Shown one piece after another: positions 1 to 64,000 of a DNA stretch of 64,000 bases (its first letter is position 1; each line of letters begins with the position of its first letter). The stretch is from positions 1-64,000 of the IMG/VR virus record IMGVR_UViG_3300021440_000018, one strand, 5' to 3'. The notes under the pieces were generated by a model. That model did no database searches, was not told where the DNA came from, and saw only the letters and a list, made by a program, of their open reading frames with translations. The DNA comes from a virus. Position numbers and translations under genes: made by a program.

Positions 1-867
1 GAAGGCCGAAACCTGCGCCGTCTCGGCCGCCTGCGCCTCCATCTGCGCCTTGATCTGGGCGCTGAAGGTCTTGACCTCGCTGCGCGAGGGCACCCCGAGA
101 AGGGCGCGCACGTCGTCTTCTGTGTGCTTGGCAGCCGACTTGCTCAGCAACCTGGAGCGCTGAACCTCGGCCTCCATCTGCCGCTTTAGGGCGTTGGCCT
201 CCTCGATCGTCCGCAGAGCCTCCTCAGCATCCACCTTCAAGCTGTGACCAGTCGTTACCCCCGTCGCCTTGTCGGTGTAAGACCGACTCACGCGGGCGCT
301 GGCAGCAGCATCGCTGCCACCCGCCCCCGTCCCTGCGCCGACCTTGCGGGCGGTACCGCCGACCAGGGCGGCAGCCCGCACCAGTTCATTGACGGCGGGC
401 TCCAGCGACGCCTTCACTGCCTGCATGATCGCCGCCACGTCCGACGGCGCCGCGGCATGCGAAGCCGCCGCAGCCACGCCCTTGGGGGCGTTGATGATCG
501 GGTTGACGACGGGCGTGAACGTGTGGCTGCCCAGAGCCGTGTTGACAGCCGAGCGAATGCCGTCGATCAGGTGGCCGTAGTCGATGCGGATCTGGCGGGG
601 GCGCTGGAAAACCGAGGCCAGGGCCTGGTCTACCTCACCCGCGATCTCCCGACCGACGTTCTTGAGGTTGGCACTACCCAGCGAGATGCGGAAGGTGCGC
701 TGCTTGAAGTAGCGCTGGATCTCTTCGTCGATCGACTTGGCGTCGAAGCGGATGGCAAGCTGCATCGCGGAGGTGTTGATCTCCGCACGCATCCAGCGAC
801 GCAACTCAAGCAGGTCCTCCTTGGCCTTGGAGGTGTTGATGCCTACGCTTAGATTCGCTGTGGTCAC
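1..867 (-). CDS. Tape measure protein, N-terminal part (runs off the window edge)
   Basis: GTG at 867 overlaps the TGA of the GT chaperone (GTGA). Frame is open to position 1 (MTTANLSVGINTSKAKEDLLELRR...), Ala-rich and helical, and sits directly after the tail chaperones. Confidence 0.75.
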   Translation of the reverse strand, partial: MTTANLSVGINTSKAKEDLLELRRWMRAEINTSAMQLAIRFDAKSIDEEIQRYFKQRTFRISLGSANLKNVGREIAGEVDQALASVFQRPRQIRIDYGHLIDGIRSAVNTALGSHTFTPVVNPIINAPKGVAAAASHAAAPSDVAAIMQAVKASLEPAVNELVRAAALVGGTARKVGAGTGAGGSDAAASARVSRSYTDKATGVTTGHSLKVDAEEALRTIEEANALKRQMEAEVQRSRLLSKSAAKHTEDDVRALLGVPSRSEVKTFSAQIKAQMEAQAAETAQVSAF

Positions 868-1208
868 TTGGATTTCCTGCTCTGGTAGTTCAACTCAGCC
901 ACATCCAACCGCTGCATCAACCTCAGATACTTCAACCGCGTCTCAGGGTCCTCCACCCCGGCCATCCTTGTGTATGCCTCTATCTCGCTCACCGCCAATG
1001 GAAGAGGCCCACCTTGCCCCCACTGCCTGCCGGCACTGATGGATCGGTAGGCCCGTAGGTACTTCTGGCAGCCCAGAGGCAGGGTGGGTTTTCGGAGAAA
1101 TGCAGGGTGGTGTTTGCCCTCGGACTGGAACACCACCTTGAACAACTTCTCGTTCTCTTCACCTCCCCATTGCAGGTACCACTCCAGGTACGCGATCAGC
1201 CGTTTCCC
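864..1208 (-). CDS. Tail assembly chaperone, T portion of GT (reached by -1 frameshift)
   Basis: The -1 frame from the slippery site (GKRLIAYLEWYLQW...) is open into ORF 864..1145 (…RLMQRLDVAEL…). Confidence 0.8.
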   Translation of the reverse strand, partial: GKRLIAYLEWYLQWGGEENEKLFKVVFQSEGKHHPAFLRKPTLPLGCQKYLRAYRSISAGRQWGQGGPLPLAVSEIEAYTRMAGVEDPETRLKYLRLMQRLDVAELNYQSRKSK

Positions 1209-1615
1209 TGCTCCACCTCTTCCTTGACCTTGAATGACTGCAGATTTTCCGCAAACGTCACAACCTGCTTGCGGAAGTCCTTCACCTTCAGCAGGACCCG
1301 AGCGTTCTCTTCCGAGTACGACAGGGTCTCGCCCTTGAAGCTGATGTTCTCCCAGCCAAGCAGGATGGTCTTGGCCAGGACCGAGATCATGATCTGCTCG
1401 GACAGCGCATCAGCGGAGTCATCACCCACGTCCAGGGCCACGCGGTTCAGCTCGACCTGGCGGGTCAACTCCTTGCCGTAGGCGCGGTTGCCGGCGCGGG
1501 CGATCAGCAGGCGCGACTTCTTTCCGATCGGAAACCAGGTGCCGTTGTTCTCCAGCCCTTCATCGGTTGCGTACTGCGCAAAGATGTCCAGCGCGTCGTT
1601 CTTGGCTTCAGTCAT
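1196..1615 (-). CDS. Tail assembly chaperone (lambda gpG analogue)
   Basis: 139 aa between tail tube and tape measure; ends CAG GGA AAC GGC TGA. Confidence 0.85.
   Translation of the reverse strand: MTEAKNDALDIFAQYATDEGLENNGTWFPIGKKSRLLIARAGNRAYGKELTRQVELNRVALDVGDDSADALSEQIMISVLAKTILLGWENISFKGETLSYSEENARVLLKVKDFRKQVVTFAENLQSFKVKEEVEQGNG
1202..1208 (-). other. Programmed -1 frameshift heptamer G GGA AAC
   Basis: X XXY YYZ motif in the correct frame just before the G stop codon. Confidence 0.85.
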
Positions 1616-1681
1616 GAATACCTCAGTGGTGGTGGGATGGGTCGTTGGCGTGGGCGGGGGTCGTTGCCCCCGCCTCGTCTA

Positions 1682-2947
1682 TCAGGTACCGACGCGGTAG
1701 ATGGCGACGGTCTTCTGGTACGTCGGGCTGGTGGCCAGCGGATCGAGCGTGGCCGTGAAGTCCATGGACAGCATGTTGTCCTGGTCCAGGCCGCCCGTCG
1801 CCACCTTGGCCGCCGTGTACTTGATGTTCGGGAAGTAGTACACGTAGCCGTTGCCGTCGACATCCAGGAGCGGGATCGTCAGCGACGACGCCACGCCGCT
1901 GATGATCTTGTTGTACATCGCAGCGTCGGCGAAGTACACCTCCAGCTTGCCCGTCACTTCCAGCGTGCCGGCTGCAAGGCCCGCCGTGCCGAAGACGCCA
2001 ACGGCGTCCTGCATGCGGATCTTGTTGTCGATGCTGAAGTCGGCAGACTTGATGTACGTGGTCGCCGTGACCGAGGCACCACCTTCCAGGATGTCGAACA
2101 CCCCGCGCGTGGCGTTGGCCGGCGTGAAGGTCTGCGACGCCACGGGCGCACCACCCATGTTGCTCGACGCACCGAGCGTGAAGCTCTTGCCCATGAACTC
2201 GAAGCCGCCCGTGACGATCGAGCCCACGCTGAGCTTCACGTCCATCTTCGAGACGATCATGCCCAGGTACAAGCGGTACTGGCTGACATCGGCGTGGCCA
2301 ACCTGGAGGCTATAGCTCTTGACCGTCGTGCCGTTGTAGACGCGGGACGAGGCGATCTTGTAGCCGGTGGCCAGGGGCGCAGTGATGACCGCGTTGTCCA
2401 CAGGCGTCGCAGCATCGAGCGTCAGCACGGTCGAGGTCGGCGCCACCGTCACGCTCAGGCGGAAGGCGCGGCCCTTCAGGTACGCCTTGACCGCGGCGGA
2501 CTCACCGACAGCCGGGATGATGCTGAACCACTGGCCTTTGTCCAGGCCGGTGAAAATGTCAGCGCCCGAGGAGGCGACGCTCGCCGTCAGCACGGTGGCG
2601 CTGGTGACGGTCAGCGTACCCGTCAGTGTGGTGCTGACGCCGTTGGTGCCGTAGGCGACGAACGGGTTCTCCATCACACCTTCGAGGAAGGGGTCGTACT
2701 CTTTGTACTGCGCCTCGAACTGGAAGCCGCCCTGGGCGGACGCACTGACCTGCACCACGTCAGGAATCTGGCGGTCGGAGCGGATTTGCTTCGACTGCTC
2801 GTTCTTGATGGTGTAGTCGAGGTTCTCCGAGGTCATGTTCAGGAGCGTACCGTTGCCGGCCTGGAGCACCCCGAAGTTCGTCGGATAGGTCCCCTCCAGC
2901 TTGTAGGCAAGCTGCGAGCGGTTCGATGCGGAAAGGCTGCCCGGCAT
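1682..2947 (-). CDS. Major tail tube protein
   Basis: 421 aa, Thr/Ser/Gly-rich. Has the tail-tube-like N-terminus (QSKQIRSDRQI) and C-terminal VTGKLEVYF..MYNK; upstream of chaperones; strong RBS (GAGGA). Confidence 0.8.
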   Translation of the reverse strand: MPGSLSASNRSQLAYKLEGTYPTNFGVLQAGNGTLLNMTSENLDYTIKNEQSKQIRSDRQIPDVVQVSASAQGGFQFEAQYKEYDPFLEGVMENPFVAYGTNGVSTTLTGTLTVTSATVLTASVASSGADIFTGLDKGQWFSIIPAVGESAAVKAYLKGRAFRLSVTVAPTSTVLTLDAATPVDNAVITAPLATGYKIASSRVYNGTTVKSYSLQVGHADVSQYRLYLGMIVSKMDVKLSVGSIVTGGFEFMGKSFTLGASSNMGGAPVASQTFTPANATRGVFDILEGGASVTATTYIKSADFSIDNKIRMQDAVGVFGTAGLAAGTLEVTGKLEVYFADAAMYNKIISGVASSLTIPLLDVDGNGYVYYFPNIKYTAAKVATGGLDQDNMLSMDFTATLDPLATSPTYQKTVAIYRVGT

Positions 2948-3014
2948 GGTTAGTTCCTCATTTCAGAGAATGTCATTGCGGATTGTAGCCGCGTGGCACA
3001 GGAATGGAAGCCCG

Positions 3015-3416
3015 TCAAGCGGGGTCTGAACAGAAAGGCACCTTCAGGTGCTCGATATGGAACCCGCGAAGCTGGCTGTTGCCGTCAGGTTCCGGGGCCT
3101 GCAGTTGGGCAGGGCCCAAATGCTGGAACTTCAGGGTGTCAGAGAACCAGGTGACCACGTCCAGTGCCCCCTTGACGCCGGTACCGGCTCGGCGATACGC
3201 GTGCACGTACACGCAGCCGGCCACCCGACGTTTGGGAGCCCAAGCCATGCCCACCTGGGAGCCGCCCTGGAACTCGATCTCCACCTCGGTGAACTGCTCC
3301 GGCAAGGTGTTCCAGTCGAAAGGCGCGTTGGGGTAGACGATCGGCACGGCGGGGAACGCCGTGGGGTAGCCCGAATTGATGGCGGCGATGATGGCCTGAC
3401 GAATCTGGTCTTCCAC
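3015..3416 (-). CDS. Tail terminator protein
   Basis: 133 aa immediately upstream of the tail tube; vYPNapF motif. Confidence 0.65.
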   Translation of the reverse strand: MEDQIRQAIIAAINSGYPTAFPAVPIVYPNAPFDWNTLPEQFTEVEIEFQGGSQVGMAWAPKRRVAGCVYVHAYRRAGTGVKGALDVVTWFSDTLKFQHLGPAQLQAPEPDGNSQLRGFHIEHLKVPFCSDPA

Positions 3417-3417
3417 G

Positions 3418-3939
3418 TCAAGCTCCCAGGTGCAGGTTCTTGTAGACCTGACCCATGTGTTGGGTCATGCCCTCGGCGTAGTTGATCCCCGCCCAGTCGA
3501 ACGTGCGGCGGGCCATCTGGCCCGGGCTGCGCAGGGGGATGGCCTCATCCTCGACATCCTGGGAATACGGACCCTCACCGTGGTCGACGCCGTTGGAGAT
3601 GTACACCGTGTCGCCCAGGCGGAAGCCGCTGTCCTTGCCGCGGTTGGCTGAGTTGGCCAGGGCAATGGCGTTGGTGTGCCCCGGCCACAAGGGGCGGCCC
3701 ATCAGGCTCACCGGCCAACGGTGATCCGGGTGCTCCATGGTGGGAACCTGGTCAGACCGATCGCTGAAATCGGGCGAATTCAGGCTGTAGTTGTAGCTGG
3801 CGACCATGCGGCCCGCCCACTGGGGGGTCTTCGACAGCACGCCGCTCCAGATCCGCACGGTGAACCCGCGGATGATCTGTGTGCACTCTGCCTCAAGCTC
3901 GGCAAAGGCCAGGTCCAGGTTCTCCCAGCTATCAGCCAT
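3418..3939 (-). CDS. Tail completion / neck protein (HK97 gp10-like position)
   Basis: KTPQWAGR and VYISN…Y motifs; synteny. Confidence 0.6.
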   Translation of the reverse strand: MADSWENLDLAFAELEAECTQIIRGFTVRIWSGVLSKTPQWAGRMVASYNYSLNSPDFSDRSDQVPTMEHPDHRWPVSLMGRPLWPGHTNAIALANSANRGKDSGFRLGDTVYISNGVDHGEGPYSQDVEDEAIPLRSPGQMARRTFDWAGINYAEGMTQHMGQVYKNLHLGA

Positions 3940-4771
3940 GGAGGGTCACCCGGCACAGCCACACGGGGCCTTCGCTGAGGGCCGACATCACCTTCCAGGT
4001 ACCGTCGGACATGGTCACTGTGGCACCGGGTAGTAGGCTTGCCACGTCAGACTTGGACACCGCGATCTGCATGTCCCCCGGGGAGAACTTCGGCGCCAGG
4101 TTGTTCCTGTACTTGAAGAGGGCCTGCCAGCGCACGCGAACTACTTGAACCGAGGTGGGCGCGCCGGCCACTGTGTCCAGCACAGGGTTGTATGCACCAC
4201 TCGAAATGGAGGCGGTCTCGACACTGGGTTCCTCCATCTCCTCGCAGGTGGCTATGAGCGTGCCCCCTGCGCCATCGGTAATCTCCCGCACGATGTAGGA
4301 CCTGCCGGCGTAGCCGACGATCTTGTCGTCGGAGACCGGCTCTCCCGCAGCGAAGTGCAAGTGCACCTGCGGAAACAGGTTCGAGCCCTCGTCGGTGTAC
4401 GCCTTGTCCTTGACCCAGGCACGGCCTGCATAGGCGCTGGTGCCCGTGGCGTCGGTGCAGACCTCGTCCAGGGTGCGGACGACGGCCAGCGTGGTCGCTT
4501 CGTGCGCCACGTAGCTGACGCGCAGCGTGCTGCCGTTGAAGTCGTCGGGGTTGGCATGACCCAGGATGAACCTGGTACCCGCGGCCGCGATGACACGGCG
4601 CGCCGGCAACACGGTGTCGGCGCCCATCGAAATGGTGCGCCGCTCCTGGGTCTCGCTGTCGCGCTTGTTGTCGTCGTACAGACCGAGTTGGGCGCGGAAC
4701 AGGTGCTCGCCGGTATAGCCGTCGCGGCAGACCATGCGGTCGAAATGCCGCGCGACCTTCTCCAAGCGCAT
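3932..4771 (-). CDS. Head closure / head-tail joining protein
   Basis: Likely start MRLEKVARHF at 4771, just after the upstream stop; synteny. Confidence 0.55.
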   Translation of the reverse strand: MRLEKVARHFDRMVCRDGYTGEHLFRAQLGLYDDNKRDSETQERRTISMGADTVLPARRVIAAAGTRFILGHANPDDFNGSTLRVSYVAHEATTLAVVRTLDEVCTDATGTSAYAGRAWVKDKAYTDEGSNLFPQVHLHFAAGEPVSDDKIVGYAGRSYIVREITDGAGGTLIATCEEMEEPSVETASISSGAYNPVLDTVAGAPTSVQVVRVRWQALFKYRNNLAPKFSPGDMQIAVSKSDVASLLPGATVTMSDGTWKVMSALSEGPVWLCRVTLHG

Positions 4772-4772
4772 G

Positions 4773-5270
4773 TCAGGTGCCCGTGACGGGGTCGCGGGCG
4801 GGGGCAACGGCCCGGAAGTACGGGAACAACACCGTGGGCGTCGCCGTCTCGGCCGTGAGGTCTCCGTAGGCTTCGGACAGGCGGCCCCGGTACTGCTGGT
4901 ACCTGTTGGAGACGCTGGCGATCGTCGCCTTGTAAGGGTCGACGGCATAACGGACCATGCTCGCCTTGCCGTCGCTGATCTCCTTGGGGCTGAACAAGGG
5001 CAAGGAGTCGGTCAGATGCTTCGCCACGGCGTACGTGGCGAAGAGGCTCGTGTACCGGATGAACCGCTCTTGTGCAGCCGTCCACCCAGCCGGGGGCGTC
5101 AATGCCAGCGCTGCGTAGTCTTCGACCAGCGTCAGGCTGACATCCTCGAACTCGGAAGTGAGGTTGAGATCGTAGAGGGGGAGCGAGATCGTGGCGTCCT
5201 CGACTTCGTCCGAAGACACTCCAAGAGCGGCACGAATGTCGTCGTAGCTCGTGTAGTCCACCACTGCCAT
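4773..5270 (-). CDS. Head-tail adaptor
   Basis: 165 aa; N-terminal YTSYDDIRAALG is typical of connector proteins; synteny. Confidence 0.6.
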   Translation of the reverse strand: MAVVDYTSYDDIRAALGVSSDEVEDATISLPLYDLNLTSEFEDVSLTLVEDYAALALTPPAGWTAAQERFIRYTSLFATYAVAKHLTDSLPLFSPKEISDGKASMVRYAVDPYKATIASVSNRYQQYRGRLSEAYGDLTAETATPTVLFPYFRAVAPARDPVTGT

Positions 5271-5290
5271 GGTTCAGCCCCCGTGAGCCT

Positions 5291-5494
5291 TCAGGCGAAC
5301 GCGATTTTGCCGGCGTCCATCTGGGTCTTCACCCACCCATCCAACTCGTGGTCGGTGGCCTTGCTCTGGTCGAACCTGGCCTGGGTGTACGGGTGAATCA
5401 TGAGACCGTAGACGGCGCGCAGTGCCACCAATTCCACGGTCTTGGCCTTCGGCGCTTCAGCGGCCTCGGGCTTGGTCTTTTTCGCTTCGGTCAT
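5291..5494 (-). CDS. Small hypothetical virion/assembly protein
   Basis: 67 aa, GAGG RBS, genome-like codon usage. Confidence 0.55.
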   Translation of the reverse strand: MTEAKKTKPEAAEAPKAKTVELVALRAVYGLMIHPYTQARFDQSKATDHELDGWVKTQMDAGKIAFA

Positions 5495-5544
5495 GCGGAC
5501 CTCTCAAGTGCAGGCACTGACATTATCAGAAAATGGGGCTCAAC

Positions 5545-7203
5545 TCAAGGTCTGACCCAGACCCACCTGGTTTTGCCGCAGTCGTAGAGGCGGTACCAAC
5601 CCATCCTCGTCATGTTCTCCCTCTCGGTGAGCGCGGGATCGAACCCCGGCAGTTCGGCCAGCCTCGCGCGGGTGAAGTTGCTCTTGCGGTAGCGGGACAG
5701 GAACGGGTTGCGCACGTAGTAGTAGTCCGGGCGCCCTACCAGTTCCCTGGAAAAACCGAGCTTCTCGTACAGGCGCCCGTCGAACATGCGGTTGTCGGAG
5801 TAGGAGACGACGCGTGTCACCTGGGGGCAGTTGCGCAGGAATGCCTTGAACAGCTTCGAGGCGCCACCCACCACGCTGCAGGTCGTGGCGAATCTGCGGA
5901 GTTCCGCGGAACTGTCGACCTGGTGCCCTCGGCGGCTATTCACCGAGGAGAACGACATGACGGCCACCAGCGTGCCCGAGTGCTCCAGCCCGAGGTGGTC
6001 GCAACCGCTGGCGCCGGCCTGGGCGTGGTTGTCGGCCAGGAAGGTGGCGGCCTCGTCGGCGGGGACCAACACGACTCTGGTCTGCCTTGCGGACAGGCGT
6101 GGGGAAGCCCCCAGGAGATGCCGCACCGTCTTCTCGATGACGGGCCTGTTGTTGTCCCACTCGTCGGAGAAGATGCTGACCACGCGGATGCCTTGGGCGC
6201 GTGCTTCCTGGTGCTTTCGCCAAATGTTCAGGGGGTCCATGGCCGCCCAGCTCGAATGCCACGGCAGCCCGTCGTACTCGAACCCCAGCATGAGCCCGGG
6301 AACGAAGACATCCAGTTCCTTCCTGCCGGGGCCGTAGCGGTAGTTCAGAACCGCATCCGGCCGCACCGAACGCACGAGGTCGAACAGTTCCACCTGCCCC
6401 GCCGACGGACCAGAGACCGCGCACCGGGGGCACCCGTGCCCGTCCAAGTGGTCGTGCGGGGTCTGCAGGAAGGGGCCGTGCTCCGGGCACCGGACTTCGA
6501 CTTTCTGCGCAGAGTGCTCGTACCGGGCCCCGGAGTAGTCGTACACCCCGCCGTGGGCAGTACGGGCCCGCGCCACGAAGTTCTCGGTGTTGCTGCGCCG
6601 GCCTTCCGCCTGCTTCCGCGGCGCGCACCGGGGGCACCCCTGACCAGTCAAGTGGAGATGCGGGGTCTGCAGGAAGGGGCCATGCTCCGGGCACCGGATC
6701 TCTACCTTGTCCCGGACCCTCACGTACCGCACCGCGGAGTAGTCGTAGGTGGCCCCATGAACCTCTGCGGCGCGGGCAAGGAAGTCGTCCTGGCCTAACC
6801 TCCTCGACCGGCCCCCCTTCTCCTTCCCACACTCCGGGCACCCGGCCCCCTTCAAGTGGTGATACGGCTGCTGCTTGAACGCCCCGTGCGCCGGGCAGAG
6901 GATCTCGACCTTCTGGCGCACCCCGGCATAGCCCTGCCCGTCCGGGTAGCTGTACGCACCCTCGTGCACCCCGTGGGCGCGGGCAACGAACTCCTCGTAC
7001 GTCACCTTCGGCCCGGCAGCACAGCCAGGACATCCCGTGCCCCGCAGCAGGTTCGCCGGGGTGGCGAAGAAGGGCCCGTGCCCCGGGCACACCAACCGCA
7101 CCTTGGCGTGGGCCGTGGTGTACGACACCTGGGATGTGTCGTACTTGTCCCCGTGAACGCTGGACAAGCGTGCGAGAAACTCCCCCTGCGTGTGCTTCTT
7201 CAA
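5545..7203 (-). CDS. Hef-like homing endonuclease: four Zn-binding DNA-binding repeats, a Vsr/PD-(D/E)XK-like nuclease and a GNAT/Mom-like C-terminal domain
   Basis: Four CPxHGxF..GxGCPxC repeats, ELDVFVP..GFEYDGLPWHS, SYSDNRMFDGRLYEKLGF, YDCGK. Start inferred at TTG 7203 (GAGG upstream). Confidence 0.75.
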   Translation of the reverse strand: MKKHTQGEFLARLSSVHGDKYDTSQVSYTTAHAKVRLVCPGHGPFFATPANLLRGTGCPGCAAGPKVTYEEFVARAHGVHEGAYSYPDGQGYAGVRQKVEILCPAHGAFKQQPYHHLKGAGCPECGKEKGGRSRRLGQDDFLARAAEVHGATYDYSAVRYVRVRDKVEIRCPEHGPFLQTPHLHLTGQGCPRCAPRKQAEGRRSNTENFVARARTAHGGVYDYSGARYEHSAQKVEVRCPEHGPFLQTPHDHLDGHGCPRCAVSGPSAGQVELFDLVRSVRPDAVLNYRYGPGRKELDVFVPGLMLGFEYDGLPWHSSWAAMDPLNIWRKHQEARAQGIRVVSIFSDEWDNNRPVIEKTVRHLLGASPRLSARQTRVVLVPADEAATFLADNHAQAGASGCDHLGLEHSGTLVAVMSFSSVNSRRGHQVDSSAELRRFATTCSVVGGASKLFKAFLRNCPQVTRVVSYSDNRMFDGRLYEKLGFSRELVGRPDYYYVRNPFLSRYRKSNFTRARLAELPGFDPALTERENMTRMGWYRLYDCGKTRWVWVRP

Positions 7204-7251
7204 CCCTGACCTCGTAGGTATCCTGCGTCTCACCACATAGGAGTATGGGGC

Positions 7252-7281
7252 GAAAGAAACGCCCCTCCGGGGAGGGGCGTC
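7252..7281 (-). terminator. Intrinsic terminator after the major capsid gene
   Basis: GACGCCCCTCC-CC-GGAGGGGCGT followed by TTCTTT. Confidence 0.8.
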
Positions 7282-7298
7282 GTGATCTCTAGGTACGC

Positions 7299-8465
7299 TC
7301 AGGAGATCGTCATGCAGCCGAAGGCGTCCTTGAACAGGCGGTTCACGTGCTCGCCGAAGTCGAAGCGCATGGCCTGGCTGCGGCGCATCACGAAGGACTC
7401 GATGCCCTGGAAGTCCGCCGACAGGCTGCGCACACGACGGATCGCGGCGCTCTTGTCGAAGCCCATGATCGTCGCAGCCGGCCAGTTGCTGTCCTGGGTC
7501 AGGAACAGTTGCGGGTTCTTGGCCCAGGTCGGGTTCATGATCGTGAACTGCGTGTCGATGCGCGGCGACTGAGCGTCGTCGGTGTAGACCGTCGGCTTGT
7601 TCGCACGACCTTCGATCTTCATCGCGCTGTCGATGTCGGTCACGATGTGCGTGATGGTGCGCTTCGTGCCGTTGTTCATCAGGTACTTCATCCACGCCTT
7701 CTGCGTCAGGTTGCCACCCGAAGCCGCGGAATCGAACGAGGTCGAGGTCTGCACCAGACCCAGCGACGACAGCGAGCCATCGTTGTTGTCGGTGTCACCG
7801 TTGTACAGGGCCAGCATGTAGCCCTGGGCGCGCTCGTTGCGCTCGACAGCAGCCTGGCGGGCCAGCGACAGGGCCACGATGTCCAGCGTGCTGGCGCGCA
7901 GGGCCTGATCGCTGATCTCCATGCCCAGGCTGAAGGTCGGGATGCGGTAGGCCACGTCACTCGACGTGATCGTCAGCATCGACGCCGGCTGCGCGAGTTG
8001 GCTGATGCCCTGGCTGCGAGCCGCTTCCGGCTTGCTGAAGCTCAGGATCGGCTGCTCGTAGCGGTCGCCGTTGATCGACTCGTCGACCGCGATCATCTGC
8101 TCGAAGGCGTCGGCCGTCATCGTCAGATTGGCGACCAGCTTGTCTTCGATGGCTTGCAGGAACACGGCCGGGAACAGGATGCGCGAGGCCGGGACGCCGT
8201 CCTTGACGACGGTGCCAGCTTGGCGGCCGTTCAGGATGTCGTCCATGGTGCTGGCGCGGATGCCCAGTTCGCGGTTCGGGCGCACGAAGATGCCTTCGCT
8301 GGCCATCAGTTGGTTGAACGTCGAGCCGTACTTCTCAGCGTTCGTGGGGTACTGCGTGTTGACCCACTGCTGGAAGCTCATGCCCGAGCGTGCAGCCTGC
8401 TGGTACATCGACACATTCAGGTCGATCTGCTGGGTCGCGCCCGAGGCGTCGAGGAAGGATGCCAT
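7299..8465 (-). CDS. Major capsid protein
   Basis: 388 aa with very strong codon bias, after protease and decoration genes, followed by a terminator. Confidence 0.8.
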   Translation of the reverse strand: MASFLDASGATQQIDLNVSMYQQAARSGMSFQQWVNTQYPTNAEKYGSTFNQLMASEGIFVRPNRELGIRASTMDDILNGRQAGTVVKDGVPASRILFPAVFLQAIEDKLVANLTMTADAFEQMIAVDESINGDRYEQPILSFSKPEAARSQGISQLAQPASMLTITSSDVAYRIPTFSLGMEISDQALRASTLDIVALSLARQAAVERNERAQGYMLALYNGDTDNNDGSLSSLGLVQTSTSFDSAASGGNLTQKAWMKYLMNNGTKRTITHIVTDIDSAMKIEGRANKPTVYTDDAQSPRIDTQFTIMNPTWAKNPQLFLTQDSNWPAATIMGFDKSAAIRRVRSLSADFQGIESFVMRRSQAMRFDFGEHVNRLFKDAFGCMTIS

Positions 8466-8480
8466 GTTCGATTGCTCCGA

Positions 8481-8960
8481 TTAAGCGACGAATTCGATGA
8501 CGCCGGTCGTACCGACCGCGCCCGTACCAGCCGAGCCAAGCGACACGACACGCCACTTGAAGTTCAGGGTGTTGCCAGCCGCCGTGGCCTTGCAGACCTT
8601 GGCAGGAACCGTCAGGGCCGTGCCCTTGGCCACCGCCGTGCCGGCGACGACGTAGTCGCCGATGGCCAGGGTGCCGGTGCCGGGGGTTGCCTGCAGACCG
8701 TCGAAGGTCACTTGGAAGCGACCCTGCGTGGTGACCGAACCGATGGCGTAGCCGTCTTGCGAAGCCGGCTCGTAGGCCGCCATGCGGCCCTCGATTTCGT
8801 TGCCGACCGCGCACAGGTCATAGCGGGATTCGCCGGCCAGCTTGACGAACTTCCCGACTTCAAGGTCGGTCAGCCAGTTTGCGCTGCCAGTGTTCGCGCC
8901 CAGGCGGGCCGTAACAGTCTTTGCGATGTCGACCAGTTCGGTCATCTGGAACTTTGCCAT
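8481..8960 (-). CDS. Capsid decoration / cement protein
   Basis: 159 aa, Gly/Ala/Thr-rich, between protease and MCP (lambda gpD position). Confidence 0.65.
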   Translation of the reverse strand: MAKFQMTELVDIAKTVTARLGANTGSANWLTDLEVGKFVKLAGESRYDLCAVGNEIEGRMAAYEPASQDGYAIGSVTTQGRFQVTFDGLQATPGTGTLAIGDYVVAGTAVAKGTALTVPAKVCKATAAGNTLNFKWRVVSLGSAGTGAVGTTGVIEFVA

Positions 8961-8972
8961 TGGGGGCTCCGA

Positions 8973-9539
8973 TTACTTGGCGGGAGAGAAGCGAGTGGCA
9001 GCGATATGCGCCAGATGCAGGGGCGAGACCGGCTTGGCCTCGTCCTTGACGGCGTCGGCTTGCGGCACCGCCGCAACACCACCCACCTTGAACGACTTGG
9101 TGAAGGTCTCGGTCATCGCTGCATGGTCAGCCAGCAGCGATTCAGCCGAGGCGGCCGACAGATCGATCTTGGCAAGGCCCAGGCCGACGCGCATGTTCGA
9201 CACCGACTGCGCCGCGATCTTCATCAGCGGAGCGTGGGTGGTGCGAAGAGCAGCCAACTCGGCGTTGGCCTTGTCCAGGTCCGCCTTCAGGGTGACCTGA
9301 GCTTCCGTCGCCGCCGTCAGTTGACCTTGCAGGTAGGCCACGACGCCGGCATCGGCAGCGGGCTTGACTTCAGCGGCGGGCTCGACAGGAACCTCGCTCT
9401 CAGCCGCAGCAACTTCAGCGGCGGGGGCCTCGACCTCCGCCTCGGGGGCCACAACCTCGGCCGCAGCGGCAGCGGCAGCCAGCGGAGCACCGCTTTGAAT
9501 CGCGGCAATCTGCTGTTCTGTCAACGCAACTTTCGGCAT
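8973..9539 (-). CDS. Nested in-frame scaffolding protein (lambda Nu3-like)
   Basis: Internal ATG (MPKVALT, codon 298) preceded by AAAGGA and a sigma70-like promoter. Confidence 0.6.
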   Translation of the reverse strand: MPKVALTEQQIAAIQSGAPLAAAAAAAEVVAPEAEVEAPAAEVAAAESEVPVEPAAEVKPAADAGVVAYLQGQLTAATEAQVTLKADLDKANAELAALRTTHAPLMKIAAQSVSNMRVGLGLAKIDLSAASAESLLADHAAMTETFTKSFKVGGVAAVPQADAVKDEAKPVSPLHLAHIAATRFSPAK

Positions 9540-10430
9540 GCTCAATCCTTTATGGAGAATGCTCGGATTGTTTGCCCGATTTTCAGAAGTGTCAAGTGAC
9601 TTCTCGATTTTGGTGATCAGCGCGTCGAAGGAAAGTACCCCGTCGGACATGCCAGCCTGTACCGCGCCTTCACCGTGGAAAACACGGCCCTGCCCCATCT
9701 TGGCCTCGAAGTGCGCCATGGTGACGCCACGAGCATCGGCCACGTTCGAGGCAAACACCTGGTAGGCCGAATCCAAGGATGCCTGAACCTGTTCCTTGGC
9801 CTTGTCGGTCAAGGGTTCGTTGGGGTTGGCGAGAGCCTTGTACTCCCCGGCACGCATCACGGTCACGCCGATGCCGGCCTCCTTGAACGCCTTGGAGTAT
9901 TCCTTGTGCGTCAGGATTACGCCGACAGAGCCCACTTCCGAGGTATCGGAACCGTAGACTTTGCCGGCCGCGCTGCCCAGCCAGTAGGCCGCGCTCAGCA
10001 TGTTGTCGCCCGCGTAGGCGTAGACCTTCTTGACCTTGGCGTTGATGGTCGAGATCAACCGGGCCGTGTCCGACACCCCGCTGACTTCCCCGCCCCCCGA
10101 GTTCACGTCAAGAACGATGGCCCCGACATTCGGGTCGGTCGCCGCGTAGACCAGTGCATTGCGGATCGACTGATACGAGGTCAGACCGAATACGTCATTC
10201 AGCCACGAATCCCGATTGACCAACGGACCCGCGACGGAAACAACCCCAACACGGCCCACCATCTTCAGGTTTCTCGGCGGCCCGTCTTCCGCGGGGGGCG
10301 TGCCGCTCATCGAGCCGGCGAGGATGCGGGCATACGCCTGCTCAGCCACCTGCAGCGAATGCTCCGTGCCTGCCCAAAGAGTCTCCGGGTAAACGACGGA
10401 ACTAGAGTCGGATAGAGTCCTATCTTTCAT
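8973..10430 (-). CDS. Prohead protease, S49 (SppA/ClpP-like) family, with C-terminal scaffold domain
   Basis: LDVNSGGG, SAAYWLGS, VGSVGV, AGEYKA motifs; Ala/Glu coiled-coil C-terminus. Confidence 0.9.
   Translation of the reverse strand: MKDRTLSDSSSVVYPETLWAGTEHSLQVAEQAYARILAGSMSGTPPAEDGPPRNLKMVGRVGVVSVAGPLVNRDSWLNDVFGLTSYQSIRNALVYAATDPNVGAIVLDVNSGGGEVSGVSDTARLISTINAKVKKVYAYAGDNMLSAAYWLGSAAGKVYGSDTSEVGSVGVILTHKEYSKAFKEAGIGVTVMRAGEYKALANPNEPLTDKAKEQVQASLDSAYQVFASNVADARGVTMAHFEAKMGQGRVFHGEGAVQAGMSDGVLSFDALITKIEKSLDTSENRANNPSILHKGLSMPKVALTEQQIAAIQSGAPLAAAAAAAEVVAPEAEVEAPAAEVAAAESEVPVEPAAEVKPAADAGVVAYLQGQLTAATEAQVTLKADLDKANAELAALRTTHAPLMKIAAQSVSNMRVGLGLAKIDLSAASAESLLADHAAMTETFTKSFKVGGVAAVPQADAVKDEAKPVSPLHLAHIAATRFSPAK
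9567..9595 (-). promoter_or_regulatory. Internal sigma70-like promoter
   Basis: TTGACA-17 bp-AACAAT in an AT-rich linker inside the protease gene. Confidence 0.55.
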
Positions 10431-10453
10431 TTTTGTCTTTATAGCATAGGTTG

Positions 10454-10759
10454 TCAGCGCTGGCGAATCTTCAAGAAGATCGAGCGCTCATCGATTCTTC
10501 CCCCAGCCGTCGTGAATCTGAAAGTCACCTGCTTCGTGGTACCTGCAAGCCCGCCAGCGACCCATACCGTCATAACCCCTGAAGCATGCGACGGTGAGGT
10601 CAGGACCAGCGGTGCAGCCGCCGTAGCGGTAAAGCTGGCGATTGAATCCCCAACCGCGCTCAGCCAGTCAGCAATGTCCACGGAATAGTCGAGCTTCGCA
10701 TCGGGGTCCTTGACAATGGTCGGGCCCAGGGGATTGCTCAGGTCGTACGTCTCAGCCAT
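10454..10759 (-). CDS. Small fibre adaptor-like virion protein
   Basis: KDPDAKLDYSVD..DWL and C-terminal T.GGRIDERS motifs, as seen in phage fibre-adaptor proteins. Confidence 0.6.
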   Translation of the reverse strand: MAETYDLSNPLGPTIVKDPDAKLDYSVDIADWLSAVGDSIASFTATAAAPLVLTSPSHASGVMTVWVAGGLAGTTKQVTFRFTTAGGRIDERSIFLKIRQR

Positions 10760-13583
10760 GCAGGTACCTCAACTTTCTGTTCTCTGAATCCACGAAGAGG
10801 ACTCGATCTTCCGCCTTGACGTGCAGCACACGGTCCTGCCTGTCGACGACGAGGGTTCTATCCAACGAGGGGATGAAGATGTAGTCGGCAAGCGAGATTT
10901 CCGACGCCAGCGCCGACTCGGAGAGGTAGGCGAAGTACCCACCCACACCCATCGACGAGTCGCTGGCAGCCGCAGTCTCGGAGACCGATACCGGCATGAA
11001 GGCTGTCGCACCCTCAAAGTCGATCGCTGAGGTCGACTCGGTGGCGTCGGCGTAGAGGATGACCGTCGCGGAGGCGCTGTCCTGCGCGCTGGCGGATTCG
11101 CTGGCGCTGGCGGGTGCGCTGCCGCTGGTGCTGGCGCTGTCGGTGGCGGTCGTGGCCTCGACGATCGAGGCCGTCGTCGACTCGACGGCCGACGGCGTAT
11201 CAGCCGCCGCAGCCGCCTCGGCGTGAGACTGCAAGTTGACGGCCGTGGCCGACGACGTATCGAGACCTGCCGCCGTCTCGGAAGCAACACCCACCGCGAT
11301 GAGGGTGGAGGACGCGCTGTCCGCGGCACTAGCCGCCTCGGTCGCCGACGCCGCGAGCGCTCTGGCGCCGTCCGAGGTCTCCGTAGCCGAGGCCGGCTCA
11401 GTCCGGGAGACAAGCAGGGTGGCCGTCGAGGACGCATCTTCAGCGGCTGCAGCCGACTCGGCATCCGAAACCAGCAGCGTGGCGACGGACGACTCCGTGC
11501 TGCTGGCGCTGGAAGACTCAGCACCCGAAACCAGCAGGTTGGCGGTAGCCGAGGTCGTATCGCTGGCGCTGGCCGACTCGGAAGCGTTTGCCGAGGAGGC
11601 CCCAGAGGTGTTGGAATCCTCCAGCGCGCTCCCGGTCTCCGAAACGGAGGCAAGCAGGTTGGCGGTGGCGGAGGTCGTATCGGCAGCCGCAGCCGCCTCC
11701 GTGGCATCGCCCACGGCGATGAGCACCGACGACTGGCTGTCCGAAGCCGCAGCCGCCTCCGTGGCCGCAGCCGGCGTGATCAGCACCCCCGCAGGGCTGT
11801 CGAGGGCCGAGGCACTCTCGCTGGCGCTGGCGGAGGTCGACTTGGTGCTGTCGACCGAGTCTGCCGCCGACGCAGATTCCGTCGCCGACGCACTGGTCGA
11901 TAGGACCGAGGTGGGCGCATCGGTGGCCGCACCCGACTCGGACTGCGACGCCCCGACGTTGGCGATGGCCGAAACCGTGTCGGTGGCCGACCCGGACTCG
12001 CTCGCCGTGACCCCGGACCCGGTGTCGGCCGACGTGGTCTCCGACGCCGAGGCGGGCTCGCTGGCGCTCGCCAGGACGCTGGCGATGGCCGAGACCGTGT
12101 CGCTCGAAGACGCCGCCTCCGTGGCCGACGCCGGCAGATTCGACACGGCCGACTCGGAGTCCGCCGCGGTGGCGCTTTCCGAAGTGGAAGCCGAGGTCTG
12201 CGTCGTCGCCGATTCGGTGTCAGTCGCGCTCGCGCTCTCAGAGGCCGAAGCCGGCGCCTGAACGGTTGCCGACTCGGAGTCCGTCGCGCTGGTGCTTTCC
12301 GAGGCCGACGCAGGGGTCTGCATCGCCGCCGACTCGGAATCCGCCGCGCTAGCGGCCTCAGTCGCCGACGCAGAAGTCTGCAGCGTCGCCGACTCGCTAT
12401 CGGATGCGCTGGCGCTCTCCGTGGCTGAGGCGCTGGTCTGCGTCGTCGCCGACTCGGAGTCCGTCGCGCTGGCACTTTCACTGGCGCTGGCCGAGGTCTG
12501 CAGCGTCGCCGACTCGCTGTCGGTAGCGCTGGCACTCTCGCTGGCGCTGGCGGCGGTCGACAGAACCGCGGACTCGGACTCGGTGGCCGACGCCGCTTCA
12601 GTCGCAGAGGCAACCTCGTTCGCTATCGCGCTCGGCGTGTCTGTCGCGCTGGCGCTCTCCGTGGCCGACGCGACAAGCGTGATGACCGCGGACCCGGACT
12701 CGGTGGCCGACGCAGCCTCGGTCTGCACCGCCGCCGTCAGCAGCACCGACGACGAGGTGTCGGTGGCGCTGGCCGACTCAGAGACGTTGGCGGCAGAGTC
12801 GGTGGTGAACGCCCCCGTGACGGCGACATTCGAGTAGGTCGAGATCCCGTCGAACCAGACCGCGGACGCCTTGTAGGAGACCCCCGAGGTCAAGCCGCTG
12901 ATCGCAGCGGCTGCGTTCAGGTCGAACGAAGTCGTCGTGGACGTGGGCGCCGTGTCGTAGCCGGCTGCGGTCGCCGCAGACCCGGTGCCGTCCTGCCCGG
13001 CGACGATCTGCGCCGCCGTGGGAGCCGTTACCGCCGACGGGTAGATGACCCAGTAGATGCGCTTGGGCACCACGACGGCGTCGGTAGTGTCCGAAGCCGA
13101 TGCAGCCTCGCTCGCCGAGGCGACAAGTGTGGCGACCTGGCTGCTGGACTCGGCCGCGCTGGCGGCCTCGGTCGCGGCTGCACCCAGGTTCGATACGGCG
13201 TCCTCGGTGTCCGCCGCGCTAGCAACCTCACTCGCGGAATCCGGGAAAGAGGCCACCGAACTGGGGGCGTCCGCTGCGCTGGCCACTTCATCCGCGGACG
13301 CCAGGAACGTGGCAACTGAACTGGGGCTGTCCGACGCGCTGGCCGCTTCAGTTTCCGAAACCAGGAGTGTGGCGACCGCACTCGGGGAGTCTGTCCCGCT
13401 CCCTGCCTCGGATGAACTGGAAACAACCTGAGAGGTAGCGCTGGCCGAATCAGAAGCAGAGGCAGACTCGGCTATGACTGCCAGGTCAATCAGGTCGCGG
13501 TCGAACCACCCCGCGACCTGCAACTCGGGGTCGAACCACCCCGCGTCAAGCAGGGCCTCGTCGAACTGGCCGAGGCGGGCCAT
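10752..13583 (-). CDS. Ala/Ser/Glu/Thr-rich repetitive fibre-like protein (943 aa)
   Basis: About 20-aa repeats (SASESASATDSESATxQTSA), one internal Fn3-like insert, C-terminal DRvLxV repeats. Confidence 0.75.
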   Translation of the reverse strand: MARLGQFDEALLDAGWFDPELQVAGWFDRDLIDLAVIAESASASDSASATSQVVSSSSEAGSGTDSPSAVATLLVSETEAASASDSPSSVATFLASADEVASAADAPSSVASFPDSASEVASAADTEDAVSNLGAAATEAASAAESSSQVATLVASASEAASASDTTDAVVVPKRIYWVIYPSAVTAPTAAQIVAGQDGTGSAATAAGYDTAPTSTTTSFDLNAAAAISGLTSGVSYKASAVWFDGISTYSNVAVTGAFTTDSAANVSESASATDTSSSVLLTAAVQTEAASATESGSAVITLVASATESASATDTPSAIANEVASATEAASATESESAVLSTAASASESASATDSESATLQTSASASESASATDSESATTQTSASATESASASDSESATLQTSASATEAASAADSESAAMQTPASASESTSATDSESATVQAPASASESASATDTESATTQTSASTSESATAADSESAVSNLPASATEAASSSDTVSAIASVLASASEPASASETTSADTGSGVTASESGSATDTVSAIANVGASQSESGAATDAPTSVLSTSASATESASAADSVDSTKSTSASASESASALDSPAGVLITPAAATEAAAASDSQSSVLIAVGDATEAAAAADTTSATANLLASVSETGSALEDSNTSGASSANASESASASDTTSATANLLVSGAESSSASSTESSVATLLVSDAESAAAAEDASSTATLLVSRTEPASATETSDGARALAASATEAASAADSASSTLIAVGVASETAAGLDTSSATAVNLQSHAEAAAAADTPSAVESTTASIVEATTATDSASTSGSAPASASESASAQDSASATVILYADATESTSAIDFEGATAFMPVSVSETAAASDSSMGVGGYFAYLSESALASEISLADYIFIPSLDRTLVVDRQDRVLHVKAEDRVLFVDSENRKLRYLHG

Positions 13584-13592
13584 GGCGCTGGC

Positions 13593-14936
13593 TTACCAGC
13601 AGTAGACGACGAGCAGGCCGGCACCCCCCGCGCCACCGTTGCCGCCGAGGCCCGGGTTCATGCCAACGCCGCCGCCGCCGCCGCCGCCGCCGCCTGCACC
13701 GCCTGCACCGCCGTCGCCACCTGCCGCCGAGGCCAGGACGCTGGCACCGCCACCGCCACCACCCGCACCACCCTTGGTCGAGTTGCCTCCCGACCCGGCA
13801 CCGCCGTTACCGCCCGCAGAGGTACCTGCACCGTCCGTACCCGCCGTGCCGCCGCCGCCAGCGGTGTAGGAGCCCGAGGCCCCACCCGCGCCAGGGGTCA
13901 CGGTCGTGGGTGTAGCAGTGTGACCGCCGCCCGACCCGCCGCCGCCGCCGCCTCGAATCGAGCTACCCCCGTTGCCGCCGCCAACGGGTGGGTTCGCGCT
14001 ACCTGAGCCACCACCACCTCCAGCTTCAGCGTTCGAGGTCGTGCTCACCGCCACGCTGCCGGTCACCCCCTGACCACCTGACCCGTTGGTCGCCGCAGTG
14101 GGCAAGCCTCCGGTGCCGCCCGTTGTCGAGCCATTGCCGCCCGCGCCGCCGATGCCGCCGCCTCCGCCCCCGCCCGTCACGACCGCGGAGTTGGAGCCGC
14201 CAGCACCAGCGCCACCACCGTAGGCAGTCAGATAGGTGCCGAAGGTCGTATTGCCGCCCGCGCCGCCGTTGCCACCTGCGGCACCGGCCGCGCCCTTGGC
14301 GCCCGCGGTGCCGCCATTGCCGATCGTCACGGACACGGTCGAGGTCAGGTCGGACGCAGCGAAGACACCGCGTACCCAGCAGCCGCCGCCGCCGCCGCCG
14401 CCGCCCTTGGCCACGACCGCCGTAGCCAGAGAGGCACCTGCGCCACCGCCACCGCCACCGCCGATCGCCTCGACGATCACGACCTTCGGCGTGAAGGCCG
14501 TCGGCTTCGTCCAGGTGCCTCCCGAGGTGAAAGTCTGAACGTCGGCAGGGCCGTAGGGCCCTGCCGTGATTGGCACGCCAACGGTGCTCAGGTGAGACCA
14601 GCCGGCCCCCTCGTCGTAGACCAGGGACTCACCGGGAGCAAGCGTCGCCTGGATGAGTTGGTTGGCGTTGGTCCCGTCGGTGTGCAACACCAGCACGGTG
14701 TTCGTCACGCTCGCGTGGCGATTCGCCACGGTGAGATGCTTCACATTGCGCACTGTGCTCGCGCCAGGGGATGCGACGATGTCGGCCGTCGTGGCAGTGA
14801 CGATGCTGTTGCTGTTCGCGCGGCCCGGCGTGACCGTCGAGCCATTCAGATCGACGTGAGACTCGTGGATCTCGACATCGCCGGCAGCCGAGGTGGTGAC
14901 CTGGACCTTGTCGCTGGTGCTCGTTAGAAGGATCAT
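13593..14936 (-). CDS. Glycine-rich virion protein
   Basis: TFTSGGTWTKP…GGGGGGG…VSVTIGNGG Gly-rich domain; beta-rich N-terminus. Confidence 0.7.
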   Translation of the reverse strand: MILLTSTSDKVQVTTSAAGDVEIHESHVDLNGSTVTPGRANSNSIVTATTADIVASPGASTVRNVKHLTVANRHASVTNTVLVLHTDGTNANQLIQATLAPGESLVYDEGAGWSHLSTVGVPITAGPYGPADVQTFTSGGTWTKPTAFTPKVVIVEAIGGGGGGGAGASLATAVVAKGGGGGGGGCWVRGVFAASDLTSTVSVTIGNGGTAGAKGAAGAAGGNGGAGGNTTFGTYLTAYGGGAGAGGSNSAVVTGGGGGGGIGGAGGNGSTTGGTGGLPTAATNGSGGQGVTGSVAVSTTSNAEAGGGGGSGSANPPVGGGNGGSSIRGGGGGGSGGGHTATPTTVTPGAGGASGSYTAGGGGTAGTDGAGTSAGGNGGAGSGGNSTKGGAGGGGGGASVLASAAGGDGGAGGAGGGGGGGGGVGMNPGLGGNGGAGGAGLLVVYCW

Positions 14937-14945
14937 GTTGCCGTC

Positions 14946-15842
14946 CTATGGGATGGTCACATCGACGCGCAACTTCGTGCTGGTCGAAAGAATGGTGTGG
15001 GCGGTGAGGTTGGAGAGGGTGGGAGTTCCCCCGGAGGCGGGTATGCCAACCGGCACCCAAATCGACCTTGTGAACAGGTTCCATGGGTTTACCAACTGCT
15101 CTTGGTAGAGTTTTGCGACCTCGGCGTCGGAGAGGACGCGCGAGATTGCAAGAGGTAGGCCAGTTCCTTTGGTTGAGTTTGATAGCCCGTTCAACACGTA
15201 CCCAGCACCGTGTCGTGCACCTAGCATGGATATTTGCGTGTGCGTGCTCCCTATATCGAAACTAGAGCTTGCTGATTGTTTAGTTCCCCCGTTATCGTAG
15301 ATAGCTCTAGAGGTTAATCCACCGTGAATGACGACCGTGTGCCGCCAAACGCTGCCGAGATACGTTCCACCTGAACCAAGAGTACTTGATGTCCCAGACG
15401 AGGTGTAGAAACTTGCCCTCGGGATTCCAAAAAGAATCCCCGCAACCGCCCCAAAGGCCCCACTCGATGGACCGCCTGAACCTAAGCCGGTAGACCCCTG
15501 ATTCGAGGCGACGTTCCACCACCAGGATAGCGTCAGTATTGACGAGTGTCCGCCCGTCTCATAGTACGGGAATTTTGTGGACCCGCCTGTCGCCCCGGTC
15601 GATATATTCGCACTGCGCGAAAAGTGCGGTTGCAAAAAAGTCGCGCTGTTCGTATGAGGCCCGATGACCTTCTTGTAATGAACTTCGCCGACATTGGACA
15701 TATGCACGGGTCTGCCGCGCAAAAATGCTATCGCGCCCGTGTACGCGAACAGAAGATCCTTAGCAAGCCAGTGCCGAGGGTTTATGCGCCACCGCGTATC
15801 TAGCGGCTGCTGCCGGTTGATCCGACCCGCCGCATCGATCAT
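14946..15842 (-). CDS. Putative LamG/ConA-like lectin-fold protein
   Basis: WRHTVVIH…IYDNG…RVLSDAEVAKLY..PW pattern; visibly lower GC than neighbours. Confidence 0.55.
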   Translation of the reverse strand: MIDAAGRINRQQPLDTRWRINPRHWLAKDLLFAYTGAIAFLRGRPVHMSNVGEVHYKKVIGPHTNSATFLQPHFSRSANISTGATGGSTKFPYYETGGHSSILTLSWWWNVASNQGSTGLGSGGPSSGAFGAVAGILFGIPRASFYTSSGTSSTLGSGGTYLGSVWRHTVVIHGGLTSRAIYDNGGTKQSASSSFDIGSTHTQISMLGARHGAGYVLNGLSNSTKGTGLPLAISRVLSDAEVAKLYQEQLVNPWNLFTRSIWVPVGIPASGGTPTLSNLTAHTILSTSTKLRVDVTIP

Positions 15843-15848
15843 TTGATT

Positions 15849-16271
15849 TCAGGCCGGGCGGCGCGTCACCACGCGGGCACGAACGGTGATACTGTTGCTC
15901 GCCGCGTTGCTCTTAGCGATGATCTTGAACCCAAGCGCGACGGTTTCAATCGGCACAGTAAACATCGCCGGGTCTTCCCCTGGCGTATCGGTCGAGTAGG
16001 TATTTAGCTTGGTCAGCGGCAGCGCATGCTCGGTCGTGTCGTAATCATTGCCGGAGTCCCCGAGAATGTCACCCGTCGTAAACGCGATAGAAAAGTCTAT
16101 CGTATCCCCGCTCGCAGGAGTCCCACTGTTGTCTGCGTAAAGCTGCACGACAGCATTCCAATCCTCAACATGGAATAGGAACTCGTCACTGATCTCAGTC
16201 GTCCCAGCAGCAACGCTCTTGCTGCTGGCCGACGACCAAGTGATCTGCGCCTCATTACGCGAACTGGCCAT
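15849..16271 (-). CDS. Hypothetical beta-rich virion protein
   Basis: 140 aa, tightly packed in the operon. Confidence 0.55.
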   Translation of the reverse strand: MASSRNEAQITWSSASSKSVAAGTTEISDEFLFHVEDWNAVVQLYADNSGTPASGDTIDFSIAFTTGDILGDSGNDYDTTEHALPLTKLNTYSTDTPGEDPAMFTVPIETVALGFKIIAKSNAASNSITVRARVVTRRPA

Positions 16272-16277
16272 GACGGA

Positions 16278-16574
16278 TCAGTATTCGGCGCAATTGGCAC
16301 GCGTGCAGACAAGCTGGCAGAAACGTGCGTCCGCTACGTTGATCCGACCGTCTTCGTTCGCGTCCCTGGGGTCGCCCGGCGCGGCCGGTGTGTTCAGCGC
16401 GGCGCGAATAAGCAGAAGGTCGGCCTTATCGATATCGCCGTCGAGGTCGATATCACACACGCGCGGCGTGTACTGCTGCGCTGCCACAGGGGTAGCAATC
16501 ATCGACGCCGGAAGAGCCGCAACTAAGGCGGCTACCGAGAAGACAATAGCGGCTGCGATCACAGGTAGCTTCAT
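16278..16574 (-). CDS. Secreted stand-alone type-I dockerin-like protein
   Basis: Signal peptide (MKLPVIAAAIVFSVAALVAA…) plus two Ca-binding loops, DIDLDGDIDKADL and DANEDGRINVADA; four Cys; AGGAG RBS. Confidence 0.75.
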   Translation of the reverse strand: MKLPVIAAAIVFSVAALVAALPASMIATPVAAQQYTPRVCDIDLDGDIDKADLLLIRAALNTPAAPGDPRDANEDGRINVADARFCQLVCTRANCAEY

Positions 16575-16583
16575 GACATCTCC

Positions 16584-17159
16584 TTACAGGCTCGTCGAGT
16601 AGCTGACGCTGACGGTGTCACCAACGCCCAGGACCTTGTCACCGCCCGAGAACAGGCCGGCGCTCCACAATTTGCCCGCCGTGCTGGCGATGGTCGATAC
16701 CGCGCCCGAGAAGGCGATCAGGAAGCAGCCCTTGACCGTGCCGCCCGTGGTGACCACGGTCATGGCCACGGCCGAACTGAACGCCTTGGCGCCAGCCGAC
16801 GCCGCCGACCAGGACGGCGTGCCGCGAGCCGAGAACAGCGGGAAGTTGGTAGAGCTACCCGCTTCCTTCCAGCCGTTCGAGCCGTTGATCTGCGCCGCCG
16901 TGTCACCCGCAGCCACTGCCGAGTAGCTGACCGACGAGATCAGGCCCAGGAAAGAGCCACTGGCGATGCTGCCGCCGTCGAGCATCGCGTTCTTGCCCTC
17001 GGTACACACCACGTTGTCGATGTTGTCTTCCCACTTCAGCGAACCGTCAGGGCCGAAGCACTGCACGGTATACACGCCGTGGGCTTCAGCCGATTCCGAC
17101 AGTCCGCCTCCGCGCAGGACCGAAGCGTCAGCGATGGAGAGTGCGTTCGTGGATTCCAT
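16584..17159 (-). CDS. Hypothetical virion/fibre-base protein
   Basis: 191 aa; GVYTVQCFGPDGSLKWED..NVVCTEGKN motif common in phage structural genes; strong codon bias. Confidence 0.55.
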   Translation of the reverse strand: MESTNALSIADASVLRGGGLSESAEAHGVYTVQCFGPDGSLKWEDNIDNVVCTEGKNAMLDGGSIASGSFLGLISSVSYSAVAAGDTAAQINGSNGWKEAGSSTNFPLFSARGTPSWSAASAGAKAFSSAVAMTVVTTGGTVKGCFLIAFSGAVSTIASTAGKLWSAGLFSGGDKVLGVGDTVSVSYSTSL

Positions 17160-17231
17160 GGGTAATAGCCCTTTTCTGGAGAAATGACATTCTAGAGGAA
17201 GGATAAGACAATCCGGTGCAAAACACCAGAA

Positions 17232-18770
17232 CTACATCTCATTGACCATCGGGAGCACGACTCCACGAGGGCCGCTGGGAGACTTTGGCTTGGCCGGCGC
17301 GTCCGACTTGATCTTCTGATTCATCGTCGAACCGTCGTTCGAGGCCCCGTTGTAGCCGCTGCCAGCCGGCTGGGACCCCGTGTTGGGCCGGAACTGCGTC
17401 CCGGACAGCGGCTTGTACCCCGGAGGCGGCAAGTGGCCGGTCAGCTTGATGGATGCCTCCTCGTCGCTGATCAAGCCCAGGCTGAGTTGCTCCAGCACCC
17501 TGCTCTGCTTCATCGCGTAGAACGCCTCAAGCTCGTTCTCCGGGCGCAGATCGATCGCGTTGTAGGTGAACTCCACGTACACGTCGTGGCCCATCAGGCG
17601 CACACCCAGCGTCAGCACTTTGCTGAACATCTCATTGAGCTTGCCCCACACGCTGCCCTCCACGGACTTCATGAACAGAAGAACTTCCGCCGACGCCGTG
17701 TTGCTGGTACCCCCAGCGTGGCCCAGGATGGTGGGCAGGACCTTGGCACCCGCGGCGAGCTTGGCGTCGGCCAGGCCCTGCAGCACGGTGTACTCCTGGC
17801 TCAGGCTCGTGTTGCCGTGGTCCTGGATGTTGATCCCGAACAGGTCGAACACGACCAGGGCGTCCTCGGGCTCCAGACCGTTGATCTGGGCCTGGACCTG
17901 GTCGACGACCGAGGTCATGTACTCGTTGATCTTGGCCAGGTCCCCGGAAATGTCCTGGGGAACCGACTTCAGGAACTTGTCGTGGTCGATCGTCACGACC
18001 ATGCGCGGGTGGATCGCCTTCTTCACCACCCGACGGATGTCGTTCATGAAGTCGGCCGAGAACAGCACCGCCTGGATCGCCGGCTCGATCGGAGAGATCG
18101 GGTACGGCTCGGTCAAATCCGCGTCGAGCGTGACCATGAAGAAGGTCGGGATGTCCAGGTCGATGTACTGGCCCGACACGAACTGCTTGGGCACGATCTT
18201 GCGGGCGTCGCTGGACGGGAACAGGCGCACCTGCGTCGTCGAGATGGGCTGGATCTTCTCCGGCAAGCGCATCCGGTCGAGCACAAGCTCGCCACAGCAC
18301 GCCCCCTGCGTGATCAGGTCCTGCGCCCACACCTCCGACAGCGAGCGGATCGACAACCCATCGTCGTAGCCGATGCTGTAGTCGTTGAGCACGTTCATGC
18401 GCGTCAGGATCTGCTGCAGCGCCGCGGTTCCCTCCGGGTTGACGGTGCCATCGGGGTTGCGCGCCACCGCCGTGTACCCGCTGGTGATGCCCGTGCGGAT
18501 GTAGCTGACGACGGCCGCACTTAGGTCCGGGCTGGCGCGCCGGAAATCCCGGATCGTTTGCCGGCTGTCCGCGCTCGTACGGTATTCGAGGATGTCCTTG
18601 TTGGCCAGCAGCATGTCGCTGCGGATCAGCGGGGACTGCGTGCTGGGCTTGGCCGTCTTCAGGTACGACGGCAGGGTCTTCTGGCCCTTCTGGACCTTGG
18701 GGTCAGGCTGCGTGGGAAGATCCACCCCCGCCTGGCGACCCGTGAAGAATGACTTGAACCGCTCGAACAT
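17232..18770 (-). CDS. Portal protein
   Basis: 512 aa directly after TerL; size and position fit a portal. Confidence 0.75.
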   Translation of the reverse strand: MFERFKSFFTGRQAGVDLPTQPDPKVQKGQKTLPSYLKTAKPSTQSPLIRSDMLLANKDILEYRTSADSRQTIRDFRRASPDLSAAVVSYIRTGITSGYTAVARNPDGTVNPEGTAALQQILTRMNVLNDYSIGYDDGLSIRSLSEVWAQDLITQGACCGELVLDRMRLPEKIQPISTTQVRLFPSSDARKIVPKQFVSGQYIDLDIPTFFMVTLDADLTEPYPISPIEPAIQAVLFSADFMNDIRRVVKKAIHPRMVVTIDHDKFLKSVPQDISGDLAKINEYMTSVVDQVQAQINGLEPEDALVVFDLFGINIQDHGNTSLSQEYTVLQGLADAKLAAGAKVLPTILGHAGGTSNTASAEVLLFMKSVEGSVWGKLNEMFSKVLTLGVRLMGHDVYVEFTYNAIDLRPENELEAFYAMKQSRVLEQLSLGLISDEEASIKLTGHLPPPGYKPLSGTQFRPNTGSQPAGSGYNGASNDGSTMNQKIKSDAPAKPKSPSGPRGVVLPMVNEM

Positions 18771-18872
18771 CTAGACCCCCGGGGTGTGTGCCCGCCCTAC
18801 CGATATGACAAGGGCCAGGCCCTTTCGAGCCCGGCCCTGCCACTTGACCCGAGGAGAACGATGAGCACGACA

Positions 18873-18888
18873 TGCTTCACGTGAAACA
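18873..18888. promoter_or_regulatory. parS-like palindrome
   Basis: TGCTTCACGTGAAACA matches 15/16 of canonical TGTTTCACGTGAAACA; intergenic. Confidence 0.6.
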
Positions 18889-18954
18889 CTCGGCCGCCAG
18901 GGGCGTAGTCTGGACCCGATACCGTATCTTCCCAGATTGCTGCCGATTCTACAA

Positions 18955-20640
18955 CTATGTCACTTTGTCCTTCAAGCGGAACTTCATGGGCATGCACACC
19001 GGAAGCTGGATCAAGCTGCGCCCCACCCCCTTGATGCGCGCTGCCACCCAGGCGTAGAGATGGGCGTGGTGGTAGTGATCCTCCCCGTCCGTCTTCTGCC
19101 ACGAATACTCCATCTCCTTGGAGTCGGCCTGGTACGTCTTCACCCGCTTCATGCTCATATGGTGCGAGATCACCAGGTCGTCCTCGTCGGAGGCGATCTG
19201 GCGCATGTGCCCCTCGCGGATGTAGTTCATGTAAGCGTCCAGGGCCCTGTTGCGGTTGATATTCACCTGCCGCACGAACTCCTGCCCCTTGTCCGCGACC
19301 TCTTCCTTGTCGATGACCGTGTGCGTCAGGATCGACCTCGTCCTCGTGTACACCGCGGCGTAGCAGTTGGGGTCCGCGTCCTGGATCGCCATCACCGTCT
19401 CGGCGTGGGGGGCTGAATCGATCACCGTGCACAACACCCGGTACTGCGCGCGGAGTTCAAAGTAGCGGGCCTTGGCGTTGCCCATTGGAACCTGCTCCTT
19501 GTGCACGACAAGGGCGTCCCCCCAGGCGTCGACCGCCCAGATGTTGAAGTGGTAGACGCTGCCCACGTCCACGCCCATGACGTAGGCGCAGCCCCCGGGC
19601 CTCTCCTCTTGCACGAACATGCCCTCGAAGTCGGCGCGGGTCAGCGTCGCCTCGCTATCCTCAGCCGGCAACCCCAGGTTGAAGTTGTCGAAGTCCTGCC
19701 TGCGGTTGTACTTCGTGCTGGCAAGCACCAGGTCGCTGACCGTAATGACCCGTGGCGCGTCGAACGGCGTGATCTGGATGCCGGCGCCCGTATAGTGCTC
19801 GTCGGGGTTCTCACAGACCCATTGGCGGTGCTCCGGCAGCAGCGAAGGCACGTCCCCGCACTTCGGGCACACCACCCTCGCCTCCTGCCACCGGATCCGC
19901 GTCAGCGCGTGCTTGTTGATGTCCTTCAGGTTGCCCAGGAAACCCGGAATCTCGACGTGCTTGTAGTAGTCGGGGGTGAACCAGTGGCCGCAGTGGTGGC
20001 ACCTGCACAGGTTCCAGTACCTCTTGCTCTCCTCGAACGACTTCGAGATTCCGAACCCGGGCAAGGTCGGGGTGCTCAACCTCGTGATCCGCTTCCACGG
20101 AGAGTGCGTCAAGCGGGAGAAATACTGCCCGAGCACCTCCTGGTCGCTGAAATCGACCTCGTCGTGGACCAAATGGTCGCACGGGATCGAGATCGGGGCG
20201 TTCGAGCTGGCCGCGCCCCGGATGTACAGGAAGCTGTCGCCGAACTGCTTGACCTCGTTGTTGTCGTTGGTGCGGTGGATCGCCTCGCGCATCACCTTCG
20301 AGCCCTGAATGACCGGGTCGATGCGCGTCTTCGTGAACGTGCCCGCGAACGCGGCCGTGGGCAGCGTGTAGGCCACCGTATAGGGGCGCAGGACGTTGAC
20401 CAGGGCAAGGGCCATGCGCGTGCTGGCCTCCGACAAGCCTACCTGCGAGCATTTGCGCACATCCACCTGCTGCGCCGTCTCGCTCAGCACCCGTTCCTGG
20501 AACTCGTGGGCGTCGTACGAGTACGGTTGGCCCGCGTAGGTGGTGTTTTCGGTCACCCACTTCGCAATCGAGGCAGCAGTGTGCTTTTTGAGGACCGCTG
20601 TACGCAGCCTCAAGAGGTGTTCACGGTAGATGGAGTCCAA
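18955..20640 (-). CDS. terL: Terminase large subunit, lambda gpA type
   Basis: KCSQVGLSE Walker A variant, LVHDEVD Walker B, STPT coupling motif, CxxC pairs, MGVDVG nuclease and DHYxH motifs. Confidence 0.9.
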   Translation of the reverse strand: MDSIYREHLLRLRTAVLKKHTAASIAKWVTENTTYAGQPYSYDAHEFQERVLSETAQQVDVRKCSQVGLSEASTRMALALVNVLRPYTVAYTLPTAAFAGTFTKTRIDPVIQGSKVMREAIHRTNDNNEVKQFGDSFLYIRGAASSNAPISIPCDHLVHDEVDFSDQEVLGQYFSRLTHSPWKRITRLSTPTLPGFGISKSFEESKRYWNLCRCHHCGHWFTPDYYKHVEIPGFLGNLKDINKHALTRIRWQEARVVCPKCGDVPSLLPEHRQWVCENPDEHYTGAGIQITPFDAPRVITVSDLVLASTKYNRRQDFDNFNLGLPAEDSEATLTRADFEGMFVQEERPGGCAYVMGVDVGSVYHFNIWAVDAWGDALVVHKEQVPMGNAKARYFELRAQYRVLCTVIDSAPHAETVMAIQDADPNCYAAVYTRTRSILTHTVIDKEEVADKGQEFVRQVNINRNRALDAYMNYIREGHMRQIASDEDDLVISHHMSMKRVKTYQADSKEMEYSWQKTDGEDHYHHAHLYAWVAARIKGVGRSLIQLPVCMPMKFRLKDKVT

Positions 20641-20881
20641 AATTTACCCTGTCCAGCGGCCTCACTTTGATCACTTTTCCCTCTCGAAAGTGAGCCCAGA
20701 TGGCCAATTCGTCCTCCTGGGCCCCTGGCATGCCGATGACCAGGTACACAGGGCCGTCTTTTCGCGCCCGCAAAGCCATCGCCGAGCCCAGATATGACCA
20801 TTCATTAGGCTTCAGCGCGTTCACCTCGGCGAAAGCTCGCGCCCTCGCCCTGGTCGTCGCCGAAATCTGCACCTTATCCAT
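20621..20881 (-). CDS. Hypothetical protein
   Basis: 86 aa, overlaps both neighbours. Confidence 0.45.
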   Translation of the reverse strand: MDKVQISATTRARARAFAEVNALKPNEWSYLGSAMALRARKDGPVYLVIGMPGAQEDELAIWAHFREGKVIKVRPLDRVNFGLHLP

Positions 20882-21296
20882 CGCCGTTACCCAGCAGTTT
20901 TTCGTATTCTGTCAAAAAGGCGGCTGCACTTTCCTCCGGGAGCTTCGACAGCACCCGAATCAGCAGGTTTTCCACGTTCTTGAACCTCTCGGCCGTGTAG
21001 ACGCCCATCTGCATCTCCGCGAGCTTGTTCAAGCTGCTCGCTACTGCGTTCGCCACCTGCGCGCGCTGGTTCACGGGCACATCGCCGTCGTCGATCACGT
21101 CTTTTTGCAGCGTCCTGATGGTGTGGAACTGCAGAAGTAGCTCCTCCTCCAGGTTGATCTTGGACAACTCCAGCGCCGGCAACTGCTGCGTGATCTCGTC
21201 GCGGTACTTGATCAGCAGATCCGTCGGCAGCGAGGACCAATTGAAGGGGGCCGCGGCCCCCTTACCGATTTTTTGGACCTGTTTCTCGTCGAACAT
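20874..21296 (-). CDS. Possible terminase small subunit
   Basis: Helical 140-aa protein upstream of TerL; start MFDEKQ inferred. Confidence 0.45.
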   Translation of the reverse strand: MFDEKQVQKIGKGAAAPFNWSSLPTDLLIKYRDEITQQLPALELSKINLEEELLLQFHTIRTLQKDVIDDGDVPVNQRAQVANAVASSLNKLAEMQMGVYTAERFKNVENLLIRVLSKLPEESAAAFLTEYEKLLGNGDG

Positions 21297-21918
21297 AGAC
21301 TCTGCCTCTGTATTTGGGTTTGGCCAGGACGCGGGCGACGGCCTCGGCGTGGGCGGTCCTTTCGCCGCGGGCGATGGACTCCAAAGCTCGTAGCTTATCA
21401 AGCTCCAGCCGCTCTGCCTCGGCGATCTCGTTGGCCATCCGGGTCCGATTGCGCTGGCTGACCTTTTTCAGGTCCTTCCACGGCATGTTGAAGTGCTTTT
21501 CAAGCAGCTTGGTGATCCAGCGACGGACCTGGCGTGGGTGCAGTCCTGTGCCGGCGGCGGCGTCTTCGAGGGTGACGCGGCCCTCGATGTAGCCGAGGGC
21601 CCAGGCTTTGTGCATCTCCCACTTGATGGCAGTTTCCTGGCGCTTGACGATGTACGTCTTGACGGGTCTCTGCGCGTGCCATGACTCCTGCAACCTATTC
21701 AGCGCTCTCGGACTGATTCCTAGCCTCGCTGAGGCATCACTTCTTGTGATTTGGTCAGTCTTCAGTAGGTCCAGTACCTCGAAGAGGAGTTCCAGTCGGC
21801 GGCCCCATACAGTGATCCGGTGCCGCATGGACTCTGGTGTGAGCCCGATGATTTCTGCTGCTTGCTCTACCGATAGTGTGTTGTCTCTTAGGCCGATGAA
21901 GATGTCTGTAAAGGTCAT
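21262..21918 (-). CDS. Multi-HTH DNA-binding protein
   Basis: Three HTH-like segments (SVEQAAEIIGLT, TRSDASARLGIS, TLEDAAAGTGLH..QVRRW). Confidence 0.7.
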   Translation of the reverse strand: MTFTDIFIGLRDNTLSVEQAAEIIGLTPESMRHRITVWGRRLELLFEVLDLLKTDQITRSDASARLGISPRALNRLQESWHAQRPVKTYIVKRQETAIKWEMHKAWALGYIEGRVTLEDAAAGTGLHPRQVRRWITKLLEKHFNMPWKDLKKVSQRNRTRMANEIAEAERLELDKLRALESIARGERTAHAEAVARVLAKPKYRGRVYVRRETGPKNR

Positions 21919-21949
21919 GTGTGCCTTAGTGTGAGTGGTGTGTGGTGTG

Positions 21950-22273
21950 TCAGTATTTCTTCAAGTAAGCCTCCAGTGCTCTGCTTAGGACAATGTCCAT
22001 GGGGATCTTGTTGTGTTCAGCGAGTTCTCTAAGAGCTTTCAGGGTCTCGGGGTCACCTTTGATGGTGATCCGAGTCTCTTCCTCTTTTTTAGGGTTGGCA
22101 ATTGTGTTGCTATGTGCCCGTAAGGCCATCCCTAGAACGTCGGGGCGCTGCCTGGCCATCAGGATGGCGATCTTAGCGAGCTTGGCCTTGGGGACGGGCC
22201 CTTCGAGGCTGTCGCTGAGGCTTTTCGGTACCCGAAGGGAGAGTCGTGTGTCCATGGTGAGTGCATTATGCAT
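21950..22273 (-). CDS. Tandem ribbon-helix-helix DNA-binding protein
   Basis: RLSLRVPKSLSDSL and RITIK.DPETLKALRELA..IVLSRALEAYL. Confidence 0.6.
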   Translation of the reverse strand: MHNALTMDTRLSLRVPKSLSDSLEGPVPKAKLAKIAILMARQRPDVLGMALRAHSNTIANPKKEEETRITIKGDPETLKALRELAEHNKIPMDIVLSRALEAYLKKY

Positions 22274-22321
22274 TCAAAAGTTGGGGGATGTGAAATTTTT
22301 TTCTTGTGGGGGTGGTTGCCC

Positions 22322-22333
22322 CCGCCGCCGCCC
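22322..22333 (-). other. Candidate cohesive end (cosN)
   Basis: GGGCGGCGGCGG shares its first 8 nt with lambda GGGCGGCGACCT; lies at a compositional break just upstream of the packaging operon of a gpA-type terminase. Confidence 0.45.
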
Positions 22334-22462
22334 AGGCCGACGGAAACCTACCCCGTCAACGATCGATGTGCATAGCCCCCCATTGCCGACGATGCCCCCT
22401 CCCCCCGCAACGCGAGTGGCGCGAGTGGCGCGCGTGGCGCGCATGCGCTGGCATCAGCGGCG

Positions 22463-22525
22463 CGCCCTCGCCCTCGCCCTCGCCCTCGCCCTCGCCCTCG
22501 CCCTCGCCCTCGCCCTCGCCCATGC
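22463..22525 (+). repeat. (CGCCCT)x9 tandem repeat
   Basis: Read directly from the sequence. Confidence 0.95.
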
Positions 22526-22578
22526 GCGCGGGAGTGCGTGCGATGACATCAGCGGCGCCCCCTAGCAGTAGCGGCGGC

Positions 22579-22692
22579 ATGGGCGAGGGCATGGGCATGG
22601 GCGAGGGCAGGGGCGAGGGCAGGGGCGAGGGCATGGGCGAGGGCATGGGCGAGGGCATGGGCGAGGGCATGGGCGAGGGCATGGGCGAGGGC
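22579..22692 (+). repeat. (NNGGGC)x19 tandem repeat, inverted relative to the preceding array
   Basis: ATGGGC/GAGGGC/AGGGGC hexamers. Confidence 0.95.
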
Positions 22693-22902
22693 ATCGTCGG
22701 CGCCACTAGTGGGGCACTGCGGCGCCGACAATGCCCACAATGTGCTAGGGGTCTTTGTTGCGGCGCCGCAACGCGGGCGGTTAGCGCCTAGGGAAAACCC
22801 CTATGTAATGAGTGCCATGTATAGTCGATACTGCATGCAGGTGGCGCCGAGTGGTACCACTGCTAACCGCGCCGACAACGGCGCATCATTGGAGTACCTG
22901 AA

Positions 22903-23547
22903 ATGTCGAACCGTACAACAGTCAACGCACTGGCCGACGCACTGCAAGGGCTAGCGGGGAACATTGAATGCCACGTTTCCACAGTGGCCCATGAAATGCA
23001 CTGCGCTATCGCTCTCATCGTGCGGCATGGCACAAATAACCCCCTCGTTTTGGCAGCATCCCGCATTGGTGAACTGCGCAAGGGCAGAAGGGGGGATGCA
23101 GTGCGCGCGGCATTCTCGGCCGCACTCGGCGCGGTCCCCATGCTGCACTACGCGGGCGGCATCGTGACGGATACGCGCGAAAAGGGGCAACGCCGAGGAA
23201 CCGACGCGCAGGCGGCCGAGGCGGCCGAGGCGGCCGAGGCGGCATTTGTGCTTGCCTTCGCAGAATCCTACAGCGCGCCGCGCGACGTGCGCGCCAAGGG
23301 CGACCCGGTGGCGCGCGCCTTCGATGTGATCGCGGCATTGTCGGATGATGAGTTGCGCGCTGCACTGGTGGCGCGCATCGATGCCGCCGACCGGATCGCG
23401 CGGGAATGCGGGAAAGCCCGTGCAGAGCTCGCAGCGCGCAAGGTTGCCAGCACTGCGCCGCGCCGCATCGTGCGCGCCACGCCGGCCGCCACGCCGGCCG
23501 CCACGCCGGCCGCGATCGAACCCGCGCCGATCGCGCTCGCAGCGTAA
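22903..23547 (+). CDS. Hypothetical Ala-rich protein, first ORF of the right arm
   Basis: 214 aa, GGAG RBS, internal AAE and ATPA repeats. Confidence 0.6.
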   Translation: MSNRTTVNALADALQGLAGNIECHVSTVAHEMHCAIALIVRHGTNNPLVLAASRIGELRKGRRGDAVRAAFSAALGAVPMLHYAGGIVTDTREKGQRRGTDAQAAEAAEAAEAAFVLAFAESYSAPRDVRAKGDPVARAFDVIAALSDDELRAALVARIDAADRIARECGKARAELAARKVASTAPRRIVRATPAATPAATPAAIEPAPIALAA

Positions 23548-23648
23548 CGCGAGGGGGGCACGCCGGCCGCATGGTCGGCGTGCCCTAGGGCATGCGCTAC
23601 CGCATGCCCTAGGGCTGCGGCATGGTCCAGCCATGCCGCCCCCTTGCG
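23548..23648 (+). ncRNA. Candidate four-way-junction structured element
   Basis: Closing stem plus three 9-13 bp hairpins with G-U pairs. Confidence 0.4.
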
Positions 23649-24430
23649 GGCTATCGCACGCCATACCGCGCGCCGTAGCATCCGCCAAAGGTCGATCTTT
23701 CAAAACCTAGGGGTTTCCCGTTGCCACGTGGCGCCACCATGCGCGCCGCACGGGATACCCGCGTGCACGTCTAACGGGCTTTCGGCGCCAGCATCCGCGC
23801 CAGCCTACCGCATTGCATCCCGCTACCATCCGCGCCACCCGGCCGGGTAATGGTAGCGCTCGCATGTGGTTTGCAGAGTAATCGATTCGTGCATGTGCCC
23901 CCCTAGGTCATCCAATGGTTTGCCGACGTAGTGATAGCGCTACCATCGGCAACGATTCGACCGGATGGCATTAACGGTTGCCATTCGTCAAACCCTACCC
24001 TTTCCCCTCTCAGTGGTCCCGGATGCCATAGGCTACCGCGGCCCTTGCCCATGTCGTTGATCCGACCTTTGTACCAGGCCGGAGCGCTGGAAGTTATGAC
24101 CCCAGTAGCAGGCACAGAAAAACCGAGCCCCGCATGGACCCCGCGAATTCCCCCCGTATCGTTACCCGGATGCCCCGCTGAGGTTCGGGGAAGTAGCCGG
24201 CGCGACCCGGTCGAATCGTCAGAATCCCCCCGCCCAGGCCCACGCTAAAGCCCACACTCGTGGCCAAGCCCACAAACCCCATTCGGGCTCGACCTGGCGG
24301 GCGGTCAGCGCACGGTGAAACATGGATACGCCTACCCGCTGCTCGAAAACGTGCACCAGCCCCCTGCATGGGGGCTACCTCAAGCCCGCCGAATCGGCCA
24401 CTTGGCCGGATTAACACGGTCTTGAGGTAG

Positions 24431-24510
24431 GGCCCACACTGTCACCTTTTGGCCCACACTGTCACCTTTTGGCCCACACTGTCACCCTTTGGGACACAGT
24501 GTCACCCTAC
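24431..24510. repeat. Four 20-bp phased repeats (GGCCCACACTGTCACCTTTT)
   Basis: Read directly from the sequence. Confidence 0.9.
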
Positions 24511-24554
24511 TTTCGGCCATTTTCTGTCCGAAAATGTCAGCTTTGCAAGTGCTC

Positions 24555-24742
24555 CGACGAACAATCAAGCACTTAGCACATCCTCTCGAACTTCCTTACA
24601 AAAAACCCAAAAGGGTCGTACGAGAAGCACTTTTACGAAAAAAATTTCATGAAGTGAAAACGAAATTCCCGTTAGGTACCCCCCTTTCGGACTTTTCGCT
24701 AACTTTTTCGAGAGGATGTCCTAAGTGCTTGATTCTTCGTCG
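24555..24742. repeat. 36-bp inverted repeat (34/36 identical), each arm holding an IHF consensus, around an AT-rich 116-bp spacer
   Basis: 24555-24590 versus 24707-24742; AATCAAGCACTTA fits WATCAANNNNTTR. Confidence 0.85.
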
Positions 24743-24781
24743 CCAACCCCCCAACTGCCCAAAAATTAAGCAGTTTTCAGG

Positions 24782-24840
24782 GGCCCACACTGTCCCAAAG
24801 TGGGCCAATGTGTCCCACTTTGGGACACAGTGTCCCCCTC
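24782..24840. repeat. Three 20-bp phased repeats including palindrome GGGACACAGTGTCCC
   Basis: Same motif family as 24431-24510. Confidence 0.85.
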
Positions 24841-24977
24841 CCCGACCCAAAATCCGCCGATTTTTTGACACTCCCGCAACTTGGGTAGCCACTCGGCTAC
24901 ACTTCCGCCCCCAAGGGGGCTTGAAACGGCTCCCCGGCCCAGGCCGGAGACGGGGCCCAACCTCGAAAGGACCTGAG

Positions 24978-25106
24978 ATGACCCCCCACGCCCACGCCCA
25001 CGCCCCCATCGGAGCCCCCGCCGAAATCCAGGCCCAAATCCCCATCGGCGAGGCCACCGAAATCCCCTTCTCCACCTGGCTGATGGCCAAGTTCAAGGGA
25101 GCCTGA
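24978..25106 (+). CDS. Small hypothetical protein
   Basis: AAAGGA RBS, 42 aa. Confidence 0.45.
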   Translation: MTPHAHAHAPIGAPAEIQAQIPIGEATEIPFSTWLMAKFKGA

Positions 25107-25109
25107 CTC

Positions 25110-25250
25110 ATGCTGCGCTTCATCGCCCTGGTCGCCGGCCTGTGCTCGATCGCCGCCGCAACCAACCTCACTACGAGCTTGACCGCGCACGTCGTGCTCA
25201 CGTTCCTGGCCCTCGTGCTCATCCTGGGGCTGGCATTCCCCCGGGAGTGA
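25110..25250 (+). CDS. Small membrane protein
   Basis: GGGAG RBS; two hydrophobic stretches (MLRFIALVAGL…VVLTFLALVLILGLAF). Confidence 0.5.
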   Translation: MLRFIALVAGLCSIAAATNLTTSLTAHVVLTFLALVLILGLAFPRE

Positions 25251-25396
25251 CACTTTCCGAATTCAGGACCCACCCGAGCAGGGCTTGCAACCGCGAAGCG
25301 GCCGCGAACCCTGTCGAGTGCGCCCATCGGTGCACTGCCCCCGCCCACGGCGAGGGCCCTATTGCGTCCTACAGGACGCGCAACCAAGGAGTACGT

Positions 25397-25489
25397 ATGC
25401 GAACCCTCAACTGGCCATTTATCGCCGTAGCGGCCTTCCTGGCCGCTTTCTGGGCCATCCCCGCTCTCATCTGGATCTGGAGCCTGTGA
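25397..25489 (+). CDS. Small single-TM protein
   Basis: AAGGAG RBS; MRTLNWPFIAVAAFLAAFWAIPALIWIWSL. Confidence 0.5.
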   Translation: MRTLNWPFIAVAAFLAAFWAIPALIWIWSL

Positions 25490-25647
25490 TGGACCACATC
25501 CTCCACGACTTCAACACCCACGGCGCGGAGGCCCTGCGCCACCTGGATTCGGACCTGGGCGCGGATCAGGTCGACGTGTTCATCGCACGGCACGAGTCCA
25601 TCGACGAGATCGAGATCGAGCACACACCCGAGGAGGGCTTGCAATGA
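25489..25647 (+). CDS. Hypothetical protein
   Basis: TGATG coupling with the upstream ORF. Confidence 0.5.
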   Translation: MDHILHDFNTHGAEALRHLDSDLGADQVDVFIARHESIDEIEIEHTPEEGLQ

Positions 25648-25832
25648 AGCTCAATAGGCGCGAATTCGCAACGATCCGGGCGGCACTGCTCTACTGGCAA
25701 GCCAATGAGCCGTACAAGGACAGCCCCGGGTTCGACCACATCGCCACGGACGGGGGCACTCTCGTGCCCATGTCCGAGTCCGAAATCGACGCTCTTTACG
25801 AGCGGCTCAACTTCTTGGAGTACGAGCAATGA
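25644..25832 (+). CDS. Hypothetical protein, paralog of the next ORF
   Basis: GGAGG RBS; LNxR..ATxxAALxYW motif. Confidence 0.6.
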   Translation: MKLNRREFATIRAALLYWQANEPYKDSPGFDHIATDGGTLVPMSESEIDALYERLNFLEYEQ

Positions 25833-26044
25833 ACCTGAACCTCAGACAACTCGCCACCCTGGTGGCCGCGCTCGACTACTGGAAGCGCGAGGGCCTGATG
25901 TCCAACGGCTACGAGCACGAGACGGCCCGACTCTCGGGCCTGATCGAGCCCCTTGCCCAGGCCGAAATCGACGACCTCAGGTGGCAACTCAGGGAGGCCA
26001 TCGTCGAGAAGGGCACCACCAGTACCCAAACCAAGGAGTCATGA
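25829..26044 (+). CDS. Hypothetical protein, paralog of the previous ORF
   Basis: ATGA coupling; same motif. Confidence 0.6.
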   Translation: MNLNLRQLATLVAALDYWKREGLMSNGYEHETARLSGLIEPLAQAEIDDLRWQLREAIVEKGTTSTQTKES

Positions 26045-26262
26045 CCATGAACCTGACCCGATTCGAGGACTACGTGCGCCTCACCGGCCACGCACCGAGC
26101 GAGCCACCCATCACCCTGTGGCGGGTCAACGGGCTTGCCTCAGGCTACCTGTTTCCGTCCCTGATCCAAGCCGTGAAGGCCCGCTTGATCCACTTCCGCG
26201 ACGACACCCCCGCCCAGGCCCAGGCCCGCATCAGCGTCGCCAACTACGTGAAGGAACCCTGA
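26041..26262 (+). CDS. Hypothetical protein
   Basis: AAGGAG RBS. Confidence 0.55.
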   Translation: MTMNLTRFEDYVRLTGHAPSEPPITLWRVNGLASGYLFPSLIQAVKARLIHFRDDTPAQAQARISVANYVKEP

Positions 26263-26264
26263 CC

Positions 26265-26525
26265 ATGCACACACTCGCCCTCGCCGTCATCACCGACGGC
26301 GCCAGCTACGCCAAGCGGCTGGCAATCGCATTCGAGAACGATCCTCAATTGAGGCTCGCCGAGATTCACAAGATCGTGCACGTGCAAGCGTCGATCGACA
26401 ACTACACCCTGGCGGACTGCTCGTGGACCCGCGAGGACGTGCAGCAAGCCACGCTCGATGTGGCCTGGTACATGGCGACGCACCGCGCCGAGTTGGAGCG
26501 GGACTCGAAGCTCGCCGTGAAGTGA
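26265..26525 (+). CDS. Hypothetical protein
   Basis: AAGGA RBS. Confidence 0.55.
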   Translation: MHTLALAVITDGASYAKRLAIAFENDPQLRLAEIHKIVHVQASIDNYTLADCSWTREDVQQATLDVAWYMATHRAELERDSKLAVK

Positions 26526-26550
26526 CACAACTGAACAAGGAGAACTTGAG

Positions 26551-26745
26551 ATGCAGATCGAATTCATTCGCGGCCAAGTGGAGCCCGAGATCGTGCCCAA
26601 GGACGGCTGCCCTTGGAACCTCTACGGTCCCATGCAATCCGTGCGTGCGTACAAGGTCGGGTACGGGGAGGTGGTGCTCTACGGGGACTACTACCCGTTT
26701 CACGAGGACTTCGACGCCTATCGCGTCTCGCTGATCGGAGCTTGA
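26551..26745 (+). CDS. Hypothetical protein
   Basis: Conserved leader motif. Confidence 0.55.
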   Translation: MQIEFIRGQVEPEIVPKDGCPWNLYGPMQSVRAYKVGYGEVVLYGDYYPFHEDFDAYRVSLIGA

Positions 26746-26746
26746 G

Positions 26747-26935
26747 ATGAACAAGAACACCGCCCAGGCCCAGGACCTCACCTACTACAGATTGTCGGGT
26801 GTGGACCATGACGGCAAACCCTTCGTCCGTACCTCCACCAACCTGGCCTATCTGCGCTGCATCAATGCGTGGAAGGCGCGCATGTACATGGTCAAGGACG
26901 GCAAGCCCCGCTTGATGTGGGCGATTCACAACTGA
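26747..26935 (+). CDS. Hypothetical protein
   Basis: GGAG RBS, tight packing. Confidence 0.55.
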   Translation: MNKNTAQAQDLTYYRLSGVDHDGKPFVRTSTNLAYLRCINAWKARMYMVKDGKPRLMWAIHN

Positions 26936-26948
26936 AAGGAGAACTGAG

Positions 26949-27185
26949 ATGCACATCGAAATCATCGGCAACCCCGACGGGGAGCGCGAGGCATTCATGC
27001 AGGCGATGGCGCGGCTGCTGCGCTGGGGCGACCCCAACCTGAGGGCTCGCGTCATGTGCTCCGAGCGCAACGAGAGCGGGTGGCTGGAGTGGCTCATCTG
27101 GATCGGCAACGCCGAGGGCCAGCACCGCATCACCATCGGCATGATCCAGCGCTCGCCGGATGCCGAGTTCGAGTTCCATTCGTAG
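26949..27185 (+). CDS. Hypothetical protein
   Basis: Conserved leader motif. Confidence 0.6.
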   Translation: MHIEIIGNPDGEREAFMQAMARLLRWGDPNLRARVMCSERNESGWLEWLIWIGNAEGQHRITIGMIQRSPDAEFEFHS

Positions 27186-27194
27186 GAGGTCACC

Positions 27195-27455
27195 ATGCAC
27201 GCGGTGAAACCAGGCTTTGTGTACGCCATCGTCACTCTGACCGTGGCCATCCCCTTAAGTAAGGCCGAACCCGGGGAGGTCCCGACCTATTCCAGCTACG
27301 ACGATGCCCGAGCCTGCGACGGCATCAACGACTTCCTCAACGGCCAGATCATGGAGCATGGGTCCGAAGCCCTGATCCATGACTGGGCCATCGAGAACAT
27401 TGACTTCAGGGTCTCACGTCAAGACCCCCAAGAAGGGGAACTGGTCAGAACTTGA
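27195..27455 (+). CDS. Hypothetical protein
   Basis: AGGAGG RBS. Confidence 0.6.
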   Translation: MHAVKPGFVYAIVTLTVAIPLSKAEPGEVPTYSSYDDARACDGINDFLNGQIMEHGSEALIHDWAIENIDFRVSRQDPQEGELVRT

Positions 27456-27479
27456 ACCCCAACTGAAAGGAGAACTGAG

Positions 27480-27794
27480 ATGGCAAAGCTGGCACTGTGC
27501 CCGCGCTGCTGCGGGATACCGGACTTCGACGAGGACGGCCGAGCATTCACCTGCTACTTCTGTTGCGACACCGGGACGGTCGACAAGTGGGTGGCGGATA
27601 GTCATGCACGGGATGCGGCCTGGCATTACTACGTGGAGTGTGAGCGTCGAATCGCGGAACGCGCCGCACTTGGAGTGCCGGCCGGCTACGGCTACTACTT
27701 CGACGACTACGACGGCACGCTGGTGCTGGTGCCGCCGCAGGGTCGGAACGTAGCCCTACCTCTGCACTGCATCGACAACGACATCCCCTTCTAA
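27480..27794 (+). CDS. Zn-finger protein with C-terminal DNDIPF tail
   Basis: CPRC…CYFCCDTG; SSB-like acidic IPF C-terminus. Confidence 0.6.
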   Translation: MAKLALCPRCCGIPDFDEDGRAFTCYFCCDTGTVDKWVADSHARDAAWHYYVECERRIAERAALGVPAGYGYYFDDYDGTLVLVPPQGRNVALPLHCIDNDIPF

Positions 27795-27809
27795 ACAAGG
27801 AGAACTGAA

Positions 27810-28160
27810 ATGAACAACACCAGCACGGCCGACAGGCTACGCGCTTTCCTCGCGGATGAAGCGAACGTGACCATGCGCGGCCCTTCTGTGTTTGACATGG
27901 GAAACGGGTTCCGAGACACGGTAATGCGCCGCCACTTCCAGTGCTCCAACGGGATCACCGTGAGCATTCAGCAGGGTGCTACGCACTACTGCAACAAGAT
28001 CGAGAACACATTCGAGATGTGGAACTGCCCGCACCTCCCGATGCTGCAGCCCTACGGGAGCGGGGAGGACGGCCCGTACGCCCACGTCCCCTTCGACGTG
28101 GTGGTGCAGTACATCGACGCGATCGAGTCCGATCCGAACTTCAACCGGAAGGAGAACTGA
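27810..28160 (+). CDS. Hypothetical protein
   Basis: ISIQ..THYC and PYAHVP motifs; conserved leader. Confidence 0.6.
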   Translation: MNNTSTADRLRAFLADEANVTMRGPSVFDMGNGFRDTVMRRHFQCSNGITVSIQQGATHYCNKIENTFEMWNCPHLPMLQPYGSGEDGPYAHVPFDVVVQYIDAIESDPNFNRKEN

Positions 28161-28161
28161 G

Positions 28162-28401
28162 ATGAAAGACACCGGAGGCTTGATCTTCCCCTGGCAGATG
28201 CAGCAGGGCTACTTCCTCGACCCGAGGACGAATCAGAACGAGCCGTACTACGTGCCGGTCCCCGGGTCCCTGACCCTGCGCGGGTACTTCGCGGGACTTG
28301 TGATGCCGTATCTCGTGCCCGTGCACAACGCGGACGGCGCTGCGCGTCACGCCGTTGCCTACGCCGACGCCCTCATCGAAGAACTGAAGAAGGGGGGCTA
28401 A
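28162..28401 (+). CDS. Hypothetical phage protein (TLRxYFA…ADALI family)
   Basis: Motif common in small phage proteins. Confidence 0.6.
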   Translation: MKDTGGLIFPWQMQQGYFLDPRTNQNEPYYVPVPGSLTLRGYFAGLVMPYLVPVHNADGAARHAVAYADALIEELKKGG

Positions 28402-28456
28402 CCCCTATTCAATTCCGAATCACTCACATTGACACTTTCACACAAGGAGAACCGAC

Positions 28457-29029
28457 ATGGCTAACACCAACCCCACCACGGGCATCCGCTACGGCGTGAT
28501 CGCCATGAACTCCATCGACCCCGACGTGGCCAACGAACTCTGGTATGGGCCGGGCGCGGTCGACATGAGCTACGAAAACGCCTGTGCCGAGGCGCGCAAG
28601 GAGGCGGCGCGGGAGTTCGACAACCTGCTTGAATCGGCCGAGGTCGCGGCATACGAGATCGACCCCGGCATGAGCGACAGCGAGCGCGAAGCCTTCATCG
28701 AGCGCTGGTTCGAGGAGGCCGGCGAATTCCACGACCAGGAGGCATTCGTCGATGCGCGCGTCGACTACTTCGGGGATCAATGCCAGATCGACGAGCCCGT
28801 GATCGAGGGCAAGTACGAGGGCATCGACTACATGATCGACTGGCTCGGAGGTGCGCCCCTGCTGTGGGTGTTCGAGGGTCCGATCGGGTGGGCGAACGAA
28901 CTGTGTTCGCCCTGCGTGCCCAACGCCGCGAACCTGGACGGAGGGTTCGGCACGGGTGAAGTTGCGGATGACTGCCGGGTGTACCCCTGCTACGTCATCC
29001 CGCGTGACTGGCTTGCGAAGGAGGTGTGA
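28457..29029 (+). CDS. Hypothetical acidic protein
   Basis: TGIRYGVI, CSPCVPNA motifs; conserved leader. Confidence 0.65.
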   Translation: MANTNPTTGIRYGVIAMNSIDPDVANELWYGPGAVDMSYENACAEARKEAAREFDNLLESAEVAAYEIDPGMSDSEREAFIERWFEEAGEFHDQEAFVDARVDYFGDQCQIDEPVIEGKYEGIDYMIDWLGGAPLLWVFEGPIGWANELCSPCVPNAANLDGGFGTGEVADDCRVYPCYVIPRDWLAKEV

Positions 29030-29030
29030 G

Positions 29031-29582
29031 ATGGACGCGCTGACCCCCTGGCAGCACCCAAGCCACTACGCCGGCTTCAGCCCCGACGGGGACTACCTCA
29101 TGCTCGCCCAGCACCGCGAATCCGACGCCCTGGACCGCAGCAACTACACCTGCGCGTTCAAGGCCCTGCGCAAGGCATGTGAGGGCTTGGCCGATGCACC
29201 GGAGGAGCCGCTGTACGACGCGTTCCCCGGCCGAGATGGATGCCTGAGTCCGAGGTCGAGCGGATGGGTCTACGACTTCCGTGCGAGTCACCCTCTCGTG
29301 GGCTGGATCGAGTACCTGCTGGTGCGCAAGGACGCACCCGAGAAGGTCCTCGCCCTCGCCCAGGCCCTCGCCGATCGCATCGAGGACTACCCCATCCTCG
29401 ACGAGGACCACTACAGCGAACTCGAATGGGGCGAGGTCGCGCAATTCTGGTCTGACTCCAGCGTCAGGGATCGACTGGAATTCATACGCTCATCGGGATC
29501 CACAGTCTCGATGTTCGCCGCCCGTCGCGCGGACTTCCCGCAGGACGACGACGGGAGACTCTTCGACTACCTGCGGGATTGA
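29031..29582 (+). CDS. Hypothetical protein
   Basis: SDALDRSNY, HPLVGWIE, DYPILDEDHYS; AGGAGG RBS. Confidence 0.65.
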   Translation: MDALTPWQHPSHYAGFSPDGDYLMLAQHRESDALDRSNYTCAFKALRKACEGLADAPEEPLYDAFPGRDGCLSPRSSGWVYDFRASHPLVGWIEYLLVRKDAPEKVLALAQALADRIEDYPILDEDHYSELEWGEVAQFWSDSSVRDRLEFIRSSGSTVSMFAARRADFPQDDDGRLFDYLRD

Positions 29583-29594
29583 CACTTTGAAAGG

Positions 29595-29825
29595 ATGAGC
29601 ATGTACAACGGGCACAAGGACTGGAACCACTGGAACGTGAGCCTGTGGATCAACAACGACGAGGGCTTGTACCTCACGGCCCGCGACTTCGTTCGCACTT
29701 CCAAGAACAAGACTGAAGCCGCGGTTCGCATGGTCGACTTCATGGCCTCCTTCAATGGAGGGAAGACACCGGACGGCGCTCTCTACAACGTGCCGTCTGT
29801 CCGGGCTGCGATGGTCGATATGTAG
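29595..29825 (+). CDS. Hypothetical phage protein (YNG.KxWxxWNVSLWINNDEGLY family)
   Basis: Recognisable small phage protein motif. Confidence 0.65.
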   Translation: MSMYNGHKDWNHWNVSLWINNDEGLYLTARDFVRTSKNKTEAAVRMVDFMASFNGGKTPDGALYNVPSVRAAMVDM

Positions 29826-29855
29826 GTCTGACACTTTCACACAAGGAGTATTCAC

Positions 29856-31256
29856 ATGGAAGGCGCACAAGAGTTGTTCAACAAGGTTGCCGAGGAACTC
29901 GGCAAGGAACTCGACTGGCATCTGGATCTGCAGGAGCGGTTCGAGCCGCACCCGGCTGTCCTGCTTGCCGTCGAGAAGTTCACGTGCAGTTGCATCAACA
30001 GGTTGGTCCGCGAGTGGCCGCACCAGGCCGAGATGGATCGCGCTCGCCTGGCCTACACCCAGGGCGACGAGAAGGGTCGGCGCAACCTGCAGACCGTCAC
30101 GACCCTGGGCCGCTACCTGACCCGCCACTTCCCCGAGATGCCTCAGACCGAGATCACGGGCGCAGTGCAGCGATACACCGCCACGGGTTGCCGCATCGTC
30201 AGGACCATCGAGGAGATCGTGGGTGCGGTTCAGAACGGGCCAGGTTCGTGCATGCAGTTCGACGACGACGACGAACTGATTAGAACCGGGGGGCACCACC
30301 CCTACGAGTGCTACGACCCGGACCTGGGCTGGGCTTGCGCCATCCGGGTCGACGAAGGTGGGCAGATCAACGCACGAGCCCTCGTCTACGAACAGGACGG
30401 GCACAAGTGCTTCGTCCGCAGCTACCAGCGCTGCTCGGGCTATTCCGGGCCCGATCCTGAATTGGTGGCGTGGTTGGAGGGGCAGGGCTACACGCACGAG
30501 AGCGCATGGCCGGATGGAACGAAGCTGGCCCGCATTGAAGTCGACCGGGGTCTCGTCGCACCATACATCGACGGCGGGAGACAGTGCCTGGACGACGACG
30601 GGGATAGCCTCGTGATTCGTCTACGCGGCAGGTACCACGCGACGAATACGAGCGGCCTCCTTGAGAACTGCAACTACGAGGAGTGCGAGTGCTGCGGTCA
30701 AGGATTCTACGAAGACGACATGACCTGGGTGGGTAGACACGAGGACACCCGTGTCTGTCAAGGGTGCCTGGATGGGTGCTACATCTATGTCGAGGCATCA
30801 AGAGGCGCCGAATACTACGTGCTTAGCGACGATGCGATCGAGATCAGCGGGACCTACTACGACAGGGACAACCTGCCCAGTTGCATCGTCGAGTTGCACG
30901 ACGGCGACTATGCCCACGAGGACGACGTGGTGCGCTGTGAGACCGACGACGAGTATTACCTGAGCAACGACGACGACCTGGTCTGGGTCTATGGTGATGC
31001 CTACCTGTACGGCGACGACACCATCGTCGAGTTGAAGTCGGGGGAGTACGTGCTGAGAGAGGACGCGTGGCAGTGCTACGAGACGGAGGATTGGTACTCC
31101 TACTCCGATGTCAGTCCGGTCGAGGTCGACGGTCACGAGTACCACCCCGACCACGCCCCGGAAACCGAAGAGGACTACGACAAGCCCGAGGGCTCGATCC
31201 CCAACGAGCTTCAGCAGCCCCTGCCCTTGACAGTATCGGAGGCTGAGACGGTATGA
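29856..31256 (+). CDS. Hypothetical protein with GSCM core and acidic Tyr/Cys-rich repeat tail
   Basis: GPGSCM, ARALVY, APYID; C-terminal CxxC and D/E/Y-rich repeats. Confidence 0.7.
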   Translation: MEGAQELFNKVAEELGKELDWHLDLQERFEPHPAVLLAVEKFTCSCINRLVREWPHQAEMDRARLAYTQGDEKGRRNLQTVTTLGRYLTRHFPEMPQTEITGAVQRYTATGCRIVRTIEEIVGAVQNGPGSCMQFDDDDELIRTGGHHPYECYDPDLGWACAIRVDEGGQINARALVYEQDGHKCFVRSYQRCSGYSGPDPELVAWLEGQGYTHESAWPDGTKLARIEVDRGLVAPYIDGGRQCLDDDGDSLVIRLRGRYHATNTSGLLENCNYEECECCGQGFYEDDMTWVGRHEDTRVCQGCLDGCYIYVEASRGAEYYVLSDDAIEISGTYYDRDNLPSCIVELHDGDYAHEDDVVRCETDDEYYLSNDDDLVWVYGDAYLYGDDTIVELKSGEYVLREDAWQCYETEDWYSYSDVSPVEVDGHEYHPDHAPETEEDYDKPEGSIPNELQQPLPLTVSEAETV

Positions 31257-31486
31257 ACTTCGACATCAACACCCCGGAAGGCATGGCCTACGCCAAGCGT
31301 TGGACTCTGGGCATGTTGTCCATGATCCGCGACGGCGGCGCATGGGCGGTCCCCCGCAACGCATCGGTCTACATCGTGGACCACAAGGCCAAGACGCTGA
31401 CCCGATCGGGGATGAAACCCGACCCGTCCATCAACAAGGTTGCCGCTGCCATTGGATGGCGCGTCATCGAGCGCAACTCGCAATGA
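31253..31486 (+). CDS. Hypothetical protein
   Basis: GGAGG RBS, ATGA coupling. Confidence 0.55.
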   Translation: MNFDINTPEGMAYAKRWTLGMLSMIRDGGAWAVPRNASVYIVDHKAKTLTRSGMKPDPSINKVAAAIGWRVIERNSQ

Positions 31487-31542
31487 CGTTTATTCACGTT
31501 AGGGCTACACTGTATACCCACACGTGTATAAAGTGAGGCAGC

Positions 31543-32187
31543 ATGGCTAGGATTAAGGATGAGACGGGGAAGCGATTCGGGTCCCTCGTAGTGGTTGGTG
31601 CCGGCCCGATGGCCCGTAATCTTAGGCATTGGGTGTGTCTGTGTGACTGCGGATGGACCACTGCACCAATTTCAGGGGCGGCTTTACGCTCCGGGAATAC
31701 TAGGTCCTGCGGGTGTCTGAAGAGGACGAATAACGCGGCTAGGACCCACGGGATGACAGGGCATCCCGCTCTGGAGTCCTATAAAGGGGCTAAACGCAGA
31801 TGTCTAAGCCCGAGGTGCCACTCGTACCCCTTTTACGGCGGGCGTGGTATTAAGTTTCTGCTGCCCGCGTTCAGCGAATTTTGGTTTGTGCTGGGCTCTG
31901 CGTGGTTTCCGGGGGCTACCCTGGAGAGAGTAAACAACGAGGGGCATTACGAGATCGGCAATATCCGATGGGCCACACGCGCGGAGCAGTGCTTGAACAC
32001 CAGAAACAGCGTGCTGTTAACCCACGGCGGAAAAACACAAAACCTATCCACCTGGGCCGCTGAACTCGGGATCAACCCCGGGAGTCTGAGTGAGAGGGTT
32101 AAGAAGTGGGGGGTGGACCGGGCGCTATCCACGCCCAAGAAAGTACGTTTGTTTGACTTATCTACACACAAGGAACCTTCAACATGA
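31543..32187 (+). CDS. HNH-type free-standing homing endonuclease
   Basis: GKRFGSLVV, CLCDCG, TRSCGC, YGGRGI, LERVNNEGHYEIGNIRWAT; lower GC. Confidence 0.8.
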   Translation: MARIKDETGKRFGSLVVVGAGPMARNLRHWVCLCDCGWTTAPISGAALRSGNTRSCGCLKRTNNAARTHGMTGHPALESYKGAKRRCLSPRCHSYPFYGGRGIKFLLPAFSEFWFVLGSAWFPGATLERVNNEGHYEIGNIRWATRAEQCLNTRNSVLLTHGGKTQNLSTWAAELGINPGSLSERVKKWGVDRALSTPKKVRLFDLSTHKEPST

Positions 32188-33314
32188 ACATGGATACTTT
32201 TCATAAGGCAATTTCGATGAAGCGCAGGTCCGGTAGCGACGGGGAGACACAGTTTGTGGCTTACCTGGCTGGGTTGCTGTCCCCCACGCTAATTGATGAG
32301 GCTGGGAACCTTCACTTTGACCTAAGGGTAGACCAAGGAAACCGGACACTGTTCGTAGCCCACACGGACACAGTTAGCCGCGGTTCTTGCGTGAATAACG
32401 AGTTCACCGTGGATGAAAAGGGCTTCTACCAGGCTAGCGGGGATACCCTTGGGGCGGATGACGGTGCCGGGGTCTCTATCCTCACTGAGCTAATCCAGCA
32501 ACAAGTCCCGGCGTACTACATCTTCCTGCGCTCGGAGGAGCGTGGCGGCATCGGGTCCAAGTTCGTAGCCAAGACCTATCCGAAACTCCTGGCCGAGTTC
32601 GATCGTGCCATCGCCTTCGATCGGCGCGGCTACTCCGATGTGATCACGCACCAGGCCGGAGGTCGCTGTGCCTCGAACGAGTTCGCCGAGGCCCTGAGCG
32701 ACAGGCTCAACGACCTGGGCCTGCTGTACATGCCGTGTGACGGTGGCATCTACACCGACACGGCCGAGTTCGTCGACTTCATTCCCGAGTGCACGAACAT
32801 CTCCGTGGGCTACGACAACGAGCACGGCAACCGAGAGTCCCAGGATGGCCCGTACTTGCAGCAACTGTGCGAGGCGGCGCTCGACCTGGACTGGGACAGC
32901 CTGCCCGTCAAGCGAGAGCCGGGCGACGACGGGTACGACGAGCAACCGCGCGTCGGGGGCTGGATGTTCGGGGGCCGTACCGGCTACGAGGAGGTCATCG
33001 ACACCAAGACCTCGTTCAAATCTTCGAGCCGGGCCTTCGTTGACGACGACTACGACGACCGTGAGCAAGAGGCCTGGTTCCCGACGATCGACTCGCCCCA
33101 GGACCAGGACATCGCCGACGCCGTGTACAGCGCCCTCGGCGGAGACCCCGAGCACTTGATCCGCATGGTGGCGCGACGCCTGGGGCGCAGCGAATCCCGG
33201 ATCGACCCCGCGATGTTCGAGCCCCAGGAAGTCGAGGCCATCGCCTCGTACGCAACCATGTGGGACGACGTGGTGGAAACGCTGGTCGACGAGGCCGGCT
33301 TGTTTATCAACTGA
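32184..33314 (+). CDS. Zn-dependent peptidase (M28/M20-like)
   Basis: AHTDTV, LGADDGAG, EERGGIGS, FDRRG, NISVGYDNEH. Confidence 0.85.
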   Translation: MNMDTFHKAISMKRRSGSDGETQFVAYLAGLLSPTLIDEAGNLHFDLRVDQGNRTLFVAHTDTVSRGSCVNNEFTVDEKGFYQASGDTLGADDGAGVSILTELIQQQVPAYYIFLRSEERGGIGSKFVAKTYPKLLAEFDRAIAFDRRGYSDVITHQAGGRCASNEFAEALSDRLNDLGLLYMPCDGGIYTDTAEFVDFIPECTNISVGYDNEHGNRESQDGPYLQQLCEAALDLDWDSLPVKREPGDDGYDEQPRVGGWMFGGRTGYEEVIDTKTSFKSSSRAFVDDDYDDREQEAWFPTIDSPQDQDIADAVYSALGGDPEHLIRMVARRLGRSESRIDPAMFEPQEVEAIASYATMWDDVVETLVDEAGLFIN

Positions 33315-33325
33315 AGGAGAGTGCT

Positions 33326-33592
33326 ATGGAGCAGACACGAGTCTCGATCCGAATCAGCAAGACCATCGCCAACGACCTGGAGGTTCGCAGCCCGGATGAA
33401 GACGGGTGCTGGCGGGGCATCGATACCCCTGGGGTGTACTGGCTCACCCGCCAAGAGGCCCTGCAGATCCGGGCCGACTGCGAGTACCAGGGCAACGTCG
33501 GCGGGAACTACATCGACCCCGTGAGTTCCGGCCTGACCCGAGCGTACAGGGCTTTGTACAAGCAGATCGGCGAAGCCCTGCTCCTCATCTGA
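33326..33592 (+). CDS. Hypothetical protein
   Basis: AAGGAG RBS. Confidence 0.55.
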   Translation: MEQTRVSIRISKTIANDLEVRSPDEDGCWRGIDTPGVYWLTRQEALQIRADCEYQGNVGGNYIDPVSSGLTRAYRALYKQIGEALLLI

Positions 33593-33616
33593 CACTTTCA
33601 CACAAGGAGAACTGAC

Positions 33617-34012
33617 ATGACGTGCAAAGACAGAATCAGGGACCAGTGGGCGGGCCGTAAGGCCGACCTCCGGGTGTTCATGGGCGACCCTGATGGCAAC
33701 GAAGACATCGGGTCGTTCTACGACTACGGCCTGGCTTTCGACTACGTGACGCCGGGCACGTTCAAGGACCAGACCCGCGGCTACTGGCGCTACCAGTTGA
33801 GCTGGGGCGGGCCCAGCGACGAGATCCGTTTCTACGGCGAGGTCCAAGGGTTCAGGGCGGCGCTCGACCGCGCCGACTACCACTTCATGGACTGGTTCGA
33901 CGGAGCCAAGATCAACGTCACCGACGAGCCCGTGGTTCAGTGGCTGTGGCAACACTTCGCGGACTGCGAGAGCTTGCAGTGCGCCCGCGAGCAAGCACTC
34001 AAGGAGGAGTGA
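33617..34012 (+). CDS. Hypothetical protein
   Basis: YQLSWGGPSDE motif; conserved leader. Confidence 0.65.
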   Translation: MTCKDRIRDQWAGRKADLRVFMGDPDGNEDIGSFYDYGLAFDYVTPGTFKDQTRGYWRYQLSWGGPSDEIRFYGEVQGFRAALDRADYHFMDWFDGAKINVTDEPVVQWLWQHFADCESLQCAREQALKEE

Positions 34013-34013
34013 A

Positions 34014-34268
34014 ATGACTCACGATTCAGACCGTATCGAAGCGTGCCTCGCCTTCTGTGAAGGCATTCTCACCGAGGAACTGGTGCAGGGGTTGGGCCTC
34101 AACCCCCCACTGACTGCGCTCAAGGCCATGCACATGATGGCTGTGACGATCCAGGACCTCGTGCAGCAACAGTCCAGGTTTATCGCCCTGGCCAACGAAC
34201 TGGCCACCGTCCAGGCCCAGGCCGAGAGACGGCTGTCCGAGGAACTGGGCATCAACGTCCTGAATTGA
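34014..34268 (+). CDS. Hypothetical protein
   Basis: AGGAGG RBS. Confidence 0.55.
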   Translation: MTHDSDRIEACLAFCEGILTEELVQGLGLNPPLTALKAMHMMAVTIQDLVQQQSRFIALANELATVQAQAERRLSEELGINVLN

Positions 34269-34293
34269 CGCTTCACTACGAAAGGAATTCGCA

Positions 34294-34536
34294 ATGAATC
34301 GGAGACTGAAAACCAATGAGGACCTGGTCCTCGATCTCATGAACTACTCGCCCTACGGTGCGCTCGGCGAGGTGTTCATCGTCGAGGCTATCCGCAAGTA
34401 CGCCGACGCCCTCGTGGCCACGCCGCTGGGCCCGAGTTCGCCCGACTCGTTCATCAACAACGAACCCTGGAACTCCATCGCTGCGGATGTGAAGAAGCGC
34501 TGCGACGAGTTCTATGGCTGGGAGAAGACGCAATGA
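34294..34536 (+). CDS. Hypothetical protein
   Basis: RBS and codon bias. Confidence 0.55.
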   Translation: MNRRLKTNEDLVLDLMNYSPYGALGEVFIVEAIRKYADALVATPLGPSSPDSFINNEPWNSIAADVKKRCDEFYGWEKTQ

Positions 34537-34742
34537 AGATCCCCGTCTATCGTGACCAGGCCGTGTGGGAGCGCGAGTATCTCGAAGTCGAGATCCCCGA
34601 CGACACCGCACCCAACGAGGTCGATGACGCTGTGTCCGAGGCACTCGACGCCGGCAACTACATCAGCGTGTCCGACCCCGAGATCCAGGATGCTGTCGAA
34701 GGGATCGACACCCAGACCGAGATCGTGGACCAGCATGGCTGA
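34533..34742 (+). CDS. Small acidic hypothetical protein
   Basis: ATGA coupling; rich in D/E. Confidence 0.55.
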   Translation: MKIPVYRDQAVWEREYLEVEIPDDTAPNEVDDAVSEALDAGNYISVSDPEIQDAVEGIDTQTEIVDQHG

Positions 34743-34892
34743 CGACCTCGAATCCAAGGCCCGCGCCCTATACGAGGCCGGGCATAGCGTCCGACCGAAG
34801 TGGGAGCAACTCGGGGAGACAACCAAGGGAGTCTGGAAGGGCTACGTGCTCTCAGGCTCGTTCTACATCGACGATCAACAAGGAGATCAGCA

Positions 34893-35147
34893 ATGCAGTT
34901 CTACCGAATCACGCGATACGTTGGAGAGACCGACCCAGGCTGGGCAGCAACCCTGAGTGCGGCCCACGACATGCTCCGCAAGCACCCCACCTTCCAGGAT
35001 GCTCGCATCGAACTGTTCGACATCCCCACGGACAAGGAGGGGGTGCTTGCGCTGTTGAGCCGTGCCGAGGGCCTGACGGCTACGGTGCTGCGCACCTGGG
35101 CGCTGACGCCGCGGGGTGGGCTCAAAGAAGTTGAGAACGGGGAGTGA
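34893..35147 (+). CDS. Hypothetical protein
   Basis: AAGGAG RBS (MQFYRIT…). Confidence 0.55.
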   Translation: MQFYRITRYVGETDPGWAATLSAAHDMLRKHPTFQDARIELFDIPTDKEGVLALLSRAEGLTATVLRTWALTPRGGLKEVENGE

Positions 35148-35263
35148 TGCCATGCCCTGGGACCGTGAATCCGACGACGAGTACGACGACGGCTACACCC
35201 GAGAGAGCTTCGAGCGGGCCGACGAAGATCAACCTGAAGACCTGGACGACGAGGAGAACTGAA

Positions 35264-35674
35264 ATGACAACACCGAAGGAACTGAAGGGAGTCATGGACC
35301 AGTACATCGGCGGCAGTGACGGCCGCACCCGGCACCCGTTCAACCGGCGCTTCATCTTCACCGACGGGGTGAAGGCGGTTGCCGACCAGGCCGGCGCCTA
35401 CTGGCTGCTCGACATCGTCGCCACCGAGGTGGCACCGATCTGCCTCCATCTGTGGGAGGGGGAGCAGGAGCACATGACCTTCTTGCACGTGCATGTTGCA
35501 CACGACGGAGCGGTTTTGTGGCTCGACCAGGATACCGGAGGACCCCGGCTTTGGGAGCGTCGGATAGAGTACACGGATTTTCCTGAGGGTAACTGGGTCT
35601 TCTACCTGTGCATGGATGGGCTCATCGACCCCACCCAGGACGTACTCGTGGCCCTGCTTCCCCAGGAGTATTGA
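35264..35674 (+). CDS. Hypothetical protein (TDGVK.VAD.AGAYWLLD…IEYTDFP…LLPQEY family)
   Basis: Widespread phage/plasmid DUF motif. Confidence 0.7.
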   Translation: MTTPKELKGVMDQYIGGSDGRTRHPFNRRFIFTDGVKAVADQAGAYWLLDIVATEVAPICLHLWEGEQEHMTFLHVHVAHDGAVLWLDQDTGGPRLWERRIEYTDFPEGNWVFYLCMDGLIDPTQDVLVALLPQEY

Positions 35675-35675
35675 C

Positions 35676-36083
35676 ATGAAGGAAGAGCAACGCAACCACT
35701 TGGTTCGGGTGCTGAACACCCTGGTGCGGATCGAGGAGACCCCGGAGAGCGAGGCCGTGGACAAGGCCCATGCTGTCCTGGATTCGGCCATCGACAACTT
35801 CCGCGTCGCCCTGCTGACTCTGGCGGCGAAGCTTAGGCAGAGCACGCTGGAACCCCTGCGGGCCCAGATCCATGCGCTGCAGGGCCAAGTCGACGCCATC
35901 CCGGTCCACGAGAATGACGGCGGCCTGACACTCAAGATCATGCACCTGGAGGAGGCAGCGGCGTGCCTGGACGCGGCGATCTCCACGCTGACCACGCCAG
36001 AGCACGATCCCTACGACGACACCGAGCACGCCTTTCACCTGCTCGACGAGGCGAAGGATCTGATCATTCGTGCCATGGGCTGA
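35676..36083 (+). CDS. Hypothetical helical protein
   Basis: AGGAG RBS. Confidence 0.55.
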   Translation: MKEEQRNHLVRVLNTLVRIEETPESEAVDKAHAVLDSAIDNFRVALLTLAAKLRQSTLEPLRAQIHALQGQVDAIPVHENDGGLTLKIMHLEEAAACLDAAISTLTTPEHDPYDDTEHAFHLLDEAKDLIIRAMG

Positions 36084-36118
36084 GCCCGGAATGTGACACA
36101 ACCATAAGGAAAGACAGC

Positions 36119-36421
36119 ATGAGCAACTTGAAGATGCAAGTCAGCGCCGAGGACTCGGTCCTCATCGACCGCATCGTCAGCTACGCGAAGGACATGGCCA
36201 AAGACTACGGTCTGAACTTCAAACCCCTGGACTGCATGATGGACCTGACCATCTGCCACGCCAACGGCTGCCCTCTCGATCTCGAACGCATGGCCAAGGC
36301 CAGCGACCCCGACCTGGTCCATGACGTGTGGGGGATTGCGAAGTGGTTGGACCGCAAGACCGGCCGGTTGACCGGCGTCTTCTGGCCTCGTTTCGCCAGG
36401 AGCCAGCATGCACTTCAGTGA
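36119..36421 (+). CDS. Hypothetical protein (HANGCPLDL…HDV.GI…R.TG.L…F.PRF family)
   Basis: Conserved phage DUF motif. Confidence 0.7.
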   Translation: MSNLKMQVSAEDSVLIDRIVSYAKDMAKDYGLNFKPLDCMMDLTICHANGCPLDLERMAKASDPDLVHDVWGIAKWLDRKTGRLTGVFWPRFARSQHALQ

Positions 36422-36641
36422 GTACGCGATCGCCCTGACCATCGCCATTGCCAGCACCTCTTGTGTGCTGGGCTACTGGTTGGGCTACAGGTCAGCACGC
36501 AGGGTTCCTGACCCGGACCCGATTGCCGAGGACTTCAAGGCCAACATTCAGCGCCTGCGTGTCGACGCCATGGCCCTGGGGATGCTTCTCGTCGAGTGGG
36601 AGCACCGCTTCGGCTCGAAGGATCAACCTCTCACCAAGTAA
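36408..36641 (+). CDS. Membrane-anchored hypothetical protein
   Basis: N-terminal TM segment. Confidence 0.5.
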   Translation: MHFSEYAIALTIAIASTSCVLGYWLGYRSARRVPDPDPIAEDFKANIQRLRVDAMALGMLLVEWEHRFGSKDQPLTK

Positions 36642-36643
36642 CT

Positions 36644-36684
36644 TTGACACTTCCACAATCCGGGGCGTATTATCCGCGCCCCGG
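36644..36684 (+). promoter_or_regulatory. sigma70-like promoter with an inverted repeat around the -10
   Basis: TTGACA-18-TATTAT; CCGGGGCG/CGCCCCGG flank the -10. Confidence 0.55.
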
Positions 36685-36704
36685 GCCCAGGACAAGGAGC
36701 TTAT

Positions 36705-36899
36705 ATGCCAAAGATTCACGTCTCTTTACCGGACCATCTGCTCACGCAGGCCAACAAGGTCTGTGCTGACTGGGGGATGACCCGCAGCAAGCTCATCCAG
36801 GCTGGCCTTGCTCACACCATCAGCGAACTCGAACGGGCCAAGCGCGCGATCGAACTCGCCGCCAAGCACGACCTGATGGGGGAGCCTCGCAATGCCTAG
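36705..36899 (+). CDS. Ribbon-helix-helix (CopG-like) regulator
   Basis: KIHVSLPDHLL…GMTRSKLI. Confidence 0.7.
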   Translation: MPKIHVSLPDHLLTQANKVCADWGMTRSKLIQAGLAHTISELERAKRAIELAAKHDLMGEPRNA

Positions 36900-37395
36900 G
36901 GTGAAGATGACACTGTCCCAGGAGTGTCTGGACAGGCTGGACCAGTGCCGGGAGAAGTTCGGCTCGACCCGCTCCGGGTTCACCGAGCGCGCCGTGCTGC
37001 TTCTGTGCGACTCGACCGACCTGGCCATCGTCGGGGATGAGCCCGCCCGGACGTTGCCCGGGCCACGCCCAACCCCCTCCGCCGTGGCCCATGACCATGC
37101 CTTGGCGGTACCGCCCGAGGCCGGGAACATGCGCTCGATGCCTCGTGGGGACACGCTGTATTGGACCGTGGATGGCGTGTGCGCCACCTTCGGCATCGCC
37201 CCGGAGCAGGTTCGACAGGGTGTCGACGAAGACGATTTCCTCGACGACTACGCGGGGGCTGACTGGGTACCTCAGTCGGCGCTGCGCTCGGCCGCCGTGC
37301 ACTGCGAAGACAAGGTCCTGGCCAAGGTCATCCTGGCCTACGCCCAAGAGAAACTTTCCCGGACCCCGGGACTGCAGAAAGGAGGTGGCATTTGA
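36892..37395 (+). CDS. Protein with N-terminal RHH domain
   Basis: RVKMTLSQECLDRLD…TRSGFTERAV. Confidence 0.6.
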   Translation: MPRVKMTLSQECLDRLDQCREKFGSTRSGFTERAVLLLCDSTDLAIVGDEPARTLPGPRPTPSAVAHDHALAVPPEAGNMRSMPRGDTLYWTVDGVCATFGIAPEQVRQGVDEDDFLDDYAGADWVPQSALRSAAVHCEDKVLAKVILAYAQEKLSRTPGLQKGGGI

Positions 37396-37614
37396 TCGAC
37401 TGATCCACGCTCAGGGAGAACTCTGAGCCCCGACTACACAACAGGAGAATCACATGAAGGCTCATAACAGCGAGCGCTCGAAGTCAGTGCTCAAGCCCAG
37501 GTACCCGCGACTGTGCTTGCTGCGCCTCAAGCGCAAGACGGCCAACGACCTCGACCAATGGTTCGCGGTCGATGACAACCACCACTACGCCCACACCCAC
37601 ACGAGGAACCCACG

Positions 37615-37905
37615 ATGATGTTTCGTACCCCGACAGTTACCGACAGAATCCGGCGCGCCCTGGCCCAGGCCGAGCAGGACTTGATGGACAACCGGGACCG
37701 TGCCCAGTACCACCAGGCCATGGCCGAACTGAACGAGCATCAGGCGCTGGCCGTGAAGTACAGGGTCATGGCCGAGATGAACGAGGGCATGATTGATCGC
37801 TACCGCAGCGAACTCGACATGATCGAGTCGCGTCGGGTGGCGTCACTCAAGAAGGTGCACCCTGCGGTCCAGTTCCTGACGCGGCCCCTGTTCCAGCGCG
37901 CGTAG
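37615..37905 (+). CDS. Hypothetical coiled-coil protein
   Basis: GAGGA RBS. Confidence 0.5.
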   Translation: MMFRTPTVTDRIRRALAQAEQDLMDNRDRAQYHQAMAELNEHQALAVKYRVMAEMNEGMIDRYRSELDMIESRRVASLKKVHPAVQFLTRPLFQRA

Positions 37906-38116
37906 GGGAACCACACCCATGCGAGCCAGGACCAGGTCAGCTTCGTGGGGTCCGCGCCGAGCCAGCGCGGCCTCCAGGACCTTGATCGTCTTGCGCCGAA
38001 TCTGCACCACGTTCACGAGCGGGCTGACGATCCGGGGTTTCACGTCCAAATCGTAACACCGGATTGTCACATTCAAAACCCGGGGCTACACTCTGGCCCC
38101 CTACAGAAGGACTCAC

Positions 38117-38494
38117 ATGAGTTTCCATGACATCAGGCTGAGCGGGGACATCCTGCAAACTGCCTGCCACGATGCCGCCCTCAAGGGCGGTTGGTGGACC
38201 GACCTGAACACAGGCGAACCCAAGGACCGCAACGTCGGCGAGATGCTGTGCTTGATCCACAGCGAGATCAGCGAGGCGATGGAAGGCCATCGCAAGGGGC
38301 TGATGGACGACAAGCTGCCCCACCGCAAGATGATCGAAGTGGAGTTGGCCGACGCCGTCATCCGCATCGCCGACTTGTGCGGGGGCCTGGGCCTCCACCT
38401 CGGAAGTGCCATTGCCGAGAAGCTCGCCTACAACGCCCAGCGCGAAGACCACAAGATTGAAGCTCGCCGGGCTGCGGGCGGAAAGGCGTACTGA
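38117..38494 (+). CDS. MazG-like nucleotide pyrophosphohydrolase
   Basis: LIHSEISEAMEG…EVELADAVIRIADL. Confidence 0.85.
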   Translation: MSFHDIRLSGDILQTACHDAALKGGWWTDLNTGEPKDRNVGEMLCLIHSEISEAMEGHRKGLMDDKLPHRKMIEVELADAVIRIADLCGGLGLHLGSAIAEKLAYNAQREDHKIEARRAAGGKAY

Positions 38495-38552
38495 GATGAA
38501 CACGACCCACACGACCCACACGACCCACACCCCGCACACACAAGGAACCAAC

Positions 38553-39422
38553 ATGAACTTCAAGAGCAACACCGTTCGCACCGCTGAGATGCTGGTGACC
38601 CCGGAGATGGCTGACAAGATGCTGGCGACCAGTGCAGGCAATCGGGTTATCCGCGAGTGGCACGTACGCTACCTGGCTGCCGCCCAGGTGCGTGGGGATT
38701 GGAAGCTGACCCACCAGGGGGCTGCGTTCGACTGGGACGGTCACCTACGTGACGGTCACCACAGACTGCTGGCCTGCGTGGAGTCCGGGGTCACCATTCC
38801 GATCCTGGTGACCGTGGGCATGGACCCGGCCGTGTTCGACGCCGTCGACCAAGGCGTGAACCGCAACCTCGCTGACCTTCTTGGTATGGACAGGCGGATT
38901 GCGGAGCCGCTGCGGCTGGGCGCCCCCATCGCTCATGCAAATCAGCGCCCGTCGATCAGTCAGGTGCGCGCGATCGTGGACGCCGGCCTGGGTGCTGCGG
39001 TTCGTGAGGTCATCGACTACTGTGGCACAGCGCGCAAGTTCTTCTCCAGCGCCCCGGTGCGCCTTGCCGCAGCCGTGTCCATGATGGCCGGGATGGACCG
39101 CACTCACGTGCTGAATCAGTACCGGGCCATGCTTCTGGCCGACTACGACAATATGACTCAGTCTGCCAAGGCCCTGACTCGTCAAGTCGAAACCCAGGGG
39201 CTGAAGGCAGGACAGACCTACGAGACCATTGCCCGCAGTCTGAAGGTGTTCGACCCGTCCAGAGCGAGCTTGACCAAGATCCAGGTTGGCGAGAGCGATG
39301 CTATCTCGGCAGTTGCCTGGGTCCGCGGCGTCCTTCTGACCTCGGTGGGTCAAGTGCCGAAGACCCCTGCGGCCGTGCGGCGTTTGGGCAAGATGCAGGC
39401 AGCGATGGTCGCACGGGTATGA
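38553..39422 (+). CDS. Protein with ParB/Srx-like N-terminal domain
   Basis: VTPEMA..L…NR, GDW.LT.Q, DGHHRL.A, DQG..R. Confidence 0.7.
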   Translation: MNFKSNTVRTAEMLVTPEMADKMLATSAGNRVIREWHVRYLAAAQVRGDWKLTHQGAAFDWDGHLRDGHHRLLACVESGVTIPILVTVGMDPAVFDAVDQGVNRNLADLLGMDRRIAEPLRLGAPIAHANQRPSISQVRAIVDAGLGAAVREVIDYCGTARKFFSSAPVRLAAAVSMMAGMDRTHVLNQYRAMLLADYDNMTQSAKALTRQVETQGLKAGQTYETIARSLKVFDPSRASLTKIQVGESDAISAVAWVRGVLLTSVGQVPKTPAAVRRLGKMQAAMVARV

Positions 39423-39634
39423 CACCCTTCGACCTCGAAGCCTTCAAGGCCGGTGCGCCGGCCTACTTCCTGGGGCGCCCCGTCACCTTCGTGGCGCTGG
39501 TGCCCCAGGCATTTGAGGACCACCGCCTCGTGGTGCTGGACAACGGGCGCATCGCCACGTTCTGCGCCGACGGGAGCTACCTCGCGGGCGGGCCTAGTTC
39601 GGCGGATCTGACGATGACGAAGGACGAACAATGA
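39419..39634 (+). CDS. Hypothetical protein (PFDLEAFKAG family)
   Basis: Conserved small phage motif. Confidence 0.6.
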   Translation: MTPFDLEAFKAGAPAYFLGRPVTFVALVPQAFEDHRLVVLDNGRIATFCADGSYLAGGPSSADLTMTKDEQ

Positions 39635-39783
39635 CGAAGTTTACCGTGCAGGTTCTTCTCCTTGCCATGGCCATTCTGGCTGTGGTGCTTCACAAGGACG
39701 CATCAATCTGGGCCGCGGCCTCGATCGTGGTCTATGCGATGGGTCTGCCCAGAGGGTGACACTTAACGATGAAAGGAACTGAA

Positions 39784-40017
39784 ATGCTCCAGACTCAAGT
39801 CGAAAGCTCCAACATCTCCGCTGTCGGATGGAGCGACGACATCCTGCTGGTGAAGTTCAACCGCGGCGACATCTACCGCTACGACGGTGTGCCTCTGTCG
39901 ACGTACCAGGGACTCATCGGCGCCGACAGCGTTGGCAAGTTCTTCCACGCCAACATCCGGGCCTACCCCTACGTCAAGGTGGAGGCCAGCGTGGCGCAGG
40001 AGATGGGGTTTCACTGA
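39784..40017 (+). CDS. KTSC-domain protein
   Basis: VESSNISAVGW…FNRGDIYRYDGVP…ADSVGKFFHANIR. Confidence 0.9.
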   Translation: MLQTQVESSNISAVGWSDDILLVKFNRGDIYRYDGVPLSTYQGLIGADSVGKFFHANIRAYPYVKVEASVAQEMGFH

Positions 40018-40034
40018 TGTAAGCGAAGCTCGGG

Positions 40035-40063
40035 CTGACAGAAACCTGTCAGGTTTCTGTCAG
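40035..40063. promoter_or_regulatory. 29-bp palindromic operator-like site
   Basis: CTGACAGAAACCTG-T-CAGGTTTCTGTCAG, intergenic, before the replication genes. Confidence 0.65.
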
Positions 40064-40095
40064 AATGTAAGGTTCACATAAGAAAGGCAACAACA

Positions 40096-40557
40096 GTGGT
40101 TCACGAATACTCCCCCCTGCCCAGGCATATGTACGAGTTGCAGGGGGCGGAAGACTGCGATGTCCGGGCCATAGGGCGGCTCGAAAGGTCCACAGCGATC
40201 TGGAACCTGTATTGGATGTCGGTACCTGCTCTGGACCTGATCCCCGGTTCGGGGGCGGACTGGTGGAAGGTCTACAGCCCGGCCGCCGATGTCGCTGCCA
40301 CCCTGGCCTCTGATGTCATGGACGACGAGGTGTTCTTCCGCAAGCTCACGATGCACCCGCAGTCGTTCGGTGCCTGGTTCGAGCGCGAGGACCTGACCAT
40401 CTTCGACGCCTACCCCCTCATGGGCTGCGAGAACTGGCGCACCATCGTCATGGCCCGCGCACAGGAGGCGATGGAGCGCATGCGCCTGGGCGGCGGCAGC
40501 GTCCTGGGAAAGTCTCGCAACGTGGTCTATGCTAACTTCGGGCGTCGTTTTGCATGA
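40096..40557 (+). CDS. Hypothetical protein
   Basis: Coupled to the helicase gene. Confidence 0.55.
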   Translation: MVHEYSPLPRHMYELQGAEDCDVRAIGRLERSTAIWNLYWMSVPALDLIPGSGADWWKVYSPAADVAATLASDVMDDEVFFRKLTMHPQSFGAWFEREDLTIFDAYPLMGCENWRTIVMARAQEAMERMRLGGGSVLGKSRNVVYANFGRRFA

Positions 40558-42959
40558 CGCCGTTCGAGGTCGTACAGCAGCACTACCAGTTCCCCGACTA
40601 CATCAAACCCCACCCGCTGCAGGTGGGTGTGATCAACGATCTGGCCCCCCTTCCTAACCAAGGGGAGTGGCTGGAGATGGGCTGTGTAGACTCCGAGACG
40701 GAGTACCTGAGTCCCACGGGGTGGGTGAAGATGCCCGAATACGCTGGCGGTCCGGTGGCTCAGTTCTCCCCCGAGCCTGGCCTCGGCCGCCAGCTTGGGC
40801 GCCTTCAGTTCGTAGAGCCGCTGCGCTACATCAAGGAACCCTGCGGCGACATGGTGGTGTTCCGCACTGCCCGCGGCATGGACCAGAAGCTGAGCCCGGA
40901 GCACCGGGTACTGCACGTATCCGCGACGGGGGTGCTGGAGGTCAACACCGCGCAGGAAATCATGGAGAGAGATGCCCGGTGCAAGTTGGGGCTCAAGCGG
41001 TTCTTCCTGACCACGGCCCACTACGACGGGGGGCCCGGGCTTGATCTGTCGGAGTGGGATCTTCGGTTGCAGGTAGCGGTCATTGCCGACGGGCACTTTC
41101 CGAACGGTGGGAGCAAGTGCTTTGTACGCGTGAAGAAGCCGCGGAAGATCGAGCGGATGCGCTGGCTGCTGAAGAACTCTGGCCGGGAGTTCACCGAGAT
41201 GAACGAACCCTGGAAAGGGTGCGAAGGTTTTGTCAGATTCGCATTTCAGGCACCTATCAAGGTAAAGGTCTTCGACGCCCGTTTCTATTCGGCAAGCCGG
41301 GCTCAACTGGAGATCATCGAGAGCGAGGTGTTTCTTTGGGATGGGAGTCAGCCTCGCAACCCCAACAAGGGGAGATCGTTTCACTCCTCACAGAAGGAGT
41401 CTGCGGACTTCGTCCAGTTCGTGCTGTGTGCGTTGGGCTCCCGAGCCTATCGAAGCTACCACCTGCGTGTGCGCAGCGGCCGACCGGACAGCCACGAGTA
41501 CACGGTGGTGGAGAGCAAGGGCCCTAACCTGGTGGGAATTTCAGGCACGTCCCCCGGCCCGGACGGGGCTGTGGTCAAACGCCGCAACATCTGGGTGGAG
41601 CCCAGTACCGACGGATTCAAATACTGCTTCGAGGTGCCGTCGTCATTCCTGGTACTCCGGCGCAACGGAAACATCTTCGTCACTGGGAACTGCGGCAAGA
41701 CCTACTGCAGCACGATCGGCGCCCTCTACAACAAGATCACGCTCGGCCACGCCGTCGTCGTCATCATGCCCCCCATCCTGGTTCGACAGTGGGGGCGCTG
41801 GCTGCGCAGCATCAAGCCGGCCCTGAGCGTGACCGAGTACCGGGGAACGCCGGCCGAGCGCAAGAAGCTGGATCTGTCTGCTGACTTCGTGCTCGTCGGT
41901 GTGCAGATTTTCAAGAAGGACTTCGATCGGTTCTGCGCCGAGTACCGGGACCGCGGCGTCACCGTCATCGTGGACGAAGCCACGATGCTGAGCAACATCA
42001 ACAGCGACAACCACAGCAAGGTCTTCGACTTCTGCATCGGGCGCCCTCGCATCCTGCTATCCGGGACCCCGATGAACAAGCCGCTGGACGTGTACGGACT
42101 GCTCAAGTTCACCACGCCGGGGACCTACCGCAACAAGCGACAGTTCGAGAACTTGCACGTGGCCGATCGGGACTTCTTCGGCAACCCGAGTGCGTACAAG
42201 GACCTCGACCTCCTGGGCCAGAACCTGATGCTGAACTCGCGGCGCATCCTCTACGAGGATATGTACAGCGAGACCGAGCAGCCGCTGTACGTGCCGCTGG
42301 ACTACGACCTGGACCCTGCCCACTACAAGCTGTACAAGAGGCTGGCCGACGAGGAGATCCTGAAGCTGCCTGACGGCGGCAAGGTCGAGGCCACCACGGT
42401 CAACAAGCTGCTGCACGCCCTCGGCCAGATCGTCGTCAACTGGGGGCACTTCGCCGGGGATCCCAAGCTCGTGTCCAACAGCATCAACCTGATCGAGGAG
42501 AAGCTGGAGGAACTGGGAGACGGCAAGCTGCTGGTCTTCGCCAACTACCGCATGTCGATCGCCGCGCTACGCCAGCACCTGGGGCACCGCGGCATCGTCA
42601 CGGTCAACTCCGAGATCACCGAGAAGCAGAAAGAGGAGAACCTCCTGCGCTTCATGGAGGATCCCGCGTGCCGGGTGATGGCGGCCCAGTTCGTTTCCGC
42701 GGGCAAAGGGCTGGACGGCATGCAGCACGTCTGCCATCATGCGCTCTTCGTCGAGCCCTGCCAGCAGCCGCGTGATTTTCACCAAGCGGTTGCCCGGTTG
42801 AACCGCCTCGGCCAACGCAAGAGGGTGATGGTCATGATGGCCACGGCATCTGGTACAACCCAGGTCCGTGGCTTTCGCAACCTCATCAAGAATGACACTT
42901 TGGTAAACCAGGTAATCCGCAACGCAGTGGACTTGAAGGAGGCCATCTTCGGCCAATGA
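40554..42959 (+). CDS. SF2 (SNF2-like) helicase containing an intein
   Basis: After splicing: EMGCGKT, IVDEAT, LSGTP, GLDGMQ, QAVARLNRLGQ. Confidence 0.9.
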   Translation: MTPFEVVQQHYQFPDYIKPHPLQVGVINDLAPLPNQGEWLEMGCVDSETEYLSPTGWVKMPEYAGGPVAQFSPEPGLGRQLGRLQFVEPLRYIKEPCGDMVVFRTARGMDQKLSPEHRVLHVSATGVLEVNTAQEIMERDARCKLGLKRFFLTTAHYDGGPGLDLSEWDLRLQVAVIADGHFPNGGSKCFVRVKKPRKIERMRWLLKNSGREFTEMNEPWKGCEGFVRFAFQAPIKVKVFDARFYSASRAQLEIIESEVFLWDGSQPRNPNKGRSFHSSQKESADFVQFVLCALGSRAYRSYHLRVRSGRPDSHEYTVVESKGPNLVGISGTSPGPDGAVVKRRNIWVEPSTDGFKYCFEVPSSFLVLRRNGNIFVTGNCGKTYCSTIGALYNKITLGHAVVVIMPPILVRQWGRWLRSIKPALSVTEYRGTPAERKKLDLSADFVLVGVQIFKKDFDRFCAEYRDRGVTVIVDEATMLSNINSDNHSKVFDFCIGRPRILLSGTPMNKPLDVYGLLKFTTPGTYRNKRQFENLHVADRDFFGNPSAYKDLDLLGQNLMLNSRRILYEDMYSETEQPLYVPLDYDLDPAHYKLYKRLADEEILKLPDGGKVEATTVNKLLHALGQIVVNWGHFAGDPKLVSNSINLIEEKLEELGDGKLLVFANYRMSIAALRQHLGHRGIVTVNSEITEKQKEENLLRFMEDPACRVMAAQFVSAGKGLDGMQHVCHHALFVEPCQQPRDFHQAVARLNRLGQRKRVMVMMATASGTTQVRGFRNLIKNDTLVNQVIRNAVDLKEAIFGQ
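40683..41690 (+). mobile_element. Intein (336 aa) with LAGLIDADG-like endonuclease, inserted in the Walker A motif
   Basis: Starts CVDSETEYL, block B SPEHRV, AVIADG and LWDG motifs, ends YCFEVP…VTGN, +1 residue Cys. Confidence 0.9.
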
Positions 42960-43029
42960 CGGGCCGGTCGCGCATTGACAGTTTTGCTGGTTGGGAAGCT
43001 ACTTACGGCCCTTTGGGCCAAACAAAACA

Positions 43030-43518
43030 ATGATCAAAGAAGACTTCATGGGGGCAGAGGAACACTTCGGAGTCCTCGTCGGGCAACTTCATCCTGAGTC
43101 CCGTGCCCTGTACGACACGTCATACCACCTGAGAATCGAGACTGCCTACAAAGGCCGCAACTTCATCCTGTACGAGGTGGAAGACGGCCTGCCCAAGGTC
43201 CTGGACCGCGTCATCGTCCGGGACTTCGAGTGCAACGAGAAGGACGGGGCATCGACCCAAGTCACACTGCAGTCCACCGACGAAGAGCGCATCATCGGCT
43301 ACGGCCCTGAGCAGGTGTTCGACTTCCCCGTGTTCATGTGGCTGCCACTCACCAGCCGCGTACGCTGGGGGGCCCCGGCCAGCAACCCGTACAAGGGTTC
43401 GCTCGGTTTTCCCCTGGTGCTGAAGACCAAGTCCCGGCTGAGTCTGAGGGAACCAGGGGTCGTGTACTGCGAGACGGCTGCCAGCTTCGCCGCCGAATTC
43501 GGCAACGCCTATTTCTGA
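43030..43518 (+). CDS. Hypothetical protein
   Basis: Codon bias; start uncertain. Confidence 0.55.
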   Translation: MIKEDFMGAEEHFGVLVGQLHPESRALYDTSYHLRIETAYKGRNFILYEVEDGLPKVLDRVIVRDFECNEKDGASTQVTLQSTDEERIIGYGPEQVFDFPVFMWLPLTSRVRWGAPASNPYKGSLGFPLVLKTKSRLSLREPGVVYCETAASFAAEFGNAYF

Positions 43519-43530
43519 CGGAGGCGCGTC

Positions 43531-46467
43531 ATGGCCTCCAACTGGTTCTTCCAGTACCAGCGCCACGGCGGTGAAGACGCCTGGGTGCTGGACTTTGCCG
43601 ACAACAAGGCGAAGGTGCTGGCGGAGATCCGCCCCGCCTTCACCACCGCCCTCGACCTGAGCGCCATCCCGGACGATGGTGACTGGTCCAAGGTCCGCTA
43701 CCGCGGGCCCATGTACTTCGACTTCGATGCAGCCGGCGACTTGCCGCTGGCGTGCACCCAGTTCCTGATCTTCCTGGACAAGCTGGAGAATGAGTTCGGG
43801 TTCGACCTGAAGCAGGCGTCGCTGTTCCTGTCGGGGGGCAAGGGGTTCCACATCACGATCCCGGCCGAGTGCTTCCAGCCCAAGGTGCCGGCGACCGGCA
43901 CCGCCTGGTTGCCCTACGTGTACCGCACCATGGCCGAAGCCATGGTCGTCGACACCATGGACTTGCTGGTCTACACCGGCAAGCGTGGGCGCATGTGGCG
44001 CACGGCAAACGTGCAGCGGGACAGCGGGACCTACAAGGTGCCTATCACGCCGGAGGAGGCGTGGACGATCACCCCGGACCTGTACGCCGAACTGTGTGCT
44101 GCTCCCCGCGAAGTGCCCCCGCCCTCGCCCGCGTCGTGCAACAGCAAGCTCGCCATGCTGTTCAACCTCGCCAGGGAGAAGGTCGTCGCCAAGATGCGCG
44201 GCAAGAAGAAGCGCGTCGAGCAGGCCAGCACGCTGCTCGATCCCTGGCGCAAGTCGAAGACGCACCCGCCGACCATGCTCGGGCTGATGGACGGGTCCCT
44301 GGTCAACCCCGACGCCGGGTTCCAGAGCCTGTCGATGCAGCTTGCCATCTACGCCACCACCGTTGGGTTGGGGCTGGATGAGTACCTGGAGCGCTGCCGC
44401 GGCCTGTGCGAGAACCACGTCAGCGACAGCTACCGCTACAACACCTTCGCCAAGCGGCAGGAGGAGTTGGCCCGGATGTGGCGCTACATGGCCGAGGACA
44501 ACAGCGAGTACGACTACGCCGTCGGACCCCTGGTGAACCTGGTCAAGCCCGGCGTGTCATGTCCCGACCTGGGCGTCATGGCCACCGAGGATACCGGCGA
44601 CGTGCGCGACGACGTGCATGTGGCTGCGCCGGCCGCCTCAGGGGAGGAAGGTGACGCGCCCCCCGTGATCGATGCCCACATGGGCATTCGTCGGGGTGTG
44701 TTCATGAACGCCGACGGCATTTTCAAGCGAGGCAACGATACGGTGGAATCTCTGTGTCGAGCCTCGATACGGAAGGTCGATGCGTTCTACCACGCCGACA
44801 CCAAGAACTTCCAGGGCTACCAGTTCAACCTCACTGCTCACGGCATGACGAAGAAGGGGGTCCTGCTGGGGGCCGATGCGTTCACCTCGGCCAATTCGCT
44901 GCGGAAGTTCTTCGCCGCGCATCAACTGTCCTTTATGGGGGGTGAGCCGGAGACGGCCGCCCTGCTCGACATCATGAGTGAAAAAGCTGCAAAGGGCGGG
45001 CGAGTGTTCGTCTACCCGAGAGAGGGGTTCTTCATCATCAACAACCCCCTGCTCGATGAGCCGACCCCGGTCAAGGTCTACCTCACCGAGCACGCGTTCA
45101 TGTCCTCGGTGCCGGTCGAAGACCCGGCCTACTTCCGCATGCGGTACCGGCCGGAGTCGGCGACCAACACCTACAACATCGACATCCATCGAGCCCCCGA
45201 GCTTGACGAGACGATGGTGCCCGCGCTGCACGATCTGCTCTCCTTCAACCGTCACGATGTGGTTGCCGATATGGTGGGCTGGTTCGTGGCCTGCCACTAT
45301 CGCAGCGTGTACCTGCACTTGTTCAGGCAGTTCCCATTGCTGCAAATGTACGGCGAGGCGGGCTCTGGAAAGACGCAGACTACGCTGATGCTCGGACACC
45401 TGCACTGGTACATGAACGAGGTCTCGTTGCGCAGCGCCTCCAGCGACACACCGTACGTCGTCGACTGCTACGCCAGCAGCAGTACCAGTGCCCCGTATCT
45501 GATCGACGAGTTCAAGCCCCGGGAGATGCGGGCGCTCAACGGTGCCAGGCACCCGAAGCTGAAGGACGTGTTCAAGGCCAGCTACGTGGGCAGTTCTGCA
45601 GGGGGCCGGGGGACCGTGAACAAAGCGGCGGCCGACAACCCCATGGCGACGATCAACTCCCGGTGCACGGCCCCTATCGCGTTCATGGCCGAAGCCATCG
45701 AGATGGAGACCGCGATCATCGAGCGCAGTGTGTGCGTCAACTTCTCGAAGTCATACCTCACGAACCAGCGCAAGCAGGCGTTCAAGCGTTTGGAGCATAG
45801 TCACCGGGCTATCTCGGCCCTGGGGCGAGAGATCGTCGAGTGCGGATTCGGCCTGGACCTGGATGAGAAGCGGGCGTCGGTGGAGTCGATCATCGCCGAC
45901 ATCAACGCCGGTCTCCCCGACTTCGACGACCTTGAGGCGAAGCGGCCGTCGGAGCGCTCGATCTTCAACCGCGCCGTCATCATCGACTCCTTGCGCACGC
46001 TTAAGGTCATCTTGAAGCGGCGCTTCGGCACGGAGTTCGACGCTCCCATCGATGCACTGCTGGAATGGAAGGCCGACGAGGCGGCATCCGAGCAGGCCAA
46101 GGTCATTCAGTCCTTGGGCATCAGCGAAATCTCCAAGGTGCTCAACCGCATCTCGCTGCTCAGCCAGGACGTGGGCCGCAGTTGGGAGATGCGCGAGGAC
46201 AAGGACTACATCGTCGGCGACGGATGGGTCGAGATCAAGCTGGCCAGAGCTTACGACAACTACCGGCTGTTCTGTTCGGCCACCAACGACACTCCGCTGT
46301 TCGACTCGCTGGACACGTTCATCCATGCTACCAACTCGTACTCGCCGTGCATCGACAGGTTGTGCGTCAACTCCGAGTTGCGTGCTGACGGCAGCAGCGA
46401 GCGCATCGCCAGATTCGACACAACCAAACTGACCAGAGAGGGGGTACAGACTTTCAACAAAAGGTGA
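43531..46467 (+). CDS. AEP primase fused to a P-loop helicase-like domain
   Basis: YFDFD and SGGKGFHI primase motifs; GEAGSGKT and LIDEF. Confidence 0.85.
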   Translation: MASNWFFQYQRHGGEDAWVLDFADNKAKVLAEIRPAFTTALDLSAIPDDGDWSKVRYRGPMYFDFDAAGDLPLACTQFLIFLDKLENEFGFDLKQASLFLSGGKGFHITIPAECFQPKVPATGTAWLPYVYRTMAEAMVVDTMDLLVYTGKRGRMWRTANVQRDSGTYKVPITPEEAWTITPDLYAELCAAPREVPPPSPASCNSKLAMLFNLAREKVVAKMRGKKKRVEQASTLLDPWRKSKTHPPTMLGLMDGSLVNPDAGFQSLSMQLAIYATTVGLGLDEYLERCRGLCENHVSDSYRYNTFAKRQEELARMWRYMAEDNSEYDYAVGPLVNLVKPGVSCPDLGVMATEDTGDVRDDVHVAAPAASGEEGDAPPVIDAHMGIRRGVFMNADGIFKRGNDTVESLCRASIRKVDAFYHADTKNFQGYQFNLTAHGMTKKGVLLGADAFTSANSLRKFFAAHQLSFMGGEPETAALLDIMSEKAAKGGRVFVYPREGFFIINNPLLDEPTPVKVYLTEHAFMSSVPVEDPAYFRMRYRPESATNTYNIDIHRAPELDETMVPALHDLLSFNRHDVVADMVGWFVACHYRSVYLHLFRQFPLLQMYGEAGSGKTQTTLMLGHLHWYMNEVSLRSASSDTPYVVDCYASSSTSAPYLIDEFKPREMRALNGARHPKLKDVFKASYVGSSAGGRGTVNKAAADNPMATINSRCTAPIAFMAEAIEMETAIIERSVCVNFSKSYLTNQRKQAFKRLEHSHRAISALGREIVECGFGLDLDEKRASVESIIADINAGLPDFDDLEAKRPSERSIFNRAVIIDSLRTLKVILKRRFGTEFDAPIDALLEWKADEAASEQAKVIQSLGISEISKVLNRISLLSQDVGRSWEMREDKDYIVGDGWVEIKLARAYDNYRLFCSATNDTPLFDSLDTFIHATNSYSPCIDRLCVNSELRADGSSERIARFDTTKLTREGVQTFNKR

Positions 46468-46496
46468 TTGACACTTCGTTCCGTTAGGAACATACT
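46468..46496 (+). promoter_or_regulatory. sigma70-like promoter for the SSB operon
   Basis: TTGACA-17-CATACT. Confidence 0.65.
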
Positions 46497-46558
46497 CGCG
46501 CCCCACGACGGGAAGTAGCCTGTCGTGGTGACAATGAAACTGATTGAAGGAAACGAAA

Positions 46559-47377
46559 ATGGCACTGACCAAGACTGTCGAGAAGCAATCCGGCCCCGTG
46601 AGCGACGCAACGCCGCTCGGCACCTTCGAGGGCATGGATGAAGCGCCCGCCGCGGCGAATGAAGCGCCCCCGGCCCCCGCTGCAGCGGCCCCCGCCGCCG
46701 TGACTGTCGCCCCCGCCCAGGCCGGCGCCGTCGCCGTCTCCCGCGGCGAGGCCAGCGCGTTCGCCAAGGAAGTCGAGGCCATGAAGGGCGCCGCCGACTT
46801 CTCTTACGGCAACTTCCCCGTGTTCAAGGGCAACAACGGAGAGATCATCGGTACCGGCGACACCAAGGCCAGCTTCGGCCGCTGGGTCAAGGTCTCCATG
46901 ATCGCTTGGGACGAGCACTGGGAGATCAGCCCGAACAGCAAGAACGAGAAGTCACGGGACTACGTGGCCTACTCGACCGATGGGCAGACCCTTGGCCACG
47001 TGATCTCGAAGGAGTACGCGACGTGGATCGGCAAACCCATCACGCAGTACATCGAGCACCTGCGCAACGAGATGGATTACCCGCTGGCGGATTCCCGTCC
47101 CTTCGTGGACGTGGTCTGCGTGGTTCACGAGAGCGAGTCGAACGACGCCTACAACGGCGAGATCGTACAGATCACGCTGAGCAAAACGTCGATCCAGAGC
47201 TTCAAGCAGTACCAGGAGAAGCTGCTCCAGAAGGCACGTGCCGTCGCCCGGGGCATCCCCGGCGTGCAGGTGCCGGCCGACCCGTTCACCTTCTACTTCC
47301 TGCGTGAACTCGCAAGCGCGAACGGCAACAACTGGACCAAGCTGGTCGTCGTCGACAAGCTGCCCCCAAAGCTTTGA
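46559..47377 (+). CDS. Probable ssDNA-binding / annealing protein
   Basis: Highly biased codons, VQITLSKTS..F..Y and N.WT motifs, position in the replication module. Confidence 0.5.
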   Translation: MALTKTVEKQSGPVSDATPLGTFEGMDEAPAAANEAPPAPAAAAPAAVTVAPAQAGAVAVSRGEASAFAKEVEAMKGAADFSYGNFPVFKGNNGEIIGTGDTKASFGRWVKVSMIAWDEHWEISPNSKNEKSRDYVAYSTDGQTLGHVISKEYATWIGKPITQYIEHLRNEMDYPLADSRPFVDVVCVVHESESNDAYNGEIVQITLSKTSIQSFKQYQEKLLQKARAVARGIPGVQVPADPFTFYFLRELASANGNNWTKLVVVDKLPPKL

Positions 47378-47397
47378 CGTAATCGCAGGCTAGGTAC

Positions 47398-48090
47398 ATG
47401 CGAGCCCTCATCACCGACACCGAGACCGCCAGCCTGAAGGGCGGCATCGTGGAGATCGCCATCGCCCAGGTCGACGCCGACTTCAATGTTCGGTGGGAGG
47501 CTCACAGCCTCATCGACCCGGAGATGGCGATCAGCGCGGAGGCATCGGGGGTGCACCACATCACGGACGCCGACGTGCAGGACGCGCCAACGATTGACCA
47601 GTTCATGCGGATGCACGGCATGCCGTTCGACGCCGACGACCTGGTCTTCATCGCGCACAACGCACAGTTCGACGCCCGGATGCTGCACGACTGGCTGCCT
47701 CCGATGCGCTACGACGTGTGCACCTTGAAGCTGGCTCGCATGACCTGGCCCGATGCGCCGAACCACAAGCTCCAGACCCTGCGCTACCACCTGGGCCTGG
47801 ATGCCGGCGACGCTCACTCGGCCAAGGGGGATGTACTGGCGACGCTGAACTTGCTGCGTCGCGTGGCCGAGGCCAAGGGCCTGGACATGCTCGGCTTGAT
47901 CGAGCTATGCCGGGAACCCCTGTCCTTGGACACGTACATCTCCTTCGGCAAATACGGCCCCCTCGGGGCCGACAGAAAGACCGACCGGGGCACCCGCCTC
48001 ATCGACTTGCCGATGTCCTACGTTCGTTGGCTGCTCGGCACCGACAACCTGGACCCGGACCTCAGACAGTCGCTCAAGCAGCGCCTGTGA
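47398..48090 (+). CDS. DEDDh 3'-5' exonuclease (Exo X-like)
   Basis: DTETAS, AHNAQFD, HSAKGDV; C-terminal FGKY..LP.SYV.WL. Confidence 0.9.
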   Translation: MRALITDTETASLKGGIVEIAIAQVDADFNVRWEAHSLIDPEMAISAEASGVHHITDADVQDAPTIDQFMRMHGMPFDADDLVFIAHNAQFDARMLHDWLPPMRYDVCTLKLARMTWPDAPNHKLQTLRYHLGLDAGDAHSAKGDVLATLNLLRRVAEAKGLDMLGLIELCREPLSLDTYISFGKYGPLGADRKTDRGTRLIDLPMSYVRWLLGTDNLDPDLRQSLKQRL

Positions 48091-48116
48091 CAACAACCCC
48101 TGAAAGGACCCACCAC

Positions 48117-48353
48117 ATGGTTACCGCTGTTCAACGATTCGCCGCCCGTGACGGGCAAGTGTTCGACACCGCCGAGGCAGCCAACGCCTACGAGCAGCGC
48201 CTGGACGCGATCGCCTCCATCGAAGCCTACGTGGCCCGCGCCGAACTGCGCAAGGCCAGCGCCGGCCTGGTGCGCAAGCACCTCGCGGCCTACGTCGAGT
48301 TCTCGGCCCTGCCCAGGGACGTGCCCGACGCGGGGCCGACCCTCCAGGCTTGA
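48117..48353 (+). CDS. Hypothetical protein
   Basis: F.A.DG.VFDT.EAA..YE motif; AAAGGA RBS. Confidence 0.6.
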   Translation: MVTAVQRFAARDGQVFDTAEAANAYEQRLDAIASIEAYVARAELRKASAGLVRKHLAAYVEFSALPRDVPDAGPTLQA

Positions 48354-49174
48354 GGTCGAGCGGCACGTACCTAGAGGCGATCCACGGGTCGCCTTTTTCA
48401 ATGATGACTCCCACCTCCCTACTCGATGAGTTCGCTCTCGCCCTGCGCGACGAGTGCGTCCGCGCCACGGGCAGCAACGACTACCCGCCGTCCCGTAACC
48501 CGGCCAAGGGTTTTGGCCCCTGCGTGCACCAGGTACTCACCCTGGGGCATCTGCGCACCGTGGACCTGGTAGCCAGCCTGTACGACCCAAACCCCCTGCC
48601 CTTGCCCACGATGTTGGACTTGTGGGATCAGGTGGCCAAGCTGATGGCCGAGCGCAAGCATACGGAAGCTCGGGACTGGCTCCAGCAGGCCCACCCCCAC
48701 ATGCCGTACAGCAAGGAGGTGGATGTGGGGATAGCCGGGGTGCTGGCCCAGTACATCGTCCTCATGTCCTGGCGTCACGGAACCCTGGAGGTGTCCGGGA
48801 ACACGGCTCTGCTCAGCGCCGGGGGGCACACCGTCGGCATCCGTCGAGGCACGCTGGTCACGACCCGCGGCACGCGCCGCCTTCTTCGCCCCTCTAACCT
48901 GGAGACGGCGCTGTACTGCACGCTTGGGGATCCCAAGCCTATGGGCCTGGAGGTGGGTGGCCTACGCCGGCATCTCTCGGGTGTTCTGCCCCGGCTGGCT
49001 GGTGTCATCAACACCGTGTTCTACGCAGCGGTACAGCAGCAGCGTGAGCCCGCTCTGCTGGACCTCTTCGTGTGCCGCAGCGAGGTCAAAGGCAGGAAGG
49101 CGCGCGAGGAGCGGCAGCGACTGGAAGCTGCGATGTCCTTCCTTCGAGTTCAACAACAAGTGAAACACATATGA
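48350..49174 (+). CDS. Hypothetical protein
   Basis: Fills the operon gap; start uncertain. Confidence 0.5.
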   Translation: MRSSGTYLEAIHGSPFSMMTPTSLLDEFALALRDECVRATGSNDYPPSRNPAKGFGPCVHQVLTLGHLRTVDLVASLYDPNPLPLPTMLDLWDQVAKLMAERKHTEARDWLQQAHPHMPYSKEVDVGIAGVLAQYIVLMSWRHGTLEVSGNTALLSAGGHTVGIRRGTLVTTRGTRRLLRPSNLETALYCTLGDPKPMGLEVGGLRRHLSGVLPRLAGVINTVFYAAVQQQREPALLDLFVCRSEVKGRKAREERQRLEAAMSFLRVQQQVKHI

Positions 49175-49710
49175 GCCAACGAAAACTCATCGGCCTGCAC
49201 GGCTACGCCAGATCCGGCAAAGACACCCTCGCCACGCTGATCATGCAGCAGCACAGGTTCACACGCATGGCCTTCGCCGACCCGCTGAAGGCAGCAGCAT
49301 CGGTGCTGTTCGGGATCCACCGCGACGTGGTCTTCGGCGACGACAAGACGGTCGTGTTGGAGCCCTGGGGCATCACGCTGCGCGAGGCCCTGCAGAAGCT
49401 GGGCACCGAGGCCATGCGCAACAACTTCGGCGAGGACTTCTGGATCAAGCGCTGGCGCATGGAGTACGACCGGACTGAAGGCAACGTCGTTGTGACAGAT
49501 GTGCGGTTTGAGAACGAAGCCGCGGCGATCCGGGCCGCGGGCGGACGCATGGTGCACCTGACACGGCCCGGCGCTGGTCTCAAGGGCGACGCCGGCCGGC
49601 ACCCCAGCGAGGGCGGCGTGACTGTGATGCCGGGTGACCTCCAGATTGCCAACGACAGCACGATCCAGGCGCTCAGCGCCAAGGTCCTGGGGATCGTGGC
49701 CGCCGCATGA
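49171..49710 (+). CDS. Deoxynucleoside monophosphate kinase
   Basis: GYARSGKDT, FADPLK, REALQKLGTE, TDVRFENE, HPSE. Confidence 0.9.
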   Translation: MSQRKLIGLHGYARSGKDTLATLIMQQHRFTRMAFADPLKAAASVLFGIHRDVVFGDDKTVVLEPWGITLREALQKLGTEAMRNNFGEDFWIKRWRMEYDRTEGNVVVTDVRFENEAAAIRAAGGRMVHLTRPGAGLKGDAGRHPSEGGVTVMPGDLQIANDSTIQALSAKVLGIVAAA

Positions 49711-49964
49711 CTGCTCCGCTGAACCTGGGCCAGTTGCCCGACGAATCAGACCGGGCAACCGAGCTTGAGATGGCGATGACCGAGTCGGCCATCGCCCATG
49801 CCCGCATCAAGGCCCGGCGCAAGCAGGAGCCCGACGCCAACGGCGTGTACGCCATCACTGAGTGCGAGGAGTGCGGGGACGAGATCGAGCCCGCGCGCCT
49901 TGCCGTCGCTGCAATGAACACGTGGTGCATTCACTGCGCCACGATGAAGGAGAGGAAGAGATGA
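49707..49964 (+). CDS. TraR/DksA C4 zinc-finger protein
   Basis: DESDRA, CEECGDEIEPARL…CIHC. Confidence 0.85.
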   Translation: MTAPLNLGQLPDESDRATELEMAMTESAIAHARIKARRKQEPDANGVYAITECEECGDEIEPARLAVAAMNTWCIHCATMKERKR

Positions 49965-50290
49965 GTGTGTGGGTCGACGACTTAGGTACTCGATACCGGC
50001 TTGTGCACAAGTTGCTTCCAGTGAGGTGCATGGAGTTCGACGGGGATTGGTGGGTCGACGGGGGTCGCATCCGCGGTGTCGTGCTTGAGATGCGCGGCCC
50101 GCTAGGTGAACGCTGGTACGTCAAGCCGGAGGACAAGCTTGCGCTGAACACTAAAGCATGTCGACTCCTTTCTCGCGCCCGCAATCTGCTGAGCCACCCA
50201 CGTTCGTGGTTCAGTGAGGAGGGCCACACGAAGAGCCGCCACGCCCTGTCCGTCGAGATCACCACCTACCTATTGAGAGGCGACAAATGA
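49961..50290 (+). CDS. Hypothetical protein
   Basis: ATGA coupling. Confidence 0.5.
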   Translation: MSVWVDDLGTRYRLVHKLLPVRCMEFDGDWWVDGGRIRGVVLEMRGPLGERWYVKPEDKLALNTKACRLLSRARNLLSHPRSWFSEEGHTKSRHALSVEITTYLLRGDK

Positions 50291-50475
50291 GCCACTGGGC
50301 TGACGAGTACATCACTCTGATCGAAGACTGTGAGCAGCGCTGTGAGCGCCTGTCGGACTGGGAGTCCGACTTCGTGTCTTCGCTGCGGGACCAACTGGAA
50401 GCTGGTAGAGCCCTGTCACCGAAGCAGATCGACGTTCTGGACGGGATCTGGGAGAAGGTCACGGGCCGAGGCTAA
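50287..50475 (+). CDS. Hypothetical protein (LSDWE..FV.S…LSPKQ family)
   Basis: Common small phage motif. Confidence 0.6.
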   Translation: MSHWADEYITLIEDCEQRCERLSDWESDFVSSLRDQLEAGRALSPKQIDVLDGIWEKVTGRG

Positions 50476-50487
50476 CCGAGGAGTTAC

Positions 50488-53400
50488 ATGAAGAGAGCCA
50501 TCATCGATTTGTCCAGCGTAGTCTGGACCGCCCTCCTCGCGGGCAAGGACAGCGAGTACGGCAAGACCGTCGAGTTCGACGGCAAGCAAGTCCACATCAA
50601 TTCGGCCGGCTACGGCTTCGACAACGCCCTGAACCACATCGAGAAGGTCATGGCCGACCTGAGTCTGGTGCCGCACCAGATGACCTTCGTGGTCGAGGGC
50701 AAGGACAGCAAGCGTGAGCGCACGAGCTTGCACCCCGGCTACAAGGCCGGGCGTGGGCGCCCCCCGGAGGCGTACGAGGAGTTCGTGGCCTGCCGCGACA
50801 AGATCCTGCGCACCTTTCTCGACCTGGGCTCGCTCCAGGCGTGGCAGGACGGCGGGCTGGAGGCCGACGACGTGATCGGCTACCTCGCCAAGAACCTCGA
50901 CGGTGAGCGCTGGATCGTCAGCTACGACAAGGACCTGGCCCAACTCGTAGGCGGCGACATCCACCACCTGCGTGGCGGCAAGGTCGACGAGAACCCCTTC
51001 GGGGACTTCGAGCACCGGCTGATCCCCGTGTGGATCGCCCTCGTCGGCGACAGCGCTGACAAGATCCCCGGCGCCAAGGGCTTCGGCGCGGTCGCGGCCC
51101 AGGACATCCTCTTCGCCTTCGGAAACGACGGGCTGGAGTTGATGGAGGACCTGATCAAGACGCGCACGCTGCTGCGCCTCGAAGAGGATCTGGCCACGCT
51201 GCCGAAGCTGCAGAAGATCATCGACGACGCCGGGGGCGTCTACATGAGCTACGAACTGGCCCGCCTGCGCATCGAGCGTGTGAACACCCTGCGCCGCCCC
51301 CTGCAGTGGAAAGTCGGCATGGTCAAACCCTCTTCGCAGTGCGAGGAGCAGACCCTGCGCAAGTGGGCAGGGCAAGCCCGCCTGATCCACGCCGGCAACT
51401 ACGCCGAGGCCCGCGCCTTCTTCGCCAAGCAGGTGGCGCGCACGCCGGAGTTCTGCCTTGACCTTGAGACCCATGTCGACGAGCAGTCCGAAGAGTGGCT
51501 GGAGCGGCGCAGCACCAAGGGCGGCGGAGTCGATGTCATCGGCTCGATGATCGTGGGCTGCGGGTTGTGCTTCGGGCCCAACGGCGAGTACCACTTCTAC
51601 CTCACCACCAAGCACGTCGAGGAAGAAGGCATCCGCAACCTGACCCTTGCCCAGGTCCGTGAGTTCCTCGAACTCATCCCCAAGGACAAGATCACGGTGG
51701 CGCAGAACGCGGCCGGCTTCGAGTTGCCGGTCATGTACAACGCCTTCGGTGAAGCGTGGAAGGACAACGGCTGGCGCGGCATGTTCCCCAACATGGTGGA
51801 CTCGCGCATCGCGGCCACCTACTGGGATGAGGATCAGCCCTCTCACGGCCTGAAGCAGATGTCCAAGCTGCTGCTGGAATACGACCAGGAGACCTACGAG
51901 CACGTCACCACCGTTGACGGCGTGCAGTACAAGATGAACGAGCTTACCGCTCGCCACGTCCTGAACTACGGCCTGGAAGATGTCGTCACGGCGATGGCGC
52001 TGTGGCGCTTTTACCGCGTGATCATGGAACTCGACGGCACCCTGGACGCCTTCATGCGCCTGGAGCAGAAGCCGATGTACCTGTCGGCCCTCGGCTACGC
52101 CCAGGGGGTGCCGATCAGCCTGCAGCACCTGAACAAGCTGCGCCAAACCGACGACGAGGCATTCGTCGAGCACGGCGCTGTGCTCGACGAGTTGCTCCTG
52201 GGCCTGGGCTGGGACGGCACGGTGTGCCCCGTGTACACCGAGATCACCCCCGCCAGCGTCAAGGAGGCGGTCCTGCTGCTCACCGGGCTTGAGGCTGACT
52301 TCAGGGTGCGCCTGCCGGCGAAGATGTCGCAGGCCATGGACGAGTGGGCCGACGGCCTGATCGAGGAGAGCGAGGACAACGAGATCCCCGGCTCGCGCAT
52401 CAGGCTGTTGTCGGCCTACGTGCGCAACGGCGACGTGGACAGCATCAACGAACTCGTGGCCCGCCACTTCAGCGGCCGCCCGAAGTTCGACGTGGCCTCG
52501 CCCAAGCAGGTGGCCCGGCTGGTCTACGAGCGCATGGGGCTGCCCGTGCGGCTGCGCAACAAGCCGACCGATGTCATGCGCGCCAAGGGCATCCACGAGG
52601 GCACCGCCCGCACCGACGACGACGCCCTGAAGATGGCGCAGAAGATGGGCGACGTGACTGCCGGCACGCTTGAGCATCGCGCGCTGAGTGCGCTGATCGA
52701 GATGAAGTCTATCAACACCAAGCGCGGCCTGTACTACGAGCCGTACCCGGCCATGGTGCACTGGAAGACCCGGCGCATCCATCCTGAACTCGTTCAGTCG
52801 GGGACTAACACGCGGCGCTGGGCTGCACGCAACCCGAACATCCAGCAACTCGACAGCGCCCCGGGCGGCATCCGCTCCGTGGTCCTGCCCCACCACCGCG
52901 ATGCCGTGGTCGTGTCGCTGGACGAGAGCGGGCAGGAGGTTCGCCAAGCGGCCGACTACTGCCGGGACCCGAACCTGCTGTCCTGCTTCATGGGCACGGC
53001 TGAAGAGATCCGCGACGTGCACTCCATCGTCGGCTCCAAGATCCTGAGCATCCCGTACCGTGACCTGCGCTCTGGCGCCGACCTGCCCGAGGGCGCGGGC
53101 AAGGTGCGCAGCATCGCCAAGACCGTGCTGTTCGCCAGCTTCTACGGCGCCGGGGCCGCGAAGATCGGCGAGAACCTGGGCATCAGCGAGGGCGAGGCCC
53201 AGGACTACATCGACGCCATCTACGCCCAGTTCCCCGACCTGGCGAAGTGGAAGTCTGAGACGGAGCGCTTCGCGGAGAAGCACGGGTGGGTGCCGGTGCA
53301 CGGGGGCACGGTACGCCACTTGCGCAAGGCCCTGCTGTCGGACAACAACTACGAGAGCAGCAAGGCACTGCGGCAGGCGTCCAACGCTCGAATTCAGGGC

Positions 53401-53712
53401 GCTGGCGCCAACCAACTCAAGACCATCATGTCCGCGGTCTGGGACAGCGACATCATCGAGCGGTACGACTACCGCTGGTACTTCCCGGTGCACGATGAGA
53501 CGGTCCACAGCGTGGGCCGCGGCGACGTGGCGGCGTGTGTGAAGGAACTCCATGGGTTGATGACCAAGCAGTTCCTGGGGCTCGTGCCTTCGGCCTCGTC
53601 CATCGGTCTTGGACCTACCTTCGGCGACCTGATCGAGATCGGCGAGACTTACGACGTGGGCCTCATCGAGAAAGCCCTGAACGACATCTTTGAAATGAAA
53701 GAGGCAGCATGA
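50488..53712 (+). CDS. polA: Family A DNA polymerase with 5'-3' and 3'-5' exonuclease domains (Pol I-like)
   Basis: YKAGR, EADDVI, DKDL, GDSADKIPG; LDLET; NPNIQQ, DESGQEVR, KTVLF..FYG, HDE. Confidence 0.9.
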   Translation: MKRAIIDLSSVVWTALLAGKDSEYGKTVEFDGKQVHINSAGYGFDNALNHIEKVMADLSLVPHQMTFVVEGKDSKRERTSLHPGYKAGRGRPPEAYEEFVACRDKILRTFLDLGSLQAWQDGGLEADDVIGYLAKNLDGERWIVSYDKDLAQLVGGDIHHLRGGKVDENPFGDFEHRLIPVWIALVGDSADKIPGAKGFGAVAAQDILFAFGNDGLELMEDLIKTRTLLRLEEDLATLPKLQKIIDDAGGVYMSYELARLRIERVNTLRRPLQWKVGMVKPSSQCEEQTLRKWAGQARLIHAGNYAEARAFFAKQVARTPEFCLDLETHVDEQSEEWLERRSTKGGGVDVIGSMIVGCGLCFGPNGEYHFYLTTKHVEEEGIRNLTLAQVREFLELIPKDKITVAQNAAGFELPVMYNAFGEAWKDNGWRGMFPNMVDSRIAATYWDEDQPSHGLKQMSKLLLEYDQETYEHVTTVDGVQYKMNELTARHVLNYGLEDVVTAMALWRFYRVIMELDGTLDAFMRLEQKPMYLSALGYAQGVPISLQHLNKLRQTDDEAFVEHGAVLDELLLGLGWDGTVCPVYTEITPASVKEAVLLLTGLEADFRVRLPAKMSQAMDEWADGLIEESEDNEIPGSRIRLLSAYVRNGDVDSINELVARHFSGRPKFDVASPKQVARLVYERMGLPVRLRNKPTDVMRAKGIHEGTARTDDDALKMAQKMGDVTAGTLEHRALSALIEMKSINTKRGLYYEPYPAMVHWKTRRIHPELVQSGTNTRRWAARNPNIQQLDSAPGGIRSVVLPHHRDAVVVSLDESGQEVRQAADYCRDPNLLSCFMGTAEEIRDVHSIVGSKILSIPYRDLRSGADLPEGAGKVRSIAKTVLFASFYGAGAAKIGENLGISEGEAQDYIDAIYAQFPDLAKWKSETERFAEKHGWVPVHGGTVRHLRKALLSDNNYESSKALRQASNARIQGAGANQLKTIMSAVWDSDIIERYDYRWYFPVHDETVHSVGRGDVAACVKELHGLMTKQFLGLVPSASSIGLGPTFGDLIEIGETYDVGLIEKALNDIFEMKEAA

Positions 53713-54158
53713 GTGTTTCAGTAGACGGCAAGAGAGCAGAGCGAGCGGTGCAGGAGTGGCTGACCGAGCGCAGCGCGCGGGACGTGCGGTTCGCTTTTCA
53801 CAGGTACCCCGACTCCCACGCGGCGCGCGGCATCCTGAGTGCGCAGCCGGCCGACTATCTGGTCGCGCGGTGGGCCACGTTCGATCGTTCCGAGGCCACC
53901 AACCTGGAGGTCAAGGAGACCAGCGAGGTCACTCGCCTGCCCCGCGCCAAGATCACACAGTACGGCAAGCTGAAGATGTTCGACATGGCGGGGTTCCGCA
54001 CCGTCGTCATCGTCTACCTGAGCGCCAAGAAGATGTGGACCTACTTCGAGCGCGACACCCTGTTCCCCAACACGGAACAGACCCCGACCTCGTTCCCGTT
54101 CGAGGGTCGCCCCCTGTACCCCACGGCGGCGGAGGCGCTGCAGTACATCTTCTCTTGA
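53709..54158 (+). CDS. Holliday junction resolvase-like PD-(D/E)XK nuclease
   Basis: GKRAE, PADY, LEVKET. Confidence 0.7.
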   Translation: MSVSVDGKRAERAVQEWLTERSARDVRFAFHRYPDSHAARGILSAQPADYLVARWATFDRSEATNLEVKETSEVTRLPRAKITQYGKLKMFDMAGFRTVVIVYLSAKKMWTYFERDTLFPNTEQTPTSFPFEGRPLYPTAAEALQYIFS

Positions 54159-54233
54159 CAACTATTTCACGAATGACAGAATACGAACAAAGGCAGCCGA
54201 CAGGTTGCCTTTGTTCACACCAAGGATCACGAA

Positions 54234-55310
54234 ATGCTAGTCCTGAATGATCTGCACCTCGGGGTGCAGCGCAAGGGGGGCACCACCCCGGCCTCGCAAG
54301 AGGCGCTGCGCAACTACCTGTTCACCTCGCTCGAAGAGATCCTGCATGACTCGCAGGAGAAGCACCTCGTCATCGCAGGCGACCTGTTCGACGAGTTTGA
54401 AGTCTCGCCGCGCGACTGGGTTCAGACCTACCTGATCTTCCAGGACTGGCTGGTGCGCAGCGGGGGCAAACTGACGCTGATCGCCGGTAACCACGACCAT
54501 AGCCCCAAGGCCCTGCGCGTCTCATCGTTCGAGATGTTGAGCAAGGTGTTGGTTGAGCAGTTCGGCGACCAAGTGGTCACCGTAGTTGGCATTGACCAGT
54601 GGAGTGGGATCAACCCACCAACAGGTCACATCTACGCGCTGGCCCACTGCAGCAACCAGGACGTGTTCAACGCCAAACTGAACGAGGTATTGGCACAGGT
54701 CGTGGATGGAGACGGCGTCTTCCTCCACGCCAACTTCGACAACCACTTCGCTGCCCAGTCGGACCATAGCTTGAACGTGAGCATGGAGCAGGCCAAGAAG
54801 TTCGCCGAGAAGGGTGCGACCCTGTTCTTTGCCCACGAGCACCAGGCCCGCACGGCGCTGGGTGGCAGAGTCGTCGTGTTTGGGAACCAGTGGCCGACGA
54901 GCATCGCCGATTGCCTCAACAACGACGAGAAGTACGCCCACGTGTTCAACGGTGGCGTCACCAAGGTCAGGACCTGGGCGGGCGCCAGCGGCCGTGCAGC
55001 GTTCCTGGAGTGCGATTGGCGTACCTTGATGGACGAGGCCCAGATCCCCGGCCTGGGTTTCATCCGGGTCACCGGCAAAGCCAGCGCTGCTGAAGCCAGC
55101 GACTGCCTCAACGCCATCGCCAAGTTCCGCCAGCGCAGCAGCGCGTTCGTGATCAGCAACGCCGTGCAGATCGAGGGCCTCGCCGAGATCGGCGAACTGC
55201 CCTCATCTTTCGAGGCGGCGAAGCGGTTCGACGTGCTTGAGTTCATCCGCGAGAAGATGGAGCCCGAGGAAGTAGCCATGCTGGAGAAGTTGGTGGAGGC
55301 ACAGCAATGA
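54234..55310 (+). CDS. sbcD: Mre11/SbcD-like nuclease
   Basis: NDLHLG, GDLFD, GNHD, AHEH; adjacent to the Rad50-like gene. Confidence 0.85.
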   Translation: MLVLNDLHLGVQRKGGTTPASQEALRNYLFTSLEEILHDSQEKHLVIAGDLFDEFEVSPRDWVQTYLIFQDWLVRSGGKLTLIAGNHDHSPKALRVSSFEMLSKVLVEQFGDQVVTVVGIDQWSGINPPTGHIYALAHCSNQDVFNAKLNEVLAQVVDGDGVFLHANFDNHFAAQSDHSLNVSMEQAKKFAEKGATLFFAHEHQARTALGGRVVVFGNQWPTSIADCLNNDEKYAHVFNGGVTKVRTWAGASGRAAFLECDWRTLMDEAQIPGLGFIRVTGKASAAEASDCLNAIAKFRQRSSAFVISNAVQIEGLAEIGELPSSFEAAKRFDVLEFIREKMEPEEVAMLEKLVEAQQ

Positions 55311-57436
55311 TCGTCTCCCTGGAACTCACCGCCTTCCGCCGCCACGAGCACCTGAGCCTGAACCTGACCCAGGGCATGAACGTCCTGCGGGGTGGCAACG
55401 AGCAGGGCAAGACGACTGTGATCGAAGCCGTGCTGTACGCCCTCTACGGCTCGAAGGCCCTGCGCACGTCGTTCGTCGATGCGGTTACCTGGGGACGCAA
55501 GGAGAGCGAACTCAAGGTCGCTCTCGTGCTGCGGGTCAGCGGCGTGGACTACACGTTCACGCGCAGCAAGGCCGGCGCGGAGGTCAACTACGACGGCGGC
55601 AAGGTCACGGGCCAGGTCGAGGTCAGCAACTTCGCCACCTCGCTCCTGGGCGCCGACGCCAAGGTGGCGAGCATGCTGATGCTGGCCTCGCAGAACGGTC
55701 TGCGCGGCGCCCTGGACGAGGGGGCTACCGCCGTCAGCGCCCTGATGGGCAACCTCGCTGACTTCGACGTGATCGATCGCATCCTGGAGACTGCGTCCAA
55801 CACCCTGGCTCTGGGCGCAGAAGCCCCCTGGGCCACGAAAGTGACGGAAGCGGAAAAGGAGGTTGCTGACGCGGCCGAGGCCCTCGCCCAGGCCAGCGCT
55901 ATCGACACACTGATCTGGAAGGTCGAGAACCTGGAACAGCACAGAGGGGCCCTGAGCGAGCAGGCTGATGCGTTGCAGGATGCCATGACAGATGACCAGG
56001 AAAAGCTCGATGAGGCGAAGGCCGCAGCCAGCGCCCACGCCAGCGCCCTCGCCGGCATCGCTGCGCTCGACGAGGAGATCGCCCGGTCCAAGCAGGCGCT
56101 GTCGATCGCCGAGGAGGATGCCGCCAAGGTGCCTGATGCCGACCGCATAGCAGCGCTGCGCACGGCCATCGAGGGCAGCACCAAGGCGCAGCAGGACCTC
56201 GACGCATACCGCGCCCTGGCTTCGCTGGCGGCGTACCCCGATGCGTACTGGGACCGACCGAAGGAAGACTTCGACGCCGAGTTTGAGTCCATCCAGGCCC
56301 AGGCCAACAAGATCGACTTGCGCCTGCGCGAGATCAACGGTGAGGCCAAGCAACTGGACGCCGGGCGCGTCACCAACGGCAAGTGCCCCACCTGTGGCAG
56401 CACGAAGGTCAGCGACGAACACGTGGTCCGCATCAATGCCGAGATCGACGCCAAGGTCGCGGTGTTGGCCGCCGAACAACAAGGTCTGCGAGCCAACCTC
56501 AACGCCCTGAACACGCACCTGACGGCGATGAAGGCCATCAAGGTCACGGCCGAGGCGCGCGATCGCACCACGTCGCGCATCGCAGCCTACCTGTCCTTCG
56601 ACACGAGCGTGTACCCCTCGCGCGTGTCCTGGGCGTGGCCGGTCCCCGAGGTGCGGGACTACACCACCATGCGCAGCGAACTGGCGAAGTTGAACGACCA
56701 GGCTCAGAAAGCGGCCCAGGCCGCGGGCAGGGTCGAGGTTCTCACTGCCTCGCTGGCCAGCTTGAACACCAAGCTGGTCGCGGCCGAGGAGACCCGGGCC
56801 AAGATGGTGGTTCCCGACCTGAAGGACCTGACCGTGAGAGCCGAAGCCTCGTACCAGGCATACGCCGCGGCGTCGAAGGCTCTGGCCGATGTCACCAAGG
56901 AAGTGCAAGCCGCCCAGGCGGAGTTGGCGGAGGCTCGCCGGATCATGGCCGACGGCCAGAAGCGCCACGCCCAGGCCCAGGCCCGCGTCGCGCAGGCGCA
57001 AGCGGACCTGAAGACGCTGCAGTTCAACAACGGGTTCGTCAAGAAGCTGAAGTCGCTCAAGCCCGTGGTCACGGACCACCTGTGGTCCACGGTCCTGGCT
57101 GCCGTCAGCGGGTTCTTCACGCAGATGCGCGGGGAGCAGTCTGTCGTCACCAAGGACGGAGGCGGGTTCAAAGTCAACGGGCAGAGCGTGGAGTCCCTGA
57201 GCGGGTCGACGCTGGACGCCCTGGGGCTGGCCATCCGCGTGGCCTTGAGCAAGACCTTCGTGCCGCACGCGTCGTTCCTGCTGCTGGATGAGCCGGCGCA
57301 CGGGTGTGACTCGGATCGCACGGGCAACGTGCTGGGGTTCCTGCACGGTTGCGGGTTCGACCAGGTGCTCATCGCGTCGCACGACGAGATGAGCGAGTCG
57401 GTGGCGGACAACGTCGTGGTCGTGGGCGAGCAGTGA
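55307..57436 (+). CDS. sbcC: Rad50/SbcC-like ATPase
   Basis: GGNEQGKTT, coiled coil with CPTC hook, LSGS signature, LLLDEP, ASH. Confidence 0.9.
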   Translation: MIVSLELTAFRRHEHLSLNLTQGMNVLRGGNEQGKTTVIEAVLYALYGSKALRTSFVDAVTWGRKESELKVALVLRVSGVDYTFTRSKAGAEVNYDGGKVTGQVEVSNFATSLLGADAKVASMLMLASQNGLRGALDEGATAVSALMGNLADFDVIDRILETASNTLALGAEAPWATKVTEAEKEVADAAEALAQASAIDTLIWKVENLEQHRGALSEQADALQDAMTDDQEKLDEAKAAASAHASALAGIAALDEEIARSKQALSIAEEDAAKVPDADRIAALRTAIEGSTKAQQDLDAYRALASLAAYPDAYWDRPKEDFDAEFESIQAQANKIDLRLREINGEAKQLDAGRVTNGKCPTCGSTKVSDEHVVRINAEIDAKVAVLAAEQQGLRANLNALNTHLTAMKAIKVTAEARDRTTSRIAAYLSFDTSVYPSRVSWAWPVPEVRDYTTMRSELAKLNDQAQKAAQAAGRVEVLTASLASLNTKLVAAEETRAKMVVPDLKDLTVRAEASYQAYAAASKALADVTKEVQAAQAELAEARRIMADGQKRHAQAQARVAQAQADLKTLQFNNGFVKKLKSLKPVVTDHLWSTVLAAVSGFFTQMRGEQSVVTKDGGGFKVNGQSVESLSGSTLDALGLAIRVALSKTFVPHASFLLLDEPAHGCDSDRTGNVLGFLHGCGFDQVLIASHDEMSESVADNVVVVGEQ

Positions 57437-57711
57437 TGGACTTCAGCTACACGGAGACCACGACCTATCCCGAGGACGAGACCCTGACCCACGCCCAGGC
57501 CGCTGCCCTTCTCAAGTGCAGCGTCGAAACGCTGGCCGGCGTGCTGGCCACGGGTCAGTTACCCAGCATCAAGTTCGGCCGGGAGCGCGTGATCCCCAGA
57601 TCCGCCTTCCTACAGCGGCTGAACGAACTGGCGATCGAGGAGTCGTCGCGGCTGCGCCGATCGAAGTCAACGGGAATCCGAAGGAGAAGGGCTCTGCCCG
57701 AGATCGCATGA
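57436..57711 (+). CDS. Excisionase-like HTH protein
   Basis: LT..QAAALL.CS.ETL…GQLPSIKFGRERVI. Confidence 0.7.
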   Translation: MDFSYTETTTYPEDETLTHAQAAALLKCSVETLAGVLATGQLPSIKFGRERVIPRSAFLQRLNELAIEESSRLRRSKSTGIRRRRALPEIA

Positions 57712-57986
57712 ACATCGTGGACCTGGGAGACGAGGCTTTGAAGAACAACCCATGGGGGCTGACCCCGAACCAGTGCCGGGCCATCTTGGCGATCAACGAG
57801 ACCGGCAGCATCAAGGGGGCCTCCGTGCTCCTCGGCAAGACGCAGAAGACGGTTGAATACTACGTGGTGGTCCTGCGCAAGAAGATCGGCAAGCACCGCT
57901 GGCGGTGTCAGATCGAGTTCGATAGGTGGTGGCAGAAGGAGCTTGCCGCACGGCAGCCCATGTTGGCCGACGGGGGTGAGTCATGA
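57708..57986 (+). CDS. LuxR/LysR-like HTH protein
   Basis: LTPNQ…GSIKGAS.LLG.TQKTVE.Y…LRKK. Confidence 0.6.
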   Translation: MNIVDLGDEALKNNPWGLTPNQCRAILAINETGSIKGASVLLGKTQKTVEYYVVVLRKKIGKHRWRCQIEFDRWWQKELAARQPMLADGGES

Positions 57987-58258
57987 CGCTGTACCACACT
58001 ACCCGCAAGTGGATCAATCAGGTCCTGGCACAGGACTCATCGTCGGTGAGGGCGCTGGAGGCCCAGGTCAACTGCGTGGCCAAGCGCATCCTCGATCTGC
58101 GCAGATTCGCGCCGTGGCCCGCGCTGGAGGAGTCTCTGATGGAAGACCTGGTCCGCCTCCACGGCGCGTACCTGGGCAAGGGTGGGCCAAAGACGTTGGG
58201 CCTGGTTAGTGAGTGCATGAATAAGGAGATCAACGATGAAGAGACTAACGTGGAGTGA
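57983..58258 (+). CDS. Hypothetical protein
   Basis: ATGA coupling. Confidence 0.45.
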   Translation: MTLYHTTRKWINQVLAQDSSSVRALEAQVNCVAKRILDLRRFAPWPALEESLMEDLVRLHGAYLGKGGPKTLGLVSECMNKEINDEETNVE

Positions 58259-58282
58259 AAGTTTGACTCGTGGAGTGCAGCC

Positions 58283-58486
58283 ATGATGTGGAGGCTGTTA
58301 CACGCCCTGTTTGGGTGGGACTACGTGCAGTGGGACAACAGCGTGGACCAGGGTATCGCCAGGGTACACCGTTCGGGAGGCGGCGACATCTACTACTGGC
58401 GCTACAAATCCATCAAGTGCGCCGACATCATCTACAGCAGGGACCAGGTCCTGTGGCTCACGTGCCACCCGTCAAAGTACCTTTAG
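58283..58486 (+). CDS. Hypothetical protein
   Basis: GGAG RBS. Confidence 0.5.
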   Translation: MMWRLLHALFGWDYVQWDNSVDQGIARVHRSGGGDIYYWRYKSIKCADIIYSRDQVLWLTCHPSKYL

Positions 58487-58502
58487 ACCAGGAGAAGCAA
58501 CC

Positions 58503-58748
58503 ATGAATGAAGACCTGATAGCGCGGCTGCTTGACATAGCCCGTTTGAATCAATGGTCAGATCGAATCGAATCTGCTGACGCCATAAAGGCACAGGATGC
58601 GCGTATTGCGGAGCTTGAAGTGGCGCTGCGCAGCGTGACGAGGCACCTGGAGCGTCACCAAGAACTGATGACCGAGCGCGGGGTGGATTTCATCCTAGAC
58701 ACCGGGCCAGCAGACATGGCCCGCGCTGCATTGGAGAAACAAGCATGA
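58503..58748 (+). CDS. Hypothetical protein (lower-GC block)
   Basis: AGGAG RBS. Confidence 0.55.
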   Translation: MNEDLIARLLDIARLNQWSDRIESADAIKAQDARIAELEVALRSVTRHLERHQELMTERGVDFILDTGPADMARAALEKQA

Positions 58749-59212
58749 ATGAAGAACTGCCTCCGCTGCCTGCGCCAGCATTCCCGAAGATGTACTACTG
58801 CAACAAGTGTGGCAAATTTCCGCCGGCAGCCTTGCACTTGGATTGCCAATACGAGGCTGTTACGGACGGGACTGGTGACAAATTCAGTGCTGACCAAATG
58901 CGAGCCTACGCCCGTGCAGCACTAGCCGCAGCGCAGCCATCACAAGAGCCGGTTGCCCATTGCGCACTAACTGCCTCTGGAAAGATTGCCTACTTCGACG
59001 GCAAGCCGATGGTGATGGTTGGGAAAGTTGGCAACGAACACCATCCGACACCCCTCTACACCACCCCACCAGCACCGCAGCCGCTGACGCTCAGTGATCA
59101 GCAAATCATCACTGTAGGCCGTGACGCTTTCGGCATTGACCCAACATTTGACGGCCGTTTGATGACGTTCGCCCGCGCCATCCTCGCCGAAGCACAGGAG
59201 CCAAAGCCATGA
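58745..59212 (+). CDS. Eaa/Ea-like mosaic hypothetical protein
   Basis: DQMRAYARAALAA, QEPVA, PLYT.PP, FARAI segments. Confidence 0.6.
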   Translation: MNEELPPLPAPAFPKMYYCNKCGKFPPAALHLDCQYEAVTDGTGDKFSADQMRAYARAALAAAQPSQEPVAHCALTASGKIAYFDGKPMVMVGKVGNEHHPTPLYTTPPAPQPLTLSDQQIITVGRDAFGIDPTFDGRLMTFARAILAEAQEPKP

Positions 59213-59469
59213 GCGACACCGTGAAGATGATGCGCTTGGCCCGCAAGTTGGAGCAGCGGGGTAGACGCATCGCTGGACTGCAGCGGCGCATCGCTGACCT
59301 TGAGCACTCGATTGCGGTGAAGGACGTGGAGATACGCCGATTGCCGCGCGACGTTACCCGAGCAGTGCAGGACGCGCTGTGCAACGTCCGCATGATTCCC
59401 GTGCTGGGCCTGGGTGGAGGCACGCGAATTCTCGAAGTACGGGCCGTAGACCCGGAGCCAAAGCCATGA
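59209..59469 (+). CDS. Hypothetical protein
   Basis: Flanked by 16-bp direct repeats. Confidence 0.55.
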   Translation: MSDTVKMMRLARKLEQRGRRIAGLQRRIADLEHSIAVKDVEIRRLPRDVTRAVQDALCNVRMIPVLGLGGGTRILEVRAVDPEPKP

Positions 59470-59741
59470 CACCAGAACAAACGATGCTTTTCAAGCGCCT
59501 GATCGAATACGCTCATCGGCAGGCAATGATGCGTAACGGACAGATTGCGCAGGACATCAGACTTGTGCTCGCAGATGCCGCTCGCTACTGGCATTTGCGA
59601 GACAACAGCGACCCCGACTTGTGCCAGTTCTATCTGGCCTCGCATGACAGATCGGCCGCTTTCGTCGGGCCGCAGATCGACAAGCAGGTGGACACCGATA
59701 GGGCAAATTTGGAGGCGCGCAATCGCGCGACTAGGGCATGA
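59466..59741 (+). CDS. Hypothetical protein
   Basis: DAARYWHLR motif. Confidence 0.5.
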   Translation: MTPEQTMLFKRLIEYAHRQAMMRNGQIAQDIRLVLADAARYWHLRDNSDPDLCQFYLASHDRSAAFVGPQIDKQVDTDRANLEARNRATRA

Positions 59742-60118
59742 CTGACTACAAAGCACTGACCGAGAGATTGCACTACGCATCGCTTACCAGTAGCTCGATT
59801 GGAAGGATAGAAGTATGTAAAGAAGCCGCCGACGCTATCGACGCACTGGTGGCCGAGCTGGATGCTGCTCGACGCACTGCTGAATATTGGAAGGCCGAGC
59901 ACCTTGCTGGTAATGCCGAGCTTGCTCGCGTCACTGCCGAGCGGGATGCTGCGGCGAAGGATGCGGAGCGGCTGCGAGTTGTCGCCAGAGAGGCGCTGTA
60001 TGAGGTAGAGGCGTGGGCCTGTTATGCGTCAGACTATTTCCGCAATAAGCACGATCTAGTCGGCACGTTGGCAAGGTTAAGCACCGCTATCGACGCAGCG
60101 ATCAAGGACCACGGCTGA
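59738..60118 (+). CDS. Ead/Ea22-like coiled-coil protein
   Basis: EAADAIDAL, KDAERL, AIDAAI segments. Confidence 0.55.
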   Translation: MTDYKALTERLHYASLTSSSIGRIEVCKEAADAIDALVAELDAARRTAEYWKAEHLAGNAELARVTAERDAAAKDAERLRVVAREALYEVEAWACYASDYFRNKHDLVGTLARLSTAIDAAIKDHG

Positions 60119-60119
60119 C

Positions 60120-60434
60120 ATGCTGACTTACCTTGGCATCTCCTCCCTCGTCTTCTGCGGAGCCTTCACCTGGTGGGCCTCGCGCGGCGGCGCCGACCCT
60201 CGGGTAGCGATCGTCGAGGCGTGGACCAACATCTGCCTCGGGTTCTCCATCAACTTCTGCGCCAACCTCCTGATCCTGCCTCTGGCAGGGGCCAGCGTCA
60301 CATTTGGACAGAACTGGTGGATGGGGTGGATCTACACTTCGATCGCCGTCGTGCGCCAGTACGTGATCCGGCGCTGGTTCCAAGAGAGGTTGCACCGCGT
60401 GGCCGCGCGTGTCTCGCATGAGGCGTCAACGTGA
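60120..60434 (+). CDS. Small membrane protein
   Basis: EA..N…G..IN…N…YT.I…R.Y..RRWF with TM segments. Confidence 0.65.
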   Translation: MLTYLGISSLVFCGAFTWWASRGGADPRVAIVEAWTNICLGFSINFCANLLILPLAGASVTFGQNWWMGWIYTSIAVVRQYVIRRWFQERLHRVAARVSHEAST

Positions 60435-60468
60435 CAGATTTTGAAGTTGTGAATCCAAGGAGCAAAGC

Positions 60469-60729
60469 ATGACCCACCGTGACCCCCACGTCTTTCTGCC
60501 CGCCGATGTCTCTCGTTGCCGGCCCAGTCACGAGTGCACGCGCAAGAGCACGTGCGCCCGGTACCTGGCGACGATCCCCCCGCAGGGGGCGTCAATGGCC
60601 GACTTCTCGCTGAACGTGAACCCGTTCAACTCCTGCACGATGTGGATCAGCGCGGCCACCAGCAGGCTCGGCCCCAGCCCAGGCCCAGGCCGGCGTCGTG
60701 TTCACCCGCCGCTGGGCAGCCAACCCTGA
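60469..60729 (+). CDS. Cys-rich hypothetical protein
   Basis: LPADVSRC…C..CARY; AAGGAG RBS. Confidence 0.55.
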   Translation: MTHRDPHVFLPADVSRCRPSHECTRKSTCARYLATIPPQGASMADFSLNVNPFNSCTMWISAATSRLGPSPGPGRRRVHPPLGSQP

Positions 60730-60745
60730 ACAGGAGGAGCGCGCA

Positions 60746-61180
60746 GTGAACCCAGGGATAGTCCAGGGATACATCCGCTTCGGCTCAGTCCCCCACTCCA
60801 TCCTGACCTACCTGCACGATCATGGCCCCAGCCTCGCTTCGCAGATCAAGGTCGCCGAGCAGCGTCAGGTCAGCGCGACCATCATCCGGCTGCGCAAGGC
60901 TGGCCTCATCAAGGTCGTGGGCCGGCAGAGCAAGGTCGGGATGCGCTCGCACCGGGTGTTCGACTTGGCGCACTCGGACACCCCCGCCCTCGACGAGGCC
61001 CGGCACCCCCCGATGACGGACACCGAACGCCGCAGGGTTCAGCGGGCCCGGGCCAAGATCAAGGTCAGCAGCGTGTTCGACTTCCGGGGGTCGATCCCCC
61101 TCAGTCCAGTCGCGCCGCCAGGTCCGAGCCGCGCATCGAGAAGTACCGGAAAAACATCTGCTCCGACCTGTGCCCCGTGA
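60746..61180 (+). CDS. Winged-helix DNA-binding protein
   Basis: IL.YL..HGP…VSATI.RLRKAGLI; AGGAGG RBS. Confidence 0.55.
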   Translation: MNPGIVQGYIRFGSVPHSILTYLHDHGPSLASQIKVAEQRQVSATIIRLRKAGLIKVVGRQSKVGMRSHRVFDLAHSDTPALDEARHPPMTDTERRRVQRARAKIKVSSVFDFRGSIPLSPVAPPGPSRASRSTGKTSAPTCAP

Positions 61181-62162
61181 TACGGCGGACCTCCTCGGGG
61201 CGGAACAGCCACTGCCCCGAGGCGTCGCGCATCTCCATCCAGCGGCAAGTTGCTTCGTGACGTAGGTCGTGGGCCGTCAGGTCCACGCACCCGGCGTACT
61301 CGAAGGTCGAGACGAACCTCGCCGACAGCCTGCGCGTGGTTTGGGTCTCCCCTTCGGGGGTCCCGTCCCAGAACGGGAACACCAGGTCCTTCTCGTCCGC
61401 CCCCGCCAGCATCTCCACCACGGCCTTAGTCATGGGCACGTCCCTGGCCCTGCCCGTCTTGCTGCGTGAGACGTGGATGGTGCGCGCCGCCATGCGGATG
61501 TGCGCCCCCTGCAGCCGGTACGCTTCGCCCAGGCGCAGGCCGGTGTGCACCAGCAGGCGGAACAGCAGCAGGAATTCGGCGCTGTCGTGTCGCTTACGCC
61601 CGAGCAGCGTCGCCTCGATGCGCTCGTACTCCCCGGGCAGCAGTCGCCTATCCCGTACCGTGTCCGTGCGTTCGCCGGCCGCGTAGCCGGAGTACCCCCG
61701 CGGCAACGTGCGCAGCGGGTTGGTGGCGTCGGATCCCTGCTGGCGAAGGTGCCAGTCGACGGCGCGGGCCAAGCTCTCCACGCGCTTCCTGATGCTGCCG
61801 GGGGCCAGCCGGCCCCCTTTCTTCATGCCGGCCACCCACTGGTCCACCCAGCGCACCGTCAGGTCCTGCATGGCGATCTTCAGGTTCTCCTGCAGCCACT
61901 CGACCAGCGGCCGATCTGTGCGCGCGATCGGGGCCTCGTTCAGGTACTGGCGCAGCACCGCCGACAGCATGATCCTCCGGGTCTGGATCGGCGTCAGCAA
62001 CTCGGGGGGCACCTGCCCCCTGCCCAGGGCCTCGACCAGTCTCCTGGCGTAATCCTCGGCCTCCTGCCGCGTGTCGTGGGTGCTGTAGAACGGGCGAGGC
62101 AGCGCCTTGTTCACCACCCGTAACTCGAATGTCCCGTTGCCGCGCTGCCTGATCGTCGCCAT
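61101..62162 (-). CDS. int: Tyrosine integrase
   Basis: TGLRLGE, SKTG, HDLRHEA, TGH, RY catalytic residues; adjacent attP. Confidence 0.9.
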   Translation of the reverse strand: MATIRQRGNGTFELRVVNKALPRPFYSTHDTRQEAEDYARRLVEALGRGQVPPELLTPIQTRRIMLSAVLRQYLNEAPIARTDRPLVEWLQENLKIAMQDLTVRWVDQWVAGMKKGGRLAPGSIRKRVESLARAVDWHLRQQGSDATNPLRTLPRGYSGYAAGERTDTVRDRRLLPGEYERIEATLLGRKRHDSAEFLLLFRLLVHTGLRLGEAYRLQGAHIRMAARTIHVSRSKTGRARDVPMTKAVVEMLAGADEKDLVFPFWDGTPEGETQTTRRLSARFVSTFEYAGCVDLTAHDLRHEATCRWMEMRDASGQWLFRPEEVRRITGHRSEQMFFRYFSMRGSDLAARLD

Positions 62163-62276
62163 ACCTGCCCTCGTGTGAGGGCGTGACTGTAGTCCAACAA
62201 CAATCCGTCTTGTGTGGTTTCAACCACACCTCGAACCCAGTTTGAACGCGGTTCGTGACAGGTTTGAAAACCGGGA

Positions 62277-62305
62277 ATAGAAACGCCGCTTCAGGAGCGG
62301 CGTCT
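62277..62305 (-). terminator. Terminator downstream of the attP tRNA fragment
   Basis: ACGCCGCT-CCTGA-AGCGGCGT followed by TTCTATT. Confidence 0.65.
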
Positions 62306-62330
62306 AAGTTGTTGATTACGTTGGAGTTTC

Positions 62331-62376
62331 TGGAGGCGCGGAGGAGAGTCGAACTCCTCTGGACGGATTTGCAATC
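62331..62376 (-). other. attP core: 3' half of tRNA-Cys(GCA)
   Basis: Minus strand reads GATTGCAAATCCGTCCAGAGGAGTTCGACTCTCCTCCGCGCCTCCA (anticodon loop, T-arm, CCA); the 5' half is absent. Confidence 0.85.
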
Positions 62377-62556
62377 GGCCTTGGCCGTTGTAATTCAGTC
62401 ACTTACACCAGAACCACAGGTTGTGCCACACAGGAGAATGTGGCGGGGGCACCACTTTGGCCACGATGTAGACCTCGGCGGCGAACACCACCATGGTCGC
62501 CGCCGACAGCAGGATCAGGGCTGCGATAGCCCTGATCGTAGGCCGCACCCAGCGTT

Positions 62557-62901
62557 TCACACAACAGCCTTGAAGGAAGCCAGGGCCAGGGCGGTGATCT
62601 CGTCAGCCTGGTGGGCTTCGAGCCCTGTGTACCCGAGTTCGACCTTCGAGGTACCGGCACCGTGGTCCGCCTCCAGGCGGAAGGACAGGTCCGTGCGCTT
62701 CGGCGCGGTCGACGGGACCTCAGGGACCTTGTCGAAGGTGTCGGCAAGACGGCCCACCCCATAGGTCAGGAGTTGGACCAGGGAGGCGCTGAGCGCCACC
62801 TGCAAGGTGACGAAACGGCCGTAGGGGAGTTTGGCCATGTTGTGCGTGGTCGTGAGACCATCACGCACGATGGTGAAGCTGGCGTTGACTGTCTTGGGCA
62901 T
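62557..62901 (-). CDS. Hypothetical protein
   Basis: GGAG RBS. Confidence 0.55.
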   Translation of the reverse strand: MPKTVNASFTIVRDGLTTTHNMAKLPYGRFVTLQVALSASLVQLLTYGVGRLADTFDKVPEVPSTAPKRTDLSFRLEADHGAGTSKVELGYTGLEAHQADEITALALASFKAVV

Positions 62902-62926
62902 GGGGAACTCCATTCAGAGACGCGGG

Positions 62927-62956
62927 GAAAAGAAAGGGCCCCGAAGGGCCCTTTCC
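62927..62956 (-). terminator. Intrinsic terminator
   Basis: AAAGGGCCC-TTCG-GGGCCCTTT followed by CTTTT. Confidence 0.8.
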
Positions 62957-62967
62957 GGGGAGAGCGC

Positions 62968-63474
62968 TTAGACGCCCTTCAGGCCGTCGCCGGTCATTTG
63001 CGTCATCGGCGACGACTCCGGCAGATCCAGCGGATCGATCACGGTGATGTAGTCCTGGATGAACTTCTTGCCACGCGTGATGTACGAGCGCATGCGGTTC
63101 TCGTCGTGCGAGATCAGGCCGCTGGGCATACGCGCCGATTGGCTGTTCACCAGTTCTTCGCGCATCGTGTCGAACAGGACGGCCAGGTCGTAGGCCGACT
63201 CGTTCTCCAGCGACGGGATCACCGGCTTGGGCTGCTGAACCACCGGCAGCGGGTGCGTCTCAGGCAAGTCCAGTTGCGGCTGGCTCACGACGTAGTCGAG
63301 GAACGCCTCCACGCTGGCCAGGTACGACTGCCAGCGCTTCACGTCGAAGCTGACGGTCAGCGACACGCCGCTCGACTGAGCTTTGATGATCTCGGTGATG
63401 TTGCGGTTGATGCGCCGGGCCAGGCCGTCGACATCGCAGTTGTAAACAATACCGTTGGTGAGGGCAATGGCCAT
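62968..63474 (-). CDS. Hypothetical protein, probably highly expressed
   Basis: AAGGAG RBS, biased codons, internal LDLPE repeat, own terminator. Confidence 0.65.
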   Translation of the reverse strand: MAIALTNGIVYNCDVDGLARRINRNITEIIKAQSSGVSLTVSFDVKRWQSYLASVEAFLDYVVSQPQLDLPETHPLPVVQQPKPVIPSLENESAYDLAVLFDTMREELVNSQSARMPSGLISHDENRMRSYITRGKKFIQDYITVIDPLDLPESSPMTQMTGDGLKGV

Positions 63475-63599
63475 ATGGCACTCCTTGAAATACGCCGACA
63501 GAAATGTCAGCTTGACTGAAGACGCGGCAATGGTAGCACTGTTTCCTATCCTAGAAAACTGTCATTCCGCAAGCCCCGTGAACAGGGGGCCTACTTCAC

Positions 63600-63629
63600 A
63601 AAAAAGCCCCACCCGAGGGTGGGGCAAAC
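63600..63629 (-). terminator. Intrinsic terminator
   Basis: GCCCCACCC/GGGTGGGGC hairpin followed by a T-run. Confidence 0.8.
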
Positions 63630-63645
63630 CCCACCACAGGGTCCG

Positions 63646-64000
63646 TCATACGGAATAGGCCGATTTCTTCGCCGAGGTGCTCTGCGGGCTGCTCATACGC
63701 ACCCGGATCTCCTCGATCGGCAGCACCCGCCTGCCCACATCGCCGTAGGTGCGCGACCTCAGCACCACGCTGATCGCACGACGCGATCGGTAGCCTGCCT
63801 CATGTGCCCATTTGTCATTCGGTGCAAGGTGGTTCCACGACTCGATCACGACGCTCGGGTGCTCCCGCGACACGTAGTGGTGATGCACGTGGCCGGTGTC
63901 GATGTAGTGGAAGTCGGTCTCCCCGAAGTCCTTGCGGAAGTCGGTCGTCATCACGCCCACGAGCCGGTCGGGGCGACACTTGTCCGAGTGGTGCACCATG
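63646..64000 (-). CDS. Metallophosphoesterase-like protein, C-terminal part
   Basis: HHSD and TGHVHH motifs; truncated by the window edge. Confidence 0.6.
   Translation of the reverse strand, partial: MVHHSDKCRPDRLVGVMTTDFRKDFGETDFHYIDTGHVHHHYVSREHPSVVIESWNHLAPNDKWAHEAGYRSRRAISVVLRSRTYGDVGRRVLPIEEIRVRMSSPQSTSAKKSAYSV

Follow-up and report, generated by a model that had tools for sequence, protein, structure and literature searches.

We identified a gene-free element of 410 bp (24431-24840) in the genome of an uncultured temperate freshwater phage, and we tentatively read it as an iteron-type replication origin of this phage. Its anatomy consists of two arrays of phased repeats placed around a pair of inverted arms, each with an exact IHF consensus site, and an A/T-tract core in which the genome reaches its lowest GC content. 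The repeat motif is unique to this locus in the genome, and one relative carries a positional analogue of the element. From these features we infer every binding event and any replication function proposed below. An origin or an early-operon switch remains the best pair of explanations, neither of them proved.

The sequence comes from an IMG/VR record of 79,164 bp, classed as linear and 99% complete according to CheckV, with a genome GC content of 63.1%. The window analyzed here is the first 64 kb of this record. The stretch is present in two freshwater metagenome runs, as Logan contigs that leave some parts of it uncovered, and no RNA run is listed for it. At the DNA level, a collection of 50,697 phage records gave zero matches to the element or its surroundings in either near or distant mode, and the best terminase match among GenBank phage records is 33% identical; this lineage is one with very few database relatives. 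The phage is temperate, as indicated by its integrase and a likely tRNA-type attP. This attP is probably of the tRNA-Cys type and located at about 62.3 kb, with integration probably taking place into a tRNA gene. An exact IHF consensus (62305-62317) is found beside the tRNA-Cys-like fragment, and since it is the only one of the genome outside the arms of the element, the host probably has IHF. Both ends of the contig are located within a coding tandem repeat of 147 bp (78833-79164 and 1-139) with copies about 90-93% alike, carried by a leftward gene (75019-79134, >1371 aa) that probably encodes the tape measure protein. These ends thus correspond to an assembly break, at which about 75 bp, or that number increased by a multiple of 147, seem to have been lost, and they are uninformative on the true genome ends.

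The gene layout, derived from third-position GC and family scans, comprises two arms that diverge at about 22.3-22.9 kb, the element being located elsewhere (Table 1). On the leftward side, the RHH gene is preceded by a strong sigma-70-like promoter, among the best in the genome (TTCACA-18-CATAAT, 22253-22294, minus strand). Transcription from this promoter is predicted to begin a few bases ahead of the second ATG in the RHH gene, and the message may therefore be nearly leaderless. Near-leaderless messages are seen for some maintenance repressors. The GC-rich arrays upstream are made of CGCGAGTGG (3.4 copies), CGCCCT (9.8 copies) and a 12-mer (8.5 copies), the last two being partly complementary. 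The position of these arrays is conserved, with contigs L065, L066, L069, L070 and L074 ending inside similar short tandem repeats. These five contigs of relatives stop 0.9-1.8 kb upstream of the terminase gene and have the repeats within their first 100-160 bases, indicating that such arrays break assemblies.

On the rightward side, about 880 bp devoid of any credible ORF (23548-24430) separate the 214-aa gene from the element. Many GC-rich hairpins were observed in this gap, as well as a terminator-like site near 24125-24147 on the minus strand, and the element may be the starting point of a leftward non-coding RNA. A comparable gene-poor gap exists in the relative L076 described below. Among the early genes, two adjacent small ones (25644-25832 and 25829-26044, encoding 62 and 71 aa) match no family and look like paralogues with similar N-terminal halves, judged by eye. 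An HNH endonuclease gene is also found there (31543-32187; PHROG 374, E = 8e-48), and its 3' end (32124-32148) is among the lowest-GC spots of the genome. The early arm carries nine copies of TGACACTT on the plus strand (25248, 28430, 29580, 29829, 33590, 36645, 39757, 42893 and 46469), which mostly correspond to a stop codon and a linker before a ribosome-binding site (TGACACTTTCACACAAGGAG...); at 36644 and 46468, the same word supplies the -35 of the genome's best promoter-like sites.

Table 1. Features of the element and of its genomic surroundings (positions in the window; R1 to R7, repeat units from left to right).
Feature	Position	Strand or direction	Remarks
Large terminase gene	18955-20640	leftward	late operon
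Triple-HTH protein gene (218 aa)	21262-21918	leftward	head of terminase operon
Late genes	leftward from 21918	-	order: triple-HTH protein, 175-aa protein, large terminase, portal, others
RHH protein gene	21950-22273	leftward	head of late operon
GC-rich hexamer and dodecamer arrays	22411-22736		upstream of RHH/HTH/terminase operon
214-aa protein gene	22903-23547	+	first rightward gene; nearest conserved gene, 0.9 kb upstream of element
GC-rich hairpin, left flank (GCCCCC-loop-GGGGGC)	24358-24378	+	
Left array, R1-R4	24431-24510		four 20-bp units; R4 nearly palindromic
Candidate leftward sigma-70-like promoter (TTGCAA-18-GAAAAT)	24519-24548	-	position-weight scan, about rank 15 genome-wide
Left arm, 36 bp	24555-24590	+	IHF consensus 24563-24575, then 15 more bases common to both arms
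A/T-tract core, 116 bp	24591-24706		39.7% GC
Right arm, 36 bp	24707-24742	-	IHF consensus 24722-24734 on minus strand
Candidate rightward promoter, weak (TCGCCA-16-AAAATT)	24740-24767	+	5 bp downstream of IHF site
Right array, R5-R7	24782-24841		three 20-bp units; R7 perfect palindrome
Matching GC-rich hairpin, right flank	24905-24921	+	between TTGACA hexamer (24865-24870) and first early ORF
First early ORF (42 aa)	24978-25106	+	strong third-position GC; opens early run
Small early genes	from 24978	rightward	long run, just downstream of element
Replication block	40-57 kb		SNF2 helicase, 978-aa primase/P-loop protein, PolA, SbcCD-like pair
PolA gene	50488-53712		
Tyrosine integrase gene	61101-62162		ends rightward arm
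tRNA-Cys(GCA)-like 3' part, with IHF consensus beside it	62305-62375	-	right upstream of integrase gene

The arrays contain seven 16-bp sites (GGSMCACASTGTCMCC), four on the left (24431-24506) and three on the right (24782-24837). The starts of the left sites are at 24431, 24451, 24471 and 24491 and those of the right sites at 24782, 24802 and 24822, with a spacing of exactly 20 bp, and TRF reports the left array as 3.8 copies with a 92% match and a score of 124. When up to two mismatches are allowed, GGSMCACASTGTCMCC has seven matches in the window, all of them in the element, compared with 1.03 expected from 100 shuffles, none of which reached seven. Outside the element, the whole 79-kb genome holds nothing better than scattered matches with three mismatches. 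TRF detected no other non-coding iteron cluster in the 64-kb window, except the GC-rich arrays at 22.4-22.7 kb. The original prediction of seven 20-bp repeats phased two helical turns apart is therefore correct, and these repeats are unique to the locus. They had also been described as variants of the palindrome GGGACAC-N-GTGTCCC, in agreement with our observation that R7 is exactly GGGACAC-A-GTGTCCC, R4 is one base off, and R1-R3 and R5 match at 12 of 16 positions. The element as a whole had been called mirror-symmetric, which applies to the 36-bp arms but not to the arrays, since these are direct repeats: 24451-24508 (R2-R4) and 24782-24839 (R5-R7) are 79% identical in direct orientation over 58 nt. 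R1-R3 and R5 share the same orientation, and each array goes from asymmetric sites to a palindromic one. As the sites are partly palindromic, a dimeric binder may be blind to their direction.

Between the arrays lies a 275-bp stretch at 44% GC that contains the inverted arms and the core. The arms agree at 34 of 36 positions, and both mismatches are C:C, so that no G-U signature is seen. The 208-nt span gives a folding z of -7.95 compared with shuffles. A search of Rfam returned merely a sub-threshold miRNA-hairpin match, which is due to the palindrome. The exact IHF consensus WATCAANNNNTTR occurs three times in the window for 0.12 expected; two of these matches are those of the arms and were counted as one duplicated event. 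A weaker dyad lengthens the arms to 24555-24621 and 24676-24742, and TTCATGAA (24646-24653) is displaced by one base from the axis of the arms. At each of three window sizes (60, 100 and 200 bp), the window with the lowest GC content in the genome starts inside the element, and the GC content of the core is far below the 63.1% of the genome. The arms with the IHF consensus, as well as the A/T-tract core with TTCATGAA near its axis, are found just as originally described. The element contains no GATC, and no DnaA box was detected in it with up to two mismatches. Searches of 185,579 species genomes and of IMG/VR did not return the arm sequence.

A strict sigma-70 scan of the element returned zero promoters. 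The two outward-facing candidates listed in Table 1 are weak consensus matches, and their predicted starts would place the nearest repeat of each array at about +6 or +7. For the leftward candidate, which faces the 880 bp without a credible ORF, the start is predicted near 24512 and R4 would cover about +6 to +21; for the rightward one, the start is predicted near 24774 and R5 would begin at about +7. The two GC-rich hairpins of the flanks form a direct pair bracketing the element.

We fetched relatives of this phage via the terminase and obtained 2 short contigs from IMG/VR and 17 loci from the metagenome collection, the genome collection containing none. Among these 19 loci, L076 (terminase 69% identical) is the sole contig reaching the position of the element. 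The RHH, triple-HTH and 214-aa genes are common to L076 and this phage, with 26-39% identity, and the L076 arrays are located 4.0-4.5 kb from the terminase gene, compared with 3.8-4.2 kb here. In L076, two arrays with a 20-bp period surround a core of roughly 400 bp at 37-49% GC with inner dyads. No alignment was obtained between the two elements, and their repeat sequences are unrelated. Such a conserved architecture with a repeat code that is not conserved is expected if a co-evolving DNA-binding protein reads the arrays. The L076 core contains a 13-mer, ATCAA-NN-ACTTAG, which matches the arm IHF site at 11 of 13 positions, a match with a chance of about 1% within the core by our own estimate. 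The second-best promoter-like site of the L076 locus (TTGACC-18-TATCTT) is also in the core, a few bp downstream of this IHF-like site and pointing outward at the right array; the same geometry is observed in our phage, with a weaker promoter. The DnaA-box consensus TTWTNCACA occurs four times in the 5.7-kb L076 locus for 0.30 expected, and all four are in the element, three within the repeat unit and one, a perfect TTATCCACA, independent of the repeat. Because the element studied here has no DnaA box, this evidence transfers to it by analogy only. The L076 repeat word gave chance coding matches only in IMG/VR.

The palindrome itself was found in L028, an unrelated IMG/VR contig, where the same 15 bp occur as six 21-bp iterons inside a gene. 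There, at 10835-11060, the six iterons are built on GGGACACAGTGTCCC and followed by about 4.5 copies of a 12-bp repeat. The gene that hosts them encodes a product with a weak score as a lambda-O-like initiator; it is directly followed by a gene for a DnaC-like loader and directly preceded, on the opposite strand, by one for a DnaB-like helicase. This L028 region is a putative lambda-like origin inside an O-like gene, and it indicates that an initiator can read the GGGACAC-N-GTGTCCC palindrome. The identity of the two palindromes could also be due to chance, with a probability that we estimate at a few percent in view of how many palindromic repeat arrays the collection contains. A homologue of the L028 O-like initiator was not found in our genome by tblastn or hhalign, and the N-terminal domain of this initiator has zero database relatives.

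Which protein of the phage could bind the arrays? The recognizable DNA binders are the RHH and triple-HTH proteins, encoded 2.2-2.5 kb from the element and conserved in L076. The genome gave no match to HTH_3 or Peptidase_S24 (so that no CI-type repressor was found), to Phage_rep_O or Rep3_N, to ParA (CbiA), ParB_N or ParM (StbA_N), or to the HU/IHF and resolvase families, and no regulator was recognized among the 20 early proteins scanned against PHROGs. Another candidate is the 214-aa protein, for which we found 10 distant metagenomic relatives, two of them on contigs of 77 kb and 22 kb, respectively, while IMG/VR scanned with these relatives gave nothing. In this family, the N-terminal 125 residues are conserved, with a DTRxKGxKRG loop after a beta-hairpin, and are followed by a long C-terminal helix. 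The structural model of the protein (pLDDT 83) is made of helices, the beta-hairpin and the long C-terminal helix; Foldseek and VIA-align returned no meaningful match for it (best Z 6.0, in a helical region), and PDB sequence searches were empty. Concerning replication itself, the 978-aa protein (43531-46467) contains a primase domain and a Walker A motif at residues 608-615, and the nearest predicted structures of its C-terminal half (Atlas) are primase-helicase fusions. This half gave zero matches to DUF927 and HTH_56, and no winged-helix domain was detected in it.

If the element is an origin, as we tentatively propose, a dimeric phage DNA-binding protein would coat both in-register arrays (4 and 3 sites), with all sites on the same side of the helix, two turns apart. 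IHF of the host would sharply bend the DNA at both inverted arms, and this bending could strain the 116-bp core, predicted to be the least stable duplex of the genome, until it melts. The 978-aa primase/P-loop helicase would then load, and the phage PolA would extend. Outward transcription at the edges of the core could make melting easier through the negative supercoiling left behind the polymerases. We favor the origin reading because the layout of iterons, AT-rich core and IHF sites recalls ori-lambda and the SaPI origins, because the motif occurs at a single place in the 79-kb genome and is accompanied by the lowest-GC core, because L076 has an analogue with DnaA boxes and L028 offers a precedent, and because the phage encodes a primase-helicase with no visible initiator or other iteron cluster.

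Several observations argue against an origin. Family scans revealed no initiator, and that of L028 has no homologue in the genome. The primase-helicase gene is 19 kb from the element, whereas the SaPI, P4 and lambda origins are in or beside the initiator gene. The element has no DnaA box, and the L028 palindrome match could be chance. Moreover, a temperate phage needs early operators, and the element is the sole operator-like array found. A GC-skew check had been suggested as support for an origin, and it did not provide it, as no clean switch is seen at this position in the cumulative GC skew. The original proposal of an origin or a nucleoprotein switch thus still gives the best pair of explanations in view of the anatomy, the uniqueness of the motif and the L076 analogue with its DnaA boxes, but neither the GC skew nor the location, away from the point where the gene arms diverge, speaks for it.

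The main rival explanation, which we consider somewhat less likely, is that the element is an early-operon switch with no origin function, in which back-to-back promoters would fire outward from the edges of the core, with IHF upstream of them and operator arrays from about +6. A lysogeny repressor or early regulator might bind these arrays cooperatively, perhaps bridging them over 331 bp and the IHF-bent core, and might so keep shut the rightward early genes and a leftward non-coding transcript. The phage is temperate, as judged by its integrase and by the tRNA-Cys-like fragment with an IHF site, and the element is located directly upstream of the early gene run. Its sites are operator-like, being 16 bp long, dyad-symmetric and two turns apart, and the leftward candidate TTGCAA-18-GAAAAT would start about 6 bp before R4. 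The IHF-promoter-array geometry is shared with L076, and the RHH and triple-HTH proteins, both conserved in L076, are encoded 2.2-2.5 kb away. Precedents for such a switch are the Mu early operators with their IHF site and the flanking sites of coliphage 186 CI. On the other hand, no HTH_3/Peptidase_S24 repressor was found and no regulator among the 20 early proteins (PHROGs); the promoter calls are weak, the rightward one being poor and the leftward one facing 880 bp without a credible ORF; and seven sites, near-perfect arms and the DnaA boxes of L076 would be superfluous for a simple operator.

The origin and switch readings are compatible, as outward transcription from the AT-rich core would also aid its melting. 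One could imagine, although we consider it quite unlikely, a dual-purpose array on which a protein of an undescribed family silences the outward early promoters in the lysogen and also licenses or blocks melting of the IHF-bent core. A single nucleoprotein complex would then set both immunity and origin firing, with the 214-aa protein as the obvious candidate, and relatives would keep the architecture while swapping the DNA-recognition code.

A terminase assembly site had been put forward as an alternative. It would be a pac site of the P1 kind, in which a terminase recognition protein binds the 4 and 3 repeats, IHF bends the DNA and terminase cuts the center, and we find it improbable. A site in the style of P1 pac is conceivable: the 4 and 3 repeat count is indeed that of P1 pac, which also has an IHF site (PMC10028697), the triple-HTH protein (218 aa) heads the terminase operon, and a repeat region near cos is annotated with two IHF sites in phiCTX. 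However, 2.5 kb separate the element from the triple-HTH gene, the closest one of the terminase operon, and this interval contains an opposed gene as well as the repeat block 22411-22736, while known pac and cos sites are in or beside the small-terminase gene. In addition, the element has no GATC, and the spacing between its arrays is 275 bp, compared with 161 bp for the whole P1 site.

For each of the remaining explanations, namely a centromere, an invertible segment, an attP and a MITE, a defining feature is missing, and together they are improbable. RHH proteins of the ParR type bind 20-bp tandem repeats, and both the 20-bp period and the RHH protein encoded 2.2 kb away would fit a centromere-like partition site bound by this protein, as would P1 parS, whose two box clusters are split by an IHF site (PMC10999674). 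The genome has no CbiA, ParB_N or StbA_N match, and an integrase with a likely attP makes plasmid maintenance unnecessary, which renders this explanation very improbable. We consider equally remote the alternative, also raised originally, that the 116-bp core inverts between its arms. The same applies to another recombinase substrate, to an attP and to a MITE inserted here. What speaks for inversion is that the 36-bp inverted repeats are near-perfect and contain IHF sites, and that the phage has a tyrosine recombinase. Against it, the gene of this recombinase is 37 kb from the element and adjoins its own likely attP, the phage encodes no serine recombinase, and the arms have neither an internal 13-8-13 dyad (of the lox/FRT kind) nor a flanking target-site duplication. 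The orientation of 24591-24706 was checked in low-depth Logan contigs of one run: two contigs bridge the left and the right arm, respectively, in the reference orientation, with no differences and no flipped joint, which is weak evidence because contigs drop rare variants and one of the two runs may be the source of the record. An attP at the element is contradicted by the integrase gene, located far off beside the tRNA-Cys-like fragment and IHF site of 62305-62375, and a chance insertion by the overall design shared with L076.

Mapped origins and immunity switches are almost absent for uncultured phages, and the element offers a concrete 410-bp test piece together with three candidate binders, the 214-aa, RHH and triple-HTH proteins. 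If it is an origin, it would be an iteron origin with paired IHF arms that opens the early operon and is remote from the replication genes, and it would define the binding motif for finding the initiator. If it is a switch, it would define the operators of a temperate phage that has no recognizable repressor. Either reading makes it a known kind of element and involves no new principle.

The sequence of the element, its 19-kb distance from the primase-helicase gene and its paired IHF arms match no described origin or operator that we can name, while its parts are classical. By its annotation, it resembles 'region 3' of the temperate Pseudomonas phage phiCTX (AB008550), which is non-coding, spans about 290 bp and contains R3 repeats and two annotated IHF sites; that region lies between attP and cos, and the record states no function for it. 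In P1 parS, an IHF site likewise divides the protein boxes into two clusters (PMC10999674), but this is its single IHF site, the whole spans less than 100 bp, and it requires ParA and ParB, neither of which was found in this genome. P1 pac is made of seven hexamer repeats (HEX4 and HEX3), an IHF site and a central cleavage region (PMC10028697), and our element similarly has seven repeats split 4 and 3 around a center, with an IHF site. They differ in that P1 pac is 161 bp long and located inside pacA with Dam-methylated hexamers, whereas the element is 410 bp long, intergenic, without GATC and distant from the terminase genes.

The early operator region of Mu comprises O1-O3 with an IHF site, and CI of coliphage 186 acts with flanking FL and FR sites. 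Multiple sites at two-turn spacing, IHF-assisted bending, divergent promoters and distant cooperating clusters would be common to these systems and the element. Unlike them, this phage has no repressor homologue that we could find, and its arrays are located downstream of the candidate promoters and not over them. In lambda, each iteron is dyad-symmetric. Ori-lambda has four sites with a spacing of about 20 bp beside an AT-rich tract (PMC7466680), and here too an array of dyad-symmetric iterons adjoins an AT-rich tract. The lambda origin is located inside the O gene, whereas the element lies outside any gene and has another array beyond the AT-rich tract, in a genome without a Phage_rep_O match.

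SaPI origins have repeats on both sides of a central AT-rich region and use self-loading helicases, some of them fused to a primase (PMC9371898). The SaPI iterons are 5-6 bp long, run in opposite directions on the two sides and number at least 2 on each side, whereas those of the element are 16-bp dyads in direct arrays. A SaPI origin lies immediately 3' of rep or pri-rep, whereas here 19 kb separate the two and the inverted arms carry IHF sites. The SaPI initiator binds its iterons through a C-terminal winged helix, of which none was detected in the primase-helicase of this phage. As in the SaPI/PICI origins with their Rep and Pri-Rep helicases (PMC9371898), repeats flank an AT-rich center in our phage, which also encodes a primase fused to a P-loop helicase-like domain, with no separate loader evident.
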